Shown piece after piece: positions 1 to 64,000 of a DNA stretch of 64,000 nt; the stretch's first letter is position 1; every line of letters begins with the position of its first letter. The notes beneath the pieces were generated by a model. The model saw nothing but the letters and a program-made list of their open reading frames with translations, had not been told where the DNA came from and searched no databases. Made by a program: the position numbers and the translations under genes. Source of the stretch: an uncultured Acidimicrobiales bacterium (GTDB lineage Bacteria; Actinomycetota; Acidimicrobiia; Acidimicrobiales; UBA10347); contig CALKPY010000005.1 in assembly GCA_937991435.1 (NCBI GenBank), positions 45,854 to 109,853 of the forward strand. The letters run 5' to 3'.

Positions 1-135
1 CGTTGCCGGGTCGTCGACTATCTCGGCTGAGGCTTCGAGCGTCGCCGGATGAGCCTGCAACGAAGTATCCCAGAACGTGCCGTCGAGGTCGGTGACGACA
101 AGAGTCTTTGTGTTACGAGTCTTTGTGTTGCTCAT
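1..135 (-). CDS. HAD-superfamily hydrolase, N-terminal fragment (runs off the window)
   Basis: Minus-strand ATG at 135..133. It translates MSNTKTRNTKTLVVTDLDGTFWDTSLQAHPATLE, which contains HAD motif I (DxDGT). The start overlaps the stop of the upstream gene as ATGA (132-135). Confidence 0.5.
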   Translation of the reverse strand, partial: MSNTKTRNTKTLVVTDLDGTFWDTSLQAHPATLEASAEIVDDPAT

Positions 136-992
136 CGACGCAACGATGCTTGCATCGTGCGCAGTTGCCGAAACGCGCCGCCTAGGCGCATCTCCACGGC
201 ATCGAGATCAGACGCGTTCGACGCCCTCAAAACCGTTGACTTGAGTTCGGCAGCCGTCTTGTCGAGTGACACCCATTGATCTGCAATTGCGGGCTGCGCC
301 AGTGCCGCTCCGCGAGACTCTGCAAGTTGCTCTGCGAGCTGGTTTGCCCAGCTGCTCAGATCAACCTGTCGTTGACTTTGATCGCTCTCTTTTCGGATCC
401 GGCGGGAGCGTGCCGCGCGGAACCGCAACGCTTGCACCAGCACGAAGAGCAACGACAACGCAAGAAGGCCTGCGGCGATCCACACCCACCACGAACTCGT
501 TGGCGGGTCGATGCCCTCTTCATCAACAACGGCGAGGAACGCGTCGACGGAATCGCCGATATTTTCCTCGGCTTGCGCGCGCGTGAGCGCACGTTCGAGC
601 TGCGAAACCGCGATATCTGCGCTAGCGACTTCAAATGAGGCGCCGTTGGCCTGATACGAGAGCGCAGTGCCCCCGAATCGGTCGACAAGAGCAGCTGCAC
701 TGACCGGAGCAACATCAGCGTCGACCACAGCGACACGCAACGTGGTGCCGATGCTGCGCGCCCGGGCATCTGCCTGAGCAAGCTGACCGATATCCAGTTC
801 TTCGGTGCCCGTCACCGAAAGGTCGCCGACTGACGCACCCGATGCAAAAGCTTCGACCATCGCTGACGGAAGCGACGCGTCGGTTCGGCTGCACGACGCA
901 AACAAAAGGGCCGCGACTGCGATTACGACCAACGATCTGCACCTTGGGTGCCCGGCAACGGAATCAACGCGACCCAGTCGCTCGACTGTCAT
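132..992 (-). CDS. hypothetical lipoprotein/membrane protein
   Basis: 286-aa ORF with a lipobox-like LLFASC near the N-terminus and one internal TM (WWVWIAAGLLALSLLFVLV). ATGA overlaps on both sides (989-992 and 132-135). No family recognised. Confidence 0.55.
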   Translation of the reverse strand: MTVERLGRVDSVAGHPRCRSLVVIAVAALLFASCSRTDASLPSAMVEAFASGASVGDLSVTGTEELDIGQLAQADARARSIGTTLRVAVVDADVAPVSAAALVDRFGGTALSYQANGASFEVASADIAVSQLERALTRAQAEENIGDSVDAFLAVVDEEGIDPPTSSWWVWIAAGLLALSLLFVLVQALRFRAARSRRIRKESDQSQRQVDLSSWANQLAEQLAESRGAALAQPAIADQWVSLDKTAAELKSTVLRASNASDLDAVEMRLGGAFRQLRTMQASLRR

Positions 993-1390
993 GCTCGTCC
1001 CAAAATGCGAGTGACGACGATCTCGATCGTGCGTCGATCAGCCCCACGATCCTTTGGGGGCCGGTACCGGTCGGCGTAGCGACGTTCGGCGTCGGCATTA
1101 GTGGCGGCATCGGCGGTCACGGTCGCGGTGCCATGAAGCGTCATCCATCGACCACCATCGACTTGACACACCGCCGCCTCGAGACCTACGTCTTGTTGCT
1201 GCTCGATCAAGCGCACTTTGCGCGCTGTCGCGAAGGTGATAATGCGCGCACACATCGTCTCTTCGTCGTACGTGAAGCCGACGGGTGTCACGTGCAGACC
1301 GCTCGGCGCGGCCAACGAAAGTGTTGCGAGATGCCTCTCGCTCAAAAACGTGAGCATTTCCTCGGTCAGATGCGCCGGTTCAACAGCCAT
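989..1390 (-). CDS. pyridoxamine 5'-phosphate oxidase (PPOX-class) family flavoprotein, possibly F420-dependent
   Basis: 133 aa. N-terminus LTEEMLTFLSERHLATLSLAAPSGLHVTPVGFTYD is typical of the small split-barrel PPOX/F420 family. Size fits. Confidence 0.7.
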   Translation of the reverse strand: MAVEPAHLTEEMLTFLSERHLATLSLAAPSGLHVTPVGFTYDEETMCARIITFATARKVRLIEQQQDVGLEAAVCQVDGGRWMTLHGTATVTADAATNADAERRYADRYRPPKDRGADRRTIEIVVTRILGRA

Positions 1391-1434
1391 GATGCGAGGC
1401 TAGTTGGCCGTTCGCGAGGTAGGTTGGGTAGGTC

Positions 1435-1860
1435 ATGCCGATCTTCACGCGAACCGTTGAGTACGGAACCCCATTCCGCAAGAATGAGGTTGTCAGAGCC
1501 ACCTGCGACCTTCCCGGAGTCCCTGCGGGCACAACCGGCAAGATCAAACTCGCCAACGGGTTCGAATGGCACCGCTACTGGGTGTTTTTCGACAACGGCA
1601 TCGACGTAGGACAGCTCGACGAACGAGAACTCGTGCGCCCTGAACACTGGGGCCAATGGCACGAGCAACAAGCCGAAGAAGCCGCCGCAGCCGAGCGGCT
1701 CGCGGCATCCGCCGCCAGCTCAGCCGATGACGCGGGTGGCGATCGAGCGGCTGCTGGCGATGCTGACCCCGACGACCCACTCGCACGGCTGCGGGCCATG
1801 GTCCCCGCTCATCTGCTCGAGAAGTCCAAGGCTGCACGCGAACGCCTTACGGGCGCCTGA
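1435..1860 (+). CDS. hypothetical protein
   Basis: 141-aa ORF in a gap between confident genes. Ala/Asp-rich linker. No recognised domain. Confidence 0.45.
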   Translation: MPIFTRTVEYGTPFRKNEVVRATCDLPGVPAGTTGKIKLANGFEWHRYWVFFDNGIDVGQLDERELVRPEHWGQWHEQQAEEAAAAERLAASAASSADDAGGDRAAAGDADPDDPLARLRAMVPAHLLEKSKAARERLTGA

Positions 1861-1880
1861 CCCCCCAACGCCGACCCGTC

Positions 1881-2435
1881 ATGCCCCAATCCGTTCGATC
1901 TCGTGGGTTGTGCCACACCCTTTCTCACCTGGCGGTCACTGTCGTTGCTTTCTTGGCCGTTGCACTAGCGGCAACGCCAACAGCCGGCGCTCACTCCGAG
2001 CTCCTGCAGTCTTCACCTCGCTCCGGAGCCACGGTGGGCGGAAGCTTTCACCAGGTCGCTCTGCAGTTTGGCGGACTCGCGGAGGGCCCTGCCCACGACC
2101 TGTCTCTGGTCGACCCTGCTGGGAACGAGATCACCACAATCGCGGTACAAGAGGGGCAGCGAGTCGTGCTTCCGATCGAACCCCTGGCCGTTCCCGGTAT
2201 GTACACGGTTCGTTATGCCGTCGTTGGAGCGGACGGCGACAGCACAAGCGGTTCGTTTACATTCCGATTCGATCCTGCAGCTAATGAACCGCTCGCTCTC
2301 ACGATTGGCAACACAAGCGACCCTGGCTTTGATTTCATCGCCTTTGGTCTACTGCTCGCTGGCGCCGCGGTGCTGGGATTTTTGGTTTACCGGTTCAGTT
2401 CCGCTCTTCGGGATCACCGAGCCGCATCGGTATAG
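1881..2435 (+). CDS. copC: CopC-domain copper-binding protein with C-terminal TM anchor
   Basis: Signal peptide, then a mature N-terminus HSELLQSSP (CopC His-1 plus SxP signature). Beta-rich about 100-aa domain, C-terminal TM FIAFGLLLAGAAVLGFLVY. Confidence 0.7.
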   Translation: MPQSVRSRGLCHTLSHLAVTVVAFLAVALAATPTAGAHSELLQSSPRSGATVGGSFHQVALQFGGLAEGPAHDLSLVDPAGNEITTIAVQEGQRVVLPIEPLAVPGMYTVRYAVVGADGDSTSGSFTFRFDPAANEPLALTIGNTSDPGFDFIAFGLLLAGAAVLGFLVYRFSSALRDHRAASV

Positions 2436-2473
2436 CAGCGGGGTTTCGATGACCCCCTCTCTATGACCTCGCC

Positions 2474-3889
2474 ATGACCGTCTCAGCGGATTACTCCGAC
2501 GGGCCCAGCCCCCATATTCGTCGGCTGATGCACGCCAGCCCGATGCTGGCCGACCTCGCCCGCGCCGATGTGCTTCTCTTGCGACCAGTCGACGACTCTG
2601 ATTTCGAAGTGCTCCATCATGTTCGCCCCATAAACGCGCGAACCGTGTATCCGATTGACCAGGCGGGCGTTCGAATGCCTCGCGCCGACCGACCGTTGGC
2701 GGCCAAAGCGCTCGAGACTGGCGAAATCTTCGATGGCGGTGTGTATCTGCGCCATCGCGATCGCTGGATTCGGACCCTGGTTGGTCCGGTGACCCATGAA
2801 GGACGCGTTGTCGCTGTCCTCGCTCGCGAGTTCTATCCGGCCGTCGAGTTCATGCCTGGCGACCTTGAACTCGTGTGCTTTTCGACGTATCGACGGCTTG
2901 CGTCAATGATCGCCAGCGGCTCGTATCCGTTCGGCGTTGAGACGCGGGTGCACGATCATCCGCCGCGGGTCGGCGATGGGGTCATGATTTTCGACCGAGC
3001 GGGCCGCTTGCACTACGCATCTCCCAACGCGCTTTCGGTGCTGCGTCAGGTTGGTGTTTCCGGGGCGAACATCGGCCAGCGTTTCGGCGACTTGGGTATC
3101 GACGCACCCGGCATAAGCCAGGCCTATGCCAACCGACTTGCGTACACCGACGAGATCGAGCTCGGCCAAGCAGTCCTCAGCACCTACTGCGTGCCATTGC
3201 TCACCCGCGAGGTCGTGACGGGAGCTCTCGTGCTCGTGCGCAACATCACCGAGCTTCGCCAACGCGATCGGTTGTTGATGACCAAAGACGCGACCATCGC
3301 CGAGATCCACCACCGGGTGAAGAACAGTCTTCAGACCGTTTCATCACTGTTGCAGTTGCAAAGTCGACGTCTCGAGTCGGTCGACGCCCGCGATGCGCTC
3401 GCTGAGGCGGCACGGCGAATCCGTTCGGTGAGCGTGGTGCACGAGTTACTTTCGCATCGCACTGACGACGAGATGCGCTTTGATGAGATACTGGCAACGC
3501 TGGCAGACATGACGGGCACGTCGCTCATGAACCCATCGCGGCCCGTGGCGATCCACGTCGACGCTGACCCGATTGTGTTGTCCAATGCCGTTACGACGCC
3601 CCTGGCGTTGGTTGTAAGCGAGCTTTTGCAAAACGCACTGCAACACGCTCACGCATCACGGATCGACGTTCGCCTGCGAGCCGACAACGACGGAATACAT
3701 CTTGCTGTCGTTGACGATGGCGTGGGATTTGAGTCGCAAGCTGCGGACGAATCGGGCAGCGGGCTCGGGCTCACAATCGCTCGCACACTCGTCGAAGGAG
3801 ACCTCTACGGAAGCATCTCGTTCTCGTCACCCGGACCGGGCGCGGTAATTGAGGTAGATGTTCCACGAGTCAACCCCTCGCCGTGTTGA
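2474..3889 (+). CDS. pdtaS: cytoplasmic GAF/PAS sensor histidine kinase, HisKA_2 type (PdtaS-like)
   Basis: 471 aa with no TM. H-box EIHHRVKNSLQTVSSLLQLQSRR (HisKA_2/HWE type). ATPase G-boxes DDGVGF and GSGLGL. N-terminal about 270 aa have GAF/PAS-like architecture, as in actinobacterial PdtaS. Confidence 0.65.
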   Translation: MTVSADYSDGPSPHIRRLMHASPMLADLARADVLLLRPVDDSDFEVLHHVRPINARTVYPIDQAGVRMPRADRPLAAKALETGEIFDGGVYLRHRDRWIRTLVGPVTHEGRVVAVLAREFYPAVEFMPGDLELVCFSTYRRLASMIASGSYPFGVETRVHDHPPRVGDGVMIFDRAGRLHYASPNALSVLRQVGVSGANIGQRFGDLGIDAPGISQAYANRLAYTDEIELGQAVLSTYCVPLLTREVVTGALVLVRNITELRQRDRLLMTKDATIAEIHHRVKNSLQTVSSLLQLQSRRLESVDARDALAEAARRIRSVSVVHELLSHRTDDEMRFDEILATLADMTGTSLMNPSRPVAIHVDADPIVLSNAVTTPLALVVSELLQNALQHAHASRIDVRLRADNDGIHLAVVDDGVGFESQAADESGSGLGLTIARTLVEGDLYGSISFSSPGPGAVIEVDVPRVNPSPC

Positions 3890-3945
3890 TCAGCTGATCG
3901 CACCTCGCACCCGCAAGCGGCGACAATCGCGCTATCAATGGTGCC

Positions 3946-4530
3946 ATGACTTCTTCGCCCTCAATGACAGGTTCAGGGCTAGCAGCCTTGGCCGGCATTG
4001 GGTGTGGCATGGCAATCTGGTCGCTCGCCGAGTATCTGAGCCACCGATTCGTTCTCCATGGTTCTGAATCGTTACCGTTCGGTGGTCTGCACCGGGCGCA
4101 CCACGCGGACCCGTTGAAAACATCGGCGCCTGCCCGCTCCGCTGGACACTTTTGTGTCGCCGGTACGGGAGCAGCAGTGGCAAGAGAGTTGGCCCGCTCC
4201 ACGAACCTCGGGGCAGCAGCGTGCGTCGGTGTCGCCCTCGGTTGGTCGGCCGGGTATTCGAGCTACGAGATTCTGCACTGGCAAGCGCATCACCTCGCAC
4301 CCGCTACCGCTGCTGGCCTTGAACGACGGCGACGGCACCTGCGGCATCACTACGGGGGTCCGGCGACGAACCATGGCGTTACGTTCGGTTTCTGGGATCG
4401 CGTTTTTGGCACCGATGGCCCCAGCGGCCCCACTCGCCTATCCAATCGCAACACCCCGCCCTGGATGCTCGACGAATCGGGCTCGATAGCGAGCAAGTGG
4501 AGCCAAGCATTTGAGGTTGCACGTGTCTGA
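3946..4530 (+). CDS. fatty acid hydroxylase / sterol desaturase family membrane protein
   Basis: Histidine boxes HRFVLH, HRAHH, HWQAHH and HLRHHY. C-terminal FGFWDRVFGT is typical of the family. Confidence 0.65.
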   Translation: MTSSPSMTGSGLAALAGIGCGMAIWSLAEYLSHRFVLHGSESLPFGGLHRAHHADPLKTSAPARSAGHFCVAGTGAAVARELARSTNLGAAACVGVALGWSAGYSSYEILHWQAHHLAPATAAGLERRRRHLRHHYGGPATNHGVTFGFWDRVFGTDGPSGPTRLSNRNTPPWMLDESGSIASKWSQAFEVARV

Positions 4531-7072
4531 AACGTCACCGTCTGAACCGTCACTGTCTGAACCGTCACAGTCTGAACCGCCGCTTCTTCGCAGGCTTCCC
4601 GACAACGGCGACCCCGACGCGATCTTCGACGGCTTCTGGGGGTGGCTCGACGAAAAAGGAATCGATCCATACCCAGCACAAGAAGAAGCAATTCTCGAGT
4701 TACTCGGCGGCAATAACGTAATCCTGGCCACACCAACTGGCTCGGGAAAGTCGCTCGTTGCCACCGCCGCTCACTTCGCCGCTCTCGCCGGCGGGCGACG
4801 CAGCGTGTACACCGCTCCTGTCAAGGCTCTCGTGAGCGAGAAGTTCTTCGCCTTGTGCCGAGAATTCGGTACCGACAACGTCGGCATGGTTACGGGCGAT
4901 GGTTCAGTGAATCCCGGCGCTCCGATCATTTGTTGCACCGCCGAGATCCTTGCAAACATGGCACTGCGCAGCGGCGCTGCCACCGATGTCGACGTGGCAA
5001 TCCTCGACGAGTTTCACTACTACTCCGAACCGCAACGAGGCTGGGCGTGGCAGGTGCCGCTTCTCGAGTTGCCGCACACCCAGTTTCTACTCATGTCAGC
5101 CACGTTGGGCGACACCACACGATTTGAGACCGAGCTCGAAGGGCTTACCGGGCGACCCACGAGTCTCGTGAGTTCGTCAGTCCGCCCAGTGCCGCTGCGA
5201 TACCAGTGGCGTGAGACAACATTGCTCGAGTCGGTCGAGGAGCTTCTCGAGATCGACCGGGCCCCGATCTACGTGGTGTATTTCACCCAACGCGACGCGA
5301 CCGAAGCCGCTCAGAACTTTATGAGCACCAATGTGCTGACCAAGGAAGAAAAAGAAGCCGTCAAGGTCGAAATGGGCGGGTTCCGGTTCGACAGCCCAAT
5401 CGGCAAGGACCTCAAACGCTTCATCTCGCACGGAATCGGCGTGCATCACGCTGGCCTGTTGCCCAAATATCGATTGCTCGTCGAGCGTCTCGCCCAGCGC
5501 GGACTTCTCAAAATCATTTGCGGTACTGACACGCTTGGCGTCGGCGTCAACGTGCCGATCCGTTCGGTGTTGATGTCGCAGTTGTGTAAGTACGACGGCC
5601 GAACGACACGCACGCTGCGCGTCCGCGAGTTCCAACAGATCGCCGGCCGGGCCGGGCGTAAGGGCTTCGACGATGTCGGTGACATCTGGGGGCAGGCCCC
5701 GGCTCACGTCGTCGAGAATCTCAAAGCCGAACGCAAGGCGGTAAACGACCCGAAGAAGAAGCGGAAGCTCGTCAAGAAGAAACCCCCAGAGCGCGGTTAC
5801 TCGCATTGGTCTGAAGACACGTTCACCAAACTGATCGAGGGGGCTCCCGAGCCGCTCGATTCAAGTTTTGCGGTGAGTCATCACATGTTGATGAATGTGC
5901 TCGACCGGCCGGGCGACGGCGGCGCGGCGATGCGACGGCTGTTGACGGTGAACCATGAGCCTCGCAAACGCCAACGGGCGCACATTAGGCGGGCCATCAG
6001 CATGTACCGGTCGTTGGTGGACTCCGAAGTGATTGAAGAACTCGACGAGCCCGATGACCAAGGTCGCCGGGTTCGCGTGACCATCGATCTACAAAACGAT
6101 TTCGCGCTGACCCAGCCGTTGTCGCTGTTTGCGGTCGAGGCTCTCGAAGTGCTCGATCCCGAACTTCCCACCCACCAACTTGATGTCGTAAGCGTTGTCG
6201 AATCGATCGTCGAGACGCCCAATGTGATCATCGCTGCCCAGCTCAACCGCATGAAGTCTGAGCTGGTCGCCGAAATGAAATCGACTGGCATCGAATACGA
6301 CGAGCGCATGGAGCGACTTGAAAAGGTCGAACCGGTCAAGCCGTTGGCCGAATTTCTCTACCCGGCATTTGATGTGTTCCGCCAGCACCATCCCTGGGTG
6401 GGGTACGACAATGTTGAACCCAAATCAATCGTGCGTGACCTATGGGAACGAGCGATGACCTTCGGTGAGTACGTGCAGTTCTACGGCCTCAAGCGATCCG
6501 AGGGTGTCGTACTGCGCTACCTCGGAGACGTGTACAAGGCCCTCGTTCAAAACGTGCCCGAACATGCCAAGACCGACGAGGTCTACGACCTGACTGACTG
6601 GCTGGGCGAAACCGTGCGCCAGATTGACTCCAGCCTGCTTGACGAGTGGGAACGGCTAACCAACCCCGACGAATCAGATGCCGAAGTTCCGGTAGTACCG
6701 ACCCGCAGCGACGTGACCACAAACGTGCGCGCTTTTCGGGCGATGGTACGCAACGAAGCGTTCCGTTGGGTGCAGCTTCTGGCCCGCCGCAGGTGGACTG
6801 ACCTTTCAGCGACTGCTGACCTCGACCCCGAGATGATCAAAGAGCGTTTCGATCCGTTCTTCGAGGCACACGAAGAGGTCATCCTCGATGCCGACGCCCG
6901 CGGACCTGGGCATTTCGAGTTTGATCCTGCAACAGGATTGATCACACAAACGTTGGTCGACCCGAACGGCTGGAACGAGTGGCAGCTCAAGGGGCACGTA
7001 GATCTCGAAGCATCAGCCGACCAAGGCCATGCCGTCGCTTCTCTCGTCGACATCGTGCATATGACTCAGTAG
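4511..7072 (+). CDS. DEAD/DEAH-box (Ski2-like) helicase with long C-terminal DUF3516-type extension
   Basis: Walker A ATPTGSGKS, motif II DEFH, motif III SATLG, HHAGLLP, motif VI QIAGRAGRKG. 853 aa. The start is uncertain (TTG 4511 or GTG 4523). The N-terminus carries SEPS repeats. Confidence 0.85.
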   Translation: MRLHVSETSPSEPSLSEPSQSEPPLLRRLPDNGDPDAIFDGFWGWLDEKGIDPYPAQEEAILELLGGNNVILATPTGSGKSLVATAAHFAALAGGRRSVYTAPVKALVSEKFFALCREFGTDNVGMVTGDGSVNPGAPIICCTAEILANMALRSGAATDVDVAILDEFHYYSEPQRGWAWQVPLLELPHTQFLLMSATLGDTTRFETELEGLTGRPTSLVSSSVRPVPLRYQWRETTLLESVEELLEIDRAPIYVVYFTQRDATEAAQNFMSTNVLTKEEKEAVKVEMGGFRFDSPIGKDLKRFISHGIGVHHAGLLPKYRLLVERLAQRGLLKIICGTDTLGVGVNVPIRSVLMSQLCKYDGRTTRTLRVREFQQIAGRAGRKGFDDVGDIWGQAPAHVVENLKAERKAVNDPKKKRKLVKKKPPERGYSHWSEDTFTKLIEGAPEPLDSSFAVSHHMLMNVLDRPGDGGAAMRRLLTVNHEPRKRQRAHIRRAISMYRSLVDSEVIEELDEPDDQGRRVRVTIDLQNDFALTQPLSLFAVEALEVLDPELPTHQLDVVSVVESIVETPNVIIAAQLNRMKSELVAEMKSTGIEYDERMERLEKVEPVKPLAEFLYPAFDVFRQHHPWVGYDNVEPKSIVRDLWERAMTFGEYVQFYGLKRSEGVVLRYLGDVYKALVQNVPEHAKTDEVYDLTDWLGETVRQIDSSLLDEWERLTNPDESDAEVPVVPTRSDVTTNVRAFRAMVRNEAFRWVQLLARRRWTDLSATADLDPEMIKERFDPFFEAHEEVILDADARGPGHFEFDPATGLITQTLVDPNGWNEWQLKGHVDLEASADQGHAVASLVDIVHMTQ
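4525..4581 (+). repeat. 15-bp tandem repeat, about 3.8 copies (gtctgaaccgtcacN)
   Basis: gtctgaaacgtcacc / gtctgaaccgtcact / gtctgaaccgtcaca / gtctgaaccgcc read directly. It encodes SETSP-SEPSL-SEPSQ-SEPP. The TGA stop of the upstream gene (4528-4530) lies inside copy 1. Confidence 0.9.
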
Positions 7073-7176
7073 CTGGCCCACTGACCTGGGCTCTTCGGAT
7101 TTACAACGGGTGCAGTTTGCCAGACACATTGGCATGACCGGGCCCGCGTCGCGATCGCTGCGCTACCGTTGGGCCC

Positions 7177-7614
7177 GTGAACATTCTCGTGACTTACCGA
7201 AGCCGCACGGGCAACACCGAGCGGGCCGCCGAACACATTGGCGGGGCCTTCACCGACCTTGGCCACGATGCTGTTGTGCGTCCATTTGACGGTCTCGATT
7301 TCGCCGAGATCGCCGCAGCCGACATTGTTTGCGTAGGAACCTGGGTCGACGGCCTGATCCTGTTCGGGCACCGCCCTGGTGACCCCGGCAAGCTCCGCGA
7401 GATACCCATGTTGTGGAACAAGCCAACCGCGGCATTCATGACCTATGCGTTTCACGCCGGCAATTGCATCGACGTATTCGCAGACTGGCTCGAATCAGAA
7501 CTCGGGGCCAACGTGATTGCTGGCCAGGCAATGCGGGCGCGTGACGTCGAAGTACTCGCCGCCGATTTCGCCACAGATGTTGTGAACCGAGTGCGTAATC
7601 CGGTCACCAGCTGA
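7177..7614 (+). CDS. flavodoxin family protein
   Basis: N-terminus MNILVTYRSRTGNTERAAEHI is the flavodoxin FMN phosphate-binding loop (T/S-x-T-G-x-T). 145 aa. Confidence 0.7.
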   Translation: MNILVTYRSRTGNTERAAEHIGGAFTDLGHDAVVRPFDGLDFAEIAAADIVCVGTWVDGLILFGHRPGDPGKLREIPMLWNKPTAAFMTYAFHAGNCIDVFADWLESELGANVIAGQAMRARDVEVLAADFATDVVNRVRNPVTS

Positions 7615-7620
7615 TCGCTC

Positions 7621-8820
7621 TCAGCCCGCCAATACGGCCAACCGATCAACGGCTTGGTCGAGCAGTTCGTCGCGCTTGCAAAATGCGAACCGAACCAGAT
7701 GACGACCTTCGGCTTCAGTGTCATAGAACACGACCGACGGAATTGCGACAACGCCGGCACGCTCCGGCAGCGCCAGGCAAAACGCCCGGCCGTCGTCGCT
7801 GCCCATCGAACGAATGTCGGCCGTAACAAAGTAGGTTCCCTGCGGGGTGTAGGCGTCGAATCCCACCTGCCTCAGGCCCGCCAATAGGCGATCACGCTTG
7901 CCTTGCAGGTCAGAAGCGAGAGCGTCGAAATAGTCATCGCCGAGGCGAAGGCCGACCGCCACCGCCGGCTGGAATATCGACCCGTTGACGAACGTCAAGA
8001 ACTGTTTCACCGACCGAATTGCCTTGATGTGGTCGCCCTGTCCGCACGCCCAACCGATCTTCCAACCGGTGCACGAAAAGGTCTTTCCAGCTGAGCTGAT
8101 CGTGATTGTGCGTGACGCCATTCCGGGCAACGTTGCAATGGGAATATGAGACGCATCATCAAAGCGAAGATGCTCGTACACCTCGTCAGACACGACCATG
8201 AGGTCTCGCTCACACGCAACCTCGGCGATCTGCATGAGTTCTGTACGCGTGAAGACCTTGCCCGACGGATTGTGTGGCGTGTTGAGCAGGATCAACCGAG
8301 TCTTTAGTGACACGGCTTGGCGTAACTCATCGACGTCAAATGTGAACGGTCCGTCGCCTGACTCTGGTGGGCGAAGCGTGACCACCCGCCGCACACCACC
8401 CGCAAGCGCCACGCCTGCTGCGTAACTGTCGTAGTACGGCTCGAACATGATGACTTCGTCACCCGGACGCACAAACGCGAGCAACGACGCCGCGAGGGCC
8501 TCGGTCGCGCCAGCCGTGGCCACAATCTCATCAACCGGGTCGAACTCGAGTCCCCAGAAACGCTGTTGATGCTCAGCTATGGCTGTACGCAGGTCAGCAG
8601 TGCCGGGCAACGGCGGATACTGATTAAGACCGCCCCGCAACGCCCGCTGCGCCGCATCGAGAATCTCGATCGGGCCATCGGTGTCGGGGAAGCCCTGTCC
8701 AAGGTTCAACGCATTGGTTGCAATGGCGAGAGCCGACATCTCGGCAAAGATCGTTTCGCCGAACTCAACGAGGCCAGGGTGCTGCCAGGCCCGGTGCGGC
8801 GCTGCCGCTCGCTCTGACAT
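7621..8820 (-). CDS. PLP-dependent aminotransferase, class I/II (DapC/kynurenine aminotransferase-like)
   Basis: 399 aa. Motifs NLGQGFPD, NPHNPSGKVF and SSAGKTFSCTGWKIGW (PLP lysine region). Confidence 0.85.
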   Translation of the reverse strand: MSERAAAPHRAWQHPGLVEFGETIFAEMSALAIATNALNLGQGFPDTDGPIEILDAAQRALRGGLNQYPPLPGTADLRTAIAEHQQRFWGLEFDPVDEIVATAGATEALAASLLAFVRPGDEVIMFEPYYDSYAAGVALAGGVRRVVTLRPPESGDGPFTFDVDELRQAVSLKTRLILLNTPHNPSGKVFTRTELMQIAEVACERDLMVVSDEVYEHLRFDDASHIPIATLPGMASRTITISSAGKTFSCTGWKIGWACGQGDHIKAIRSVKQFLTFVNGSIFQPAVAVGLRLGDDYFDALASDLQGKRDRLLAGLRQVGFDAYTPQGTYFVTADIRSMGSDDGRAFCLALPERAGVVAIPSVVFYDTEAEGRHLVRFAFCKRDELLDQAVDRLAVLAG

Positions 8821-9509
8821 CAGCGGTTGGCGTGAGCGTCAGCCATCAAGTCCTGCAACGATGCGCCTAGTTTCTCGCTGAAGGCGGCGCGATCGCCGAC
8901 GGTGACTCGACGTCCGGAAGACACCGGGGCATCAAGAAGTTCCCCTACCGAGATCACCACCTTTGCGCGTCGTGGGAATTTCACCCCTTTCGGCATTGCC
9001 TCGTCGGTGCCGGCAATGCCGATCGGGAGCACGCGGGCTCCCGTCTTTGCTGCCAAATACGCGACCCCGTCATAGATTTCGCCAACCTCGGTACCGACCT
9101 GACGGGTTCCCTCTGGGAACACAAACATCGCCTGTCCATCATCGAGCAGCATGCGAGCGGCTCGCAGTGCTTCGCGATCAGCGCTTCCTCGTTCGACCGG
9201 AAACGCACCGAGAGCGCTGATTAGCCACGCAAAGGGTCGAGTGGCGAACATGGTGTGCTTGGCGAGAGCCCGACAACGGCGACTCGACACACCGGCAACA
9301 AGCATCGAATCAAGATTCGACCGATGTACCGGAGCGAGAATGAGTGGTCCTTGTGCGTGCAAGTTGTCTATAAGCCCACGCGTCTCGACGCGAAAGTAGG
9401 GGTTGAGCACCCACCGGATGAAGCGCACCACGGCGCCGTAAACCACGAGAGACGACTTCTTCGCCCCGATTTCCAGCGCATATTCCTGTGGGTCCTCGAT
9501 CGAAGCCAT
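8820..9509 (-). CDS. 1-acyl-sn-glycerol-3-phosphate acyltransferase family (PlsC-like)
   Basis: HRSNLD (HX4D catalytic motif) and FPEGTR motif. 229 aa. Its stop overlaps the downstream aminotransferase ATG by 1 nt. Confidence 0.8.
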   Translation of the reverse strand: MASIEDPQEYALEIGAKKSSLVVYGAVVRFIRWVLNPYFRVETRGLIDNLHAQGPLILAPVHRSNLDSMLVAGVSSRRCRALAKHTMFATRPFAWLISALGAFPVERGSADREALRAARMLLDDGQAMFVFPEGTRQVGTEVGEIYDGVAYLAAKTGARVLPIGIAGTDEAMPKGVKFPRRAKVVISVGELLDAPVSSGRRVTVGDRAAFSEKLGASLQDLMADAHANR

Positions 9510-9518
9510 GTGCGCAGA

Positions 9519-9935
9519 CTACGAGGCAGGCTCACTATCGAGAGCGACCGTATTGTTGAACGCCTTGTCCCAGATCTGACGTTGCCCCAATGGCTCGCCG
9601 AGATCGACCACTGTTTCGGTGATGTCTTGGTCTGGGCAGGTCGCCGGATCCACGGTCACGCGCACACGCAGGTTGGCGTAATCATCATCGAGCTCGACCA
9701 GCACTTCGTCAAAAGATTCGCATGGCGCTGGGAACCAGGTCACACGCACCTGCGAAGGGTCGTCAGTCGTCAAGGCCGTGGCGATAATGCGGTCTTGGAC
9801 TTCGACCTGCGGGGTCGAGTTGTCTTGTCGTTGACATGCAGCCGCCACAACGCTCAGAGCCAACGCAACAAACAGCGCCGTGGTCGCGTGGCGGGTCGAC
9901 ATCATGTCGTCAAGATAGCCGTCACGCACCGCCAC
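9519..9935 (-). CDS. hypothetical lipoprotein
   Basis: 138 aa. Signal sequence plus lipobox (VVAAAC). No recognised domain. Overlaps the aroA 3' end by 14 nt. Confidence 0.5.
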   Translation of the reverse strand: MAVRDGYLDDMMSTRHATTALFVALALSVVAAACQRQDNSTPQVEVQDRIIATALTTDDPSQVRVTWFPAPCESFDEVLVELDDDYANLRVRVTVDPATCPDQDITETVVDLGEPLGQRQIWDKAFNNTVALDSEPAS

Positions 9936-11214
9936 GCACAGTGTCGAGTGTTTGCCAGAACCCCGGGAATGTCTTATTCACACAGCTGGGATCTTGGATC
10001 GTGACCCCCGGTGCTTTCAAGCCGGTAATTGCAAAGCTCATCGCCATGCGGTGATCGCTGTATGTGCGGACCGTGGCTGGGCGAATCGCGCCCGGCGTGA
10101 TGGCGAATCCGTCGGCTTCCTCTGCGGCGTTGATACCGAGACGCTGAAGCTCGGTTACGACAGCCGCGATGCGGTCGGTCTCTTTGCGGCGAATAAACCC
10201 GATTCCTGTCACGCGGGTCGGACCTTGCGCGAACGGCGCGATCGCTGCGAGGGTTTGCGCAGTGTCGCTGATGTGGGCCATATCGACCTCGACACCGCGC
10301 AATTCACCGGTACCTCGCACCTCGACGGCATCGTCATGCCATCTGACTTCGGCTCCCATTTGCGCAAGCACGTCGACAAACCTGACATCGCCCTGCATAG
10401 CTCCCCGATGCAACCCTTCGACCCTGACCCGGCTTTCGGTCACTGCAGCGGCGGCAAAGAAGTACGACGCTGCCGAAGCGTCGGGCTCAATGCGATAGTC
10501 GGCTGCTTGATACGGCGCTGTTCCGACAACGTAGGAACGCGACGATGGTCGTTGAACATCCGCGCCAAACGCCTGCATGACGTCACATGTCATGTCGAGA
10601 TACGGCTGGGAGACCACGGCGCCCTCGAGCTCCACCGTCAGACCCTGGGGCACTCCTGGCGCAGCGAGCAACATTCCCGACGCGAATTGGCTGCTGACGT
10701 CGGCCGCGAGGTGCAGAACTCCCCCATCAAACGGTCCACGCACGATCATTGGAAGCACATCACTATCGACGTCACAGCCAAGTGATCGAAGAGCCTCTGC
10801 AGTCTCTCGCATGGGCCGAGCACGCATTTCGGGAGCGCCGTCAATCGTCACCGGATCGGTGGAGCGGGCTGCGAGTGGCGTGGCGAATCGAGCTGTGGTT
10901 CCTGACATACGCACATCGAGTGAACCATTGGCCCTGACCGCGCCGGCGGTGCCATCAACCGAGACCACGTCGCCGTCAATCTGCACCTGCGCACCCAACT
11001 GTTTGGCCACATTTACCATCGCCTGGGTGTCGTCAGCATCGAGCGCGCCGCGCAGCGTCGAGGTGCCGTCAGCGAGCAGTGCGGCGACCAAGGCCCGGTT
11101 CGTGATGCTTTTCGAGCCTGGGATCGGAACAGATCCATTGAACGGTTCTCTCAGCGGTTCGATCATCACGCCTGTCACATCGGACTTACGTGGCACGACG
11201 GGCTCGTTCGACAT
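9922..11214 (-). CDS. aroA: 3-phosphoshikimate 1-carboxyvinyltransferase (EPSP synthase)
   Basis: 430 aa. Motifs PGSKSITNRALVAALLADG, LDVRMSGTTARF and DHRMAMSFAI. Confidence 0.95.
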   Translation of the reverse strand: MSNEPVVPRKSDVTGVMIEPLREPFNGSVPIPGSKSITNRALVAALLADGTSTLRGALDADDTQAMVNVAKQLGAQVQIDGDVVSVDGTAGAVRANGSLDVRMSGTTARFATPLAARSTDPVTIDGAPEMRARPMRETAEALRSLGCDVDSDVLPMIVRGPFDGGVLHLAADVSSQFASGMLLAAPGVPQGLTVELEGAVVSQPYLDMTCDVMQAFGADVQRPSSRSYVVGTAPYQAADYRIEPDASAASYFFAAAAVTESRVRVEGLHRGAMQGDVRFVDVLAQMGAEVRWHDDAVEVRGTGELRGVEVDMAHISDTAQTLAAIAPFAQGPTRVTGIGFIRRKETDRIAAVVTELQRLGINAAEEADGFAITPGAIRPATVRTYSDHRMAMSFAITGLKAPGVTIQDPSCVNKTFPGFWQTLDTVRGGA

Positions 11215-11247
11215 AGCGGGGACCGTAGCCCCGTGGCTCGAATCGAT

Positions 11248-12027
11248 TCACGCAATTGCGTCGAGAGCCGCTTGTGCGAACTCTGGTCTCGTCACGACAA
11301 AACCCGGGCACACGGCCCGTTCCTTGTTGTATCGCAGCGGATTGCCGGCAGCGTCGCTTACATGCAACCCGGCTGCTTCGGCCACAATCGCCGGCGCGCA
11401 GACATCCCATTCCCACAACGGTCCACCGTGCACGTACACATCGGCCTGTCCGAGCACGACCAGCATGGCCTTGACGCCAGCCGAACCGCAGGTGACATGA
11501 TCGGCGCCGAGAGCCCGGCTCAAACGCCCACCGTCGATATTCGCTCGGGAACGCCCCGTTACTACGATCGGTCGGCGATCAGGACGTTCGGCAACAGTCG
11601 GAGCGATAGCGGTCGAGAACACCGCACCGATCGTCGGAAGCGAGACCGCAGCAGCTGCGCCAACTCCTGCCACGGTGAGCGCTACGTGGATCGCCCACTC
11701 TGCATTGCCCCATCCATAGTCTGACGACCCGTCAAGCGGATCAATAATCCACACCCGGTCGCGATCAAGACGGGCACGATCGTCGTCGCCTTCTTCGCTC
11801 AGAATCCCGTCGTTTGCCCGAAACGTCGCAAGCTCACGCATGAGCAGTTCGTGGCCTTCAACGTCGGCGCGTTCCTCAGGCCACCACCCGCCTTGACCTC
11901 GTTCTTCAAACAATCGAGGACGAATGTCAAGCAGGTGTTCTCCGGCCATCGAGGCCAATCTTGCGGCGACGGCGTGATCATCAAGGACATGACCGTCGGA
12001 TTCTTGGGGAACTGCGATAGTCCCCAT
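11248..12027 (-). CDS. inositol monophosphatase / CysQ (3'(2'),5'-bisphosphate nucleotidase) family protein
   Basis: ILSEEGDD and WIIDPLDGSSDY metal-binding motifs, and WEWDVCAPAIV near the C-terminus. 259 aa. Confidence 0.8.
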   Translation of the reverse strand: MGTIAVPQESDGHVLDDHAVAARLASMAGEHLLDIRPRLFEERGQGGWWPEERADVEGHELLMRELATFRANDGILSEEGDDDRARLDRDRVWIIDPLDGSSDYGWGNAEWAIHVALTVAGVGAAAAVSLPTIGAVFSTAIAPTVAERPDRRPIVVTGRSRANIDGGRLSRALGADHVTCGSAGVKAMLVVLGQADVYVHGGPLWEWDVCAPAIVAEAAGLHVSDAAGNPLRYNKERAVCPGFVVTRPEFAQAALDAIA

Positions 12028-12067
12028 CGTAGGTTCCCGCTCGCCCGCGACCGCTACCGTTCCTGGT

Positions 12068-12934
12068 ATGGCTCAGGACTCGAAACGAGGCAACGACTGG
12101 ACCCTCGACACCGATGGTGACGGTCTCGGTCTTGATGACATCGTCAATCGCCTCGATTCGTTCCAGCTACTACGCAAATCTGACGGCGGCGAAGCCGACA
12201 AATTGCTCAGCGAGCTCGGGGCAAACAGCGAGATCGACCGCGACATTGTCTTGGAACTCGGAGCCCGACGTCCGCTCGGTCATCCAGAGCGGTTCGAAGA
12301 AGCTCACTCGCTTGCGGTTCGGTCGCTCGAGGTACTCGACCGAAACGGCCATCGGTCCATTCCCGTGCCGAAACTGGGGTTCCTCAGCCCGATCGTGCAG
12401 TTCTTGGTGCAAATCGTCACCCAGTTCATCGTGCGCAGTTACGTCGGCAGTGTGGTCGACCATATGAAGCGCCTGTATGAGCGACGCGAAGCCGCTTCGC
12501 CCCACGACTGGGAGCATCTGCCCATGTTGATCCGCGCTCGGATCCACACCGAGCGAATCATGCCGGGTTTCAAACGCAGCCGACTCGCGTTGCCGACGTT
12601 CTTGTTCGGCGGCGCCATCTTGTCGCCCGTAATCGGCTTGCTACGATCCGCGATCCTGTCCCAGATCACGAGCAAATTGTGGCGGAGCGTTTGGCTCATC
12701 GTCATTTTCGTGGTGCTGACTGTTGCGTCGTGGATCATCGTGCACGGAAGCGCAGTCGCCCGACGACGAATACGCCTCACATCGGAACGACCGGTGCAGT
12801 CCCTATGGGAAATCGTCGGGCGGTGCGGTCATCCGCCACGAGACCACAGCAAGGTGTTCGCAGTTATCGCACTCATCCTCACGATCGTCTCAGGCATCGT
12901 CGTGGTACTCGGCCTGATCAACGTCTTCTTCTGA
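12068..12934 (+). CDS. hypothetical membrane protein
   Basis: 288 aa. Soluble N-terminal half, then 3-4 predicted TM segments. No family recognised. Confidence 0.5.
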   Translation: MAQDSKRGNDWTLDTDGDGLGLDDIVNRLDSFQLLRKSDGGEADKLLSELGANSEIDRDIVLELGARRPLGHPERFEEAHSLAVRSLEVLDRNGHRSIPVPKLGFLSPIVQFLVQIVTQFIVRSYVGSVVDHMKRLYERREAASPHDWEHLPMLIRARIHTERIMPGFKRSRLALPTFLFGGAILSPVIGLLRSAILSQITSKLWRSVWLIVIFVVLTVASWIIVHGSAVARRRIRLTSERPVQSLWEIVGRCGHPPRDHSKVFAVIALILTIVSGIVVVLGLINVFF

Positions 12935-12936
12935 CC

Positions 12937-13635
12937 TTGACATCGCCTACTTCTCTTCCCCGGCTACGTCGAAAACGACGCCTGAACCTTCCCAAGATTG
13001 CGGCCCGGTTCTCTGAGGGCATCGCTGAAGTCGAAAACCAGGTGGAGCGCTATGCGGCGATGTGGGACCAGGCGAACGAAAGCGCTCGCTGCGCCGACGG
13101 GCCATTGTGGGTTGCGCTCGGCGACTCATCGACACAGGGCGTTGGGGCTTCGACGTGGGAACTCGGGTGGGTGCCAACCGTGCTCAAGCGGCTGCGAGAC
13201 GAGACCGGTGATCCATGGAGGGTGATCGTGCTCGCCATGAGCGGCGGGCGTTTCCGTGACGTCGCCGACCGACAGGTGCCGGTCTTGCGAACCATGCTTG
13301 GACCTGCCGATCTCGTCACGTGCGTCATTGGTTCCAACGACCTCATGTGGCGGCGCGGCACCAAGGGGGTACTCGCCGACGCTCGCGATGCTGTTGAGGT
13401 GCTTCCGCACGGCACCCTGCTCAGTGAGCTCAACGGGCCCGGACCGCGACCAGCGGCCCTGAATGACATCTTCAAATCCGGCCAGCAGAGCCGTGACCTG
13501 CAGCTGTTCAACATTTGGAACTGGCCATCAGGTCGTGGTGCCCTCGCTCAGGACCGAATTCACCCCAGCGACATCGGGTACGGCCATATGGCAGAGCTGG
13601 CATGGACGTCGATCGAGACGACAGTGGGCCGCTAG
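12937..13635 (+). CDS. SGNH/GDSL hydrolase family protein
   Basis: Block I WVALGDSSTQGVG and block V DRIHPSDIGY. The track ORF (12679) overlaps the previous gene, so I place the start at TTG 12937. An ATG near 13058 is an alternative. Confidence 0.6.
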   Translation: MTSPTSLPRLRRKRRLNLPKIAARFSEGIAEVENQVERYAAMWDQANESARCADGPLWVALGDSSTQGVGASTWELGWVPTVLKRLRDETGDPWRVIVLAMSGGRFRDVADRQVPVLRTMLGPADLVTCVIGSNDLMWRRGTKGVLADARDAVEVLPHGTLLSELNGPGPRPAALNDIFKSGQQSRDLQLFNIWNWPSGRGALAQDRIHPSDIGYGHMAELAWTSIETTVGR

Positions 13636-13644
13636 CGTCACACC

Positions 13645-15159
13645 ATGGCCCTCTGGCTGATCAGTCTTCTCATCGTTGTTGCGCTCGTGGTGTGCGTTGC
13701 CATCTATGACATCGTTCAGCCCAAAGACCCAGTTCTGCGCACGTTTCCCGTGGTTGGGCATTTCCGCAAGGCACTGTCGAGCAGCGGCCCGAAACTGCGC
13801 CAATACATCGTCGCAGCGAACGATGAAGAGCGACCATTCAGCCGCGACCAGCGGCGTTGGGTCTATGACACCTCAGACAAACAAAGCTCGTACTTTGGAT
13901 TCGGCACCGACAACACGATTGACCGCGACAGCCACCTGATCGTCAAGCATTCAGCGTTTCCCGACATGACGCCGATCGGTGAAAACGCTCCGCTTCCGTG
14001 CGCCAAGATCCTCGGTGAGTGGCGCAACCGTCCGCATGCCTTTCGACCAGAGTCGATGGTGTACGTGTCGGCAATGAGTTATGGCTCGCTAAGCGCACGA
14101 GCGGTCGAGGCCATCAATCGTGGCTGCGACATCGCCAGCGCCTTGCATAACACCGGCGAAGGCGGCATCGCCGATCACCACCGCCACGGTGCAGGCCTGA
14201 TTTACCAGCTCGGAACCGGCTACTTCGGTTGTCGCAACGCAGACGGAACTTTCTCGCTTGATCGCCTCGTCGAGACCGTCGCATCAGCCAATGTGCTCGC
14301 GATCGAGGTGAAACTTTCCCAAGGTGCCAAGCCTGGGCTCGGCGGGGTTTTGCCAGGCAAAAAAGTCACCCCCGAAATCGCGGCAGCGCGCGGCCTTCCT
14401 GTCGGCAAGACGGTGTACAGCCCAAATCGCCACAGCGCCTTTCACGATGTCGACGGCCTGATCGACATGCTCGAATCCATCGCCAACGCCACTGGCAAGC
14501 CCGTCGGGATCAAATCTGCGGTAGGTCAGCACGAGTTCTGGCAGGAACTTGCCAGCCGCGTCGACAGCCGAAATATGGGACCAGATTTCATCACGATCGA
14601 CGGTGGCGAAGGCGGCACCGGCGCTGCACCCCTGGCGTTCAGCGATCATGTTTCACTTCCGTTCCGAGCCGCGTTCGCCCGCGCACACCGGCCGTTTGTC
14701 GAACGAGGACTCGACGATCGCATCGTGTTTGGCGGCAGTGGCCGATTGGGATTCCCCGCCGAAGCGCTTCTCGCGGTGGCGATGGGTGTGGACATGATCG
14801 GCGTCGCCCGTGAGCCAATGCTCGCACTTGGTTGCATACAAGCCCAGCGCTGTCACGACGGCCACTGCCCCACCGGCATTACGACACACAACAAATGGTT
14901 GGTCCGTGGCCTCGACCCGACTGACAAGGCGACTCGCCTTGCCAACTACCTCGTGGGTCTACGAAGCGAAATGATCAAACTGTCTCATGCATGCGGCGTG
15001 CCGCACCCATCGCTGGTCACCGCCGACATGGTCGAGCTCTTTGAGGAACCGCATCGCTCAGCCACGGCACGATCGCTCTATGACGTGCACGACCGTGCAG
15101 ACTTATCGGCCGAGCACGAAGTCGCGATTCGTAGTCTCATGACCGCTCGTCAAGATTGA
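13645..15159 (+). CDS. FMN-binding glutamate synthase family protein (GltB domain-2-like) with N-terminal TM
   Basis: 504 aa. Motifs EVKLSQGAKPGLGGVLPG, ITIDGGEGGTGAAP and GGSGRL are characteristic of the glutamate synthase FMN domain family. Confidence 0.85.
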   Translation: MALWLISLLIVVALVVCVAIYDIVQPKDPVLRTFPVVGHFRKALSSSGPKLRQYIVAANDEERPFSRDQRRWVYDTSDKQSSYFGFGTDNTIDRDSHLIVKHSAFPDMTPIGENAPLPCAKILGEWRNRPHAFRPESMVYVSAMSYGSLSARAVEAINRGCDIASALHNTGEGGIADHHRHGAGLIYQLGTGYFGCRNADGTFSLDRLVETVASANVLAIEVKLSQGAKPGLGGVLPGKKVTPEIAAARGLPVGKTVYSPNRHSAFHDVDGLIDMLESIANATGKPVGIKSAVGQHEFWQELASRVDSRNMGPDFITIDGGEGGTGAAPLAFSDHVSLPFRAAFARAHRPFVERGLDDRIVFGGSGRLGFPAEALLAVAMGVDMIGVAREPMLALGCIQAQRCHDGHCPTGITTHNKWLVRGLDPTDKATRLANYLVGLRSEMIKLSHACGVPHPSLVTADMVELFEEPHRSATARSLYDVHDRADLSAEHEVAIRSLMTARQD

Positions 15160-15192
15160 CCCGCGCCATGTTCACGCCCCGACCAGCCGAAG

Positions 15193-16872
15193 ATGGCGCC
15201 TATGACTGACCTCGGCATCGACGGCCTCGCCGATGCCACGTTGATCGCATCGGGCGGAAGCGCACTTGTCTACGCGGCGACCGCCGCCGACGGCAGGCGC
15301 GTTGCTGTCAAGGTTCTGCGGGGAGTCAGAGGTAACGAGGTCGCACGGCGTTTCGCCCGTGAGCAAAAGGCCGCTGAGCTGCTTCAGGGCCACCCCGCCG
15401 TCATCGAAATACTCGGAACGGGGCTGACCAACGCTGGCGAGCCCTACCTTGTCATGCCCCTGCTCGAAAAGGGCAGCCTGCAAGACGAGCTCGAGCGCAC
15501 CGGACCGTTCTCGGTGAACCAGGCAGTCGCCGACGTTCGCACCGCAGCCGGCGCCATTTGGTTCGCCCACAGCCACGGCGTGCTACATCGCGACGTCAAA
15601 CCGGCGAACCTGCTCAGGACAAACACCGGATCGGTGATCGTTACCGACTTCGGCATCGCACGGGTAGTTGATTCCGGCATCAGCAGTGCCACTGTCGGCG
15701 CGTCGACCCCATTGTTTGCCGCTCCCGAGTTGCTCTCAGACAACGAAGTCAGTGTCGCTAGCGAGGTCTATTCGCTCGGGGCTTGTCTTTACGCCCTGCT
15801 CGCGGGGCGCCCCGCCTTTGGCGACACATCAAACATCTGGGCCTCGATCAATCGCATACGAGTCGACGTTCCCGAGCCCATACCCGGCGTACCGGCACCG
15901 GTGATGGCAGTGATCCATCAGTCGATGGCCAAAGACCCAAGCGACCGACCTGCAGATGCGGGCCTGTTCAGTTCGTATCTCGGAGCGGCGCTGACCGCCG
16001 AACCCGACTGGCGACCACCAAGGCCGGCCCCAAACACCAACCACCTTGCGGGTACACCAACATCAGCTGCGGGCCCCACTTCTTCGCCCGCCATGAACGC
16101 AACGCCGCAGCATTCCTCGGGGCTTCCAGCATCAGACGCGGCCATTGCATCACCACCACGGTTTGATCGTCCAACCCACGCAATCGATTCCCCGGCGCCC
16201 AATCGGCGCAATCGCCTGCTCATGAACGTGATCGCGACCGTGGTGGCTCTCGCCGCAATTGCCGGCCTCGGGTGGTTCGCTCTCGATTCTCTGTCAGGCG
16301 ACGACCCGACCGATCTCGCGATCGAGAACGGCCTAGGCGACCCGACATTACCCGCCCCGACGACCACGGGCGACGCCAACCAGCTAGAAAACGACACCAC
16401 CGATCCTGGTAGCGACCCGACGCCCGAAACCACTGCCGACCCGTCATCGACTTCGAATAGCCGTGTCACCTTTGATGGCGTGTGGTTCACTGCTCGGTTG
16501 CCGACTGGTTGGTCGGTCTTGAGCGCTGACGAAGACGTCGGCTACGGCTTTCGCAGCCGATTCGTAGCCGACGACATGTATCTCACAATCGATACCACTC
16601 CCAGCGAGCGGCGAGAGCCCGGTGGCGACATCGCTGAAAGTGCCCGGTCGATTGCATCTGGCATTCGCTCGGCTTCTGCGGTGACGACCGAAACAATCGA
16701 CGGTCTCACGATGCATCTGTTCACGTTCACGAACAGGAACGGAGTCCCGAGCATCGACATCTTCTTTGAACGCAATGGCGACGGGTATGCCGTGCTTGCT
16801 GGGTCATCGACCGACCCTGAGGCCATCTATGCAATCGCCCGCCAGGTAGCGCTTTCGGTAAGGAGTACCTAA
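15193..16872 (+). CDS. Hanks-type serine/threonine protein kinase with TM and extracellular C-terminal domain
   Basis: VAVKVL (Lys), HRDVKPANLL, DFGIA and APE motifs. Pro/Ser-rich linker, TM (VIATVVALAAIAGLGWFAL), and an unassigned C-terminal domain of about 150 aa. Confidence 0.9.
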   Translation: MAPMTDLGIDGLADATLIASGGSALVYAATAADGRRVAVKVLRGVRGNEVARRFAREQKAAELLQGHPAVIEILGTGLTNAGEPYLVMPLLEKGSLQDELERTGPFSVNQAVADVRTAAGAIWFAHSHGVLHRDVKPANLLRTNTGSVIVTDFGIARVVDSGISSATVGASTPLFAAPELLSDNEVSVASEVYSLGACLYALLAGRPAFGDTSNIWASINRIRVDVPEPIPGVPAPVMAVIHQSMAKDPSDRPADAGLFSSYLGAALTAEPDWRPPRPAPNTNHLAGTPTSAAGPTSSPAMNATPQHSSGLPASDAAIASPPRFDRPTHAIDSPAPNRRNRLLMNVIATVVALAAIAGLGWFALDSLSGDDPTDLAIENGLGDPTLPAPTTTGDANQLENDTTDPGSDPTPETTADPSSTSNSRVTFDGVWFTARLPTGWSVLSADEDVGYGFRSRFVADDMYLTIDTTPSERREPGGDIAESARSIASGIRSASAVTTETIDGLTMHLFTFTNRNGVPSIDIFFERNGDGYAVLAGSSTDPEAIYAIARQVALSVRST

Positions 16873-17259
16873 GTGACCGAGCCCAAAACAATGTTTGAAC
16901 ACGTGGGCGGCATGCCCTTCTTCACTCAACTTGTCGAGCGGTTCTACGAGGGCGTCGAACTCGACTCACTGCTGCGTCGGTGGTATCCCGAAGATCTCGA
17001 GCCTGGCAAGCATGCGCTCGTCTTGTTTCTTGCTCAGTATTGGGGCGGTCCTGGCACGTACAGCGAAGTTCAAGGGCATCCGCGACTTCGTATGCGCCAC
17101 AACAGCTTCACAATCGGCCAAGCCGAGCGAGATGCCTGGTTCCGACACATGAGCGTCGCAGTCGAATCCTCGGGCATCGACGACCCGGCGCGACAACAAA
17201 TGCTCGACTACTTCGCAATGGCCGCTGATCACCTGATCAACGCCGCACCAGCGGGCTGA
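16873..17259 (+). CDS. glbO: group II truncated haemoglobin (trHbO)
   Basis: FEHVGGMPFFTQLVERFYEGV, LFLAQYWGGPGTY and HPRLRMRH (proximal His region). 128 aa. GTG 16873 directly follows the kinase TAA stop. ATG 16891 is an alternative start. Confidence 0.85.
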   Translation: MTEPKTMFEHVGGMPFFTQLVERFYEGVELDSLLRRWYPEDLEPGKHALVLFLAQYWGGPGTYSEVQGHPRLRMRHNSFTIGQAERDAWFRHMSVAVESSGIDDPARQQMLDYFAMAADHLINAAPAG

Positions 17260-17314
17260 TGTTCTGTCCGCGTCGGCACGTGCCGGTAGGACAAAGTGCT
17301 GGTACAACGATCGG

Positions 17315-18568
17315 GTGATCGCCCCCGATGATGACGACGAGGCCCGCCGCCGAGAGCTGCGCGTGCACAAAGCTCGCGCCACCGGTCTTCTCGTTCTGGC
17401 AACGATCGCCTTCCTACTGCTGATCATTCTGACCGATGGGCACGGTTGGGCGGGTTACGCAGAAGCCGGTGCCGAAGCCGCGATGGTGGGCGGAGTCGCC
17501 GACTGGTTTGCCGTCACCGCGTTGTTTCGTCATCCGTTTCGGCTCCCGATCCCGCATACCGCCATCATTCCGAAACGCAAGGACCAAATCGGCCGGGCGC
17601 TCGGCGAGTTCGTGCAGGGAAACTTTTTGCAGCCTGAGGTTCTCGCCGACCGGTTAACAGGCACCGATATTGCTGGCCGTATGGGTGATTGGCTGGGCGA
17701 GCCCGGCAACGCTCATCGCGTGGGCAACCAAGCTGGCACAATCATTGGAAGCGCAATCGAGTTGTTGCGAGACGACGAGATCCAGGGCACGCTCGATAGC
17801 TACGTGCAACGTCGGGTCGACACCTTTGAGCCGACTCCGCTTGCTGCTCGCGCGATCGAGTTTGCGGTCGCTGGCGGCCATCACCATGCGGTGTTCGATG
17901 CCGGTCTGTCGGGACTACGCAATGTGCTTGACGACAACCGCGCGATGTTGCGCACGCGGCTGTCCAAAGAGAGCCCTTGGTGGGTGCCGGAGCCAGTCGA
18001 CGATCGTGTCTTCGACAAGATCTACAAGGCGATTCACGCCTTCATCACCGAGGTCACGAGTGACCCGAACCACGAGTTCCGCACAACGCTTGACAATCGC
18101 ATCGACCACCTTGTGTTGCAGTTGCGTGAGTCTCCCGAACTCCAGGCGCGGGCCAACGAACTCAAACTTGAACTATTGGCTCACCCGGCAACTCGTGAAT
18201 GGACTGCAGGGCTGTGGGCCAACATCAAACAGTCCCTTCTCATCGCTGCCGACGATCCGACGAGCGAACTACGAATTCGTCTGCATGCCGCAGCGCTAAG
18301 CGCTGGCGAAGGCCTGCGCCGTGATCCGGTCCTTCGGGCCAAGGTAAACGATTGGGTCGTGCGAGCTGTCGTGCATCTTGCTGGCGAAAGCCGCAATGAG
18401 ATCGCTGACCTCATCGCATCGACCGTCGAAGGCTGGGACGCAGATGACACCAGCGAACGCATCGAGCTTCAGGTTGGCCGCGATCTGCAATACATCAGGA
18501 TCAACGGCACGGTTGTTGGCGGTCTCGTAGGCTTGCTGATCCACGCGGTCGCCCAGCTCGTCGGCTGA
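17315..18568 (+). CDS. DUF445 domain-containing membrane protein
   Basis: GGVADWFAVTALFRHPFRLPIPHTAIIPKRKDQIG is the DUF445 signature. C-terminal INGTVVGGLVGLLIH. Confidence 0.75.
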   Translation: MIAPDDDDEARRRELRVHKARATGLLVLATIAFLLLIILTDGHGWAGYAEAGAEAAMVGGVADWFAVTALFRHPFRLPIPHTAIIPKRKDQIGRALGEFVQGNFLQPEVLADRLTGTDIAGRMGDWLGEPGNAHRVGNQAGTIIGSAIELLRDDEIQGTLDSYVQRRVDTFEPTPLAARAIEFAVAGGHHHAVFDAGLSGLRNVLDDNRAMLRTRLSKESPWWVPEPVDDRVFDKIYKAIHAFITEVTSDPNHEFRTTLDNRIDHLVLQLRESPELQARANELKLELLAHPATREWTAGLWANIKQSLLIAADDPTSELRIRLHAAALSAGEGLRRDPVLRAKVNDWVVRAVVHLAGESRNEIADLIASTVEGWDADDTSERIELQVGRDLQYIRINGTVVGGLVGLLIHAVAQLVG

Positions 18569-18619
18569 GGAGCAGCGCACAAGGTCGACTCGGGCATGCG
18601 ATGCTGCACTCGTCAATTT

Positions 18620-21600
18620 CTATCCAGCTGGAACGAGGCGCACTTCGACAGACCGTTGGGCAGGGAAAGCGACTTGAGCCGTCGATGCAATGTCGTCAAC
18701 CGTCACCCCTTGCAGTGTCGGAAGCCGGTTCCGGAGTTCAACGTCGCCATCGCGTTCGGGGTGACGCATGTAGAGCAACGCTTCGTCAAGACGGTCGCCG
18801 TTGGTCACAAAGTTGTTGCGTTCGGCGATCACATCGATGGCATTGCCCAGATACGACGGATCAAACTCGCCGTTTCGTAGGCGTTCCAGTTCGGACCGAA
18901 CCGCAGCTGCGACTTCGTCTATGCGGTCAGGATCAACAGCGATGTCAATCGTCGAGTCGACCCACGGCACTGGTTCTTCGAGCACGTACACCACAGCCGA
19001 CGGCGCATATGCCGCCCCGAGCTCTTCGCGGATTAGGTCGCGTAGCCGAGCATCGACGATCACCTGAAGAACCTCAGCAAGAATCTCAGATCGAGCCGTT
19101 ACTTCATAGGGCGATTCCCAGTTGATGATCAATCGAGCGTCTTCCCCTACTCCGGCTTCGACCGTGGCGAGCAAGTTCTCGTCAGGCAGGCCAGGGTCTC
19201 GCTCAACCGCAGCTTCATCGCCAGCGGCGGCAGGCAAGGTTCCGATATATCTCGCTCCGAGATCGATGACATCGTTTATGTCCTGGAAGTCACCCACGAT
19301 TGCGAAATCGAAATCGGCTGCGTCGGCAAAACGTCGCTTCCATGCTTCGAGTTGCAACTCGGCGTCAAAGGCGTCGAGATCTTCTGTGGTTGGAACCAAT
19401 CGGTACCAGGGGCTGTCCCCGTAGCGTAAGGACCACAGGGCCAGCGTTGCCGCTAGGTCCGGTCGAGCGCTCGGGTCGGCCGCAAGCGGACGCCAATTCT
19501 CGATCATGCGGTCAGCGACGACCGGGTCAATTGTTGGTTCAGTGAATACCAGGTGGAGAAGCTGAAACAGCGTTTCGAGGTCGTCGGTTGACGCCGATCC
19601 GCTCACGGACTCATCGGCCCTGCCGACACTGGCATTAAGTGCCACGACCCGGTCGCTCAGATACCGGGTCACGGTCACGGGGTCAATGGTGGCGAACCCG
19701 CTTCCGACGACAGCCGACGCAGTGAACTGCAGCATGGGGGCAACGGCCTCATCCTCGGCGAAAAACCCACCATCGCTTGTGCCTTTGAGTTCGAATACGT
19801 TGTCCGTGATATCGCTGTACCTGATTCCTAGACGTGCCCCATTCGCATAGGTGACGACGGTGACCCCAATGGCGTCGAGCGGCGTGATGTCGATCACTTC
19901 GACTGCGTCGGGGCGCTGCATCAGCGCGACCAGTTCGTTCTGGCTCTCGACCCTCTCGGCGACTCGCTGACCTACCGATTCAGACCAAACCTGCTCAAGG
20001 TCTTGTGCGCTTGCCAAGTCGGCAACCTGCGCGGTCGGAGCAAGCAGCAGCACATAGGGGTTGCTATTTAGCAGTTCGTCTGCGAAACCTTGAAGGTCGA
20101 CTGGCCGGATTGAATCCAACACTTGTGTCGCTAGACGATGCCGGTCCTCAGCAGGAGTGGGTCGCACTCCTCGAAGCGCATATTCGACCAACGTCTGAGC
20201 AACAGCGCCGTCTTGCACCGAGTCGGACTCGGCGAGCTCTTGGTCGATCTGCGATCGGAGCGACCCAACAATCCGCTCGAACTCCGCTTGGCCAGGTCGA
20301 TACTGCCGTAACTGTTCGAGTTGAGTAGCCAGAGCGGCTAGACCAATCTCTGCGTCGGCCGGCGTAACCTCGCCGTTCAACCACAGGTACCCTAGGTTTG
20401 CAGCTAGCAGGCTCGTGCCCGCTCCGGCCGATGGAAACGGGCCCTCACCCCGCAGCGTGTCTTCACCGAGACGGCTATTGACCATGCCGACTCCGAGTGA
20501 GCGAACGAAACGCTCGCGCAACTCGTTGGGCGTTCCGGGAGCTGCGTTGTCGACGCGCCACCCGACCTGGATCTCGGTTTTGAGCAGCTCCGGATCGTCC
20601 CAAACATCAAACACCGGAGCAGCGAGGTCCGTCGGTGCACCAACAGCGGGTGGTTGCTCACCGTCGCGTTTCGCGATGTCAGCAAAGATCTGTTCGATCT
20701 GGGATTCGACCTCGGTTACGTCGATATCGCCAACGACAACCACCGTCATGCGATCTGGCCGGTACCAGTCCTGGTACAGACTGCGCAGTGAGTCTGCCGT
20801 CAGCGCGGTAACCGACGATTCACTCCCGATCGGCAGGCGATTTTGATATTCGGTGCCTTCGAGCAGTACGCCGCGTGTCAATTCTCCAAGGCGACCACCG
20901 ACGTTTTCTGTGCGTGCTTGGACTTCCGCCAACACCACGCCGCGTTCCTCGTCGACCGCTGACGATGCAAGCGTGGCAGCGGTTGCCCACTGTTCAAAGA
21001 TCTCAAGCCCCAGCTCAACTGACTCAGGGCTGCTCGGAACCTCAAGGCTGTACACCGTCTCTTCATAGGTTGTGTAGGCGTTGATATCTGCGCCGAATGC
21101 CGATCCGAACGACTCGAGCACCTGGACAAGCTCATTGCCGGGGAAACGTTCCGTACCGTTGAACATCATGTGTTCGAGATAGTGAGCTCCCCCAAGCTGG
21201 TCGTCACCCTCAACCACTGAACCAACGTCAAAGACCAGCCGCAGCTGTGCTTGGCCACCGGGCGAAGTGTTGCGCTTCACGAGATACCTGACGCCATTCG
21301 CGAACTCACCCTGCACCACATCAGGATCGATCAGAAACGGTTCGTCCCACTCTTGCGGAGAATCAAAAGCGTCATCGACCGGCGTCTGCAACTGCACGTC
21401 TGGTTGTGGCGTTGGAACCGCAGCTGCTTCGGATTCTGCAGGTTCCTCAACCGCGCTTGGGGTTTCGACCATTTCAGACGAGCTCAGCTCGCGGTCGTCA
21501 CCCTGCCTGGCCGTGGCCGGAAGCTCGGTGATCACCACTGGCCCAGAAGCGCAGGAAACAGCAACCATGGCCAAGATCAGTGCCACACCGCCTGCGCATC

Positions 21601-21628
21601 GAAGTTGACGGGTCGCTTCGGCTTTCAC
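18620..21628 (-). CDS. M16 (pitrilysin/insulinase) family zinc metallopeptidase, fused double-length lipoprotein
   Basis: 1002 aa. Lipobox VAVSCASG. Inverted zinc motif HYLEHMMF (HxxEH). Size is consistent with two M16 halves. Confidence 0.85.
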   Translation of the reverse strand: MKAEATRQLRCAGGVALILAMVAVSCASGPVVITELPATARQGDDRELSSSEMVETPSAVEEPAESEAAAVPTPQPDVQLQTPVDDAFDSPQEWDEPFLIDPDVVQGEFANGVRYLVKRNTSPGGQAQLRLVFDVGSVVEGDDQLGGAHYLEHMMFNGTERFPGNELVQVLESFGSAFGADINAYTTYEETVYSLEVPSSPESVELGLEIFEQWATAATLASSAVDEERGVVLAEVQARTENVGGRLGELTRGVLLEGTEYQNRLPIGSESSVTALTADSLRSLYQDWYRPDRMTVVVVGDIDVTEVESQIEQIFADIAKRDGEQPPAVGAPTDLAAPVFDVWDDPELLKTEIQVGWRVDNAAPGTPNELRERFVRSLGVGMVNSRLGEDTLRGEGPFPSAGAGTSLLAANLGYLWLNGEVTPADAEIGLAALATQLEQLRQYRPGQAEFERIVGSLRSQIDQELAESDSVQDGAVAQTLVEYALRGVRPTPAEDRHRLATQVLDSIRPVDLQGFADELLNSNPYVLLLAPTAQVADLASAQDLEQVWSESVGQRVAERVESQNELVALMQRPDAVEVIDITPLDAIGVTVVTYANGARLGIRYSDITDNVFELKGTSDGGFFAEDEAVAPMLQFTASAVVGSGFATIDPVTVTRYLSDRVVALNASVGRADESVSGSASTDDLETLFQLLHLVFTEPTIDPVVADRMIENWRPLAADPSARPDLAATLALWSLRYGDSPWYRLVPTTEDLDAFDAELQLEAWKRRFADAADFDFAIVGDFQDINDVIDLGARYIGTLPAAAGDEAAVERDPGLPDENLLATVEAGVGEDARLIINWESPYEVTARSEILAEVLQVIVDARLRDLIREELGAAYAPSAVVYVLEEPVPWVDSTIDIAVDPDRIDEVAAAVRSELERLRNGEFDPSYLGNAIDVIAERNNFVTNGDRLDEALLYMRHPERDGDVELRNRLPTLQGVTVDDIASTAQVAFPAQRSVEVRLVPAG

Positions 21629-21670
21629 CGGCCCTGTTGTAGCAGTCTGTCCCGGTGATCCGGGATCAGG

Positions 21671-22270
21671 TCACGATCCGGTGCCGGATCGCAACAAATA
21701 CGAGGGGGCCATTTGGACCGTCGTCGGCGCAACCTGTGAAACCGCTGGCCGTATTGGCTCCAGGCGACTGGCCTGTTCGGTTGCCATTTGTCGATGGCGA
21801 ACCAGCAGGATCACGTAGCCGACCATCAGTGCGTCGATTGCGATGTGGATCGGGGTCATGGCCCCGCCCACGGCCAGAGCGAGAATCAAGGTGGCAAAAG
21901 CCAAGCCGGTCAAGCCAATAAGCACCTGGCGGCGCCGCTCGCGAGCTTGGCTCGTAGTGCTCGGATTAGCGAAACGGTTCGCTGACGCTGACCCCGCGAC
22001 CTGTTGTTCGGGGCCAACAAATGTGGGTGCCTGCAATGGCGAAGCGATGGTGGCATCAACCAGAGGGCTTGCTGCAGGTGGATGCAGGTGTACGACGTTG
22101 GAGTGCGCTGATTCAAGCGGCAGGAATCGCTGAGCGCTCGTAGGTGCGGCGGTGATTGTGTTCTGCTGAACGGCGCGGAACGAACGCGAATTGCGGCGAT
22201 CCTTGAGGTACGGCGGAAGAAGAACCGCCGTCCAAAGCAATATCAGTAGTACGAGAACCACGTAAGTCAA
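21671..22270 (-). CDS. hypothetical membrane protein
   Basis: 199 aa. TTG start with AGGAAG 12 nt upstream. N-terminal TM and two C-terminal TMs. No family recognised. Confidence 0.5.
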   Translation of the reverse strand: MTYVVLVLLILLWTAVLLPPYLKDRRNSRSFRAVQQNTITAAPTSAQRFLPLESAHSNVVHLHPPAASPLVDATIASPLQAPTFVGPEQQVAGSASANRFANPSTTSQARERRRQVLIGLTGLAFATLILALAVGGAMTPIHIAIDALMVGYVILLVRHRQMATEQASRLEPIRPAVSQVAPTTVQMAPSYLLRSGTGS

Positions 22271-22416
22271 GATCTGTTCGGCTTCCTGTAGTGGACACTG
22301 TTGCAGGTGAGCAAGGTGATTTGGCGGATATCGGTCGGTTTTACACAGTGCGTCTGCTGGGTGCGTTGATTCGTTTGTTGCGAAACAGTTACAGCAACAG
22401 GTTTTCTACTACGCGA

Positions 22417-22431
22417 TTGTGGCTACCACAA
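22417..22431. promoter_or_regulatory. 6-3-6 inverted repeat TTGTGG-CTA-CCACAA in the 214-bp intergenic region (possible operator)
   Basis: Read directly. It lies upstream (minus strand) of the 21671-22270 gene. A second inverted repeat, GTTGC-N12-GCAAC, lies at about 22376-22397. Function is not established. Confidence 0.25.
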
Positions 22432-22484
22432 CGTCGGGCGGCTCGGTGTGGCCGATCACCAGCACATGACGAAGCCGCCACTTG

Positions 22485-22967
22485 TCAGCTGCCATCTCGA
22501 CGCCATTGCCCAGAGCGACCACCCGACTTGAACGCCAGTCCAAGATTGGTGACCTGCATGCCCCTGTCGCGCGCCTTGCACATGTCGTAGATGGTCAGGG
22601 CCGCGGTAGCGCAGGCGCTAAGCGCCTCCATCTCGACGCCGGTTGGACCATGCGTTTCGACTATCGCCTCGATGTCGATATGAGCCTCGCCGACGTCGAA
22701 GTTGACGACCGCCGAGCCGATCAGTATCGGATGGCAAAGAGGTATCAGGTCGCTGGTGCGTTTCGCTCCCTGAATACCAGCGATTCGGGCCACAGCTAAC
22801 ACGTCGCCTTTAGCGACCTCGCCGGCCGAGATCAACGCGGCCGTTTCAGGCTGCATCGTCACCCGCGCCGTAGCCACTGCGCGACGATGAGTGGACTCCT
22901 TAGGGGTGACATCAACCATACGAGCTCGACCTTGCGCGTCGAGGTGCGTGAAGCCGTGGTCGCTCAC
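22485..22967 (-). CDS. moaC: cyclic pyranopterin monophosphate synthase accessory protein MoaC
   Basis: 160 aa. Motifs MVDVTPK, IAGIQGAKRTSDLIPLCHP, GVEMEALSA and IYDMCKA. Confidence 0.9.
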   Translation of the reverse strand: MSDHGFTHLDAQGRARMVDVTPKESTHRRAVATARVTMQPETAALISAGEVAKGDVLAVARIAGIQGAKRTSDLIPLCHPILIGSAVVNFDVGEAHIDIEAIVETHGPTGVEMEALSACATAALTIYDMCKARDRGMQVTNLGLAFKSGGRSGQWRRDGS

Positions 22968-22968
22968 G

Positions 22969-23952
22969 TCAACCGCCGATTTGGCTCATCGAGCGATGCG
23001 GCCTAATGAAATTCACTTTGCCGATCTGATGACCCGCCCATTTCGCGGTTACCGCCCGCTGAATTTCCTGGGCGATCGCCTCGTCACCAGCGCCGGATCG
23101 CAGCAATGACCTGAGATCGAACTCGTCAACGGCGAATAGACAGTTGCGGAACTGCCCTTCGGCCGTCAGACGCACCCGGTCGCAGTCGCCGCAGAACGCC
23201 TGGGTCACGCTAGCGATGACGCCAACCTCGCCCTGGCCGTCGAGATATCTGAACCGTTGCGCTGGTTCTGACCCTCGCTGAACGGGTTCGAGCGGGAACT
23301 CAGCTGAAATCACGTCAATGATCTCTTGCTGGCTTACAACACGATCGTTGCTCCAGCCTTCATCAGCGTCGAGCGGCATCCACTCGATGAACCGCACCCT
23401 GACACCACGTTCGCGCCCGAAACGGGCGAAATCGACCAGTTCGTCGTCGTTCACACCGCGCATGACGACCGCGTTGATCTTCACCGGACTGAATCCGGCT
23501 TCGACGGCGGCATCGATGCCGTCGAGAACAGTATCGAGTTCGTCACGACGGGTCAGTTCGAGGAAACGGTCTCGCTGCAACGAATCAAGCGAAATGTTGA
23601 TCCGTTTCATACCTGCATCGATCAGCGGCTTTGCGTGTCGGCGAAGGGTCGAGCCGTTTGTGGTGATGGCCATGTCGGTGCCAAGTTCCGCGAGCATCGC
23701 GACTAGCTCGGTCACGTTTGCTCGGACGAGGGGCTCCCCGCCGGTGAGGCGAATGCTGTCGATGCCAAAATGAGTCACCATGACCCGGGCGAGTTGTGTG
23801 ATCTCTTCAAAACTCAAAAGCTCGGACCGGTCGAGCCACTCAAGACCTTCTTCGGGCATGCAATAGGTGCAGCGAAAATTGCACCTGTCAGTTATCGAGA
23901 TTCGAAGGTCGCGGTGCGTGCGACCGAAGGTGTCTACGAGCGGTCCCACCAT
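22969..23952 (-). CDS. moaA: GTP 3',8-cyclase MoaA (radical SAM)
   Basis: LRISITDRCNFRCTYCMP (CX3CX2C radical SAM cluster). C-terminal FCGDCDRVRLTAEG (second cluster). 327 aa. Confidence 0.95.
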   Translation of the reverse strand: MVGPLVDTFGRTHRDLRISITDRCNFRCTYCMPEEGLEWLDRSELLSFEEITQLARVMVTHFGIDSIRLTGGEPLVRANVTELVAMLAELGTDMAITTNGSTLRRHAKPLIDAGMKRINISLDSLQRDRFLELTRRDELDTVLDGIDAAVEAGFSPVKINAVVMRGVNDDELVDFARFGRERGVRVRFIEWMPLDADEGWSNDRVVSQQEIIDVISAEFPLEPVQRGSEPAQRFRYLDGQGEVGVIASVTQAFCGDCDRVRLTAEGQFRNCLFAVDEFDLRSLLRSGAGDEAIAQEIQRAVTAKWAGHQIGKVNFIRPHRSMSQIGG

Positions 23953-23961
23953 GTGACGATG

Positions 23962-25035
23962 CTACTGCGCGGCGGGTCGAGCGCGAGTAGGTGCCGGACA
24001 ACACGCTCCGCCACATTGCGTAGGGTCGAGCCCACGGTTGCCCAGGGCACGAGGCTTGATCGAACTAATCCGTTCGTGCACGAGTTCAACAATTGCTGAG
24101 ATGAATCGCGGGTCGGTCCCCACCGTGCTGGCGCGGACGAACCCGAAGCCTCGGCGATCGGCCGCACGACGGGCGTCGGTGTCGAGGTCTTGGATGACTT
24201 CCATGTGATCGGAGATGAAGCCAATCGGAGCGATGACCACGCTGTCGTGATTCGACAACGAATCAATCGCATCACAAACATCAGGTTCTAGCCAAGGCAT
24301 ATGGGGTGGGCCAGACCGGCTCTGCCACACAAGTTGATGAGGTGGCATGTTCGGAACGAGTTCAGCGACCAAATCCATGACGTTGCAAAGCTGTTGTTCA
24401 TACGCCGATGTATCGGCCATCGATGTTGGAATGCTGTGCGCGGTAAACAAAACATGTGGATTCGCATGCGTGTTGTAAACAGTTGCCAGCGAGGCTGCAA
24501 CCGCGTCGGCGATGGGCACGACGAACCCCGGGTGATTGTAAAACACCCGCAGTTTCTCGATCTGTGGCGCACCATCGCCCACCGTCGCCTGCGCAGCAGC
24601 AATGTTCTCGCGGTACTGGCGACACGAGCTGTATGAGCTGTATGCCGAAGTCACAAACGCAAGGGCATTGGTGATTCCGTCGTCACGCATCTTCGATACA
24701 GCATCGACCAGCCAGGGGTCCCAGTTTCGGTTACCCCAGTAGATCGGAAGCTCGACACCGCTATCTGCCAGCGCCGGTGCAAGCGCTGCGATGAGCGACC
24801 GGCAGTGGTCATTAATCGGGCTCACTCCCCCGCGGTCGAAATAGTGTTGGCCTACCAGGCGAAGTCGTTCCTCAGGAATGTCGCGCCCGCGCGTCACCTG
24901 TTGCAGGAACGGCACTACATGCTCGGGCGCTTCCGGCCCGCCGAAGCTGACAACCAATAAGGCATCGATCGGTGCGAGCGGCGATGAGCTGGGGCCGCGA
25001 ACCGCAGCGGTCAAGGGGACTTCTGACACAGACAC
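23962..25035 (-). CDS. hemH: ferrochelatase (actinobacterial coproporphyrin ferrochelatase type with probable C-terminal [2Fe-2S] cysteines)
   Basis: 357 aa. Motifs FGGPE, SPIN, YWGNRNW and TAHSIP. Cys in SSCRQY plus the C-terminal QCGGACCP cluster resemble Fe-S-containing actinobacterial enzymes. Confidence 0.9.
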   Translation of the reverse strand: MSVSEVPLTAAVRGPSSSPLAPIDALLVVSFGGPEAPEHVVPFLQQVTRGRDIPEERLRLVGQHYFDRGGVSPINDHCRSLIAALAPALADSGVELPIYWGNRNWDPWLVDAVSKMRDDGITNALAFVTSAYSSYSSCRQYRENIAAAQATVGDGAPQIEKLRVFYNHPGFVVPIADAVAASLATVYNTHANPHVLFTAHSIPTSMADTSAYEQQLCNVMDLVAELVPNMPPHQLVWQSRSGPPHMPWLEPDVCDAIDSLSNHDSVVIAPIGFISDHMEVIQDLDTDARRAADRRGFGFVRASTVGTDPRFISAIVELVHERISSIKPRALGNRGLDPTQCGGACCPAPTRARPAAQ

Positions 25036-25129
25036 AGACCGTCACGCTAGCTCCCGTTGCGGCAGCTCGATTCGGCGGCAGTGTGCGACGAGGATGCTGT
25101 TGGAACCGCTTCGCTGTAATACTCGCCTG

Positions 25130-26038
25130 ATGAGGGCTGCACGAGCGAGAGCGCTGTCGACATCGCGCATTGCGCCCCGTCTTGTGGCTGCGGTAGCAGT
25201 GTGCGCGTGCCTCGGACTCATGGCCACGACCGCCTTCGCCCAGCTCGAACCGTCGCCCGATGACCCGGCGCTCTTTGACCTAGGGCTCGCACAACGCAAT
25301 CTGGCCACGATTGACAGTCGTATCGACGGTCTCAACGGCGAACTCGCCACTGCACTCGCCGAACTCGACGCGCTGTTGGTAAATCGAGATTTCCTTTCGA
25401 TGAACGGTGTCGCTCGGGCCGACGTGTTGAGTTCAGCTCGGGCCGAAGCTCGCGGTATGGCGGTCAACGCATACATCGGTCTCGGTCCACCGGTCTCTCG
25501 TCTGAGCGTGCTCGATGCAGAATCGGCGAGCGACTTGACCTATCGCAATGCCTTGTTGCGCCAGCAAACGCTGCGGCTACTCGATGCGGCCGGCGACTAT
25601 GAGATCCTGCTAGGCGCCGCCGATGAGACGGTTCAAGCACTAAGCGACAGAATCGATACGGCGAAGACTCGAGTTGCGCGCATTAACCGTGACCTACGTC
25701 GAGCCGAGGAACTGCGCCCACCAGCAGTATGGACGGTGAGCATCGCCGAGATCAACGCCATCGCCGACGATGAATACCGCACTGGTCGGTTTCGCGAAGC
25801 AAGCCGAGAACAGTGGCAGAAGCTGCGGTTCTGTGAGTCAACCGAGACCTATGGCGCAGATACTGGCAACACGTTCTATGGCGCGTACCAGTTCACCTGG
25901 GAAACATGGGGAACGGTCGGGGGTTCCGGCAACCCGGCGTTGGCTCCGCCAGCTGAACAAGACGCACGCGCCCGAGTGTTGCACTCGCGACGCGGCGCTC
26001 AACCGTGGCCGATCTGTGGCCGATTCGTTCGCGTCTAG
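25130..26038 (+). CDS. secreted protein with C-terminal Rpf-type (resuscitation-promoting factor) transglycosylase-like domain
   Basis: C-terminus WQKLRFCESTETYGADTGNTFYGAYQFTWETWGTVGG...PWPICG matches the Rpf lysozyme-like domain. Signal-like LVAAVAVCACLGLMATTAFA after ATG 25130. ATG 25094 is an alternative. The track start 24878 overlaps hemH. Confidence 0.7.
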   Translation: MRAARARALSTSRIAPRLVAAVAVCACLGLMATTAFAQLEPSPDDPALFDLGLAQRNLATIDSRIDGLNGELATALAELDALLVNRDFLSMNGVARADVLSSARAEARGMAVNAYIGLGPPVSRLSVLDAESASDLTYRNALLRQQTLRLLDAAGDYEILLGAADETVQALSDRIDTAKTRVARINRDLRRAEELRPPAVWTVSIAEINAIADDEYRTGRFREASREQWQKLRFCESTETYGADTGNTFYGAYQFTWETWGTVGGSGNPALAPPAEQDARARVLHSRRGAQPWPICGRFVRV

Positions 26039-26111
26039 GTCCCCATGCGTTGGCGCTTAGGTCCCCCTGCGTTGGCGCCCAGGTCCCCATGCGTTGGCGC
26101 CTAGGTCCCCC
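26037..26111. repeat. 22-bp intergenic tandem repeat, 3 good copies plus a degenerate fourth (aggtccccatgcgttggcgcct)
   Basis: Units at 26037-26058, 26059-26080 and 26081-26102 differ at 2-3 positions. The fourth unit keeps only aggtcccc. The array starts within the Rpf stop codon and ends about 50 bp before the next gene. Confidence 0.9.
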
Positions 26112-26160
26112 GCCTACGGCCGCGTTCCGCAGCCCATGCTGAGCTGGCTAAGATCAGGCG

Positions 26161-28146
26161 GTGACCGTGGCCGTCGTGCTCATTTTCTGCACCTGCATCG
26201 TTTCCGGCATCGGCCTCACCATGCACAGCGACCTGCAGATGCGGGCCGAAGAACGCTTTTTCAGCGGCTGGGTCATCGGCATCGTGGCGTTCACGCTGAT
26301 GGGGCTGCTCAGCACCCGCCTGTTCAGCTTCAACGGCACTGCTGTCGCTATTGCTGGCGTGCTCACGTTGGCCATGTCGGCAACTGGTTGGAAGCGCGGA
26401 CTTCACCTCTGGGCCGAAGAAACGCACGACCTGCGCCAGCGGTTGGCAAAACCGTTGCGCAGCGGCGAAAACCCAGTGCTGTTGTTCGCATTACTGGTTC
26501 CGTTCTGGATCATCATTGGCCGCCTGTTTTGGTACGCCTACCAGTACAACCCTGACGGCGGCATTTCATCTGGTCACCTGGCGAGTTGGACCGACTGGCA
26601 AGCCCACCTGACCTACACCGCGTCGTTCGCCTTCGCCGACAACACCGCGCTCAACCTGCCAACCGCCACCGGTAACAACATCGGTTACCACACCGGCATC
26701 AACTACTTCGCCGCTCTTCTCATACCTGGTGGCGCCTCTCTGCCGGGCTCGTTGCAGCTGTCTGGAGCATTCACCCTGTTTGCATTTCCCGGCGTCATGT
26801 ACAGCGTGGGCATGAGGGTGTTCCAACGGCAAGCAACCGCGCTGCTCGGCACGTTCCTATTTCTCTTCTTTGGCGGCTGGGGATGGCTCGAGTTCCGCAA
26901 AGACTTCGACGAACTCGGGTTTGACGTCTTCGACAGCCTTCCCAGGACCTACACACGGCTTCCCGGCCCTAACGAGGGAAGCTTCTTGCTCGAGAATCCA
27001 ATTGTTGGGCACTTCTTTCCGCAGCGCCCAACCATGATTGGTTTCCCCATCGTGTTGCTGCTGCTTGGGTGGCTGTACACCGCGTGGACCAAATCGAGCG
27101 ACGAAAACCGCACCATGACGCGCTCATTCATGTTCTGCGGCGTCTTACTCGGGCTAACCCCGTTCTTCAATCTCTTTGCCTTTGGTGCACCGCTTGTCTT
27201 TGTGCTTGGGTGGTTCGCATTGACCAAATTCAATACCCGGTGGCTCTACACCCTGGTGCCTGCGCTCGTGCTCGCCGCTCCCGTCGTGATCTTTTTGCAA
27301 CCGCCATCGAGCACCCTCGAAGTGCCCTATGACTGGGTCGGTCACATCTTGTATCCAGGGGGCATTCCGTCAGATCGGGGCACCGGCACGCTGATCTGGG
27401 ACTGGATCGTTTTTTGGGCCCGAAACATTGGAATCTTTGTCCCGCTTCTGGCCATTGCTCAGGCAGCGCGTGGCGTGCTCGATACTCGAATCGCATGGGG
27501 GCTCATGCCCGTCTGGCTGTTCTTCATCGGGCCGAACCTCGTAAAGCCGCACCCTTGGAACGGCAACAACACCCACTATTTCGTGTTGATACTTCTGATC
27601 GGCGCTCTTCCCGTGGCGGCTTTGATCGTGCACATCGTGCGCCGCGTGCCGCCAACGGTTCTGTTGGCGATTCCGGCGCTGCTGTCGATGACCGCATCGG
27701 GCATGCTCGACGTCTACGCAACCAACGACCGCGAGACGTCTCCGTATCCGGCGTTGGCGATGGACGGCGCCGCAGTGGCCGTCGGCGAATGGGCTCGCAC
27801 AACCGACAAAGACTCGGTATTCGTCATCGAAACGGGCTGGGACCCCGGAGACACATCCGGGCATCTCCACCCCGTGCCTGCCCTTTCAGGACGTGATGTC
27901 GTCGTTGGTTTCGACGGCTGGGTCTATGACCTCGGTATCCCCGACTGGTCGCTTCGTAAAGAACACAGTCGCCAAATTTTCGACGCAGCGCCCGGATACG
28001 AAGCGCTGCTCAAGACCTACGAAGTCGACTATCTCGTGATGGGGCCGACCGAACGGACTCCAAGCTGGGATCCGAATATTGCATTCTGGGAAGAGGAAGC
28101 AGATGTCGTCTATCGCCACGCCGGCTGGACCGTCTTCAAAATCTGA
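26161..28146 (+). CDS. large polytopic membrane protein, GT-C-like (putative glycosyltransferase), function unknown
   Basis: 661 aa with more than 10 hydrophobic segments. The first loop after TM1 reads HSDLQMRAEERFFSGW, resembling the HPDERFW / HHDES loops of the two neighbouring proteins. Soluble C-terminal domain of about 130 aa. Confidence 0.6.
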   Translation: MTVAVVLIFCTCIVSGIGLTMHSDLQMRAEERFFSGWVIGIVAFTLMGLLSTRLFSFNGTAVAIAGVLTLAMSATGWKRGLHLWAEETHDLRQRLAKPLRSGENPVLLFALLVPFWIIIGRLFWYAYQYNPDGGISSGHLASWTDWQAHLTYTASFAFADNTALNLPTATGNNIGYHTGINYFAALLIPGGASLPGSLQLSGAFTLFAFPGVMYSVGMRVFQRQATALLGTFLFLFFGGWGWLEFRKDFDELGFDVFDSLPRTYTRLPGPNEGSFLLENPIVGHFFPQRPTMIGFPIVLLLLGWLYTAWTKSSDENRTMTRSFMFCGVLLGLTPFFNLFAFGAPLVFVLGWFALTKFNTRWLYTLVPALVLAAPVVIFLQPPSSTLEVPYDWVGHILYPGGIPSDRGTGTLIWDWIVFWARNIGIFVPLLAIAQAARGVLDTRIAWGLMPVWLFFIGPNLVKPHPWNGNNTHYFVLILLIGALPVAALIVHIVRRVPPTVLLAIPALLSMTASGMLDVYATNDRETSPYPALAMDGAAVAVGEWARTTDKDSVFVIETGWDPGDTSGHLHPVPALSGRDVVVGFDGWVYDLGIPDWSLRKEHSRQIFDAAPGYEALLKTYEVDYLVMGPTERTPSWDPNIAFWEEEADVVYRHAGWTVFKI

Positions 28147-30646
28147 CAACGCCCCCGACGTTCGAGCCTGGCTCGCACGGGTGCCCGTGCCCCGACTCGG
28201 CGCGATTATCTGGGGACTCGTCATCATCGCTCTCGCTCTGCGGCTTTGGGAGCTCGGCGAACGAGCGATGCACCACGACGAAAGCCTCGATGCATGGTGG
28301 AGTTGGCGATTCCGGGTTGGAACCTACGACGGTTACGACCCCGTGTATCACGGTCCTTTGCGGTTCTACGTCACCGCAGGGCTGTACGAACTGTTCGGCG
28401 AGAGCGAAGCCACGGCGCGCCTGTTTTCGGCCTTGTGTGGCACCGCAGTTGTTGGGCTTCCGTGGTTTCTTCGCCATGAACTAGGCCGTCTCGGAACCAT
28501 CGCAGCATCGACGGCGCTCTGTGTCAGCCCCACGATGCTCTACTACAGTCGGTTTGCCCGAGAAGATGCCCAGATGGTGTTTCTGGCCATGCTTGGTCTG
28601 GTACTTGGCCTTGCCTACCTGAAACGTCCTCGAATCTCCGTCGCTGCCGGACTGATGTTCTCACTCGCCGCCAGCTTCGCAATCAAGGAATCGACCTACC
28701 TCTTTGGGTTACTTATCGCGGTCTATGCGGTGATTGTGTTGGCCGCACAGTTCGATGCCCAACAGCGCTACTTCGACGGCCGCTCCGATGAACCTGAGCG
28801 CCTGCACGCCGGTTTCTTTGCCTCGGCCATGGGTCTCGCAAGCGTCGGACTTATTGCTGTTGCGGTCTCAGGCAACCTCGGCGATGAGCTCTTTGCCGCA
28901 ATCGCCCTCTACTTTGCGGTACTCGCGGCGTTCGTGTTCGTTGTTGCGCTACCCCGGTTGAGGGTGGCTCGCCTGCACTGGAGCCAGCTAAACATTGGCG
29001 CATCGGTGATTGCGCTCGTCGCCATGGCTGCTGCTGGCCTCGCAATGAGCAGGCGAGACTTCGGTACCCGACCGGTGCTTGAAGACGGTTCGCTCGATTG
29101 GAGCCTTGGTTACGTCGCTCTCGGCGCGCTCATCGCACTCTGCGGGCTGTGTGTGGTTTGGGCAACCTTCGGCTACCAGCGAGACCCTTCGTCTCTGGTC
29201 GCTGCTAACGATTCAGCGATGTCGTCGCCAATCATCCCCGCTTTTGGCGGTGCCCTGCTCGGTGCAGGCTTACTGATCATGATCGGTGAATATTTGAGCG
29301 TGCTCACCCCTGGCGCGTTGGTAATCCTCGTGTTGGTCTGTTGCCTGGCCATTGCGTCACTAGTGGCGTTTCGCCCCCAGGTCACGAACCCTGATTTCCA
29401 GTGGCCGTCGACGCTCCGCTCGATTGGTGCAATCGGCTGGATCGGATGGGGCATCGCACTCGTGGTGTTTGCCGTTACGTGGGTGGTGTGCTTCACGGTC
29501 TTCTTCGAGCGGCGCGGTGACTGGGCAACCGGATTCACCAGCGCCATCAACTACTGGGATAGCCAACAAGAGGTCAACCGTGGCGGCCAGCCCTGGTACT
29601 ACTACCTGTACGCATTGCCCGCGTACGAGTGGCTGTTTGTCGGCTTGGCATTCGTCGGCGGTTGGCGGGCGCTTCGCCGTCCAACAGTAACGACCGGTGT
29701 CTTCGTCTGGTTCACAATCGGCAGTCTGATTCTGTACAGCTACGCCGGCGAACGCATGCCCTGGCTCATCGCCCATCCGCTTCTACCGTTGCTGGTCGTC
29801 GCTGGTCTCGGCGTCAACGTGTTGTGGGAGAACCGCCACAGGGCTCTCATGCCAGCCGTCGCGGTAGCGCTGTTGTTCGGCCTCCTAGCCACCACCGGCA
29901 CATCGGTACGGTCGAGCTTCTCCAACGGCGCCGATGGGCGTGAGATCCTCAGCCAAGCGGGCCAGGCCACGCCGCACCTGGTGGCCGCGCTCGAACGCAT
30001 CGAAAATATCGATCGCATCGCCCGGCAGAGCACCGGCGAATCGGTGCGTATTGCGGTGCCGACATCAAACGCATGGCCGTACAGCTGGTACTTCCGGGAG
30101 AATCCAAACATCGTCTGGTATGGCGACGAAGGACCGCCGCGCGACGGCAGCGTCGACATCATCATCGCCGACTACGGCACGATTGAGCCGTCAGAGTTCG
30201 ATGACTATTTCGCCACGTTGTATGCGATGCGGTCGTGGTGGGTTCCGACATACACCGACGCCAGCGTGATCGACTGGGTCAGCTGGGTTCGCGACCGATC
30301 GTTGTGGGAACAAGATCCCAACCCGAACTTCGCTGGAATTACCGAAGTTGAAGAACTCGATCAAGACTTTTCTCAGCTCGACAAGGCTGAGCGTCTCGGC
30401 GATGGCATCAACGACGCAGCGTCGCGGTGGATCGGTTTTGCTGGCGCAGATTCCGATCGCGTTCCCGATGCGATCGACCCCAACGCCTATGTCGAGCCAG
30501 ACGATGGTCGCGACGGGTGCGGGTCCGTTGATCAGTGGTTCATGGTCAGCGGGCGTTACGCCTGGATTGAGTTGACGAGCTACCCAGGGCCAATCGATGC
30601 AATGGCGCCGCTCGCCTGTGCCAGCGATTCGTTCGCAACCCCATAA
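28103..30646 (+). CDS. TIGR03663-type membrane protein (PMT/ArnT-like GT-C fold, DE + HGP motifs), function unknown
   Basis: N-terminal LRLWELGERAMHHDESLDAWW (DE at 28277-28282) and YDPVYHGPLRFY (HGP at 28349-28357) match the invariant DE and HGP described for TIGR03663. Many TMs. The start is uncertain (28079, 28103, or later). Confidence 0.75.
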   Translation: MSSIATPAGPSSKSDNAPDVRAWLARVPVPRLGAIIWGLVIIALALRLWELGERAMHHDESLDAWWSWRFRVGTYDGYDPVYHGPLRFYVTAGLYELFGESEATARLFSALCGTAVVGLPWFLRHELGRLGTIAASTALCVSPTMLYYSRFAREDAQMVFLAMLGLVLGLAYLKRPRISVAAGLMFSLAASFAIKESTYLFGLLIAVYAVIVLAAQFDAQQRYFDGRSDEPERLHAGFFASAMGLASVGLIAVAVSGNLGDELFAAIALYFAVLAAFVFVVALPRLRVARLHWSQLNIGASVIALVAMAAAGLAMSRRDFGTRPVLEDGSLDWSLGYVALGALIALCGLCVVWATFGYQRDPSSLVAANDSAMSSPIIPAFGGALLGAGLLIMIGEYLSVLTPGALVILVLVCCLAIASLVAFRPQVTNPDFQWPSTLRSIGAIGWIGWGIALVVFAVTWVVCFTVFFERRGDWATGFTSAINYWDSQQEVNRGGQPWYYYLYALPAYEWLFVGLAFVGGWRALRRPTVTTGVFVWFTIGSLILYSYAGERMPWLIAHPLLPLLVVAGLGVNVLWENRHRALMPAVAVALLFGLLATTGTSVRSSFSNGADGREILSQAGQATPHLVAALERIENIDRIARQSTGESVRIAVPTSNAWPYSWYFRENPNIVWYGDEGPPRDGSVDIIIADYGTIEPSEFDDYFATLYAMRSWWVPTYTDASVIDWVSWVRDRSLWEQDPNPNFAGITEVEELDQDFSQLDKAERLGDGINDAASRWIGFAGADSDRVPDAIDPNAYVEPDDGRDGCGSVDQWFMVSGRYAWIELTSYPGPIDAMAPLACASDSFATP

Positions 30647-33600
30647 ATCGCCAACCCCCGCTCGCCGCTGAACACTTCGACCAGCGCCGGATGGGTTCGA
30701 AACAACTCAAGGGTGGCCGGATTAGCCGACGCCCGTTCCAAGGTTCCAACGACGACAAACTCAACGTCGTAGGTTCGTAGGAACCTTGTGACTTCGGCTG
30801 GGTCGGTCGTTTGATACAGCGCATCGACGTCGCGAATGCGCTCACCTACCTTGCCGCTAAAGATCCCACGTTGTTGTTCCTGGTGCCACTGCCAGCCAAC
30901 AACAGCTGGGAGCCCAGTATTGATGCTCATGCGTGACCACCACTGATAAAGCGGGCCGACACCTTCGACGATCGTGGGGCGCCCCTCAACCCGGCGCAAC
31001 CACTCAATGAGCGCCAGGTCTTCAGATGGGTCAACCCGGTGTTCGTTGTCACGAAGATCTCGCACCCCGACCTCGACTACTCCTGGCTTAAGCCAGATGG
31101 TTCCGTCAAGCGAAGGGCCCAGGGTCGAATCAACCCGTGCGGCTTGCCGAGGAAGCACTGCAAGCACCGGATACGCCATCGCTGCGACCAACAACAACGA
31201 GAAACCAACACGGAACCCTTGCTGCAGGCGAGGACGCACAAGCGCCCAATCGATGGTCAGCGCAGATCCGACGCGGTCGCGAACTGGTGTGCTTGTGCGA
31301 TGCTGGACCACTTCAGACAGCAGCCACATCGCCGAAAATGCCGTTGCTACGGCAAACAGGTGCCAGACCTGCAACCAGAACTTAAACACCGTGTTCAGAC
31401 GAGCGATATCAGCGTTGAAGGTAAAGATTTCAACGGCAACCAATACAGCAAACCCAAGGAGCCAACACGCTGCCACAATCGTGTGCGCCGTTGACACCTG
31501 TTGCCTGCCGATCTCGAACAGCAACACTGAAGCGGCGAGGCTGAGGCCAACGAAGGCCCATGCGGCCACCGAACCGACGAGCAGGTGTATTCCTACGAAC
31601 CCGCAAAGTATTGCGGGGGCCGCCACGATCGACGTCATAGTTCGAGCGGCGAAAAGTTGTGTGAGCCGAACCACAAGATACGCCGCGCCCACAAACAGGA
31701 ACACGCCCCAGTGGGCAATCCAGTCGTCGAGGTTGGTCTGCGACTCGGCCCGGTGCACACCCGTATCGGTGGCCTGATTGTTCGAACGGTAAGGCGCTGA
31801 CACCACGAGATGGGCGACGCCGAATGCCACAAGACGGATGAAAGCGTCTCGAACCCTCCACCAGCGTGGCCCTGTGCCGATGATCGCCCCGATGATGATG
31901 CTGGCGCCGCCGATGGCGCCGACGGCGGGAAGATCCCAGGTGTGCACCATGCGCACCACAGCTGTCAATGCTCCCATAGCAGCGACGAGCACGATGACTG
32001 GCTGCGAACGCCTCGAACGCTCGACTACAAACACCGCCAGCCCGAGCATGAGCCCAAAGAACGTCATGTTCATGAAATGGGGATGCAGGTCCGCGAACAG
32101 AATCGTGAAGCTTGGGAATTCGGTGACCTCGAACCCCGCGCTGTTCTTGTTCACCCGGCTCGGGTCCCACCAGTCGAAATCAACGAGCGGCAGGTCTTCG
32201 CGCAGACGTCGTATCGCTTGGCGAAACGCGTCGAGGTTTCCTACAACAGCAAACAGCACCGCGGTCAACAACCCCGCCCGCGCCGGAGACAAGCGTCTTC
32301 CGGTTTGGCGATGGGCTAGATCAGCCAGCACGGCCGCAGTGGCAAATACCGTGACAACGGCGAGGGCTGCGTAGGTAGCAACGCCGAGATTGAAGGTCAC
32401 CGCCGGCAATAGACCGAGGAGTTTGGCGGGCACCGCCAGCATGAACCAGCCGCCGTAGTAGTAATTCAACGCACCACCGGCGAACCAAGGGTCATACGGT
32501 GGCAATGTCGTCGAGCCAGTAACCGCAGTCAAGTACGCGAGCTCCATGGGCTTTTCGCCGCCTTGCCATGGGTGCCACGAGTCAGGATTCAGCGCACGGA
32601 GCGCCAGAACGGCAAGGAATGCCAGCGTGAAGATCAATTCCGCTTGCCACATGATTCGGCGATGAGCGTGCCATACAGCAACGAGTTCCTTGGCGTTGCG
32701 ACGGGCCATTACGACACCACCGCAGACCAGAACCAGTAGAACGAACCCGATCAACCTTGTTGAAAAGGTGGCCAAGCCAAATGAGACGATTAGCCAAACA
32801 GGCATGGCGAAGGCAAGCAGGCCAATGACTTTGCTATAGCCATAAGCCACGCCCGCAGAACGGCCTGCCAGCTTGGCGACCACCGGAATCGACGCGAACG
32901 CAGCGATTTGTAAGATCGCGTACCACGACACCGCAGCACCAAGACCGCTCGATTCGTTGTGGTGCACCGCATCAAAACCATCGCCAGATTGCTGCGCCTC
33001 GTAGCTGGCGGGCCGCAACATCGCCGCGTTGGCATAGGCGTCTTTGGGTACCGCGTTTATCGCGGTACGAGCCCGATCCGGGTTGAGCAGTTGGGTCGCG
33101 CGGTCGCGGCTGAACTGACTGGTCTTGCGCCAGATGTACACGGTCGGGTGGTCATAGACGGTGAAGGCTTCCTCGGCGCGCGAATCGTCGATTGTCAGCC
33201 CGAGTAACGATGGCTGATTCTGAAACGTCGCCAACAACTCGAAGCCGAGGGATCCGTCGAACAAACGCTCGTAGTAGGTCGTGATCTGAGGGAAGCGGGC
33301 CGGTGTCAGCGGCAGAGCATCATAAAACTTGTTGCTCGACTCGATCACGTAGTCAGTCGCATCGAGACCGTCGATTAGGTTCGTGATGCCCTCGGTAGTG
33401 TCGCCAACAAACGAGAATGGCCGCAGCACGATGTATTCGAACTCAGAAGGCTGACCCCACGGCAAGCCGTCATCCCATTCTTGAACCGTGACCGCGGCGG
33501 TTGGCGGCAGGTTGTCGAGCATCCAGTCGCCGGCGGCCATGCGAGCGTTGTCATTGCCATACACGCCGTTCGCGAACGCCAACCCCCAGAACACCGTTGC

Positions 33601-35004
33601 GCCGACCGAGAGCACGACCAGACCACGAATGAGGCGAGCGAGTTCAGGACGCAGCTGCTCAGCGGTTGCGCTACGCCAAAGAGCTACGAGTCCGCAGCCA
33701 GCCAGGGCAGCAAGCACCGGATACGCCGGTTGCAGGTATCGCACGATGGCGTAGAACTGAAATGTGACCAGGACCAGATACGCGGCGACAACCGCGAGCG
33801 GAATCGCCCAATAGTGCTCACCTCGGCGAATTCGCATGGCGGCACGCACACAACCGGCCAGAGCAGCGAGCGCCAAACCAGGTCCCATGCCCCAGAGAAA
33901 TAGCTGCTTGAGTGGGTGCCACAACGGTGTCTTGCCGACGAGCGGCTGAACCCACGGCCAGTTGCCGCCTTGGTTGACGTCTGACAGGTACGCGATGTCC
34001 TTTTCGAACTCAGCGTTAAAGATGAGCGACAACCCCGCCTGAAAGTCATACGGCTGCACGACGCGATAGGCGACCACCGAAGCCAACGCCATCACGATCC
34101 AGGGTTCAACGCTTCGGAACAAAGACCGGAAGCCCGATCGAATCTCGGATCGTTGCCGCAACGAATCGAGGTGAGGCCAAGCGACAACGAGGGCTGCGAC
34201 CATAGGGGCCGCAAACGCCGCGACGCCGTTGAGTTTCGAACCAATGGCGCAGCCCAGCGCAAGCGCGGTTAACAGCCTGGTCGGCCAACCGCCCTGGCCG
34301 CGCGCGAGCCTGACCGACCCGAGAACGGCGCTCGCAACGAAAAAGGCCACCCACGGTTCGCTTCCGAGAAAGTGGGAGTACTGAATGTGCAGAACGGTCA
34401 GGGCCTGCAACAGCGCCGCCAACAACCCAGCTCGACGGCCCATGAGAGCCGCCCCGAGAGCGAACACAACCAACACAGTCGCCGTGTCGACAAGCGCACT
34501 CATCAGTCGTCCGACGATCGTCACGTCGTAGCCCGTGTTGAACCGCAGTCGCTCCCCCACCGGGCCGTCACGGTCGTGAAGCAGATTGATACCAATGGCG
34601 TCTAGTCCGCTGGTCACCGGCGCCATGAAATCAGTCATCAGAACCGCTGCCGCGGCCTCAGACGCCCACAGCGGCAGGGTGCCGTAGACGTAGTTGTCTT
34701 TGTACACCCGAGGATTCAGCGGCGACCGCTCAGGATCGAGTACCTCGCTGGCGGTCCACTGATCTGGGTTCTGCACGTTGGCAGCGACATCGCTCCAGAA
34801 TCGCTCGTCGGGGTGCAGATGGGTGCCTCGATCCCAGTCGAGGTTCCAGGCACGAAGCGCAAACGCGAGCAGCAAAATGAGCGCGAGCAACCATCGGTGA
34901 CGGTCGATAAGACGGCGCGGAGTAGACGCTCTTTGCGTTTTCGCATCGATGTGAGCGCCCTCTATGAGTGCGCCCTCGATGTGCGCGGTGTCAGCTGAGC
35001 TCAC
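30580..35004 (-). CDS. DUF2298 / Chlor_Arch_YYY (TIGR03662-type) giant polytopic membrane protein with N-terminal PMT-like module
   Basis: 1474 aa. N-terminal LRAWNLDWDRGTHLHPDERFW (DE at 34804-34809). Central GALNYYYGGWF motif (YYY codons at 32456-32464). More than 25 hydrophobic segments. Soluble C-terminal domain. Confidence 0.8.
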   Translation of the reverse strand: MSSADTAHIEGALIEGAHIDAKTQRASTPRRLIDRHRWLLALILLLAFALRAWNLDWDRGTHLHPDERFWSDVAANVQNPDQWTASEVLDPERSPLNPRVYKDNYVYGTLPLWASEAAAAVLMTDFMAPVTSGLDAIGINLLHDRDGPVGERLRFNTGYDVTIVGRLMSALVDTATVLVVFALGAALMGRRAGLLAALLQALTVLHIQYSHFLGSEPWVAFFVASAVLGSVRLARGQGGWPTRLLTALALGCAIGSKLNGVAAFAAPMVAALVVAWPHLDSLRQRSEIRSGFRSLFRSVEPWIVMALASVVAYRVVQPYDFQAGLSLIFNAEFEKDIAYLSDVNQGGNWPWVQPLVGKTPLWHPLKQLFLWGMGPGLALAALAGCVRAAMRIRRGEHYWAIPLAVVAAYLVLVTFQFYAIVRYLQPAYPVLAALAGCGLVALWRSATAEQLRPELARLIRGLVVLSVGATVFWGLAFANGVYGNDNARMAAGDWMLDNLPPTAAVTVQEWDDGLPWGQPSEFEYIVLRPFSFVGDTTEGITNLIDGLDATDYVIESSNKFYDALPLTPARFPQITTYYERLFDGSLGFELLATFQNQPSLLGLTIDDSRAEEAFTVYDHPTVYIWRKTSQFSRDRATQLLNPDRARTAINAVPKDAYANAAMLRPASYEAQQSGDGFDAVHHNESSGLGAAVSWYAILQIAAFASIPVVAKLAGRSAGVAYGYSKVIGLLAFAMPVWLIVSFGLATFSTRLIGFVLLVLVCGGVVMARRNAKELVAVWHAHRRIMWQAELIFTLAFLAVLALRALNPDSWHPWQGGEKPMELAYLTAVTGSTTLPPYDPWFAGGALNYYYGGWFMLAVPAKLLGLLPAVTFNLGVATYAALAVVTVFATAAVLADLAHRQTGRRLSPARAGLLTAVLFAVVGNLDAFRQAIRRLREDLPLVDFDWWDPSRVNKNSAGFEVTEFPSFTILFADLHPHFMNMTFFGLMLGLAVFVVERSRRSQPVIVLVAAMGALTAVVRMVHTWDLPAVGAIGGASIIIGAIIGTGPRWWRVRDAFIRLVAFGVAHLVVSAPYRSNNQATDTGVHRAESQTNLDDWIAHWGVFLFVGAAYLVVRLTQLFAARTMTSIVAAPAILCGFVGIHLLVGSVAAWAFVGLSLAASVLLFEIGRQQVSTAHTIVAACWLLGFAVLVAVEIFTFNADIARLNTVFKFWLQVWHLFAVATAFSAMWLLSEVVQHRTSTPVRDRVGSALTIDWALVRPRLQQGFRVGFSLLLVAAMAYPVLAVLPRQAARVDSTLGPSLDGTIWLKPGVVEVGVRDLRDNEHRVDPSEDLALIEWLRRVEGRPTIVEGVGPLYQWWSRMSINTGLPAVVGWQWHQEQQRGIFSGKVGERIRDVDALYQTTDPAEVTRFLRTYDVEFVVVGTLERASANPATLELFRTHPALVEVFSGERGLAIYGVANESLAQASGAIASIGPG

Positions 35005-35039
35005 AAGGCGTGCACCAACATCAGAGAAAATGTTCAGGC

Positions 35040-35333
35040 TCAGGCGTCGCCAGGAACGAGATGCGGAACCTGGTCGCGCATAGCCGTCAATACCTCATCG
35101 AGGCTCGGGTTGACCAGCGCCGTCTCACCTATTCGCAGGGTCGGAACGACTTCATTGCCGTTGGCGACCGAGCGCACAAACGCTGCATGATCGGTGTTTT
35201 CCCAGATGTTGAACTTCGCAAAGGGCACCGCTGCCGACGTCAACGAGCGCTCCAACCCGGCGCAGAATCCGCACCCGGGACGCCAGAAAAATTCGATGTG
35301 GTCAGCGGCTGCATCGTGGGACTCCGGGATCAT
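35040..35333 (-). CDS. mycoredoxin-like glutaredoxin family protein
   Basis: 97 aa. FFWRPGCGFCAGL (CxxC) and NGNEVVPTLRIGETALVNPS, which resembles the mycoredoxin C-terminal signature. Confidence 0.7.
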   Translation of the reverse strand: MIPESHDAAADHIEFFWRPGCGFCAGLERSLTSAAVPFAKFNIWENTDHAAFVRSVANGNEVVPTLRIGETALVNPSLDEVLTAMRDQVPHLVPGDA

Positions 35334-35380
35334 TAGGCAACACTACCGAGGATGACTTCCCTCAGAGGTGGCACCCGCCC

Positions 35381-37138
35381 GTGATTCTTGTTGACGCCCA
35401 GGGAATTTCCCTCAGCCATCACGGCGGGATTGTGATCGATAACGCGTCGTTTACCGTCCAATCGGGGGACCGCATTGGAGTAGTCGGTCACAACGGAGCA
35501 GGAAAGAGCACGCTTCTCGGCCTGTTGACCGGTCAGATCACACCCGACTCTGGAGTCGTGCGCAGCGAAGGCGGCGTGCGTATGTCTGCGTTGGCTCAAC
35601 AACCGGTATTTGACGACGTAACAGCTCTCGTTGCCGTCGGTGACTCTTGGGAAGCCGAAGCCGTGCTCGACCGCCTCGGCCTCGGCGACCGGGTCAACGA
35701 CAATGTGCTGACTATGTCGGGCGGCGAGCAGCGCAGGGTGGCGCTCGCTCGGGCCTTGGTCGCGCCATGCGACCTGCTGATTCTCGACGAACCCACCAAC
35801 CATCTAGACATCGACGCCATCGACTGGCTCGAGGAACGGCTTGGCAAATTCAACGGCGGTCTACTTCTTGTTTCGCACGATCGACACCTGCTCGATGCAG
35901 TGACGACACGCATGCTTGAAGTCGATAAGGGTGCGCTTCACAGCCACGAGACCGGCTACCGCGGCTATCTGCAAGCGCGAGAGAGCCGTGTCGCGGCCGA
36001 TGAGCAAGCCGAGACGGTTCGAAGCAATCTCGCTCGGCGAGAAGCTGAATGGCTCAAGCGCGGCGCACCGGCGCGCACCCGTAAGCCAAAGGCACACATC
36101 GCTCGAGCCGAAGCCGTGCAGGTCAGCACCAGATCAAACGACATTCGCGATGGCGGCCTAAACCTGCATAGCCAAACGCCGCGACTCGGTACGCAGGTGA
36201 TCGAACTCGAGAACGTGAGCGCCTCGATCGGCGATCGGGTTCTGTTCCGAGAAATGACCGCGCTCCTCGACCCCAACGAACGCCTCGGGATTGTCGGGCC
36301 GAACGGCACCGGCAAGTCGACGCTGCTCGACATCATCGCTCGGCGACGCGAACCGTCAGAGGGCCGGGTGACGATTGGTTCAACGGTGCAACTCGCGTAC
36401 TTCGACCAGATGGGGGCCGGTCTCGACTCGAAACAGCGGGTTATCGATGCCTTTACCGGAGGGCGCCGCGAGCCCGATTGGCGCGACAAGGCGCTGCTTG
36501 AACGATTCTGGTTTGACGCTGCCACCCAGTATTCGCCTATTGGCGATCTTTCTGGCGGTGAGCGTCGCCGTTTACAGCTGGTGATGGCACTCGCTCAGAA
36601 CCCGAACGTCTTGTTACTCGATGAGCCAACCAACGACCTCGATCTCGACACCTTGCGCGCTCTCGAAGATTTCCTCGACGACTGGCCCGGCGCTCTGGTC
36701 GTCGTGAGTCACGACCGGGCGTTCCTGGAACGGGTGGTGACCGATGTCGTCGTCATCGACGAGTCACTCCGGGCCGAGCGCCGTCCAGGCGGCTTCGCCG
36801 TGTGGGTCGAAGAACGGCGGTCGCAACGGCGACGTGGCCATGCCGTGCGAAAATCGACTGAAACCTCAGCGACTTCGCCGCCCGAGCGAACAGGTGAGCC
36901 ACAGGTTACTTCAAATCCGACACGTTCAAAGTCGACGATTCGACACGACCTGAAACAGGCGGACAAGGCGCTGGCTAAAGCAACCAACAAGGTCGAGGCG
37001 CTTCAAGCCGACATTGAAACTCTCACAGACCATCAAAAACTGGCAGACGTTGGCACCGAGCTTCAGCGCGCCCAGAAGCATCTTGATGAGATCGAAGAAC
37101 GCTGGATCGAGCTGTCGGTCGAGCTCGAAGACAGTTGA
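35381..37138 (+). CDS. ABC-F family ATPase (two ABC domains plus C-terminal coiled coil, Uup-like)
   Basis: Walker A GHNGAGKST and GPNGTGKST. Signatures LSGGEQRRVALA and LSGGERRRLQL. No TM domain. 585 aa. Confidence 0.9.
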   Translation: MILVDAQGISLSHHGGIVIDNASFTVQSGDRIGVVGHNGAGKSTLLGLLTGQITPDSGVVRSEGGVRMSALAQQPVFDDVTALVAVGDSWEAEAVLDRLGLGDRVNDNVLTMSGGEQRRVALARALVAPCDLLILDEPTNHLDIDAIDWLEERLGKFNGGLLLVSHDRHLLDAVTTRMLEVDKGALHSHETGYRGYLQARESRVAADEQAETVRSNLARREAEWLKRGAPARTRKPKAHIARAEAVQVSTRSNDIRDGGLNLHSQTPRLGTQVIELENVSASIGDRVLFREMTALLDPNERLGIVGPNGTGKSTLLDIIARRREPSEGRVTIGSTVQLAYFDQMGAGLDSKQRVIDAFTGGRREPDWRDKALLERFWFDAATQYSPIGDLSGGERRRLQLVMALAQNPNVLLLDEPTNDLDLDTLRALEDFLDDWPGALVVVSHDRAFLERVVTDVVVIDESLRAERRPGGFAVWVEERRSQRRRGHAVRKSTETSATSPPERTGEPQVTSNPTRSKSTIRHDLKQADKALAKATNKVEALQADIETLTDHQKLADVGTELQRAQKHLDEIEERWIELSVELEDS

Positions 37139-37198
37139 TTCCGACACACTGCGCTTGAGAAGGTCGAACTTTGGGGTGCGACCCATAGCCTGCAATCC

Positions 37199-37822
37199 AT
37201 GAGTGACGTCACCACCGATGAGATCGTTCTCGACATCAGCGAAGAAGCGCTTTTCAAAGTCATGGATGTACGGGCGGCCGAAGACGAAGGGCCCGCGCTC
37301 GGGCTTCGTGTCGAGGTAACCGGTGTTGAGGGCGTTGACTACGCATACGACCTGGCGTTCGAGCCGGTGGCCGAAGCGACCGACGCCGACATTGTGTACT
37401 CGGTCGGCGAGCTGACGATCATGGTGCCGCTGACGAGCGTTGACAAGCTACGCGGAGCCACACTGGATCTGCCGAGCAACCCAATGCAAGGCGGGCTTGT
37501 CATTCGCAACCCGAATCGCCCCAACCCCTTGGGCGACACCGAGTCAATCGAGCTCAGCGGAACGATCGAAGAAAAGGTCCAGCAGCTCCTGACCCAGCAG
37601 ATCAACCCATCGCTCGCCGCGCACGGCGGCTGGGCAGGGCTCGACCGGGTCGACGGCACCGAGGTCTATGTCACCATGGGCGGCGGTTGTCAGGGTTGCG
37701 CCATGAGCGCTGCAACCCTGCGCGAAGGCATCACCGTGATGATCAGCGAGATGATTCCTGAGGTCACCGAAGTGATCGACACAACAGACCACAACGCCGG
37801 TGAAACGCCGTACTACGCCTAA
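37199..37822 (+). CDS. NfuA-like Fe-S cluster carrier (degenerate A-type domain plus Nfu C-terminal domain)
   Basis: The N-terminal HesB/IscA-like domain lacks Cys. The C-terminal INPSLAAHGGWAGLDRVDG...GGGCQGCAMS carries the Nfu CxxC motif. Confidence 0.8.
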   Translation: MSDVTTDEIVLDISEEALFKVMDVRAAEDEGPALGLRVEVTGVEGVDYAYDLAFEPVAEATDADIVYSVGELTIMVPLTSVDKLRGATLDLPSNPMQGGLVIRNPNRPNPLGDTESIELSGTIEEKVQQLLTQQINPSLAAHGGWAGLDRVDGTEVYVTMGGGCQGCAMSAATLREGITVMISEMIPEVTEVIDTTDHNAGETPYYA

Positions 37823-37823
37823 C

Positions 37824-37861
37824 GCTTGAGTTTGGGCCTGCGGCTTGAGTTTGGGCCTGCG
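37824..37861. repeat. 19-bp tandem repeat x2 (gcttgagtttgggcctgcg) plus a degenerate partial third copy
   Basis: Read directly just after the nfuA-like stop (37820-37822). Followed by cttcagttggag, a diverged partial unit. Confidence 0.85.
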
Positions 37862-37904
37862 CTTCAGTTGGAGTAGCCCCGACCGAAGCCTAAGACGACC
37901 CGGT

Positions 37905-37926
37905 CACGCAGGCAGGCGCCTGCGTG
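37905..37926. terminator. GC-rich hairpin between convergent genes (cacgcaggc-aggc-gcctgcgtg)
   Basis: Perfect 9-bp stem with a 4-nt loop. It abuts the stop codon of the minus-strand gene at 37927. There is no clear U-tract, so assignment as an intrinsic terminator is tentative. Confidence 0.45.
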
Positions 37927-39585
<1,659 letters not shown>

Positions 39586-39734
39586 TCATTTCGTGAGCTC
39601 GTGGCCAGTAGCCCTGCGTTGGTAGAGGGTAGGTCAACATGACAACATCTTGCGGTCAGACTGCTAGGCAAATCCGCCTAGGCTCTGCTCTCGATGCAGT
39701 CCCCCGCAGACCTAGCTTCGTCGAGGGGCGATTC

Positions 39735-40805
39735 ATGACCACAGCAATTCCCGGATCGATCAACGAGATCACTCCAACATTTCTGAACAAAGCACTCGCA
39801 CAGGTATATCCCGGCACCGACGTCGAAACTGTTCGTTGTTCCTCTATCGGTACGGGTCAGATGGCCAACAGCGTGCGGGCCGAATTTGCGCAGGCGTCAT
39901 CTCACAGAGGTGTACCCGAGAGCGTCGTTGTCAAATTTGCGTCTGCAGATGCGACGAGTCGACACGCGGGGGCGTCGGGCGCCTACCTCAAAGAGGTGCG
40001 CTTTTATGAGGAGATTGCCGACTACGTAGACATTGATGTCCCTCGTTGTTTCTACGCCGCGATCGATACGAACCAAATTGATTTTGTGCTCGTGCTCGAA
40101 GACATGAGCCCAGCGCAACAGGGCGACCAGATTGCCGGATGTTCAATCGAGCAAGCTGCAAACGCATTACGCAATGTGGGCGGCCTTCACGCCCCGCGGT
40201 GGGGCGACCCCACACTGTTCGATGTGGCCTGGCTCGGCTCCGCTCCCGATGTCGCTGCTGCAAGCCAAGCACTACTGCAAGCAGTCATGATTGATTTCAC
40301 AGAGGGATTCATCGACCGCTATCGCGACCGCACCACAGCGAGCGAGCAGGAACTCCTTCGCTGGTTTGCGCAGCGAACTGCTGGCTGGCTTGCCGACCAT
40401 CACGGCGTCTTTGCACTCACACACTCGGACTACAGACTTGACAATCTGCTCTTCGGAGCCGACGAACGAATTACGACGGTTGACTGGCAGACGCTGTCGG
40501 TGCGTAACCCAATGGCCGATGTTGCGTATCTGATAGGCACCAGCCTTTCCACCGACGACCGACGCAATCATGAGCGAGACTTGGTCGCCGGGTACCACGC
40601 TGGGTTGGAGCAACGGGGCGTGACCGGCTTCGACGCCGAAACGTGTTTTGAGCACTACCGCTCGCAAACGTTTCACAGCCTTCTCATCACGGTTCTTGGG
40701 TCGATGATGACCGGCCAGACCAGCCGCGGAGACGACATGTTCATGGCGATGCTTCATCGCTCGGTCACGCAGATCGAAGATCTTGAAAGTCAGAGCCTGC
40801 TGTGA
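39735..40805 (+). CDS. phosphotransferase (APH / EcKinase-like) family protein
   Basis: Brenner motif HSDYRLDNLLF and DWQ downstream. 356 aa from ATG 39735, which is preceded by GAGGGG. The track start 39639 is less likely. Confidence 0.75.
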   Translation: MTTAIPGSINEITPTFLNKALAQVYPGTDVETVRCSSIGTGQMANSVRAEFAQASSHRGVPESVVVKFASADATSRHAGASGAYLKEVRFYEEIADYVDIDVPRCFYAAIDTNQIDFVLVLEDMSPAQQGDQIAGCSIEQAANALRNVGGLHAPRWGDPTLFDVAWLGSAPDVAAASQALLQAVMIDFTEGFIDRYRDRTTASEQELLRWFAQRTAGWLADHHGVFALTHSDYRLDNLLFGADERITTVDWQTLSVRNPMADVAYLIGTSLSTDDRRNHERDLVAGYHAGLEQRGVTGFDAETCFEHYRSQTFHSLLITVLGSMMTGQTSRGDDMFMAMLHRSVTQIEDLESQSLL

Positions 40806-41422
40806 GCCGACCAGCCGACGCCGTTACCGTTTGCGCCATCGCTGGGGGCTCCGGTGCTGGCAAGACCACGCTCGCCATCAAGCTTCTGGAGCGTCTCGGG
40901 GCGCGAGCCCAGCATTTCACCATCGACTGGTATTACCGAGACCTTTCTCATCTGACGCCGCCGGAACGCGACGCGGTCAATTTCGATCATCCCGATTCGC
41001 TCGAAGTCGACCTGTTTTCCAACCATCTCGAGAGGTTGCGAACCGGCCAGGCTGTCGAAGCTCCGGTGTACGACTTCCCCAGTCACACTCGCACCCAACA
41101 GGTAAACCTCATAGAGCCTGCGCCAATCATCGTCACCGAGGGCATTCATCTACTCGCTCTCGAGTCGGTGAGAGCGCATTGCGATTTGATGGTCTTTGTC
41201 GACGTCGACCCAGATATTCGACTGCAGCGCCGTATCGATCGTGACGCTCGCGAACGAGGCCGCACGGAACAGAGCGTGCGAGCACAATGGGCAGCGACCG
41301 TTGCACCGATGCACGAGCTGTTCGTGCAACCAAGCGTCAGGTTTGCTGACCTGGTCGTCGACGGAACGAGTGACCTTGATCTTGCCGCAACCTCACTAGC
41401 GGAGCGCCTGTGTCAGCTATGA
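40802..41422 (+). CDS. udk: uridine kinase
   Basis: P-loop IAGGSGAGKTTLA, FDHPDSLE and VTEGIHLL. 206 aa. The GTG start overlaps the upstream TGA (GTGA, 40802-40805). Confidence 0.85.
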   Translation: MSRPADAVTVCAIAGGSGAGKTTLAIKLLERLGARAQHFTIDWYYRDLSHLTPPERDAVNFDHPDSLEVDLFSNHLERLRTGQAVEAPVYDFPSHTRTQQVNLIEPAPIIVTEGIHLLALESVRAHCDLMVFVDVDPDIRLQRRIDRDARERGRTEQSVRAQWAATVAPMHELFVQPSVRFADLVVDGTSDLDLAATSLAERLCQL

Positions 41423-41444
41423 GCAAAAGTTCGACCCCGTTCGG

Positions 41445-42656
41445 TCAGGCAACGATTCCCCGGTCGTGAAGGGTGCCGATCTCGCCGGCTGACAGGCCGA
41501 GCACATCGGCGAGAATCTCGTCGGTGTGTTGCCCAAGAAGCGGGGCGGTCGGAACCGTTGATCGAGCTCTCGCACTGAAATCGAGCGGGGACCCCGCGCT
41601 CAGCACACGACCGACTCCAGTCTGGTCGACCTTGTCGAACATTGGGTTCGCCGTCGAACACCGTTCGTCGTCGGCGACAAGCCCAAGGAAGTCGCGGTAC
41701 CTACCCCAACAGCAGCCGTGATCGTCGAGGGCCTGTGCCACCTGTGACAGCGGGCGAGACAATGTAAATGCTTCGACCATCGCGAATAGCTCGGCGCGAT
41801 GTTCGAAGCGTTGACCCTCGTTTACAAAATCAACGTCGAGGCGTGTTTCGAGTTCCACTATCTGGTCGCCAATGCCTGTGGCCGCGACCATGCCCTTCCA
41901 CTGCTTGGCACTGATAGCCACGATGATGATCCGTTCGCCGTCACTCGTCGCGAAGTCTCGACCAAACGCGCCATACAGATCATTGCCGAGACGTTGTCGT
42001 TGTTGCCCCAGCACTTGCGCCTCGGCGATATGGCCGAGGTTTGCGACAGTCGACAATGCTGTGTCGGCGAGCGCCAGCGACACGAGCTGCCCCTCGCCTG
42101 TCGCACGGCGGTGCCGTTCTGCCGCTAGCAAACCGAGCGCCGCCTGCTGCCCGCAGATGACGTCCCATGCCGGAAGCACATGGTTCACTGGATCGGTGGT
42201 GGAAGCGGGGCCTGTGACCGCTGGGTATCCAACCGCGGCATTGACCGTGTAGTCAACTGCGGTGGACCCGTCTGGGTTGCCACGAATCGCCACCATCAAC
42301 AGGTCGGCGCGTGCCTTGCGCAGCTCGTCATACGCCAACCACCCACGTGCCGGGAAGTTCGTCAAAAACATGCCCCCGTCGTCGCCCGGAGCGCCGATAA
42401 GTGAAGTCAACAGTTCACGGCCTTGCTCGCTTCGGAGATCAACTTGGATCGACCGCTTGCCCTTGTTGAGCGCCGTCCAGTACAGCGATGAACCATCTGG
42501 AGCGATCGGCCAGCGCGTGTAGTCAATGCCGCCACCAATTGGGTCGAAGCGGATTACGTCGGCGCCGAGCAATGCCAGGTGCATACCGCCCGATGGCGCC
42601 GCCACAAAGGCAGACCCTTCGACAATACGCATGCCGCTCAGAATGTCGGTACTCAT
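41445..42656 (-). CDS. family III CoA-transferase (CaiB/BaiF family)
   Basis: MSTDILSGMRIVEGSAFVAAPSGGMHLALLGADVIRFDPIGGG is the typical N-terminal Rossmann region. 403 aa from ATG 42656. The track start 42797 overlaps the upstream gene. Confidence 0.85.
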   Translation of the reverse strand: MSTDILSGMRIVEGSAFVAAPSGGMHLALLGADVIRFDPIGGGIDYTRWPIAPDGSSLYWTALNKGKRSIQVDLRSEQGRELLTSLIGAPGDDGGMFLTNFPARGWLAYDELRKARADLLMVAIRGNPDGSTAVDYTVNAAVGYPAVTGPASTTDPVNHVLPAWDVICGQQAALGLLAAERHRRATGEGQLVSLALADTALSTVANLGHIAEAQVLGQQRQRLGNDLYGAFGRDFATSDGERIIIVAISAKQWKGMVAATGIGDQIVELETRLDVDFVNEGQRFEHRAELFAMVEAFTLSRPLSQVAQALDDHGCCWGRYRDFLGLVADDERCSTANPMFDKVDQTGVGRVLSAGSPLDFSARARSTVPTAPLLGQHTDEILADVLGLSAGEIGTLHDRGIVA

Positions 42657-43021
42657 GGGCGGGGCTCGACAGCATGTTCCTGCATCTCTGACAAACTCGC
42701 CCATTCCAAGGTCGCTATGTGGGTTGCCTCGAGCACCACGGCCGGGGCTTGGCCGGCGTCGTAGGCTTCTTTCCATCGCGGCGCGCACAAGCACCACTGA
42801 TCGCCAGGCGCCAGTCCGGGAAAGCCATGTTCCGGGTGCGGCGTTGATAAATCGTTTCCGGCAGCTCGCGAAAAGTCAAGAAACTCGGCCGTGACGCGGC
42901 AACAGACGGTATGCACGCCGAAGTCACCAGTTCCCGTGTCACAGCAACCGTTTCGGAACCACCCGGTGCGAGGGTTCTCGCTACAGGTCTGAAGGTCAGT
43001 GCCGAGTACGTTCTTTGCCAT
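42653..43021 (-). CDS. DUF2237 family protein
   Basis: MAKNVLGTDLQTCSENPRTGWFRNGCCDTG...HTVCCRVTAEFL...GDQWCLCAPRW matches the conserved Cys-rich DUF2237 pattern. 122 aa. The stop overlaps the CoA-transferase ATG as ATGA. Confidence 0.75.
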   Translation of the reverse strand: MAKNVLGTDLQTCSENPRTGWFRNGCCDTGTGDFGVHTVCCRVTAEFLDFSRAAGNDLSTPHPEHGFPGLAPGDQWCLCAPRWKEAYDAGQAPAVVLEATHIATLEWASLSEMQEHAVEPRP

Positions 43022-43135
43022 TTCCCCATCGAAGCACAGTCGGCGCGACTTTAGGTGATCCTGCGCCGACCATATGGGTGAGATCGCTGCAAGACTGCCA
43101 CGACGACCACAAAGTGTGGTTAGCTGAACGCGTCG

Positions 43136-45523
43136 ATGACTGATGTGAGACACACACCCGATGGCAATGCTTCCGAGACGTCGCCTATCGGCCCGCGGCT
43201 CGGCAAGGTCCTCGACCACCTCTCGCGTCTTCATCGCACCAGCGAAGCCGTTCTCTTCGATCGCGCAACGCTCGAAATGAACCCGGCGATGGATCAGTTC
43301 CAGCTGTTGCCCTGGTCAATCCACCGTGTTGCTCCGGGAAGCACCCTCAACGACTTCGTTGCGGCCTGTGACCGCCCGAAACTGCACGAACAGCTCAAGC
43401 AGGCAGCGGTGATGACGACCGGCTACCTCGAAACAACAGCGCCCGATGGGCAAGTGCGATCGATTCGCCTTTTCCTGACACGACCGTTCACAGACACCTA
43501 CGGCCTCGCACTCGTCGACGTCGCCCCGTTTGCTGACGTATCTCTCGACGAGCCGGTTAACCACCAACTTCGGGTCGACCGAACCGGCGTTGTGTTGCGA
43601 ATCAAAACGGTGCCGTTGGCCAAGGCACCATATAAGCAGCTTCCAGCTGCTCCTTTTGCATGGTGTTCGCACCTGTTCGAAGATGCGTCGGCACGGTCAG
43701 CGCAAACCGCAGTATCAAAGGTGGCCGACGGAACCGAGACCTACCTCGTAGCGAGCGCACGCTCCAGATCAACACGTAGAACCTGGCGCATGACGGTTCT
43801 CGCCGCCAATGACGAAGTAATCGTCGATCTGACCGATACAACCGCAGATGCTCGGCGTATTGCGGCTCTCGAGCGAAGCCGTAGCCAGTTAGACCTGCTA
43901 TCCGAAGCGCTTCCCGTGGGGGCCTTTGTCGTGAATCGGTCTGGCGAATTCGAGTTCCAAAGCCAAGTCCTCAAAGACATGCTGGGAGGAGCAACCGAGT
44001 CGCTGTTGCAATGGACCTCGTTGATTCATCCTGACGACCAAGACGCGGTCGAGATGGGAATCAACAAGCTGACGTTCGAAGATCGCCTTAGCGTCGAAGC
44101 GCGCATGCGTCTCGGTGATGAGAAGTACGCCCCAGTTCGTTTCGTCGGTCAAGTCGTGCGCAGCGAAGGCGGCGTCGTCGATGTCGTGGTCGGGTTCATC
44201 GAAGATCTCACCGAATCGAGCGCCTTGAGGCGCGAGGTCGAACGGGCGGCAACAGTCGACGACTTAACCTCGCTACCCAATCGTTTTGTGCTTGATGAGA
44301 ACCTGCGAACTCGGCTTGATCAGCCGGCTCTTCATCAGACCGCGGTGCTGTTCGTCGACCTCGATGGATTCAAGCTCATCAATGACACGCAAGGTCACGG
44401 CGTCGGCGATCAGGTACTGCTCGAAGTTGCGCAGCGATTCAGACGGGCCATTCGACCTCGAGATCTTGTCGCTCGATTCGGCGGCGACGAGTTTGTCGTG
44501 GTCGCGAGCCGAATCGACGATGTGTCGGAGGCATTGGCGATCGCTCGACGACTACATGACGTGCTGGCGACACCGGTCGTCGTCGACGGACGGGCCCTAT
44601 CAGTCGGGGCATCAGTCGGAATTGCGTTGGCAGATCGAGACAGCAACCCTGACCAGCTGATAGGCGACGCCGACATTGCCATGTACGAAGCCAAAGCGGC
44701 CGGCCCCGATGCGAGCGTGATCTTTGACACTGCCCTTCGCGCTCGGGCATCACAGCGCTTCGATATGACCTCTGATCTGCGACACGCCGGTAGACGACGG
44801 GAGTTCGTTCTCGACTACCAGCCCATTGTTCGGCTTGAGGATCGGACCGTCGTGGGCGCCGAAGCCTTGATCAGATGGCAACACCCGACGCTTGGCCGGC
44901 TGCTGCCGCCACAATTCGTCGGACTCGCCGAGGAAATTGGTCTCATTGGCGATCTGGGCAACTGGGTGCTCGAACAGACCTGCGCCGATCTCTCCCAGAT
45001 GCAGAGTCGTGGCCTGGTCGACGATGGCTTCATTGTGAGCATCAACGCCTCAGCGAGCCAGTTCACCAATGTCGACCTGCTTGAAGCCGCTGCGGTCGAC
45101 GCTACTCAACGATTCGGCGTGAGACCCCAGCAGGTTCGGTTCGAGCTGACCGAATCCGTTCCGTTGACGGAAATCCCTCAGGCGGCCCGCAACATCGAGC
45201 GCCTGAGCGCTGCCGGCTTTTCTCTTGCGATCGACGATTTCGGCACCGGATACTCAAGCCTCGCGCATCTCACGATGCTCAAGTTCGATGTCCTCAAGTT
45301 GGATCTGAGCCTGACTGCGCAGCTCAAAGACGAGAACGCCTCGGTCGCAGTCGTAGCAAGCCTTACCGCATTGGCCGCCTCAATGGGCTTTGACATCGTG
45401 GCCGAAGGCATCGAGTCCGAAGATCAACTTAGGCTTCTTGCCGAAGCTGGTGTCAAGTTCGGCCAGGGCTATCTGTTGGCGCATCCGCTACCGATCGACG
45501 CTCTGGCAGAATTACTCGCATAA
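43136..45523 (+). CDS. PAS-GGDEF-EAL signalling protein (diguanylate cyclase/phosphodiesterase)
   Basis: RFGGDEFVV (GGDEF), EALIRWQHP (EAL), DDFGTGYSSL and EGIE. 795 aa. The N-terminal sensory region of about 350 aa includes a PAS-like segment. Confidence 0.9.
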   Translation: MTDVRHTPDGNASETSPIGPRLGKVLDHLSRLHRTSEAVLFDRATLEMNPAMDQFQLLPWSIHRVAPGSTLNDFVAACDRPKLHEQLKQAAVMTTGYLETTAPDGQVRSIRLFLTRPFTDTYGLALVDVAPFADVSLDEPVNHQLRVDRTGVVLRIKTVPLAKAPYKQLPAAPFAWCSHLFEDASARSAQTAVSKVADGTETYLVASARSRSTRRTWRMTVLAANDEVIVDLTDTTADARRIAALERSRSQLDLLSEALPVGAFVVNRSGEFEFQSQVLKDMLGGATESLLQWTSLIHPDDQDAVEMGINKLTFEDRLSVEARMRLGDEKYAPVRFVGQVVRSEGGVVDVVVGFIEDLTESSALRREVERAATVDDLTSLPNRFVLDENLRTRLDQPALHQTAVLFVDLDGFKLINDTQGHGVGDQVLLEVAQRFRRAIRPRDLVARFGGDEFVVVASRIDDVSEALAIARRLHDVLATPVVVDGRALSVGASVGIALADRDSNPDQLIGDADIAMYEAKAAGPDASVIFDTALRARASQRFDMTSDLRHAGRRREFVLDYQPIVRLEDRTVVGAEALIRWQHPTLGRLLPPQFVGLAEEIGLIGDLGNWVLEQTCADLSQMQSRGLVDDGFIVSINASASQFTNVDLLEAAAVDATQRFGVRPQQVRFELTESVPLTEIPQAARNIERLSAAGFSLAIDDFGTGYSSLAHLTMLKFDVLKLDLSLTAQLKDENASVAVVASLTALAASMGFDIVAEGIESEDQLRLLAEAGVKFGQGYLLAHPLPIDALAELLA

Positions 45524-45561
45524 CGCACCAATCGCGCTCACCGCCACACGAGCCTGACGCG

Positions 45562-48048
45562 TCAACCGACAGACGGGTCAGCAGGCCACGAATGTTTCGG
45601 ATAACGCCCCGCCATGTCCTTGCGTACCTCGCTCCAGCTTCCCTTCCAGAAACCAATCAAGTCAGCGGTTCGTTGGATCGGACGCTGGGCGGGAGACAGC
45701 AACTCGATTGTGAGGGGTAGCGCCCCATCAAGTATCGACGGATGAACCGCCACACCGTAGAAGTCTTGAGCACGGGAGGCGATCAGCGGGTGTTCGCCTG
45801 AATAGTCAATGACCAATTTGCGCCCAGACGGAAGCTCCTGACGCAACGGAACAAGGCGGTCGAGGTCGCGCCGGCGTTGGTGTCCAATCACCGAGTCGAG
45901 GGCAACAGCAACGGACACGATCTCGATGTCGGCCCGAGAGATCGCGCCAGGAATGAACGGACGCAACCATGTGTCGAGACTGCGTATCAACGCCTTGTCG
46001 CTGAGGTCGGGCCAATCGTTGTCGATGAGATGCCGGCGCAAGAACTCAACACGCTGCTGCAAACCACGAGCGGTGTCAGTCCATGTCAGAGCCTTCAGCC
46101 GCGACGCCCGCACATGCTCCAGAAGCAGCTCTGTGACCTCGTCAGACGCTTCGGGCCTGCGGCGACTCGAACCAAGGTCCAACGCACCCAAATGCCGTTC
46201 TACGACGATGTACGGGTCCTTGCGCTCGCGGTCCCACTTCAGACGTTCTGTCACCTCAGCATCGAAGCCAGCGGTTTCGAGCAAGTCGTTGCCATCGACC
46301 GAAGCCGCCAGCCTGACCCGCGAGTCTTTCTTTGGGCCCGCTACATCGAGCGCCACCAGGAAATCTTCGCCCGCAAGTTCATCTCGTTCAGCGACCCGCA
46401 CGCCCGAACCGTTCCGCACCCGGAATCGACCCCGTCCGGCGCCCCGGCGTTGCGCGATCCGATCTGGGAATCCGGCGGCAACCACAAGCCCGAGACGATC
46501 GATGTCGACCGCTCGGTCTTTGCAGCCGACTCGACGAGCGAGATCTTCTGCACGCCGTCGGACATGACCGAGAGACCGCCCCGAGGCTGCCTCGTGTCTC
46601 GCTGTGGGGTCATCGATCAGCCTGACGCGCAGGGCAAGGTCGGTTGGCACCTCACCTGGCCGGCCGCGCAGAACATCGCGCTCATCGATAGCTGCGGCAG
46701 CGATGCAGCCCATCCAGCCGACGCCCCGATCGATCGCGGTCAGCACGATTGACCCAAGTCGCGGATGCAGCGGCATCTGGCTGAGTTTGCGACCGCGATC
46801 GGTGAGCATGGCGTCGTCGTCGATTGCGCCAAGCATGGCCAATACGTCTCCAGCTTCGTCCCATGCGCGCTGCGGCGGGTGGTCGAGCAGTCGAAGACCC
46901 GTCGTGTCACGGACTCCCCACATGGCCAGCTCCAGTCGCAATGGCGCCAAGTCAACTTGCGTTAGCTCAGCTGGTGAAAAGGCCGACCGGGTTCCATGTT
47001 CGATCTTTGACCAGAGCCGCACGGCCGCTCCAGGGCCAAGACGCCCCGCACGGCCGGCGCGCTGATCGGCCGAGGCGCGCGAGATCGACACGGTGGAGAG
47101 CCGAGTCATGCCGGTGGCTACATCGAAGCGGGGCGCTCGGGCGACGCCAGAGTCGATCACACAGCTCACCCCGTCGACCGTCAACGAACTCTCGGCAATG
47201 TCAGTGCTGAGCACAACCTTGCGCCGCCCCGGCCGAGACGGGGCGATCGCCAGATCCTGCTCGTCGAGCGGCAGGCTTCCGTGTAACGCCAGCACGTCGA
47301 CGCCGGAGTCAAGATCAGACAAAGCGGACCGCACCCGCTGGATCTCTGCCATACCCGGCAAAAAGACCAGCAGGTCGCCAGACACAACGTTTGTAAGCGC
47401 CCAGCGGACCGCCTCGACAACTGCAGGTTCGAGGTAGTCGCGCCGGTCACGGGCTCGCCAATGCATATCGATGTCAAAGGTGCGTCCGGCGCACGCAACA
47501 ACCGGCGGTGGGTCGGCGGGGTCGAGCAAGGCGGCTACCCGCTCAGCATCGATCGTCGCGGACATCACCAACACGCCGAAGTCGAGGCTAAATCCCTGAC
47601 GGGCGTCGAGCAGCAAGGCCAACCCGAGGTCACCTTGTTGGTTCCGCTCGTGAAACTCATCAAAGATGACAAGTCCGGTGCCGGCAAGGGTTGGATCGTT
47701 TTGCAAGCGCCTGGTGAGTACACCTTCGGTGACCACCTCGATACGAGTTGCCTTGCTGACCCGGCGGTCGTCTCTTGTCGTCACACCGACGGTTTCCCCG
47801 ACGGCCTCGCCCAGCAGTTGAGCCATGCGAGCGGCTGACGCACGCGCTGCGAGCCGACGCGGCTCGAGCATGACGATGCGCCGAGAATCAAGCCAGGGTT
47901 CGTCGAGTAACCGCAGCGGAACCACAGTTGTCTTGCCAGCGCCAGGTTCGGCCGTCAGTACGCACATCGAACGGTCGGCTAACGCGTTTTTGATATCTGC
48001 GATAACTGACTCGATTGGCAGGCCTGTCGGCGCAGCGGAGCGGGTCAA
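45562..48048 (-). CDS. hrpB: ATP-dependent RNA helicase HrpB (DEAH family)
   Basis: TAEPGAGKTT, DEFHERN, MSATID, TDIAESSLT and QRAGRAGR. 828 aa with an HrpB-type C-terminal domain. Confidence 0.9.
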   Translation of the reverse strand: MTRSAAPTGLPIESVIADIKNALADRSMCVLTAEPGAGKTTVVPLRLLDEPWLDSRRIVMLEPRRLAARASAARMAQLLGEAVGETVGVTTRDDRRVSKATRIEVVTEGVLTRRLQNDPTLAGTGLVIFDEFHERNQQGDLGLALLLDARQGFSLDFGVLVMSATIDAERVAALLDPADPPPVVACAGRTFDIDMHWRARDRRDYLEPAVVEAVRWALTNVVSGDLLVFLPGMAEIQRVRSALSDLDSGVDVLALHGSLPLDEQDLAIAPSRPGRRKVVLSTDIAESSLTVDGVSCVIDSGVARAPRFDVATGMTRLSTVSISRASADQRAGRAGRLGPGAAVRLWSKIEHGTRSAFSPAELTQVDLAPLRLELAMWGVRDTTGLRLLDHPPQRAWDEAGDVLAMLGAIDDDAMLTDRGRKLSQMPLHPRLGSIVLTAIDRGVGWMGCIAAAAIDERDVLRGRPGEVPTDLALRVRLIDDPTARHEAASGRSLGHVRRRAEDLARRVGCKDRAVDIDRLGLVVAAGFPDRIAQRRGAGRGRFRVRNGSGVRVAERDELAGEDFLVALDVAGPKKDSRVRLAASVDGNDLLETAGFDAEVTERLKWDRERKDPYIVVERHLGALDLGSSRRRPEASDEVTELLLEHVRASRLKALTWTDTARGLQQRVEFLRRHLIDNDWPDLSDKALIRSLDTWLRPFIPGAISRADIEIVSVAVALDSVIGHQRRRDLDRLVPLRQELPSGRKLVIDYSGEHPLIASRAQDFYGVAVHPSILDGALPLTIELLSPAQRPIQRTADLIGFWKGSWSEVRKDMAGRYPKHSWPADPSVG

Positions 48049-49256
48049 GCGTTGTCCGCTTCCACCGCTTCTTTGATGCGAGCAAACGCATCGGGCACCG
48101 CACTCTGGACCCGGGCCCAGCTCGAGATAAACGGTGTTTCCATCGGGTTCGACAAGAAATCTTCGCCCGCGTCAACGACCGCTTGGGCGAAAACTTCGAC
48201 AATTGTTTCTTCGCTGTGAGCGTCGAACGTGAGTCCGTTGATCGCGGCGACGTTGCCGTACCGCTCAACCATGTCAAGCGCAGTTCGATAGTACGACGCC
48301 TTAATGGTTCGGAACAGCTCCGGTGAGAGAACCGCTCCACCGATCGCCAGTTTGCGATACATGGCCTTGGTGATGTCCAGGCTCATCTTGTGCAGACCCG
48401 TTGACGGATCATCAAAGGACACCCGCTGATGCTTGTGGTCATAGGCGCCAGTCAAGTCCACCTGGCAAATGCGCTGGGTGGTGTAGCGGCGGTGGACTTC
48501 GCTCAACACGCCGATCTCAAGTCCCCAGTCGCTGGGGATGCGCAAGTTACGAACAACATTGGCATTCATCGCGAACTCGCCCGCCAACGGATATCGGAAG
48601 CTGTCGAGATAATCGAGGTAGTCATTAGGGCCAACACAGTCGCGAAGGGCCCGAATCAGCGGCGTTACGAGCAAGCGCGCCACACGCCCGTTGAGCTGCT
48701 CGCCGTCGGTTCTGAAGTAATAGCCCTTGGCGAACGAATAGCCAAATGTCGGATGCACCACAGGATAGAAAAGTTTGGCGACCATCGACCGGTCATAGGT
48801 GACGATGTCGGCATCATGCAGCCCAACGACTTCGCCGAGACCCGAGGCGAGGAAGTACCCCATGCAGTACCAGACGTTGCGGCCCTTACCTGCCTCCTTG
48901 GGAGCGATCGAATGCTCGCCAAAGGTGTCGTCGAGCGCACGAAGCCGCGGACCGTCGTTCCACAAGATTCGCGTGTGTTGCGGAAGCCGGCGAAAGTACT
49001 CGCGAGCGTGTGCGAACTCGTCCGCGTCGGCTCCATCGAGGCCGATGATGATCTGACTGAGAAACTTGACCTGCGACAGTTCATCAACAATGCCTTCGAG
49101 CGCAGCTCCAGACAGTTCGCTGTAGAGCGACGGAATGATGAGCGACATAGGCCGGTCATCGCTCCAACTCTCAAGCTCGGCCGCGAGGTCCTCATCAGAC
49201 CGCAGTCCGAGGTCGTGCAGAGTCGTGATCGGGCCGTTCTGGAAATAGTCGCCCAC
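48045..49256 (-). CDS. GT-A fold glycosyltransferase, glucosyl-/mannosyl-3-phosphoglycerate synthase-like
   Basis: 403 aa. GKGRNVWYCMGY, HDADIV (DxD-like) and PLAGEFAM resemble GpgS/MpgS-type motifs. The product assignment is from memory of the family, not from a search. Confidence 0.55.
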   Translation of the reverse strand: MGDYFQNGPITTLHDLGLRSDEDLAAELESWSDDRPMSLIIPSLYSELSGAALEGIVDELSQVKFLSQIIIGLDGADADEFAHAREYFRRLPQHTRILWNDGPRLRALDDTFGEHSIAPKEAGKGRNVWYCMGYFLASGLGEVVGLHDADIVTYDRSMVAKLFYPVVHPTFGYSFAKGYYFRTDGEQLNGRVARLLVTPLIRALRDCVGPNDYLDYLDSFRYPLAGEFAMNANVVRNLRIPSDWGLEIGVLSEVHRRYTTQRICQVDLTGAYDHKHQRVSFDDPSTGLHKMSLDITKAMYRKLAIGGAVLSPELFRTIKASYYRTALDMVERYGNVAAINGLTFDAHSEETIVEVFAQAVVDAGEDFLSNPMETPFISSWARVQSAVPDAFARIKEAVEADNA

Positions 49257-49288
49257 AACGGCCCGTCAGCTTTTGATTCCGTTCCGGA

Positions 49289-51442
49289 TCAGACCGGACG
49301 GAACTCAATTCGCCGGTTCAGTGCTTTGTTGGCGTCAGTGTCGTTTGGAGCGACAGGATTTGCCTCACCAAAGCCAACTGCGGTCAAGCTTTCGGCTGGG
49401 ATTCCTTGCTCGATCAAATAGGTCCTCACCGCGTCGGCGCGGTCTTGGCTCAAGGTTCGATTCAAGTCGTCAGACCCGTCGCTGTCGGTGTGCCCACCAA
49501 TCTCGATGTTTGTTGGCGTGGCAATAAGGAACTCGACAACCCGGTCTAGTTCGGCCTTGCCTTCAGCGGTAATATCGCTGCTGCCAAGCGCGAACGTGAT
49601 TGGGTTCAGGCTGAGAGCCTCGCCGATCTCTTCGGGCGGAGCAGGAATCGTCGACGGCGGGAACATCAGTCCATTGATGACGTGAAGCACACCATTGCGA
49701 CCGGCAATGTCAGGCAGCACTACGGTCACAAGATCATTGAGCTTGACTGATCCACCGTCTACTGAGACATTGATCAGTTCGTTCTGAAGCGTCGTCAGGG
49801 TTGTGAGCGAAGCCACATCGGCGCCGCTTAGTTCGCCGTTGACGATGTGGTACTGCAGAAGTTGTTGAAGGATTTCTCGGTTTCCTTCGAGTTGGCCCTG
49901 AGCTGCTGCGATGGCTTCATTGGTCGGAGCAAACACGGTGAATGGCCCGTTGCCGTCGAGAGCATCGCTGAGTCCTGCTTCGTCTAGCAGTGCGCGCATC
50001 GTAGAGAGCTCTGGCTGAGCAGCAATGATGTCGTTGATCGAATAGCCCTCGGGTTCAACCGTGACGACCTGAATGTTGTTCTGCGCACTCGTCATGCCCT
50101 GTACCGCGCGGGCGGCGGTGTCAACAAGTGCGTTGGTGCGATCATCGGGCACCGTGCCGGTCAGAATCGCGACCGTACCGACGACTTCGCCCTTGACTCC
50201 TGGGTAGGGAGCAAGAGCAGCGTTTAGAGCACCCTGGCGTTGGATGAGCGCAGGATCTGGTGTCGGCTCAGCCTGTTCGGCTGTTTCAGTCGACGTGGTG
50301 GTGTCTTCTTCGGTGTCGGCAGCGTCGTCTCCGCACTGGCTCATGAAGTAGAGAAGCAGGAGCACTGCCAGAATTGCCCCGAGGAGCCACCAAAGCCAAC
50401 CCATAGCGGACATAGACCGACCCTTGTCAAAGTCGATGTCGCCGTCAATTGGAGTTTCTTCGACATGCACCGCAGAGGTCTCAGCGACCGCTTCGGTCGC
50501 GGTATAGGCGGGCTCGCCTGGCACTGTCACACTTGCGGCCTCGTCGATACCGCCATACGCGTCGAAGTCAGCAGACGTGCCGACCTTTGGCAGGTCTTCG
50601 GCGATCACGATGTCATCTGCTGCAACGTCACGAGAGGCAACGTCGCCTGCCACAACATCGCCAACCACAACGTCGCTAGCCCGGGTGGCATCAACGTCGA
50701 CGCTGACGTCGGTTACATCGGGCGCACCATCGAGAGAGTCCGGAAATACGCCAGCGACCACCGTTCCGGCACCGACCACGCCGGCACCAGCGGCAAGTGC
50801 GCCGGCTCCGATGCCATTGGCGTCATCAATTTCGACATCGAGGTCGAGCCCATCGTCGAGGCCGACATCGGTATCGAGATTGCCGCCGACACGGGCGACT
50901 GCGTCAACGTCAGAACCATCAGCATCGATGCCAGGGCTGACGAGCTCCACGACCCGTCCGAATCCCTTGCCTTGAAGATCTTCTACCGCAGACCCGAGAT
51001 ATCGGCGCAATCCGGTTGCATCGCGGCTCGCTCCGTTCGCGAGCGTGCCGGTGGCAAGAGGCGCCAACACGGACATGACCTGCGCAAGCATGCGGGTGCT
51101 GAGACCCGAGGCTCCGCTCAGCGCACTAAGCGCGGGCTCTCCACGATCACCAAACGCGACGTCGAGCAATGCCGCTCCGCGCGACGGATCGCCTGCGCTG
51201 AGATAGGCGGCTACATCGTCGGGAACCTGAGCACCCGGCTCATCGAGCATCGCTGCAAGGTTCTGGGCACCCCCTGGCTCGAGCGACTTGTCTCGGAGTC
51301 CGGCGATGAGCGCCGGAAGCCCGATTTCCATCGCCCTTCGCGTCTGGGTGCGGTCTGTGCCGAGTGCATGAGCGAGATCATCGGGCGCTGATCCGCGCAA
51401 CATGTCAGCAATCGTTTCAAACATCGAGGCCACGGGCGACAA
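49289..51442 (-). CDS. multidomain envelope protein: DUF937-like N-terminus, acidic low-complexity region, TM, BON, FAS1 (fasciclin), OmpA C-terminal peptidoglycan-binding domain
   Basis: FAS1: FTVFAPTNEAI and NGVLHVINGLMFPP. OmpA_C: IGGHTDSDGSDDLNRTLSQDRADAVRTYL...NRRIEF. TM MGWLWWLLGAILAVLLLLYF. BON-like GTVAILTGTVPDD. Confidence 0.8.
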   Translation of the reverse strand: MSPVASMFETIADMLRGSAPDDLAHALGTDRTQTRRAMEIGLPALIAGLRDKSLEPGGAQNLAAMLDEPGAQVPDDVAAYLSAGDPSRGAALLDVAFGDRGEPALSALSGASGLSTRMLAQVMSVLAPLATGTLANGASRDATGLRRYLGSAVEDLQGKGFGRVVELVSPGIDADGSDVDAVARVGGNLDTDVGLDDGLDLDVEIDDANGIGAGALAAGAGVVGAGTVVAGVFPDSLDGAPDVTDVSVDVDATRASDVVVGDVVAGDVASRDVAADDIVIAEDLPKVGTSADFDAYGGIDEAASVTVPGEPAYTATEAVAETSAVHVEETPIDGDIDFDKGRSMSAMGWLWWLLGAILAVLLLLYFMSQCGDDAADTEEDTTTSTETAEQAEPTPDPALIQRQGALNAALAPYPGVKGEVVGTVAILTGTVPDDRTNALVDTAARAVQGMTSAQNNIQVVTVEPEGYSINDIIAAQPELSTMRALLDEAGLSDALDGNGPFTVFAPTNEAIAAAQGQLEGNREILQQLLQYHIVNGELSGADVASLTTLTTLQNELINVSVDGGSVKLNDLVTVVLPDIAGRNGVLHVINGLMFPPSTIPAPPEEIGEALSLNPITFALGSSDITAEGKAELDRVVEFLIATPTNIEIGGHTDSDGSDDLNRTLSQDRADAVRTYLIEQGIPAESLTAVGFGEANPVAPNDTDANKALNRRIEFRPV

Positions 51443-51551
51443 TGTTAGGGCCTTCCGGGCTCAACTCGGGTTCAAGGGGTTGAATTCGACTGTCAAGCGA
51501 GTCATTACTGTACCCATCCGGTGGTGATCGCTCCATCTAGGATCAGAGCCA

Positions 51552-52031
51552 ATGAGCTACGTCTCGAGCGAAAAAGTCAACGTGGGTGAGCAAGCCCCGC
51601 CCTTCACCCTTCACCAAGTGGGCGGTGAGCCGATGTCGTTGAGTGACCTCCAGGGCACTCCGGCCGTGTTGGTATTTCTGCGGGGTTTCTTTTGACCAAA
51701 CTGCCGCCGGCACCTCTCGCAGTTGCGAGACGAATACGACCAAATCGAAGCGACAGGAGCCTCACTCGTGGTGATTGCGCCCGGCAGCGCAGACAAGGCC
51801 GATGAATACATCGCCCGATCGGGCACGTTCCCTTTCGCGGTTCTCAGCGATCAGGATCACACCGTTTTCGACGCGTATGACGTCGGCAAAAAGCTGATGT
51901 CGCTCGGTCAACGGCCTGCGATGTTCGTGCTGGACCCCAATGGCATCGTCACCTACAACCAGGTGGGTACGCAGCAAACTGATCTGCCCACGGTTGAAGA
52001 GATCGTACGCGAGGTCATGGCCCAGCAATGA
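51552..52031 (+). CDS. peroxiredoxin-like (AhpC/TSA, PRX_like2) protein with in-frame TGA at the active-site Cys position; candidate selenoprotein (alternatively a pseudogene)
   Basis: ATG 51552, then 47 sense codons (…GEQAPPFTL…LSDLQGTPAVLVFLRGFF), then TGA 51693-51695, then the same frame continues PNCRRHLSQLRDEY…LVVIAPG…FPFAVLSDQD…RPAMFVLDPNG to the stop at 52031. U-P-N-C replaces the usual C-P-x-C. Confidence 0.6.
51693..51695 (+). other. in-frame UGA, candidate selenocysteine codon
   Basis: 51693 minus 51552 is 141, which is 47 codons, so the TGA is in frame with ATG 51552. The track ORF at 51723 is in the same frame. Confidence 0.55.
51715..51730 (+). promoter_or_regulatory. candidate bacterial SECIS hairpin (tctcgc-AGTT-gcgaga)
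   Basis: Perfect 6-bp stem with a 4-nt loop containing GU. The stem starts 19 nt after the UGA. Spacing is compatible with bSECIS models, but the stem is short and I could not extend it convincingly. Confidence 0.4.
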
Positions 52032-52080
52032 CCATCGTGGGTAGAGCTAGCGCACGAACCCGAACCTTGGGCTACCCCCG

Positions 52081-52929
52081 ATGACCGAGGTCCGTTGGCG
52101 TTCGCGATCAACGAATGATTCGCCAATTGTCGTAATGGCTCTCGAAGGGCTGTTCGATATTGCCAACGCGGCGACCGACGCAGTCGACCACCTTTGCGGC
52201 CTCGCTACGTCCCAAACGCTCCTGGCGTCGATCGACCCAGAAACGTTTTTCGACTTTACGCAAGAACGCCCAAGGGTGAGTCTCGGCCCTGACGGAGCTC
52301 GCACACTCGACTGGCCCCAAAATGACGCCGTGGAGCTGCGCCTCGACGGACCGGTTCCCGAAATTATTGCCATCTCGGGCATCGAGCCCCATCTGCGTTG
52401 GCGCACGTTTTCTGAATCAATTGGCGAAATTGCGCAGCAATCCGGTGCTCGGTTAGTGGTGACGCTTGGGGCCATGGCAGGCCTCGCACCGCACACGCGT
52501 CCACTCGGTGTTGTGGGGTCCGCAAGCGACACCGCACTTGCTGCAAAGCTCGGCCTCAGCAAACCGAGTTATCAAGGCCCGACCGGGCTCGCTGGCGCGC
52601 TGCATGTGCATCTGCACGAGGCAGGGCTCGCTGTGATCTCAATGCGCGTTTCGGTTCCGCACTATGTAACCCAATCGCCAAACCCCGAAGCCACACGATC
52701 ACTGCTTGCCCGGCTCGAGCTCGTGACCGGCATCGAGACACGACACCGAGAACTCGATGCCGACGCTCTGGCGTGGCGACGTCGGGTTGACGAAGCTGTT
52801 GCAAGCGACCCTGACATGCAACGTTACGTGGGCCAACTCGAAGATCAGATCGATGCGACCGACGACCTTCTTCCATCGGGCGACGCGATCGCCGCAGAGC
52901 TGCAGGCGTGGCTCCGGGACCGGAGCTGA
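52081..52929 (+). CDS. PAC2 (proteasome assembly chaperone 2-like) family protein
   Basis: 282 aa. N-terminal PIVVMALEGLFDIANAATDAV, ISGIEP and HYV motifs resemble actinobacterial PAC2 family proteins. Confidence 0.7.
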   Translation: MTEVRWRSRSTNDSPIVVMALEGLFDIANAATDAVDHLCGLATSQTLLASIDPETFFDFTQERPRVSLGPDGARTLDWPQNDAVELRLDGPVPEIIAISGIEPHLRWRTFSESIGEIAQQSGARLVVTLGAMAGLAPHTRPLGVVGSASDTALAAKLGLSKPSYQGPTGLAGALHVHLHEAGLAVISMRVSVPHYVTQSPNPEATRSLLARLELVTGIETRHRELDADALAWRRRVDEAVASDPDMQRYVGQLEDQIDATDDLLPSGDAIAAELQAWLRDRS

Positions 52930-52943
52930 CTAGGTTCGTGGCA

Positions 52944-53441
52944 ATGAGCGATCAACGCGAAGATATGACGTTCGATCTGTACGGCACCGCCGTGCGCGAA
53001 CTGGCGACGCAGGTGGCCGATGACGGCTATCGACCTGACATGATTTTGGCCATCGCCCGCGGTGGCCTGTTCGTTGCCGGGTCACTCGGCTATGCGCTGG
53101 GGGTGAAGAACCTTTACGTAATGAACGTTGAGTACTACACCGGCGTCGACGAGCGCCTAGACGTGCCCGTCATGTTGCCGCCCTATGTCGACTTTGTCGA
53201 CACCGACGCCGCCAAGATTCTCGTCGCCGACGATGTGGCCGACACTGGCCACACGCTCGAGTTGGTGCGCGAGTTCTGCTCCGGTCGCGTCGCCGAAGTG
53301 CGCACAGCCGTGCTGTATGAGAAGCCGCAATCAGTCGTCAAGTGCGACTATGTCTGGAAGCACACCGATCTCTGGATTGAGTTCCCCTGGTCAAAGGAGC
53401 CACCTCTTTCCCAGGTACAGACCAACGCACTCGACGCATAG
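52944..53441 (+). CDS. phosphoribosyltransferase (purine PRT-like)
   Basis: ILAIARGGLFVAGSLGY and the PRPP loop ILVADDVADTGHTL. 165 aa from ATG 52944. Confidence 0.8.
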   Translation: MSDQREDMTFDLYGTAVRELATQVADDGYRPDMILAIARGGLFVAGSLGYALGVKNLYVMNVEYYTGVDERLDVPVMLPPYVDFVDTDAAKILVADDVADTGHTLELVREFCSGRVAEVRTAVLYEKPQSVVKCDYVWKHTDLWIEFPWSKEPPLSQVQTNALDA

Positions 53442-53465
53442 AGTCGCGCCATACGCAGGGGGCGT

Positions 53466-54974
53466 TTAGTGCCTGAAGTGGCGACGCCCCGTGAAGACCA
53501 TTGCCAATCCCTGCTCGTTCGCGGCAGTGATCACCTCGTCGTCTCGAATCGACCCGCCGGGTTGAACCACGACAGTCGCACCAGCTTCGGCCGCAGCGTC
53601 TAACCCATCACGAAACGGGAAGAACGCATCGCTGGCACAGGCCCCACCTACAGCGCGCCCGTCTGCCTTTTCGGCAGCGATCCGGGCGGCATCGCGCCGG
53701 TTCTGCTGGCCTGCGCCTATTCCGACGGCTGCGCCGTCTTTGGCGAGCACAATGCAATTACTCGAAACACCAGCAGCGAGCTTCCATGCGAATGTCAGGT
53801 CGATCCACTCGTCGGCGGTCGGTTGACGCTCGGTCGCGACCTGCCACGTGTCGAAGCCGACCTGCAGACGGTCGCTGTCTTGGACCAAAAGACCACCGCT
53901 GACAGTGCGAAACGTCAGCGGCTCGGCAGCAAAGGGAGCATCGCCGACCGCCACGACCCGCAGGTTAGGTTTCGAGGCGAGAACCTCAAGTGCCGATGGT
54001 TCAAATGACGGGGCGACGACAACTTCAGTGAAGACACCGGTGACACGAGCGGCCAGCTCGGCAGTCGCTTCACGGTTAAGAGCCACGACGCCACCAAACG
54101 CTGAGACCGGGTCGCCCTCGTGCGCCCGCTCGTATGCCGATTCGATCGTTTGGCCAAGCGCTGCGCCACAGGGGTTCGCGTGTTTCACCACGACAGCAGC
54201 CGGACCGTCTGCTTGCAGGTTGTTGACGAGAGCCCATGCGGCCTCGGTGTCGTACACGTTGAGGTACGACATCTCTTTGCCCTGGTGGATCACTGCCGAG
54301 TCCCACCACCCTTCGCCGTGCGTATGGCGGTACCGGGCGCCGATCTGATGCGGGTTCTCGCCGTAGCGAAGGTCGTGGACCCGATCGAGGCTGAGGTGGA
54401 TCGAGTCGGGCAGCCCACCGCCGGCATCAGCTGCAGCGTCAAACCACGTCGTAATCGCGGCGTCATAGGCGGCTGTGTGGGCAAATGCTTTGCGGGCAAG
54501 CGCACGCCGCATCTCGGCATCTGGGCCGCCGGACCTCAAAGCCGAGAGCGCCGATTCATAGTCATCTGGCGACGTAACGATCGTGACATGGGCATGGTTC
54601 TTCGCCGCCGCCCGCACCATGGTCGGGCCGCCGATATCGATATTCTCAATATCTGGTGCCGCCACAAAGGGGTAGAGATTCGACACCACAAGGTCGATTG
54701 GGACTATTCCTCGGTCACTGAGTTGTGTTACGTGAGCGGAATTGCTGCGATCCGCCAAGATTGCACCGTGGATCGCCGGATGAAGGGTCTTGACCCGCCC
54801 ATCGAGCATTTCATCGGCGCCGGTGACCTCGGCCACGGTGAGCGCGGCGATCCCAGCGTCGGCCAAAGCCCGGTGTGTTCCGCCACTACTGATGAGCTCA
54901 AACCCGAGCGAAACCAATCCCTCGGCGAACGGGATCAGACCGGCCTTGTCACTAACGGACAGCAATGCTCGCAA
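53466..54974 (-). CDS. purH: bifunctional AICAR transformylase / IMP cyclohydrolase
   Basis: RALLSVSDKAGL, KTLHPAIHGGIL-like, VVVKHANPCG and the C-terminal FTGRRHFRH. TTG start with GGAGG 8 nt upstream. Confidence 0.95.
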   Translation of the reverse strand: MRALLSVSDKAGLIPFAEGLVSLGFELISSGGTHRALADAGIAALTVAEVTGADEMLDGRVKTLHPAIHGAILADRSNSAHVTQLSDRGIVPIDLVVSNLYPFVAAPDIENIDIGGPTMVRAAAKNHAHVTIVTSPDDYESALSALRSGGPDAEMRRALARKAFAHTAAYDAAITTWFDAAADAGGGLPDSIHLSLDRVHDLRYGENPHQIGARYRHTHGEGWWDSAVIHQGKEMSYLNVYDTEAAWALVNNLQADGPAAVVVKHANPCGAALGQTIESAYERAHEGDPVSAFGGVVALNREATAELAARVTGVFTEVVVAPSFEPSALEVLASKPNLRVVAVGDAPFAAEPLTFRTVSGGLLVQDSDRLQVGFDTWQVATERQPTADEWIDLTFAWKLAAGVSSNCIVLAKDGAAVGIGAGQQNRRDAARIAAEKADGRAVGGACASDAFFPFRDGLDAAAEAGATVVVQPGGSIRDDEVITAANEQGLAMVFTGRRHFRH

Positions 54975-55053
54975 CGGGTGCCTCCAGCGAAGTGTGCAGC
55001 AGAAGCCGACGTTAGCCGCGCATCGACTGTGCGGGCGCTACGGTTTCGCAACG

Positions 55054-55482
55054 ATGAACAACGACACTTCACAGAAACGGTTCGAGCTTCGCGAAGCACT
55101 CCTCGTGATCGGAGGCGTTGCAATGATCGTTGCATCGTTCTTGCCGTGGCGACCGAATCCTGAGTTCATTGTCGATGGCGCCGAACGAGTCGAGCTCAGT
55201 CGCAACGGCTGGGAACTTGGCATGCTCGGGCTGTGGCAGACAATTATTGGCGGTCTGATCACGCTGGTTGGTCTCATCGGCATGCTTGGCAAAGCCAAGG
55301 TGCTTCCCCGCTCGATCGTCGGGTTTGCGACCTGGCAGCTCGTCGTTCTGTTCGCGACCCCACCGTTGTTGTGGAACTTTGGGCTGCAGTTCGATCAGAT
55401 CTTCGGTGGTGTCGGCCTGTTCATCGGTTGGATCGGTGCCGCCACCGCCATCGTGAGCGCAGCAATGAACCAGGTCGATTGA
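55054..55482 (+). CDS. hypothetical small membrane protein (4 TM)
   Basis: 142 aa from ATG 55054. Four hydrophobic segments. The longer track ORF overlaps purH on the opposite strand. Confidence 0.5.
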   Translation: MNNDTSQKRFELREALLVIGGVAMIVASFLPWRPNPEFIVDGAERVELSRNGWELGMLGLWQTIIGGLITLVGLIGMLGKAKVLPRSIVGFATWQLVVLFATPPLLWNFGLQFDQIFGGVGLFIGWIGAATAIVSAAMNQVD

Positions 55483-55559
55483 CGACCAACCGGTTCCGAC
55501 GATGCCGACAAGCGCCAGCTCTACGCGAAGACGTAAAGCTGACGCCTATTCGATGAAAA

Positions 55560-56444
55560 TTACAGCTTGGCGACGATTTCGGCCATGAGTTCGCCGGCCT
55601 CTGTAGGGTTCTGCCCCACCAACACGCCAGCGTCTCGAAGCGCTTCCATCTTCGCGTCGGCTGTTCCCTTGCCACCGGAGACGATGGCTCCTGCGTGGCC
55701 CATTTTCTTGCCCGGAGGGGCGGTTACGCCTGCCACGTAGCTCGACACCGGCTTGGTCACATTGTTCTTGATGAACTCGGCAGCCTCTTCTTCGGCCGAG
55801 CCGCCGATTTCACCGATCATCATGATCGCTTTGGTCTCAGGGTCAGCTTCGAATGCAGCCAAGCAATCGATGAAGCTCGTGCCCGGAACCGGATCGCCAC
55901 CAATACCTACGCAGGTGGTCACACCGATGTCTTTTTGCTTGAGTTCGTAGAGCGCCTGGTAGGTCAACGTGCCAGACCGGCTCACGATGCCGACGGGACC
56001 GCCTGCCTTAGCGATGTGGCCAGCGGTGATGCCGATATTGCACTTGCCCGGGCTGATAATGCCTGGGCAGTTCGGGCCCAAAAGTTGCACGTCTGGATGG
56101 TCGCGTTGCAGCTTGTTGAAGAACCAGGCCTCGTCATGAGCAGGCACGCCTTCGGTGATAGCGACGATGAACTTGATACCGCCTTCGGCTGCCTCGATCA
56201 CCGCGTCTTTCACGCCTGGTGCGGGAATGAAGATACAGCTCGCGGTAGCTCCGGTGGCTGCGACTGCTTCGGCAACCGATGCATAGATCGGCACGCCATC
56301 GACGTCGGTGCCCGCCTTTTTGGGGTGAGTGCCGGCGACAACCTGCGTGCCGTACTCCTTATTTAGGCCCCCGTAGTAGCTGCCTTGGCGGCCGGTCAGG
56401 CCCTGGTAAATGACCTTGGTGGTCTCGTCAACGAAAATTGCCAT
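55560..56444 (-). CDS. sucD: succinate--CoA ligase [ADP-forming] subunit alpha
   Basis: 294 aa. Motifs GLTGRQGSYY, NCPGIISPG, SRSGTLTYQ and GHAGAIVSGG (phosphohistidine loop). Confidence 0.95.
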   Translation of the reverse strand: MAIFVDETTKVIYQGLTGRQGSYYGGLNKEYGTQVVAGTHPKKAGTDVDGVPIYASVAEAVAATGATASCIFIPAPGVKDAVIEAAEGGIKFIVAITEGVPAHDEAWFFNKLQRDHPDVQLLGPNCPGIISPGKCNIGITAGHIAKAGGPVGIVSRSGTLTYQALYELKQKDIGVTTCVGIGGDPVPGTSFIDCLAAFEADPETKAIMMIGEIGGSAEEEAAEFIKNNVTKPVSSYVAGVTAPPGKKMGHAGAIVSGGKGTADAKMEALRDAGVLVGQNPTEAGELMAEIVAKL

Positions 56445-56474
56445 AGGAAGAATCTCTCTCGTGAAGCAGGCGGA

Positions 56475-57617
56475 TCAGCGGGCGGCCAACTCGGCGCTGC
56501 GGCGAGCGGCGTCGAGCATGGTGGTTTCCATCATGAGTCTGTCGTTGAGGGCCGGGGCAAGAATGGCCCGGCCCTCTTCGGCATTGGTGCCGTCGAGGCG
56601 AATGACGATCGGCGAATCGATCTTCACCCGCTTCATGGCTTCGAGAATGCCGTTCGCGACCTCTTCACCGCGGGTAATTCCGCCGAAGATGTTGATGAAG
56701 ATCGCTTTGACATTCTTGTCGTCATTAATGACTTCGAGCGCCCCGGCCATGACGTCGGCATTGGCGCCGCCGCCGATGTCGAGGAAGTTTGCGGGTTCAC
56801 CGCCGACCTGATTGATCACGTCGAGCGTGCTCATGGCCAGACCAGCGCCGTTGGCGATCACACCGACCGAACCTTCGAGGCCGACGTATTGCAGGCCTTT
56901 GGCGTGAGCGGCTTGTTCGCGCTCGTCGCGGGTCTGTGTCTCGTCGTATTGGGCGTAGTCGGGGTGGCGGAATTCTGCGTTGCCGTCAAGCGTCACCTTG
57001 GAATCGAGCACGTGGACCTTGCCCTCAGGGGTGAGGATCAACGGGTTGATTTCGACCAGGTCGGCATCGCCCTCGGAGTAGCTCGCATACAGCTGTTTGG
57101 CGATGGCGATGGCGCCGTCGCGTGCGGCGGGGTTGAGCCCCGCGCCGTCGACCCATTGCGCGGCCAATTCATCGGTGAGACCATCGACCGGGTCGACCCA
57201 GATCTTGGAGATCTTTTCAGGCGTCGATTCGGCGACCTCTTCGATGTCCATGCCACCTTCGGCCGACAGCATGCCTAGGTGCTTCTTGGCGCCCCGGTCG
57301 AGCGTGAAGCTCATGTAGTACTCCTCGGCGATGTCCGAGGCCTTTTCGATCCAGATGCGCTCAACGATGTGGCCTTTGATATCGAGACCCAGAATGTTGG
57401 TCGCGTGTTCGCGTACCGCATCGATGTCGGCAGCGAACTTGATGCCGCCAAGCTTGCCGCGGCCGCCGGTAAGCACCTGCGACTTGACCATGACCGGCGT
57501 GCCGAGACGTTCCGCGGCTGCAAGAGCCTCGTCAACGCTGAACGCGATTTCGCCGGCGGACACCGGCATGCCGTACTGGGCAAAGAATTGTTTGCCTTGA
57601 TACTCGAACAGATCCAC
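56475..57617 (-). CDS. sucC: succinate--CoA ligase [ADP-forming] subunit beta
   Basis: VDLFEYQGKQFFAQYGMPV start (GTG 57617, preceded by AAGGGAAG). Also GGRGKLGGIKF and NIFGGITRG. 380 aa. Confidence 0.95.
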   Translation of the reverse strand: MDLFEYQGKQFFAQYGMPVSAGEIAFSVDEALAAAERLGTPVMVKSQVLTGGRGKLGGIKFAADIDAVREHATNILGLDIKGHIVERIWIEKASDIAEEYYMSFTLDRGAKKHLGMLSAEGGMDIEEVAESTPEKISKIWVDPVDGLTDELAAQWVDGAGLNPAARDGAIAIAKQLYASYSEGDADLVEINPLILTPEGKVHVLDSKVTLDGNAEFRHPDYAQYDETQTRDEREQAAHAKGLQYVGLEGSVGVIANGAGLAMSTLDVINQVGGEPANFLDIGGGANADVMAGALEVINDDKNVKAIFINIFGGITRGEEVANGILEAMKRVKIDSPIVIRLDGTNAEEGRAILAPALNDRLMMETTMLDAARRSAELAAR

Positions 57618-57670
57618 TGCGACTTCCCTTCGACTCACGCAGCCAATGTCGGAAGTGCTGCGGTGCCGAC

Positions 57671-58228
57671 GTGATACTAGGCGCACGCTCGCTGATCGAT
57701 ACAGCTGCGACGAGCAGAATTGGAGACACCGCCGTGCCGGTAGAACAACGAGATCCTCGCCAGACAGCCAAAGCGGTCGCCCTTGGGCTTGGCGCAGTGG
57801 GCGCTGCAGTCGGCTTTATGTTGCTCGTTCTGTTCGTCACCGATCGTGGAGGGATCGAGATAGCGCTCGGCGATGACGCGTTTGAAGCTGGACGCATCGA
57901 CGCCATCGCGGAAGAGGTCGCCGAGAACGGACCAATTCGCTACGCGGACCTCATCGGCGGACGCCAGAACATCATCTTGCAGCACCTCGGCGACGACCCG
58001 GCAACGGGCTGGTACGCGTTTGATCTTATTCGCCCCGGGCAGCCGCCTGAGTGCCAGCTCGACTGGGATGACGAGGCCGAGGTCTTCGTTGACGGTTGCG
58101 ACGGCACAGTAATTCCGCCGACTGGATTCGGACAGCCGACCTACCCCGTCGAGATTGACGACGACGATTTTCTCGTCATCAACTTCCGAGCCGAAACAGA
58201 AGCCGCCCCCGACACCAACGATGACTGA
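57671..58228 (+). CDS. hypothetical membrane-anchored protein
   Basis: One TM (VALGLGAVGAAVGFMLLVLFV) followed by an acidic domain of about 130 aa. Start is GTG 57671 or GTG 57734. Confidence 0.45.
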   Translation: MILGARSLIDTAATSRIGDTAVPVEQRDPRQTAKAVALGLGAVGAAVGFMLLVLFVTDRGGIEIALGDDAFEAGRIDAIAEEVAENGPIRYADLIGGRQNIILQHLGDDPATGWYAFDLIRPGQPPECQLDWDDEAEVFVDGCDGTVIPPTGFGQPTYPVEIDDDDFLVINFRAETEAAPDTNDD

Positions 58229-58270
58229 CGACGTTCATCCCGGCGTTACCACTCAGACCACGACGCGAAG

Positions 58271-58298
58271 GATCCCCGGCGGGTAGTCGCCGGGGATC
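58271..58298. terminator. perfect 11-bp-stem hairpin (gatccccggcg-ggtagt-cgccggggatc) between convergent genes
   Basis: Read directly. It lies 43 bp after the stop of the plus-strand gene at 58228. Confidence 0.55.
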
Positions 58299-58329
58299 GC
58301 TCATGTTGCTGGGGTTTCCAGCCGTGCGT

Positions 58330-58351
58330 TGGCCAGATCTTGATCTGGCCA
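58330..58351. terminator. perfect 10-bp palindrome (tggccagatc-tt-gatctggcca) next to the 3' end of the protease gene
   Basis: Read directly. It lies 6 bp from the minus-strand stop at 58357. It could be a terminator stem or a protein-binding palindrome. Confidence 0.4.
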
Positions 58352-58356
58352 GTGTT

Positions 58357-59577
58357 CTAGTTTGAGACCTTGGCTGCCGGACCGGAGCGGCTGAAGCCTG
58401 TCTTGATATCAAGCGGCAACGCCGGTGCACTCGCACTGCCGAACACGACGCCGCATGCACCTGCTGGAAGCTGTGAGGGGTACGGGTGCGGTTCGCGGGT
58501 TGATCCGAGCGTGAACACGGCCGCCTGTGCGCTGCAGCGAATGAAGTCGCGTGCGTTGTACACGCTGGTCATGCCATTGACGATGTAGGCGACACCATCG
58601 CTCGCTGCGCAGGTGCCAAACGAATGGATCGCGAACTGCGCGTGCCTCGCTGGACGGTGAAATGGTGAATCCATGAGATATGGACCGCCGCTGTCACCGC
58701 GACAAAATGCTGGTTGTTGACTTGCGTTGTGGTCTGGCTGCCACATGCAAAGATCGGTGTCAGCGAACTGCGCGGTGATAACGGTGCACGGCACTACAGC
58801 GGTTCCGATGCCCTCTTGCAGGGTGTCAGCATTTGGATTCGCAGGGGTGTTGCAGTCGGTGCCAACATCCATGCAACCCCAGCCGATCAGCGTCGGCACG
58901 ATGTTCAATTCATCGAGGTTCGGAAGCGAAATGCCAATCAACGGCACCGGCGAGATCGAGGTCACTGGCGCAGCCAAGGTGAGAACAGCAACGTCGCTTC
59001 CCCATGACGCTCCCAGTTCGCCGGCTGGATCCCAGTCAGCGGGCACCGAGTAGTCGATGATCTGAATGACCTGGCCAATGGCGACATTGCTGAGTGTGGT
59101 GCGCCCCACCATTGCCTCGAACTCGACCTGTGTTTCCCATTCGCCGAGACCGTGATCGTTGCCGGCCGCATCGCTGCCGGCAGGGTCGAAGGTTCGGTTG
59201 CGCCACACACAATGAGCAGCTGAAAGGAGCTTGTCAGGGGCGACCAAGGTCGCAGCGCAGTTGTGCGCTCCTGGGTTGGTGGCGGGTAGCCACACTGACC
59301 AGTCCTGGGTGCCCGGGGCGCGTACCCGATACTGGGTCACTGCCATCGACACCATGAACGGGTATTCGCCTTCGTCTGCGTCGGTGCCGTAGACGATCTG
59401 TTGTGGCTCGTTGACATCACCGTCGAGGATCTGCTCCTCGGGCGCGACCCCACGCTCGTTCTGTTGCGCGGCGGCGGTCACGGTCGAGCCGGCCAGCCCG
59501 GCCAGGGCGACTAATGCGAAGAGCGGCAGCATGCGCAACAGCGATAACCGGCTTGGTCGAGATGATTGTTCGATCAC
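58357..59577 (-). CDS. secreted trypsin-like (S1 family) serine protease
   Basis: LSAAHCV (His), CRGDSGGP (Ser), and a signal-like LLRMLPLFALVALAGLAGS. The start is uncertain (GTG 59577, ATG 59532 or ATG 59637). The track start 59862 overlaps the upstream gene. Confidence 0.75.
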   Translation of the reverse strand: MIEQSSRPSRLSLLRMLPLFALVALAGLAGSTVTAAAQQNERGVAPEEQILDGDVNEPQQIVYGTDADEGEYPFMVSMAVTQYRVRAPGTQDWSVWLPATNPGAHNCAATLVAPDKLLSAAHCVWRNRTFDPAGSDAAGNDHGLGEWETQVEFEAMVGRTTLSNVAIGQVIQIIDYSVPADWDPAGELGASWGSDVAVLTLAAPVTSISPVPLIGISLPNLDELNIVPTLIGWGCMDVGTDCNTPANPNADTLQEGIGTAVVPCTVITAQFADTDLCMWQPDHNASQQPAFCRGDSGGPYLMDSPFHRPARHAQFAIHSFGTCAASDGVAYIVNGMTSVYNARDFIRCSAQAAVFTLGSTREPHPYPSQLPAGACGVVFGSASAPALPLDIKTGFSRSGPAAKVSN

Positions 59578-59687
59578 GTGGGATCCTTGTCTAGAGTTCG
59601 ACTCGTACGCAATGACACACACCGCGGACAGCGGCATTGTCAACCCGATACAGAAGAACTTCGGAATTACCCCATTTTCGATGCCGT

Positions 59688-61043
59688 CTACGTTTCGCTC
59701 ATCATTCGTTCGATGATGGCGTCGATGTCTTGTTCGGTCGTGCGGGGATTCACAAAGCAGAAGCGGTAGCACGCTTCGCCGAGGTGGCGCGATGGCACGA
59801 CAAATGCGCTTCCTTCGCGCATCACGCACTCGCTCCAGGTTCGGTACTGCTCGTCGTTCCAACCCTTGCGGGCGAATACCACGATTGACAGAACCGGATC
59901 AACCAGGAGTTCTAGATGGTCTGCAGCTTCGATCTGTCGCGCTGCATACCGGCTCAGATCCATCGTGACATCAATCGCATCTGCGTAGGCCTTGGTGCCG
60001 TGAACCGCGAGCGAGAACCAGAACGGAAGGCCGCGTGCACGGCGGGTTAGATGCACCGCGAAGTCGCTCGGGTTCCAGTCTCCCCATTCATCGAGCCATG
60101 TGAGGTAGTCGGCGTGCTGAGCATGCGCGTCACGGGCAGCATCCGGATTGCGGTACAGCAACGCGCAGCAGTCAAACGGCGCGAACAGCCACTTGTGCGG
60201 ATCAACGATAAAGCTGTCGGCATGTTCGATGCCATCGAAAAGCGGGCGAGTCTTGGGTGACGCGAGTGCTGCTCCCCCATAGGCGCCGTCGACGTGCATC
60301 CAGACGTCATGTTCCCGACAGGCCGCGGAGATACCAACGAGGTCATCGATCACACCCAAATTGGTGGTGCCCGAGGTGGCGACAACGGCTGCAACACGAT
60401 GGCCGTGTTCCTGCAGAACTTCGGCCACAGCGTCGCCCGTGAGCTTGAAACTTGAATCGGTGTCGACCGCGATGACGTCAGCGTCCATGACCCGCGCCAT
60501 CGCCGCTACAGACGAGTGCGACTGCGCCGACGTCACAAAAGCCCAGCGTTGCGGAACACCGCTGTGTTTCTTTGCTGCCGAGTCTCGGGCGGCAACCATG
60601 GCAGACAGGTTGCCCATCGTTCCGCCTGGCACGAATACTCCACCTGCTTGTGCAGGGAGCCCGGCGAGGTCAGCGACCCATCGAAGCGCCTGGTTCTCTG
60701 CGAACACTGCGCCGGCCCCTTCAATCCACGAACCGCCATAGATCGAGCTCGCTCCGACGACAAGGTCAAACAGCACCGAGGCTTCGGTTGGCGCGGCAGG
60801 AACAAACGACAAATACCGGGTGTAGTCGACCGACAACGAGGCTGGGTCAAGAACGTCGGTGAATAGCCGCATCGCTTCAACCCCGCCGATGCCTTCTTCG
60901 GTAATTGTTTCGCCGCAATCGGCGTAAAGCTCTTCTCGAGTTCGAGGTGCACCAAGAGGTACGGGGTCGAGTTGGGTGCGACGTCGAGCAAAGCCAAGGA
61001 CCGAATCTTCGATCGCGTCAAGTTCGCGTGAGTGTTCGTGCAT
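59688..61043 (-). CDS. group II pyridoxal-dependent amino acid decarboxylase
   Basis: 451 aa. Motifs GGTMGNLSA, SAQSHSSV, HVDGAYGG and DPHKWLFAPFDCC (PLP lysine). Substrate cannot be assigned by eye. Confidence 0.85.
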   Translation of the reverse strand: MHEHSRELDAIEDSVLGFARRRTQLDPVPLGAPRTREELYADCGETITEEGIGGVEAMRLFTDVLDPASLSVDYTRYLSFVPAAPTEASVLFDLVVGASSIYGGSWIEGAGAVFAENQALRWVADLAGLPAQAGGVFVPGGTMGNLSAMVAARDSAAKKHSGVPQRWAFVTSAQSHSSVAAMARVMDADVIAVDTDSSFKLTGDAVAEVLQEHGHRVAAVVATSGTTNLGVIDDLVGISAACREHDVWMHVDGAYGGAALASPKTRPLFDGIEHADSFIVDPHKWLFAPFDCCALLYRNPDAARDAHAQHADYLTWLDEWGDWNPSDFAVHLTRRARGLPFWFSLAVHGTKAYADAIDVTMDLSRYAARQIEAADHLELLVDPVLSIVVFARKGWNDEQYRTWSECVMREGSAFVVPSRHLGEACYRFCFVNPRTTEQDIDAIIERMMSET

Positions 61044-62170
61044 CAGTCCAGTCCTGCTATCTCCGTAAAGCGGTTGTCAAGTGCCTGCTCATCTGCGCTT
61101 GAGTCGAGACCTGCCCAAGTAACCAGCCGACGACGGGTGTCGTCGTCGGGGAACAACAAGGGATTCTCGGCGAGTTCGGCCAGATCGGGACTGCCCTGCG
61201 CTAGTAGTTCTCGAACGCCGAGCACAGGACTGATGTATTGCACCCACGCAGTGTTCACAGCAGCAATTTCGGGGTCGTAAAACGCATTCATCCATTGTGC
61301 CGCGGCATACACATTGGATGCCCCGGTAGGGATCATCATCGTGTCGAACCATTGCACCGCTCCTTCGTCGGGAATGATGAACTTGATGTCAGGGCGCCGA
61401 CGCTGTAGTTGAACAACATCGCCTGACCATGCCATCGAGGCAGCTACGGTGCCAGCTTCGAGCAGGTCGGCGAAATCGTTGAAAACCCAGCTGTGAAATT
61501 GACCGGCGGCTTCCGCGTCGGCCAATCGATCAAGCGCCGCTGACGCAGCTGCCACTGTTGGCCGGGCCGGGTCGTCGCCCGCGGCCAACATCGTCAGCCC
61601 TACGGCCTCGCGCATCTCGCCAATCATCGAAACTCGGCCCGCAAGGTCTGGGGCGAACAGCTCTTCAATCGAAGCCAGCTCGCGACCAACGGCTTCTGGG
61701 TCATAGGCAATGCCGGTGATGCCGGACTGCCATGGCATGTGGAAGCGAGCGCCGCGGTCCCACTGACTCGTCAGAAAGGCAGGGTCGATGTTGACATGAT
61801 TCGGGATGAGCTCAAGCGGTAAGCGCTGCGCATAGCCGTCTTGAATCAGCTGGGCTGCCAACCAATTGGTCGGCACAATGATGTCCCAACCTGGCGCTGT
61901 CGCACCTTCGAGGTCGGCGATGACAAGATCGAGGCCGGTGTAGTTGTCTTCCCATAGATCGTCATATTCGATTCGCGACGTCAGCCGGGCACCGACCTCG
62001 TCGAGGAGCGCCGAGTCGATGTAGTCAGGCCAGTTCAGCACACGTAACGGACCTGTTGAGCTGGCCACAACAGCTCGCTGATCGGTGGGTGTGACGCATC
62101 CGGCAACAGCGAGTCCTGTCGTGGCAGCCAGTCCGCCCATGAAGGCGCGGCGGCTGATCCGACGGGTCAT
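61043..62170 (-). CDS. PotD/PotF-like (spermidine/putrescine-type) periplasmic substrate-binding lipoprotein with Tat-type signal
   Basis: SRRAFMGGLAATTGLAVAGC (twin-Arg plus lipobox). Also VLNWPDYI, WQSGITGIAYD and IPDEGAVQWFDTMMIP. The stop overlaps the decarboxylase ATG by 1 nt. Confidence 0.8.
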   Translation of the reverse strand: MTRRISRRAFMGGLAATTGLAVAGCVTPTDQRAVVASSTGPLRVLNWPDYIDSALLDEVGARLTSRIEYDDLWEDNYTGLDLVIADLEGATAPGWDIIVPTNWLAAQLIQDGYAQRLPLELIPNHVNIDPAFLTSQWDRGARFHMPWQSGITGIAYDPEAVGRELASIEELFAPDLAGRVSMIGEMREAVGLTMLAAGDDPARPTVAAASAALDRLADAEAAGQFHSWVFNDFADLLEAGTVAASMAWSGDVVQLQRRRPDIKFIIPDEGAVQWFDTMMIPTGASNVYAAAQWMNAFYDPEIAAVNTAWVQYISPVLGVRELLAQGSPDLAELAENPLLFPDDDTRRRLVTWAGLDSSADEQALDNRFTEIAGLD

Positions 62171-63462
62171 CGATACTCCCTAATTCTCAACGAAAATCCG
62201 AGCCAGGCAAGACCTGCGGCGATTACCGCTGCGGCGACAATCGACAAACGCAACCATCGCAACGCATCTGCGGCGTCGCCCACCGAGGCAACAAACTGCT
62301 CACGATTGTCAAGCAACGCAGCTTCAACCGCAGTGTTGAAGCCGTTGAAGGTAGACGCCACGGGTCCTCGTGCCAGATCTATCGCTCTGTCGCTGTCTCC
62401 AGAAGCACGCGCCTGTTGAAGTGAGCTTGATGACTCAAGGTGGCGCTTCCATCGGGTCAACACTGCGCTCGAAGCTGCACGCTCGCCAGGAGAATCGGAT
62501 AATCGGATCGCGTCGAACAGCAGGCCCGCCTCGGTCGCTTGCGCTCCGTTGGCTAGGTCCGTGATGCGACCGTCACTGAGTTCGCCAGCGCTCAGAGCCG
62601 CACCGGCATCAACGGCACTGGTCGACGGCGCGTCGGTCAGCAATCCGCTTTGAAACTCATAGGCCGCCTGTTGAACCTGGTCGCTCGTCGCGATCGAGGC
62701 ATACGCGTCAGATTGCGCTACGTCGAGCGCTTCTTGCTGCGCGCTGTAGCGCAGGGTGACGAACGCGATCAACCCGATCAAGACCAAAGCACTCAGCGCC
62801 AAGGGGACATTCAGTAGCCGCCGGAACCGTTTCGACAACCACATGTGCCCGATGAGAACTGTTATCGCTGCGCAGAGCAGAGCAACAATGCCGTAGACAA
62901 ACCACGACGAGGCGACCTCTTCGTCGAACCGGCTTTGAGCTCTTGCGGTCACCACCGCCATCTGCGGAAGCACCTCATTCGATACCAGTCCCGACGCGGA
63001 ATCAATCACCGCTGCAGCATCTGCGGAACCAGTGATACTGGCTGCGCGAGCCTGTTCGATCTGGCCTGAATACCTCGCCAGAGCGGTCAACGTCTGAGCA
63101 ACGGCATTATGGGATTCGTCGTCGTCACCGAGCACGCGAGCGATGCGTTCGAGACCAAGACCTGCTCGCTCGAGCGCTTGTTCATACACACGTCGTTGCG
63201 CCGGATCACCGTCGGGCCCAGCGAGATGCACTGCCCGAGCCGATACGTCTGCCTCAGCAACGCTCGCATTGGTCTGCTGTGTGAGAATGAGGACCTCACC
63301 AGTGCTCTCAGCGACGCGATCTGTGTCACGAACGAGCTGATCCGAAGCAAACCAAGCCCCGAAACCGGCAATGGCAATGATCGCAATCGTCACAAGGGCA
63401 ACAACTCGGACCCGGTCCGGGGTCGAAAAAGATCGCCCCGGCGTGTTCGTCAGCTGTGCCAT
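62167..63462 (-). CDS. hypothetical 4-TM membrane protein with two helical extracytoplasmic modules
   Basis: 431 aa from ATG 63462. Layout is TM, about 190-aa Ala/Glu/Gln-rich helical region, two TMs, about 170-aa helical region, then a C-terminal TM. ATGA overlap with the PotD-like gene. Confidence 0.6.
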   Translation of the reverse strand: MAQLTNTPGRSFSTPDRVRVVALVTIAIIAIAGFGAWFASDQLVRDTDRVAESTGEVLILTQQTNASVAEADVSARAVHLAGPDGDPAQRRVYEQALERAGLGLERIARVLGDDDESHNAVAQTLTALARYSGQIEQARAASITGSADAAAVIDSASGLVSNEVLPQMAVVTARAQSRFDEEVASSWFVYGIVALLCAAITVLIGHMWLSKRFRRLLNVPLALSALVLIGLIAFVTLRYSAQQEALDVAQSDAYASIATSDQVQQAAYEFQSGLLTDAPSTSAVDAGAALSAGELSDGRITDLANGAQATEAGLLFDAIRLSDSPGERAASSAVLTRWKRHLESSSSLQQARASGDSDRAIDLARGPVASTFNGFNTAVEAALLDNREQFVASVGDAADALRWLRLSIVAAAVIAAGLAWLGFSLRIREYR

Positions 63463-63520
63463 GACACCAGTATGGCGTGCGGCTGGTTCAGGGTCTCGGG
63501 CTGGCTCATAGAATCGTGAG

Positions 63521-64000
63521 ATGCAGACGCGCGAGATAGACCTGCGCCTACAGCAGTACACGGCCGCCGAGCACCGGATCGCTGCAAACCTGCATGAGCT
63601 CGACTCGCACTCGGTGTATCAACTGCTTACCAATGACGACTTGGTCGGTCAGACCGCGACCCAACTCAATCCGGCGTTGAACGCTGATCCATCGCTATGG
63701 CAGATGTATCACCTGCTCGAATCGACGTTGGCCGAAGCGAGACGAGTGCGTGCCGACGGCCGGATCACCACCGCCGACCGGGAACACCTGGCTCAGCTTC
63801 TGGGCGGTTCAAGCGTTGCGCTTTCGTCTGATCCGATCGGATTCGCGAATCGCGACCTCACGTCGGCGGCAACTACCGAACGTCGCGTGTCGATCGACGC
63901 TCTCATCAACCTCATGCGCAGCGTGTACGAGCCTCTCCGAGACGGCGTCGCTCAGGCCGACCAAGTGATTCGCAGGGTGCTTCCTCGGCTCAATGCGGTC
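63521..64000 (+). CDS. hypothetical protein, N-terminal fragment (runs off the window)
   Basis: Open frame from ATG 63521 to the window end (160 codons, MQTREIDLRLQQYTAAEHRIAANLHELD…). It is absent from the track because no stop lies in the window. Helical or coiled-coil-like. Confidence 0.4.
   Translation, partial: MQTREIDLRLQQYTAAEHRIAANLHELDSHSVYQLLTNDDLVGQTATQLNPALNADPSLWQMYHLLESTLAEARRVRADGRITTADREHLAQLLGGSSVALSSDPIGFANRDLTSAATTERRVSIDALINLMRSVYEPLRDGVAQADQVIRRVLPRLNAV

Follow-up and report, generated by a model that had tools for sequence, protein, structure and literature searches.

A conserved locus of Agl23-type and YYY/DUF2298-type GT-C-like membrane proteins in marine Acidimicrobiales

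The Pmt (GT39), PimE, Mpt, Emb and Aft proteins of the Corynebacteriales are extracytoplasmic GT-C enzymes that depend on polyprenyl-phosphate sugars; their targets are glycans of the envelope and exported proteins, Rpf2 among them. An Asp-Glu pair in the first outer loop is the catalytic signature of PMT/ArnT-type GT-C enzymes. Three-component pathways of polyprenyl-phosphate sugar, flippase and GT-C enzyme (Gtr-type, Citrobacter GT136) are an established paradigm (PMC11127046). TIGR03663, a family described as encoded beside YYY-family genes, currently bears the NCBIfam name "flippase activity-associated protein Agl23". In proteoliposomes, purified Agl23 of Haloarcula hispanica translocated the lipid-linked oligosaccharide M5GN2-PP-lipid, and the protein also rescued yeast rft1-delta, its native substrate assignment being called putative (PMC11182771). 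A sequence-only reading of the locus described here had taken both families to lack an assigned function, which holds for the Chlor_Arch_YYY/DUF2298 family (TIGR03662) but not for TIGR03663.

The locus lies in the genome of a marine actinobacterium (Acidimicrobiales), in a window of 64 kb (the whole stretch of DNA analysed), and encodes three large membrane proteins, A, B and C, built from four GT-C-like modules:

24878–26038, plus strand: Rpf-like secreted muralytic gene, directly upstream of A (Pfam PF06737, 1.5e-16)
26026–26110, plus strand: 22-nt tandem repeat, 3.9 copies (TRF score 135)
26161–28146, plus strand: A, ORF of 661 aa (database gene model 659 aa, start 26167)
26572–26697, plus strand: candidate catalytic loop of A (GHLASWTDWQAH ... 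IGYHTG; D143 and H147 invariant)
28079–30646, plus strand: B, ORF of 855 aa (gene model 847 aa, ATG 28103)
30580–35004, minus strand: C, ORF of 1474 aa
32968–35004, minus strand: N-terminal module of C (residues 1–679), PMT/PMT_2-type GT-C, with HPDER in the first outer loop
30580–32967, minus strand: C-terminal module of C (residues 680–1474), Chlor_Arch_YYY/DUF2298, predicted GT-C fold

The start of B (from ATG 28103) overlaps the end of A by 44 nt, and the 3' ends of B and C overlap convergently by 67 nt (30580–30646). Full-length homologues with E = 0 number from dozens to hundreds for each of the three proteins, which are therefore not chance ORFs. The sequence-only reading had located the ORFs and their motifs correctly: HSD (26224–26232) and EERFF (26248–26262) in A, HHDES (28271–28285) and YHGP (28346–28357) in B, and HPDERFW (34795–34815) and NYYYGGW (32446–32466) in C. 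The nearest relatives are marine Acidimicrobiales MAGs (identity up to 72%), which confirms the actinobacterial setting proposed in that reading. That such proteins would be unexpected in Actinobacteria did not hold, as existing PGAP annotation of Acidimicrobiales and Ilumatobacter includes Agl23 and DUF2298 proteins, and more than 50 Acidimicrobiia genomes contain this cluster.

The proposed pairing of the two families was confirmed by HMM search, with B scoring 235.4 bits against TIGR03663 (curated cut-off 126.25 bits) and C scoring 450.4 bits against TIGR03662 (curated cut-off 300.25 bits) and 305.8 bits against PF10060. B retains the DE, HGP and Arg invariants of the TIGR03663 family, has a YYY-family gene beside it as described for that family, and carries HHDESLDA and YHGP, invariant in the family alignment, in its first outer loop. 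It differs from Agl23 of Har. hispanica in being bacterial, in its length (847 aa versus a model of 435 positions), in a mid-protein membrane insertion of ~170 residues and in a C-terminal soluble domain of ~240 aa; a bacterial polyprenol, not dolichol, would serve as its lipid carrier. Residues 690–1455 of C match Chlor_Arch_YYY/DUF2298 end to end, with the YYYxG hallmark and the motifs NPDxWHPxxGGEKP, NYYYGG, DLHPH, RxNTVFKF and GWxWHQxQQR. Unlike in the family as described, a PMT_2-type module precedes this domain within the same polypeptide, an arrangement common to at least 120 homologues. The N-terminal module matches PF02366 (PMT, 34.1 bits) and PF13231 (25.1 bits), has no match to TIGR03663, bears an outer soluble domain of ~210 aa and has a near-invariant P-D-E-R in its alignment. 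B also matches PMT_2 (40.8 bits, 3.4e-10). These PMT/PMT_2 matches are shared with the Pmt, PimE, Mpt and Emb/Aft proteins, but are partial (PMT positions 83–210 only); the GT39-typical PMT_4TMC and MIR domains were not found in the Pfam search, the proteins belong to other families (TIGR03663 and unnamed ones), and the host belongs to the Acidimicrobiia, for which no mycolata-type envelope is known.

A had no match among Pfam and NCBIfam HMMs, including those of the YYY family, and falls in no curated family; its own family comprises 4147 clusters at 50% identity. Profile comparison (hhalign) aligned this family with the YYY domain over ~575 columns (Prob 97–99.3%, E 5e-12 to 4e-20; best run Prob 99.3%, E 3.6e-20, 571 columns), which at the profile level identifies A as a remote, stand-alone and diverged homologue of the YYY/DUF2298 domain. 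No similarity was detected by hhalign between A and B or between B and the YYY domain.

The AlphaFold2 models predict a GT-C fold both for A, a polytopic protein with a C-terminal alpha/beta domain (pLDDT 89.6, pTM 0.91), and for the YYY domain of C (pLDDT 87.8, pTM 0.91). In Foldseek searches of the PDB all top matches were GT-C proteins, 19 of 19 for A and 9 of 9 for the YYY domain (including STT3A, DPY19, AftA and ArnT); above noise, only STT3/OST, DPY19, AftA, PglB, ArnT and AftD were matched (probability 1.00, E 2e-7 to 1e-2), while sequence similarity of A or the YYY domain to any PDB chain was not detectable. Like these solved GT-C_A enzymes, both models show this overall fold, with an outer soluble domain after a polytopic core and with a conserved acidic position in the first of the long outer loops. 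They differ in having four extra TM helices before the core, and the TM-scores (0.3–0.5) are moderate, reflect the overall fold and count against the explanation preferred below. The GT-C-like nature suggested for all three proteins was therefore supported, by Foldseek for A and the YYY domain and by the PMT/PMT_2 matches for B and the N-terminus of C.

A PMT-type acidic first loop in A (HSD…EERFF), as previously suggested, was not supported; A is a remote YYY homologue without profile similarity to B. In the model the EERFF loop is probably cytoplasmic, since it lies on the same side as a K/R-rich loop (residues 71–98), and the equivalent of the GT-C loop EL1 is formed by residues ~126–190 (GHLASWTDWQAH ... 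IGYHTG). This loop, with D143 and H147, is the likely candidate for the catalytic loop. Compared with the YYY family, GYH replaces YYY and PQRPT replaces DLHPH in A, and with these motifs lost A may act differently or be non-catalytic, which weighs against the explanation preferred below.

B and the N-terminal module of C are similar over ~190 columns, at the profile level only (hhalign, Prob 96.6–97.3%, E 6e-10 to 2e-11; best run Prob 97.3%, E 1.7e-11). The four GT-C modules are of two types, PMT_2/Agl23 (B and the N-terminal half of C) and YYY/DUF2298 (A and the C-terminal half of C). Because A resembles the YYY domain and B the N-terminal module, A and B together appear to be a split, order-swapped counterpart of the fused C; given the short B–C alignment and the lack of a TIGR03663 match at the N-terminus of C, this correspondence would apply at the level of module types only. 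The predicted GT-C fold of A and the YYY domain, their homology and this module correspondence are new, as are the reassigned loop of A and the gene-order results below. The cluster is real and conserved, yet it is not a new kind of system, since B and C are ordinary members of families that are named though poorly understood, and A, which stands alone, is distantly related to one of these.

Gene order was compared among related loci. A is directly followed by B in ~50 of 50 Acidimicrobiia loci with downstream DNA, and this adjacency is 100% even across lineages in which A falls to 36–39% identity. C converges on B in several clades; the Poriferisocius clade has no C within 10 kb, and of four distant family-A genes two are solitary, and both findings count against our preferred explanation. 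In a Thermobaculum-like locus a PMT-type gene adjoins the family-A gene with a 4-nt gap. In Ilumatobacter, A, B and C are found together at another chromosomal site without rpf, in a glycan cluster that also contains a GT2 gene matching polyprenyl-phosphate sugar synthases best, a GT4-methyltransferase, UDP-galactopyranose mutase (Glf, 291 bits) and a further PMT_2 gene. Two other loci (L001 and L062) likewise have such ArnC/PpgS-like GT2 genes near the cluster.

The locus most likely serves extracytoplasmic envelope glycosylation with polyprenyl-phosphate sugars, broadly in line with the envelope or protein glycosylation machine put forward earlier. As the best overall explanation, held with slightly better than even confidence, we propose that paired GT-C modules transfer a lipid-linked sugar onto an envelope acceptor at the outer face. 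The HMM matches, the fold models, the hhalign results, the A–B adjacency, the convergence of C on B and the Ilumatobacter and Thermobaculum-like loci speak for it. Family membership, the GT-C folds, the homology of A to the YYY domain and the strict adjacency of A and B are shown, and we infer the donor, the acceptor, the formation of a complex and the identity of the catalytic modules. The working unit would be one Agl23-type and one YYY-type module, present once as the adjacent, overlapping A and B and once as the fused C, and its modules would form a complex. A cytoplasmic GT2 enzyme would place the sugar on polyprenyl phosphate, and the lipid-linked sugar would reach the outer leaflet, a step in which experiments on a haloarchaeon implicate the Agl23-type module. 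The modules would then move the sugar to the acceptor on the outside of the membrane through acidic residues of the first outer loop (D-E in B and in the N-terminal module of C, D129/E138 in the YYY domain, D143 in A). These residues are invariant in deep alignments of the modules, and the near absence of K/R from their loops is consistent with an outer location. The acceptor would most likely be a cell-wall polysaccharide or lipoglycan, possibly also secreted proteins such as the co-oriented Rpf. This pathway follows the logic of the three-component systems, with which the GT2 genes near A/B/C in the three loci above also agree, but two to four GT-C modules would act together instead of one, and the candidate translocator (Agl23 type) has a GT-C-like sequence. 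In this window, moreover, no GT2 or GtrA/MATE-type flippase gene lies in or near the cluster, and no GT2, flippase or sugar-nucleotide genes were found among the ORFs scanned, which counts against the proposal.

An unlikely alternative divides the labour, with the Agl23-type module (B, N-terminal half of C) translocating or presenting the lipid-linked sugar and the YYY-type module (A, C-terminal half of C) acting as sole glycosyltransferase; on this view the pair would amount to a three-component system in compact form, with a flippase of GT-C fold. The name of TIGR03663, the proteoliposome and rft1-delta results (PMC11182771), the recurrence of one module per type as neighbours or fusion, and the established three-component paradigm (PMC11127046) all speak for it. 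However, B keeps the invariant D-E and HGP in its first outer loop, for which a pure translocator has no obvious need, and the evidence for flipping comes from in vitro work and yeast complementation, with a heterologous substrate and an archaeal protein distantly related to B whose native substrate assignment is putative (PMC11182771).

Quite improbable, in our view, is an rpf-A-B operon in which A and B O-glycosylate the Rpf-like enzyme and other exported proteins, by analogy with Corynebacterium glutamicum, in which Rpf2 is known to be a substrate of Pmt and depends on it for mannosylation (Hartmann 2004 and Mahne 2006, cited through the reference list of PMC11727336). The Rpf-type neighbour noted earlier was verified: its Transglycosylas domain covers ORF residues 308–380, although NCBIfam Rpf models gave 64 bits, under the cut-off. 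Its true start is probably M73 (25094) or M85 (25130), with a signal-peptide-like segment after it. In ~47 of 52 related loci the gene immediately upstream of A is a co-oriented rpf, separated from A by ~100–120 nt. Besides the PMT/PMT_2 matches of B and the C N-terminus, the structures that Foldseek ranks best for A and the YYY domain belong to protein-modifying GT-Cs (STT3/OST, DPY19, PglB). Against this, the glycan- or lipid-modifying AftA, ArnT and AftD match about equally well, neither MIR nor PMT_4TMC was found, no Ser/Thr/Pro-rich linker is obvious in the Rpf-like translation, four loci have no rpf upstream of A, and the Ilumatobacter trio sits without rpf inside a polysaccharide-type cluster (Glf, GT2, GT4). 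As the neighbourhood is largely conserved housekeeping synteny (hemH, moaA, ABC-F, nifU), the rpf adjacency may mirror lineage gene order rather than function, a point that also counts against our preferred explanation.

That the proteins are independent GT-C enzymes or partly non-catalytic scaffolds, merely co-located in a mechanistically meaningless pairing and with A perhaps an inactive paralogue, is highly improbable: the loss of YYY and DLHPH from A, the solitary distant family-A genes and the generally rigid synteny of the lineage would fit, but A–B adjacency persists at low identity, the trio stays together after relocation in Ilumatobacter, both module types are fused in at least 120 homologues, and D143, H147, R287 and N468 are invariant in the A family (more than 1300 clusters), which argues for a conserved active site.

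The 22-nt repeat covers the stop codon of rpf as well as the spacer between rpf and A. RNA structure at the repeat was not significant (z -0.46). The repeat is lineage-specific and missing from 62 of 62 related loci; its exact pattern occurs in three copies, against zero expected.

The three genes of the cluster, here called A, B and C, lie between housekeeping genes as follows.

Genes of the cluster and their neighbors in the window (neighbors from Pfam scans of window ORFs)
Upstream: M16 peptidase, moaC, moaA and hemH, then rpf, which encodes an Rpf-type transglycosylase and immediately precedes A
26161-28146, + strand: A, ORF of 661 aa; 659 aa in public gene models, which begin at 26167 (database protein P0001)
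28079-30646, + strand: B, ORF of 855 aa; gene models start at the ATG at 28103 and give 847 aa (P0172)
30580-35004, - strand: C, 1474 aa
Downstream of C: ABC-F ATPase and nifU

The A and B genes overlap by 44 nt (28103-28146), and the convergent 3' ends of B and C overlap by 67 nt (30580-30646). As relatives show an overlap of 4 nt or a gap at this place, the long overlap is either lineage-specific or an effect of the variable tail of B. The window has a [G + C] content of approximately 60% with no break in composition, contains no tRNA genes and matched no family in an Rfam scan; between 24800 and 35500 no promoters were predicted, and terminators were no more frequent than background. One marine metagenome run (DNA) contains 95% of the sampled 31-letter words of the region, and the transcript search found the sequence in that single run and in no RNA run. 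Together with the nearest relatives of A, B and C, which are marine Acidimicrobiales/Acidimicrobiia MAGs (up to 72% identity for A), this confirms the actinobacterial context assumed in the sequence-only reading.

Protein B matches the NCBIfam model TIGR03663 with 235.4 bits (cut-off 126.25) in two stretches, the better of which places residues 45-274 on model positions 5-229 of 435, and also matches Pfam PMT_2. The TIGR03663 family is described as having an invariant DE dipeptide, an HGP tripeptide and two arginines near the N-terminus. All of these are present in B, where H57, H58, D59, E60, H83, G84, P85, R87 and R106 are invariant among 21 homologs (31-59% identity). Protein C matches TIGR03662 with 450.4 bits (cut-off 300.25, model positions 4-725 of 727) and PF10060 with 305.8 bits (cut-off 27.8, model positions 2-488 of 488), both within residues 690-1455. 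Its YYYxG motif is NYYYGGW (residues 847-853), in which the N, the three Y and G are invariant in 27 sequences. Both assignments had been proposed in the sequence-only reading, and every motif quoted there was found at the expected place.

The N-terminal module of C (residues 1-679) precedes the YYY domain (residues 680-1474) and matches PMT/PMT_2 in part, over residues 163-284, the PMT match covering model positions 83-210 of 245 with 34 bits. A GT39 Pmt has a full PMT domain plus PMT_4TMC, and in eukaryotes also MIR; a Pfam scan of A, B and C gave the partial PMT in C and PMT_2 in B, but neither PMT_4TMC nor MIR. B and the N-terminus of C share the classical arrangement of a positive N-terminus and TM1 followed by HHDES (B) or HPDER (C), and profile-profile comparison relates them over approximately 187 columns (Prob 96.6-97.3%), with no similarity between B and the YYY domain.

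The description of TIGR03663 as a family without function has been overtaken. NCBIfam names it "flippase activity-associated protein Agl23", and Agl23 of Haloarcula hispanica, described as a putative flippase for hexose-P-dolichol, is reported to rescue yeast rft1-delta and, when purified, to translocate M5GN2-PP-lipid in liposomes (2024 study, PMC11182771). It is the only member for which a role in translocating or using lipid-phosphate-linked hexose is known. For DUF2298, TIGR03662 or the "YYY domain" we found no functional literature; a DUF2298-PMT_2 neighborhood has been described in a Chloroflexi genome (PMC8756737). PGAP already names the corresponding Acidimicrobiales and Ilumatobacter genes Agl23 and "DUF2298 domain-containing protein", so that their presence in Actinobacteria can no longer be called unusual. 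As members of named families, B and C are unremarkable and already annotated as such in Acidimicrobiia, and the cluster, which is common in this class, is not a new kind of system; it belongs to a known, functionally obscure kind.

Protein A, in contrast to B and C, has no match in Pfam or NCBIfam at E <= 0.01, hence none to TIGR03662 or PF10060, and could not be placed in TIGR03662 or TIGR03663. Its proposed kinship to B as a paralog was rejected (hhalign Prob 0.4-1.6%). Its remote kin is the YYY domain of C, with Prob 97% and E 5e-11 over 580 columns for a narrow alignment and Prob 99.3% and E 3.6e-20 over 571 columns for a broader family alignment. The match begins at the second TM helix and ends in the soluble C-terminal domain, at its last strand.

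Motifs of A and of the YYY domain of C aligned by hhalign (A first)
GHLASWTDWQAH with WHPWQGGEKPME
IGYHTG with NYYYGG
FFPQRPT with FADLHPH
NNTHY with RLNTVFKF
VDYLVMGPTER with VEFVVVGTLER

At the position of YYYxG, protein A has IGYHTG (YPF in the wider family), and the YYY and DLHPH motifs have been lost. Plain HMMER gave no cross-matches between A and the YYY domain or between B and the N-terminal module of C; both relationships appear from profile to profile only. These comparisons show A to be a remote homolog of the YYY/DUF2298 domain. A is thus of the YYY type and B of the type of the C N-terminus, giving A plus B the two module types of C in the opposite order. As the C N-terminus is not a TIGR03663 member, this likeness holds at the level of module type only.

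An exhaustive profile search placed 4147 clusters at 50% identity in the family of A at E <= 1e-3 (1312 at E <= 1e-30), most of approximately 640 aa, with hosts that include Acidimicrobiales, Candidatus Curtissbacteria, Acidobacteriota and Thermobaculum terrenum. Its sole Pfam match is a weak one to DUF6798, over 61 residues of the soluble tail. D143, H147, Y174, G236, R287, N420, G422 and N468 are invariant in 43 members (21-39% identity). With more than 4000 clusters and, like the DUF2298/YYY proteins, without assigned function, the family suggests itself as a new Pfam or CAZy family. One database protein (P0207; GQR58_029571, "Nymphon striatum", 1470 aa) had looked like A and B fused in nature, but was rejected as a gene model that is merged or frameshifted: its residues 1-590 share 67% identity with A, a frame switch follows, and residues 620-1251 match B. 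Its occurrence in a sea-spider genome looks like Acidimicrobiia contamination combined with an artefactual gene model.

The sequence-only reading had taken HSD…EERFF as the first loop of A. The motif is real, with E28, E29 and R30 nearly invariant, but the topology speaks against EERFF as the catalytic first loop. The segment lies two helices from loop 71-98, which carries six Lys/Arg, and therefore on the same, presumably cytoplasmic, side, so that the catalytic loop of the GT-C type is probably another one. Four helices are followed in A by a long loop (residues ~126-190) nearly without Lys/Arg, which contains D143 and H147, lies on the side opposite to EERFF and has its counterpart in the YYY domain in the first outer loop, with which hhalign pairs GHLASWTDWQAH. 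D143 in the A family and D129 and E138 in the YYY domain (domain numbering) are invariant, each in a long loop that follows the fourth TM helix and is poor in Lys/Arg, and are candidate catalytic residues. B has an invariant motif of its own in a late loop, RGGQPWYYYL (window 29588-29611), which superficially resembles the YYY-domain hallmark AGGxLNYYYGG; the likeness may reflect a shared ligand site or coincidence.

Searches of PDB chains by sequence or profile yielded nothing meaningful for any of the three families, leaving fold comparison as the only route that worked. The AlphaFold2 model of A (25 homologs; pLDDT 89.6, pTM 0.91) gave 19 top Foldseek matches in the PDB that are all GT-C enzymes (DPY19, STT3/OST, AftA, PglB, ArnT, AftD; E 2e-7 to 8e-3, probability 1.00). 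Beyond these the probability was at most 0.14, with the exception of the GT-C enzymes Pmt1-Pmt2 (0.72) and AftB (0.51). For the model of the YYY domain (pLDDT 87.8, pTM 0.91), the top nine matches were STT3A, DPY19, AftA and ArnT (probability 1.00), followed by matches of at most 0.2. TM-scores were moderate for both (0.3-0.5). The models thus predict a polytopic GT-C_A fold for A and the YYY domain, in line with the GT-C character proposed earlier; with the PMT/PMT_2 matches of B and the C N-terminus, the cluster comprises four GT-C-type modules.

A genome scan with the A family returned 53 loci, all in Acidimicrobiia, whose six-frame ORFs were searched with HMMs of A, B and both halves of C. 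B directly follows A in every locus with downstream sequence (~50/50), often overlapping it or 3 nt apart. C is convergent on B in the clade of the window and several others, so that the TIGR03663 gene adjoins a TIGR03662 gene in the window and in the related loci L002, L005-L008, L043, L044, L047, L051, L060 and L062; in the Poriferisocius (sponge symbiont) clade there is no C within 10 kb. Gene order is widely conserved as hemH(-), rpf(+), A, B, C where present, ABC-F, nifU, with rpf directly upstream of A in ~47/52 loci. As the whole neighborhood is syntenic, the link to rpf could be historical rather than functional.

More distant A-family genes have other partners. One is separated by 4 nt from a bona fide PMT gene, one lies in a Curtissbacteria cluster, and two stand alone; genuine PMT+PMT_4TMC genes adjoin family-A genes in L057 and L058. 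L058 (Candidatus Curtissbacteria, GCA_016183325.1, 2819-13052), from a genome of the candidate phyla radiation, is that dense GT-C cluster, in which three family-A paralogs (359, 167 and 333 bits) adjoin the PMT+PMT_4TMC gene and a GT-C gene of YfhO/PTPS-like type. In another relative (L003, GCA_039812865.1), a convergent gene of 1241 aa (4678-8403, - strand) that matches none of the A, B or C profiles lies beside the most distant word-search homolog of A (P0051, 27% identity).

More informative than the syntenic link to rpf is a locus of Ilumatobacter sp. (L060, GCA_039989255.1, 1405-15527), where A, B and C occur together in a different setting.

Neighbors of A, B and C in Ilumatobacter sp.
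GT2, with best matches to polyprenyl-phosphate sugar synthases (ArnC, PgfS, PpgS, dolichyl-phosphate hexose transferase), all below cut-off
GT4-methyltransferase fusion
UDP-galactopyranose mutase, 291 bits against a cut-off of 304
methyltransferases and another PMT_2 gene

This set suggests a galactofuranose-containing envelope glycan, and the organism is a possible cultivable model. L001 and L062 likewise have GT2 genes of the ArnC/PpgS-like type close to the cluster; in all three loci these genes are indirect evidence that the modules may use a lipid-phosphate-linked sugar donor. Among the approximately 50 window ORFs scanned against Pfam there was no GT2, flippase or sugar-nucleotide gene, and so neither the co-located GT2 synthase nor the small flippase of a three-component polyprenyl-P-sugar system, a GT2 near the trio being found in relatives only.

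The best-supported reading is that the GT-C modules would carry out extracytoplasmic glycosylation with polyprenyl-phosphate-linked sugars. The functional unit would be one Agl23/PMT_2-type and one YYY-type module, split (A and B) or fused (C). The acceptor is likely an envelope glycan, given the Glf/GT2/GT4 context in Ilumatobacter. A precedent is known from Corynebacteriales, whose GT-Cs PimE, Mpt and Emb/Aft use polyprenyl-phosphate donors to make lipoglycans and arabinogalactan. For the Agl23-type module two roles may be considered: the translocation data for Haloarcula hispanica suggest that it translocates or presents the donor, while its invariant DE/HGP signature suggests that it may itself be a transferase. 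A more specific version of the glycosylation reading, which we consider rather improbable, is an obligate two-module machine, split in A and B and fused in C, in which the Agl23-type module would deliver polyprenyl/dolichyl-phosphate hexose and the YYY-type module would be the extracytoplasmic transferase, acting on the neighboring Rpf or a cell-wall glycan. Rpf may be a substrate in the way that Rpf2 is one for Pmt in C. glutamicum, according to titles cited in PMC11727336. Were such a machine real, a function would be assigned to DUF2298 and to the large family of A, and Archaea, Chloroflexi and Acidimicrobiia would gain candidates for outer-face glycosylation steps that are still unassigned.

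New here are the predicted GT-C fold of the YYY domain and A, the recognition from profiles that A is a relative of the YYY type and stands for a large family not yet curated, the strict pairing of Agl23/PMT_2-type and YYY-type modules as neighbors or fusions, and the candidate catalytic residues of A and the YYY domain. They offer a testable model for a widespread envelope-glycosylation module of uncultured marine Actinomycetota, Chloroflexi and Archaea.

Several minor features of the window were also observed. The longest ORF of rpf (from 24878) overlaps hemH (23962-25035, - strand) by 158 nt; the true start is probably M73 (25094) or M85 (25130), both of which are followed by a segment resembling a signal peptide, a region resembling a coiled coil and the Rpf domain. 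The stop codon of rpf and the spacer between rpf and A are spanned by 3.9 copies of a 22-nt tandem repeat, CGTTGGCGCCTAGGTCCCCATG (26026-26110), which occurs nowhere else in the window and in none of 62 related loci, and whose RNA structure was not significant. Sizeable ORFs with a weak Pfam match or none lie at 37927-39585 (-), 48045-49256 (-), 62167-63561 (-) and 12068-12934 (+); the sole match of the 552-aa ORF among them is a weak N-terminal DUF2510. The 717-aa envelope protein encoded at 49289-51442 (- strand) combines DUF937, Fasciclin and an OmpA-type peptidoglycan-binding domain, an architecture unusual for an actinobacterium.

Follow-up and report, generated by a model that had tools for sequence, protein, structure and literature searches.

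The in-frame TGA at 51693-51695 is almost certainly, judging from the sequence and its relatives, the selenocysteine codon of a 159-residue Prx-like thiol:disulfide oxidoreductase in a member of the Acidimicrobiia. We read 51552..52031 on the plus strand of the window (the whole stretch of 64,000 nt that was analysed) as one gene encoding a cytoplasmic thioredoxin-fold AhpC/TSA protein with the redox motif Sec48-Pro-Asn-Cys51, its UGA being recoded by means of a SECIS hairpin, and we put the probability of this reading at about 0.9. The gene is real and mis-annotated. By domain and motif it belongs to the known Prx-like thiol:disulfide oxidoreductase (UxxC) kind of selenoprotein.

A single frame runs from ATG 51552 to a TGA stop codon at 52029..52031 and comprises 159 codons including the one UGA (Sec48), plus the stop; its sole interruption is TGA 51693-51695. 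The 47 N-terminal codons (51552..51692) read MSYVSSEKVNVGEQAPPFTL...VLVFLRGFF and contain the beta strands up to the redox site. After the TGA the frame reads PNCRRHLSQLRDEY... up to the stop, which was identified from the reading of the frame. A putative Shine-Dalgarno sequence, AGGA, lies on the plus strand at 51539..51542, 9 nt 5′ of the ATG. When 51350-52200 was scanned for promoters and terminators, nothing promoter-like appeared, and a single terminator-like site was at chance level. The ORF list split the locus into 51552..51695 (47 aa, also called as a separate ORF by gene callers) and 51723..52031 (102 aa, TTG start). The initial annotation had given the ATG, the 47 codons, the TGA and the 102-aa TTG ORF with correct coordinates throughout. 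The joined 159-aa product, with Cys at the TGA, matched Pfam AhpC-TSA with E 1.4e-28 (99.8 bits, cut-off 26) over residues 11-135 and 123/124 profile positions, and the Redoxin profile also matched it (2.5e-20). Since the AhpC-TSA match spans the TGA, the 47-aa and 102-aa ORFs are halves of one domain. The N-terminus, MSYVSSEKVNVGEQ, is without a hydrophobic segment. TGA terminates 31/50 long ORFs in the window, and as the main ordinary stop codon of the genome it indicates that the code is not reassigned.

TGA occupied the U48 column in 104/104 non-redundant family loci, which came from Acidimicrobiia MAGs and soil/freshwater metagenomes, are 45-76% identical and are not phylogenetically independent; none had TGC/TGT, TAA or TAG there. 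Additional frame disruptions, which the initial annotation had named as evidence that would speak against it, were found in none of these loci. The nearest genomes with the gene are Acidimicrobiales, Ilumatobacteraceae and Iamiaceae MAGs, and the orthologues have their architecture in common as well as the N-terminus (M-x-[YF]-[VI]-x-S-S...). The family motif is FLRGFx-U-P-x-C, with the variants U-P-[FHNY]-C, and Cys51 (TGC, 51702..51704, plus strand), which completes the redox pair, was invariant in 96/96 unique sequences. All of the 14 database relatives were annotated as C-terminal fragments of 87-106 aa. Their contigs carried a 46-47-codon ORF, the TGA and the remainder in one frame, in varied gene neighbourhoods and down to ~46% identity, and 20 loci from genomes and 80 from metagenomes had the same split arrangement. 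Public gene calls placed a 46-47-aa "AhpC-TSA (weak)" ORF before every family member examined. Standard annotation had been expected to miss the gene, and the public calls examined did split it, into ORFs of 47 aa and 87-106 aa.

Cys stood at the Sec column in more distant homologues. An exhaustive HMMER search gave as its eight top matches (E up to 4e-13) truncated forms only, of at most 107 aa. P0023 (36% identity), the highest-ranking full-length homologue, has FLRGFGCPFC, with Cys at the Sec column, and other homologues at ~36% identity and below have CPYC or CPSC (ACPYC in P0026, WCPSC in P0041). In three Cys homologues (L113-L115) the codon is TGT. The column is thus TGA in the family and Cys (CPxC) in distant homologues, which is the Sec/Cys pattern that the initial annotation had proposed to look for, and the hidden selenoprotein that it had suggested is supported by this pattern together with a covarying hairpin. 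Each of its proposed checks that was run gave a favourable result.

The hairpin UCUCGC-AGUU-GCGAGA (51715..51730, plus strand; 6-bp stem UCUCGC/GCGAGA, tetraloop AGUU at 51721-51724) begins 19 nt after the UGA. Its loop begins 25 nt after the UGA, and G and U occupy loop positions 2-3; position, spacing and loop were all as first described. Bacterial selenoprotein genes generally have, a short distance 3′ of the UGA, a stem-loop whose apical loop conserves G (GU); such a stem-loop is present here. The spacing in bSECISearch-type models is ~16-37 nt. The fold of a 71-nt single sequence was no better than that of shuffles (z = -0.33). Each strand of the window contains 22 perfect hairpins with a 6-bp stem and a 4-nt loop, and for 0.7% of all TGA trinucleotides such a hairpin begins 8-30 nt on the 3′ side. 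Because the fold does not exceed shuffles and such hairpins are common, the hairpin alone is weak and becomes convincing only through its relatives.

Conservation of the hairpin among relatives had been proposed as a check, and it was found in the loop, in a covarying stem pair and in the distance to the UGA. The loop AGUU was invariant in 94/94 unique sequences. The family alignment is ungapped across the hairpin region, so that the spacing between UGA and hairpin is fixed. The pair 51717-51728 (pair 24-35) joins the first codon base of a Ser/Ala/Thr codon to the synonymous third base of an Arg codon; it was UA in 35 sequences, UG in 36, GC in 10, AU in 7 and GU in 6, with 1 mismatch, and was paired in 93/94 sequences compared with 62% expected under column independence. 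One relative (L112) had pair 23-36 swapped from C-G to G-C. Of the cells, 98.9% were paired, and the covariation score was 0.208 vs 0.071 in shuffles (0/500 reached the observed value); slid registers of the helix scored at most 0.092. RNAalifold independently predicted the same helix. Rfam gave nothing at gathering thresholds, and a permissive search of 51500-52100 gave chance-level matches only, with no SECIS family among them; Rfam covers bacterial SECIS elements poorly. We also observed that the stem is short (6 bp) and that some of the nucleotide conservation may be due to the peptide L-S-Q-L-R, which is itself conserved.

The Sec-decoding machinery that the initial annotation took the gene to imply for this lineage is not news, being already known from the cultured Acidimicrobiales Ilumatobacter and Ca. 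Microthrix. These are listed as SelD+/SelA+/SelB+, with 15, 10 and 7 selenoproteins (PMC5029168, Tables S1-S2), and Actinomarina has been reported with selA/B/C/D (bioRxiv 10.64898/2026.04.03.716425). With ARAGORN, the 64-kb window showed no tRNA whatever, and the 27 related loci scanned showed none for Sec. No SelA, SelB or SelD was found by Pfam among the ~43 ORFs of the window, and tblastn with E. coli SelA/SelB/SelD gave no matches in the window and all fetched loci (453 kb). A search of the window for a second selenoprotein returned three TGA-interrupted frames, all of which translate to non-coding-looking sequence. When all loci were scanned for a TGA followed by a hairpin with an NGUN loop, this Prx-like family was the only one recovered, plus spurious or ordinary stop sites.

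A lone in-frame stop resembles a fresh nonsense mutation, and gene callers treat the locus as if it were one. A pseudogene, or a sequencing or assembly error, turning TGC/TGT into TGA in a Cys-type Prx-like gene of this genome only, is nevertheless next to impossible: the same TGA recurs in every one of the 104 homologues, across independent assemblies and habitats, in a frame that is otherwise intact. Nucleotide differences from the orthologues fall mostly at third codon positions on both sides of the TGA (e.g. 19/13/36 vs L001), as in coding sequence, and the diverse sources of the orthologues exclude a single contaminated assembly. The two-ORF calls in all public annotations could also be taken at face value, with the UGA as a true stop, a 47-aa peptide before it and an internally initiated protein of ~87-102 aa after it (from TTG 51723 or a later GTG/ATG), the two perhaps re-associating as a split thioredoxin fold. 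We consider this extremely improbable. The C-terminal fragment would have neither of the redox residues nor the first beta-alpha unit, internal starts are predicted at different places in different orthologues (products beginning LRD..., MRD..., MLAIAP..., MVIAP...), and the codons for P-x-C-R-R-H-L, which lie between the UGA and these starts and are among the most conserved, would be untranslated.

If the UGA is decoded, the residue inserted and the signal used have each another explanation. Sequence data do not tell which residue enters, the Sec machinery was not seen in the window or the 453 kb, and SelC* tRNA-Cys(UCA) systems able to read UGA as Cys exist (PMC5389517); the UGA might thus be recoded to Cys by a selC*-type tRNA-Cys(UCA) with a SelB-like factor, or to another residue by hairpin-stimulated read-through. 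This is highly improbable, since SelC* has been reported from anaerobic Firmicutes, Thermodesulfobacteria, Nitrospirae and Deltaproteobacteria, not from Actinobacteria, and its genes always occur beside a full Sec apparatus (PMC5389517), whereas the Acidimicrobiales relatives are documented Sec users (PMC5029168). Keeping a UGA and a hairpin for Cys in >100 lineages would moreover have no selective rationale, TGC sufficing. It is also unlikely, to a high degree, that the hairpin is no SECIS and that its conservation reflects the peptide L-[SAT]-Q-L-R-[DE] and codon bias, decoding being directed by another element or context. That explanation would suit a short stem lying wholly within conserved codons, without an Rfam match and without a significant single-sequence energy. 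However, synonymous positions are frozen only in the helix and loop: at +10 Leu is encoded by TTG in 96/96, while other Leu codons of the same sequences vary (e.g. CTC 44, CTG 34, TTG 7), CAG is the codon used in the hairpin region in 96/96, and third-position entropy is 0.00 at +8 to +10 vs 1.2-1.8 in the flanks. The free third base of the Arg codon follows the opposite, amino-acid-changing first base, so that pairing is kept in 93/94 sequences. The Cys homologues with a similar peptide (HLRQL) use CTG and form no helix, and L113-L115 have no hairpin in register.

We therefore return to selenocysteine insertion as the preferred reading of UGA 51693. On this model the UGA would not be read as a stop in translation. 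The mRNA hairpin 19 nt 3′ of it, with AGUU exposing G-U, would work as a bacterial SECIS and bring SelB.GTP.Sec-tRNA(Sec) to the ribosome paused at the UGA, where selenocysteine would be inserted; this involvement of SelB and tRNA-Sec is inferred. In the protein, Sec48, solvent-exposed as the N-terminal member of a CxxC-type motif, would be the nucleophile that attacks an oxidised substrate (a disulfide, a sulfenate or similar). Cys51 would probably resolve the intermediate to an intramolecular Sec48-Cys51 selenenylsulfide, which a cellular reductant may then reduce.

That U48 (51693..51695, plus strand) opens the U-P-N-C redox motif is supported by family conservation, by Cys in distant homologues and by alignment with PDB sequences; the fold is likewise deduced from sequence alignments, to Pfam and PDB entries. 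In PDB alignments the U48 column corresponds to the first Cys of the ResA CxxC motif; ResA (1st9, 3c71) ranked second among the solved structures matched (E 2.6e-13). C51 corresponds to the peroxidatic Cys of A. pernix BCP, a true peroxiredoxin, and U48 to the BCP Ser at -3. These two correspondences indicate the UxxC thiol:disulfide-oxidoreductase type, not the TxxU peroxidase type. The site reads V-F-L-R-G-F-F-U-P-N-C, with no Pro at -7 and no Thr at -3 relative to U48, and the protein lacks the PxxxTxxC/U pattern, in which the peroxidatic residue is Sec or Cys; it has the pfam00578 domain and Sec first in a UxxC motif. The initial annotation had placed Sec at the catalytic Cys of a peroxiredoxin-like protein. 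This holds in that Sec comes first in a CxxC-type motif; it does not hold for the peroxidatic Cys of true peroxiredoxins, which corresponds to C51.

None of the NCBIfam models that matched the joined protein did so at its curated cut-off. The best match was NF040769 (SelL-related; E 6.7e-23, residues 14-113), at 81.2 bits vs a cut-off of 120 and with an alignment covering only ~100/173 profile positions. NF040737 (PrxU) gave 38.5 vs 270 and NF002854 (ResA) 61 vs 170, so that the protein falls outside ResA/TlpA by this measure. The relatives have the signature FLRGFx-U-P-x-C-R-R-H-L...SLGQRPA, no Cys form occurs among them, and the nearest Cys homologue is ~36% identical. Their SECIS is 16 nt long, with a C-N-C-G-C / G-C-G-N-G stem, the invariant AGUU and the fixed 19-nt spacing. 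We entertain, tentatively and with some doubt, the idea that the family is a distinct, Sec-exclusive, Acidimicrobiia-centred clade with an unusually minimal and rigid SECIS. If so, it would deserve its own family model, and the hairpin could seed a covariance model for actinobacterial selenoproteins missed by current tools and by Rfam.

Knowledge of selenoproteins is unchanged by this gene: catalogues have included UxxC Prx-like selenoproteins since the 2000s, and the wealth of selenoproteins in Acidimicrobiales is already on record. Its value is that of a clean case: every public gene call examined splits the gene, and the correction restores the redox centre of the protein. On this reading the gene marks the organism as a Sec user, and the hairpin is a very small actinobacterial SECIS, with clear covariation at one stem pair, that is usable for a search model.

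Among known systems, the Prx-like thiol:disulfide oxidoreductase selenoproteins (pfam00578, UxxC/UxxU) are listed in reviews of prokaryotic selenoproteomes (PMC9312934, PMC13188914) and were named "Prx-like 1" in the GOS survey (PMC2398784); selenoprotein subfamilies are defined in such reviews by domain plus motif (PMC9312934). Compared by domain and motif only (reference WP_010940744.1), our protein shares with that family the AhpC-TSA domain (PF00578), Sec first in UxxC, abundant Cys homologues, knowledge by computational prediction only and mis-calling as truncated ORFs, whereas the clade here centres on Acidimicrobiia, is marked by FLRGFx-U-P-[FHNY]-C-R-R-H-L and appears Sec-exclusive. 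PrxU (NF040737; Eubacterium acidaminophilum type, PxxxTxxU) is of the same superfamily, PF00578, and also has a bacterial SECIS within the coding sequence. However, the Sec of PrxU is at the peroxidatic position (TxxU), which is Cys51 here, Sec being at the Thr/Ser position, and the Pro and Thr of PxxxTxxC are replaced by V41 and G45. Eukaryotic selenoprotein L (SelL; Prx-like2, cd02970) has the same Prx-like2-type fold, in which helix 1 opens with the redox motif, but its motif is UxxU and ours is UxxC. ResA W-C-P-H-C matches F-U-P-N-C column for column, although ResA/TlpA proteins are membrane-anchored and extracytoplasmic, in contrast to the present protein, which has no hydrophobic N-terminus and has Sec in place of Cys. 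As in the SECIS of E. coli fdhF, the hairpin lies in the coding sequence just 3′ of the UGA and has an N-G-U-N tetraloop (GGUC in fdhF, AGUU here). The distance from the UGA to the loop is 7 nt greater here (G at +29 vs +22, taking the U of UGA as 0), and the stem is a perfect 6-bp helix with no bulged U and no lower helix reaching back to the UGA.

The gene at 51552-52031, almost certainly that of a Prx-like selenoprotein, is real, and it was mis-annotated in every public gene call examined, as the initial annotation had expected of standard gene calling. Its frame starts at ATG 51552 on the plus strand, with AGGA 9 nt upstream, and ends at TGA 52029-52031. The six-frame ORF list shows two pieces on this strand, one of 47 aa (51552..51695) and one of 102 aa with a TTG start (51723..52031); together with the sequence read-out, it bears out the claim that the frame is broken solely at TGA 51693-51695. 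When Cys was placed at this TGA, Pfam AhpC-TSA covered residues 11-135 of the 159-aa product (123 of 124 profile positions, E 1.4e-28), and Redoxin matched at 2.5e-20. The AhpC-TSA match spans both ORF pieces, indicating that TGA 51693 falls mid-way in one thioredoxin-fold domain. The residues around the UGA are VLVFLRGFF-[TGA]-PNCRRHLSQLRD. Since the N-terminus contains no hydrophobic segment, we infer that the protein is probably cytoplasmic.

The first 14 relatives came from a word-indexed search covering 5.8 billion proteins, and all were C-terminal fragments of 87-106 aa (query coverage 53-63%). On each of their contigs, a 46-47-codon ORF with a weak AhpC-TSA match is followed by TGA and then by the remainder in frame. 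This layout is present in syntenic close relatives (65-71% identity) and also in relatives of 46-52% identity whose surrounding genes are quite different (MFS transporter, nitroreductase, acetyltransferase, F420H2-dependent quinone reductase). Scanning of GTDB species-representative genomes gave 20 loci, and scanning of JGI metagenomes gave 80 more. After removal of duplicates, the Sec column held TGA in 104 of 104 loci and in none TGC/TGT, TAA or TAG, and the family shares the motif FLRGFx-U-P-[FHNY]-C. Where the window differs from its orthologues in nucleotides, both 5' and 3' of the TGA, the changes cluster at third codon positions. As an ordinary stop, TGA is used more often in the window than any other codon, ending 31 of the 50 long ORFs, which indicates a genetic code without reassignment.

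With the part 3' of the TGA as query, 1.84 billion cluster representatives were searched exhaustively by HMMER. The top eight matches were all truncated forms of at most 107 aa (E up to 4e-13, 39-54% identity). P0023 (36% identity) was the first homologue of full length, with the active-site region FLRGFGCPFCCRHL, and others read ACPYC, WCPYC, WCPSC or ACPFC at the Sec column. Judged from these alignments, the column is Cys in the wider family and TGA throughout the closer clade, in agreement with the Sec/Cys pair that had been proposed. Two of the homologues depart from the usual form. P0026 (L114 501-1430, GCA_014896485.1) is a 309-aa fusion protein, in which an N-terminal Prx-like domain of the Cys type (A-C-P-Y-C), akin to the family, is joined to a C-terminal BCP-type peroxiredoxin domain (FYPKDMTPGCT). 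Such a fusion is a hint that the two activities may be functionally connected. P0034 (175 aa) reads FLRGPFWRRHL in the active-site region, where the UxxC/CxxC motif seems to have been deleted, whether through decay or through a fault of assembly or frame.

The hairpin UCUCGC-AGUU-GCGAGA lies at 51715-51730 (+) and begins 19 nt 3' of the UGA, the position given in the initial annotation. In isolation it is weak evidence. A 71-nt single-sequence fold was no better than shuffles (z = -0.33), each strand of the window has 22 perfect 6-bp hairpins with a 4-nt loop, and 0.7% of TGA trinucleotides have one beginning 8-30 nt downstream. Comparison with relatives alters the picture. The alignment of 95 distinct sequences, which starts one codon ahead of the UGA and ends 57 nt past it, contains no gaps, so the spacing between UGA and hairpin is fixed. 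In the codon table of 96 unique sequences, with offsets counted from the UGA, Gln at +9 is always CAG and Leu at +10 always TTG (96/96 each), while Leu at -8 is CTC in 44, CTG in 34 and TTG in 7, and Leu at -5 is CTG in 62 and CTC in 19. Third-base entropy is zero at codons +8 to +10 and 1.2-1.8 bits at the flanking codons. The loop AGUU is unchanged in 94 of 94 sequences. The sole variable stem pair, 51717-51728, joins the first base of a Ser/Ala/Thr codon with the synonymous third base of an Arg codon (U-A 35, U-G 36, G-C 10, A-U 7, G-U 6, mismatch 1); in the set of 94 unique sequences it is formed in 93, against 62% expected under column independence. In one locus, L112, the neighbouring stem pair is also swapped, from C-G to G-C. 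Stem cells were paired in 98.9%, and the covariation score of 0.208 was reached by none of 500 shuffles (0.071) and compares with at most 0.092 in registers shifted by 1-3 columns. RNAalifold returned the same helix without a prior structure. The three Cys-type homologues with retrievable DNA, all with TGT at the column, had no helix in register and carried CTG or other codons there, a control of only three sequences. No Rfam family matched the hairpin; as bacterial SECIS elements are sparsely covered in Rfam (bioRxiv 10.64898/2026.04.03.716425), this says nothing either way. L077 (1633-1695) is the only family member with a disturbed hairpin (CTG TCG CAG TTG CGC GCA), having three in-register mismatches; a shorter stem with a bulged U is still possible, and the copy may have degenerated or may carry a variant SECIS.

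These comparisons also bear on other explanations of the interrupted frame. Conservation of the TGA among relatives excludes a pseudogene or a sequencing error at 51693, and from the sequences the in-frame TGA is evidently no accident. Termination at the UGA, giving a split protein, is unlikely because few codons in the family are better conserved than those from the UGA to the varied predicted internal starts. Recoding of UGA to Cys by a selC*-type tRNA-Cys does exist, but such systems have been reported from anaerobic Firmicutes, Thermodesulfobacteria, Nitrospirae and Deltaproteobacteria (PMC5389517), and this recoding offers no rationale for retention of both UGA and hairpin in more than 100 lineages. 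The covarying stem pair and the frozen synonymous sites contradict the idea that peptide constraint alone conserves the hairpin.

The closest of the fetched related genomes is the uncultured Acidimicrobiales MAG CALDYC01, whose Prx-like protein is 66% identical to that of the window; the PurH encoded alongside it on a 70,448-nt contig shares 74% identity with the window's PurH. Nearly all remaining genomic matches are Acidimicrobiia, Acidimicrobiales, Ilumatobacteraceae, Iamiaceae or Acidimicrobiaceae MAGs. An F420H2-dependent quinone reductase gene is present on one related contig. The window, of 60% G+C, has a PAC2 gene, and this gene fits Actinomycetota. Two members of the U-P-H-C subtype (52-54% identity) are found in 'uncultured Acidobacteriota' MAGs, L014 (CAVTWS010000024.1, 0.51 Mb) and L015 (CAVTAI010000017.1, 1.46 Mb), a label that could reflect taxonomic misassignment or horizontal transfer; the other genomic matches are labelled Actinomycetota or a subgroup, except L023 ('uncultured bacterium'). 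In the Acidimicrobiaceae MAG CAYSAC01, contigs L025 and L028 hold two paralogous copies, both with TGA and hairpin. Logan sample ERR9287622 contains L006, with a Prx-like product identical to that of the window, and L002, with the CALDYC01-type gene (proteins about 66% identical), indicating that two Sec-using Acidimicrobiales co-occur there. No tRNA gene and no SelA, SelB or SelD was found in the 64-kb window, no sel genes in 453 kb of related loci, and no tRNA-Sec in the 27 related loci scanned. Among SelD+/SelA+/SelB+ organisms, Ilumatobacter coccineus has 15 known selenoproteins, Ilumatobacter nonamiensis 10 and Ca. Microthrix parvicella 7 (Peng et al. 2016, PMC5029168, Tables S1 and S2), and selA/B/C/D are reported for 84 of 84 complete Actinomarina genomes (2026 preprint, bioRxiv 10.64898/2026.04.03.716425).

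In syntenic close relatives, the gene is preceded by a DUF937/Fasciclin/OmpA gene and followed by PAC2 (proteasome assembly chaperone 2 family) and phosphoribosyltransferase genes, with purH and sucDC too in L001 and L003-L005. In L003 (10309-10312) and L001 (2516-2519), the Prx-like stop and the PAC2 start share 4 nt, pointing to a possible operon, and in the window the two genes are 49-103 nt apart (52031-52135). The synteny is confined to the closest clade and is not shared by more distant members, so it says little on function. Neither the window nor the related-locus flanks yielded a second selenoprotein candidate. In L021 and L024, from two Actinomycetota/Acidimicrobiia MAGs, the family member starts at about 3001 and has a tmRNA gene (2570-2924, -; tag ANDNLALAA) immediately upstream. 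The 585-nt gap (54975-55559) between purH (53466-54974, -) and sucD (55560-56444, -) in the window is not empty. It holds a candidate gene at about 55054-55482 (+), the tail of ORF 54790..55482 from MNNDTSQKRF..., with a product of about 142 aa that resembles a small membrane protein with several passes. L003 has an unrelated 243-aa gene in this position (no tblastn match), and L001 has only about 60 nt there. Long ORFs at 132-992 (-) and 842-1609 (+) overlap on opposite strands, and neither has a Pfam match.

The most useful by-product of the analysis is a compact, covarying actinobacterial SECIS. As in the window, the UGA(140) of E. coli fdhF is followed by a hairpin with G-U at loop positions 2-3 (tetraloop GGUC), but the fdhF loop is 7 nt nearer the UGA and the hairpin has a lower helix. 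For the protein, the top NCBIfam match was NF040769 'SelL-related redox protein' (81 bits, under the cut-off of 120), and the ResA, BCP/thiol peroxidase and PrxU models matched more weakly. The best solved structures were A. pernix BCP (4.1e-16) and B. subtilis ResA (2.6e-13). W-C-P-H-C of ResA aligns with F-U-P-N-C, placing U48 at the N-terminal nucleophilic Cys of the CxxC; the peroxidatic Cys of BCP aligns with C51, and the BCP Ser three residues earlier with U48. True peroxiredoxins have a PxxxTxxC signature, which the window protein lacks. By these alignments, the protein is of the UxxC thiol:disulfide-oxidoreductase type and not of the TxxU peroxidase type. The observation and the selenoprotein reading were both correct, with a refinement in motif type, the Sec standing at the N-terminal CxxC position and the peroxidatic Cys corresponding to C51. 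Along this very line, selenoproteome reviews separate 'Peroxiredoxin (PF00578, TxxU)' from 'Prx-like thiol:disulfide oxidoreductase (PF00578, UxxC/UxxU)' (PMC13188914; PMC9312934), and the GOS survey counted 225 'Prx-like 1 (pfam00578, UxxC)' selenoprotein sequences (PMC2398784). The gene is a new member of this catalogued bacterial selenoprotein kind, in a lineage already known for Sec use.
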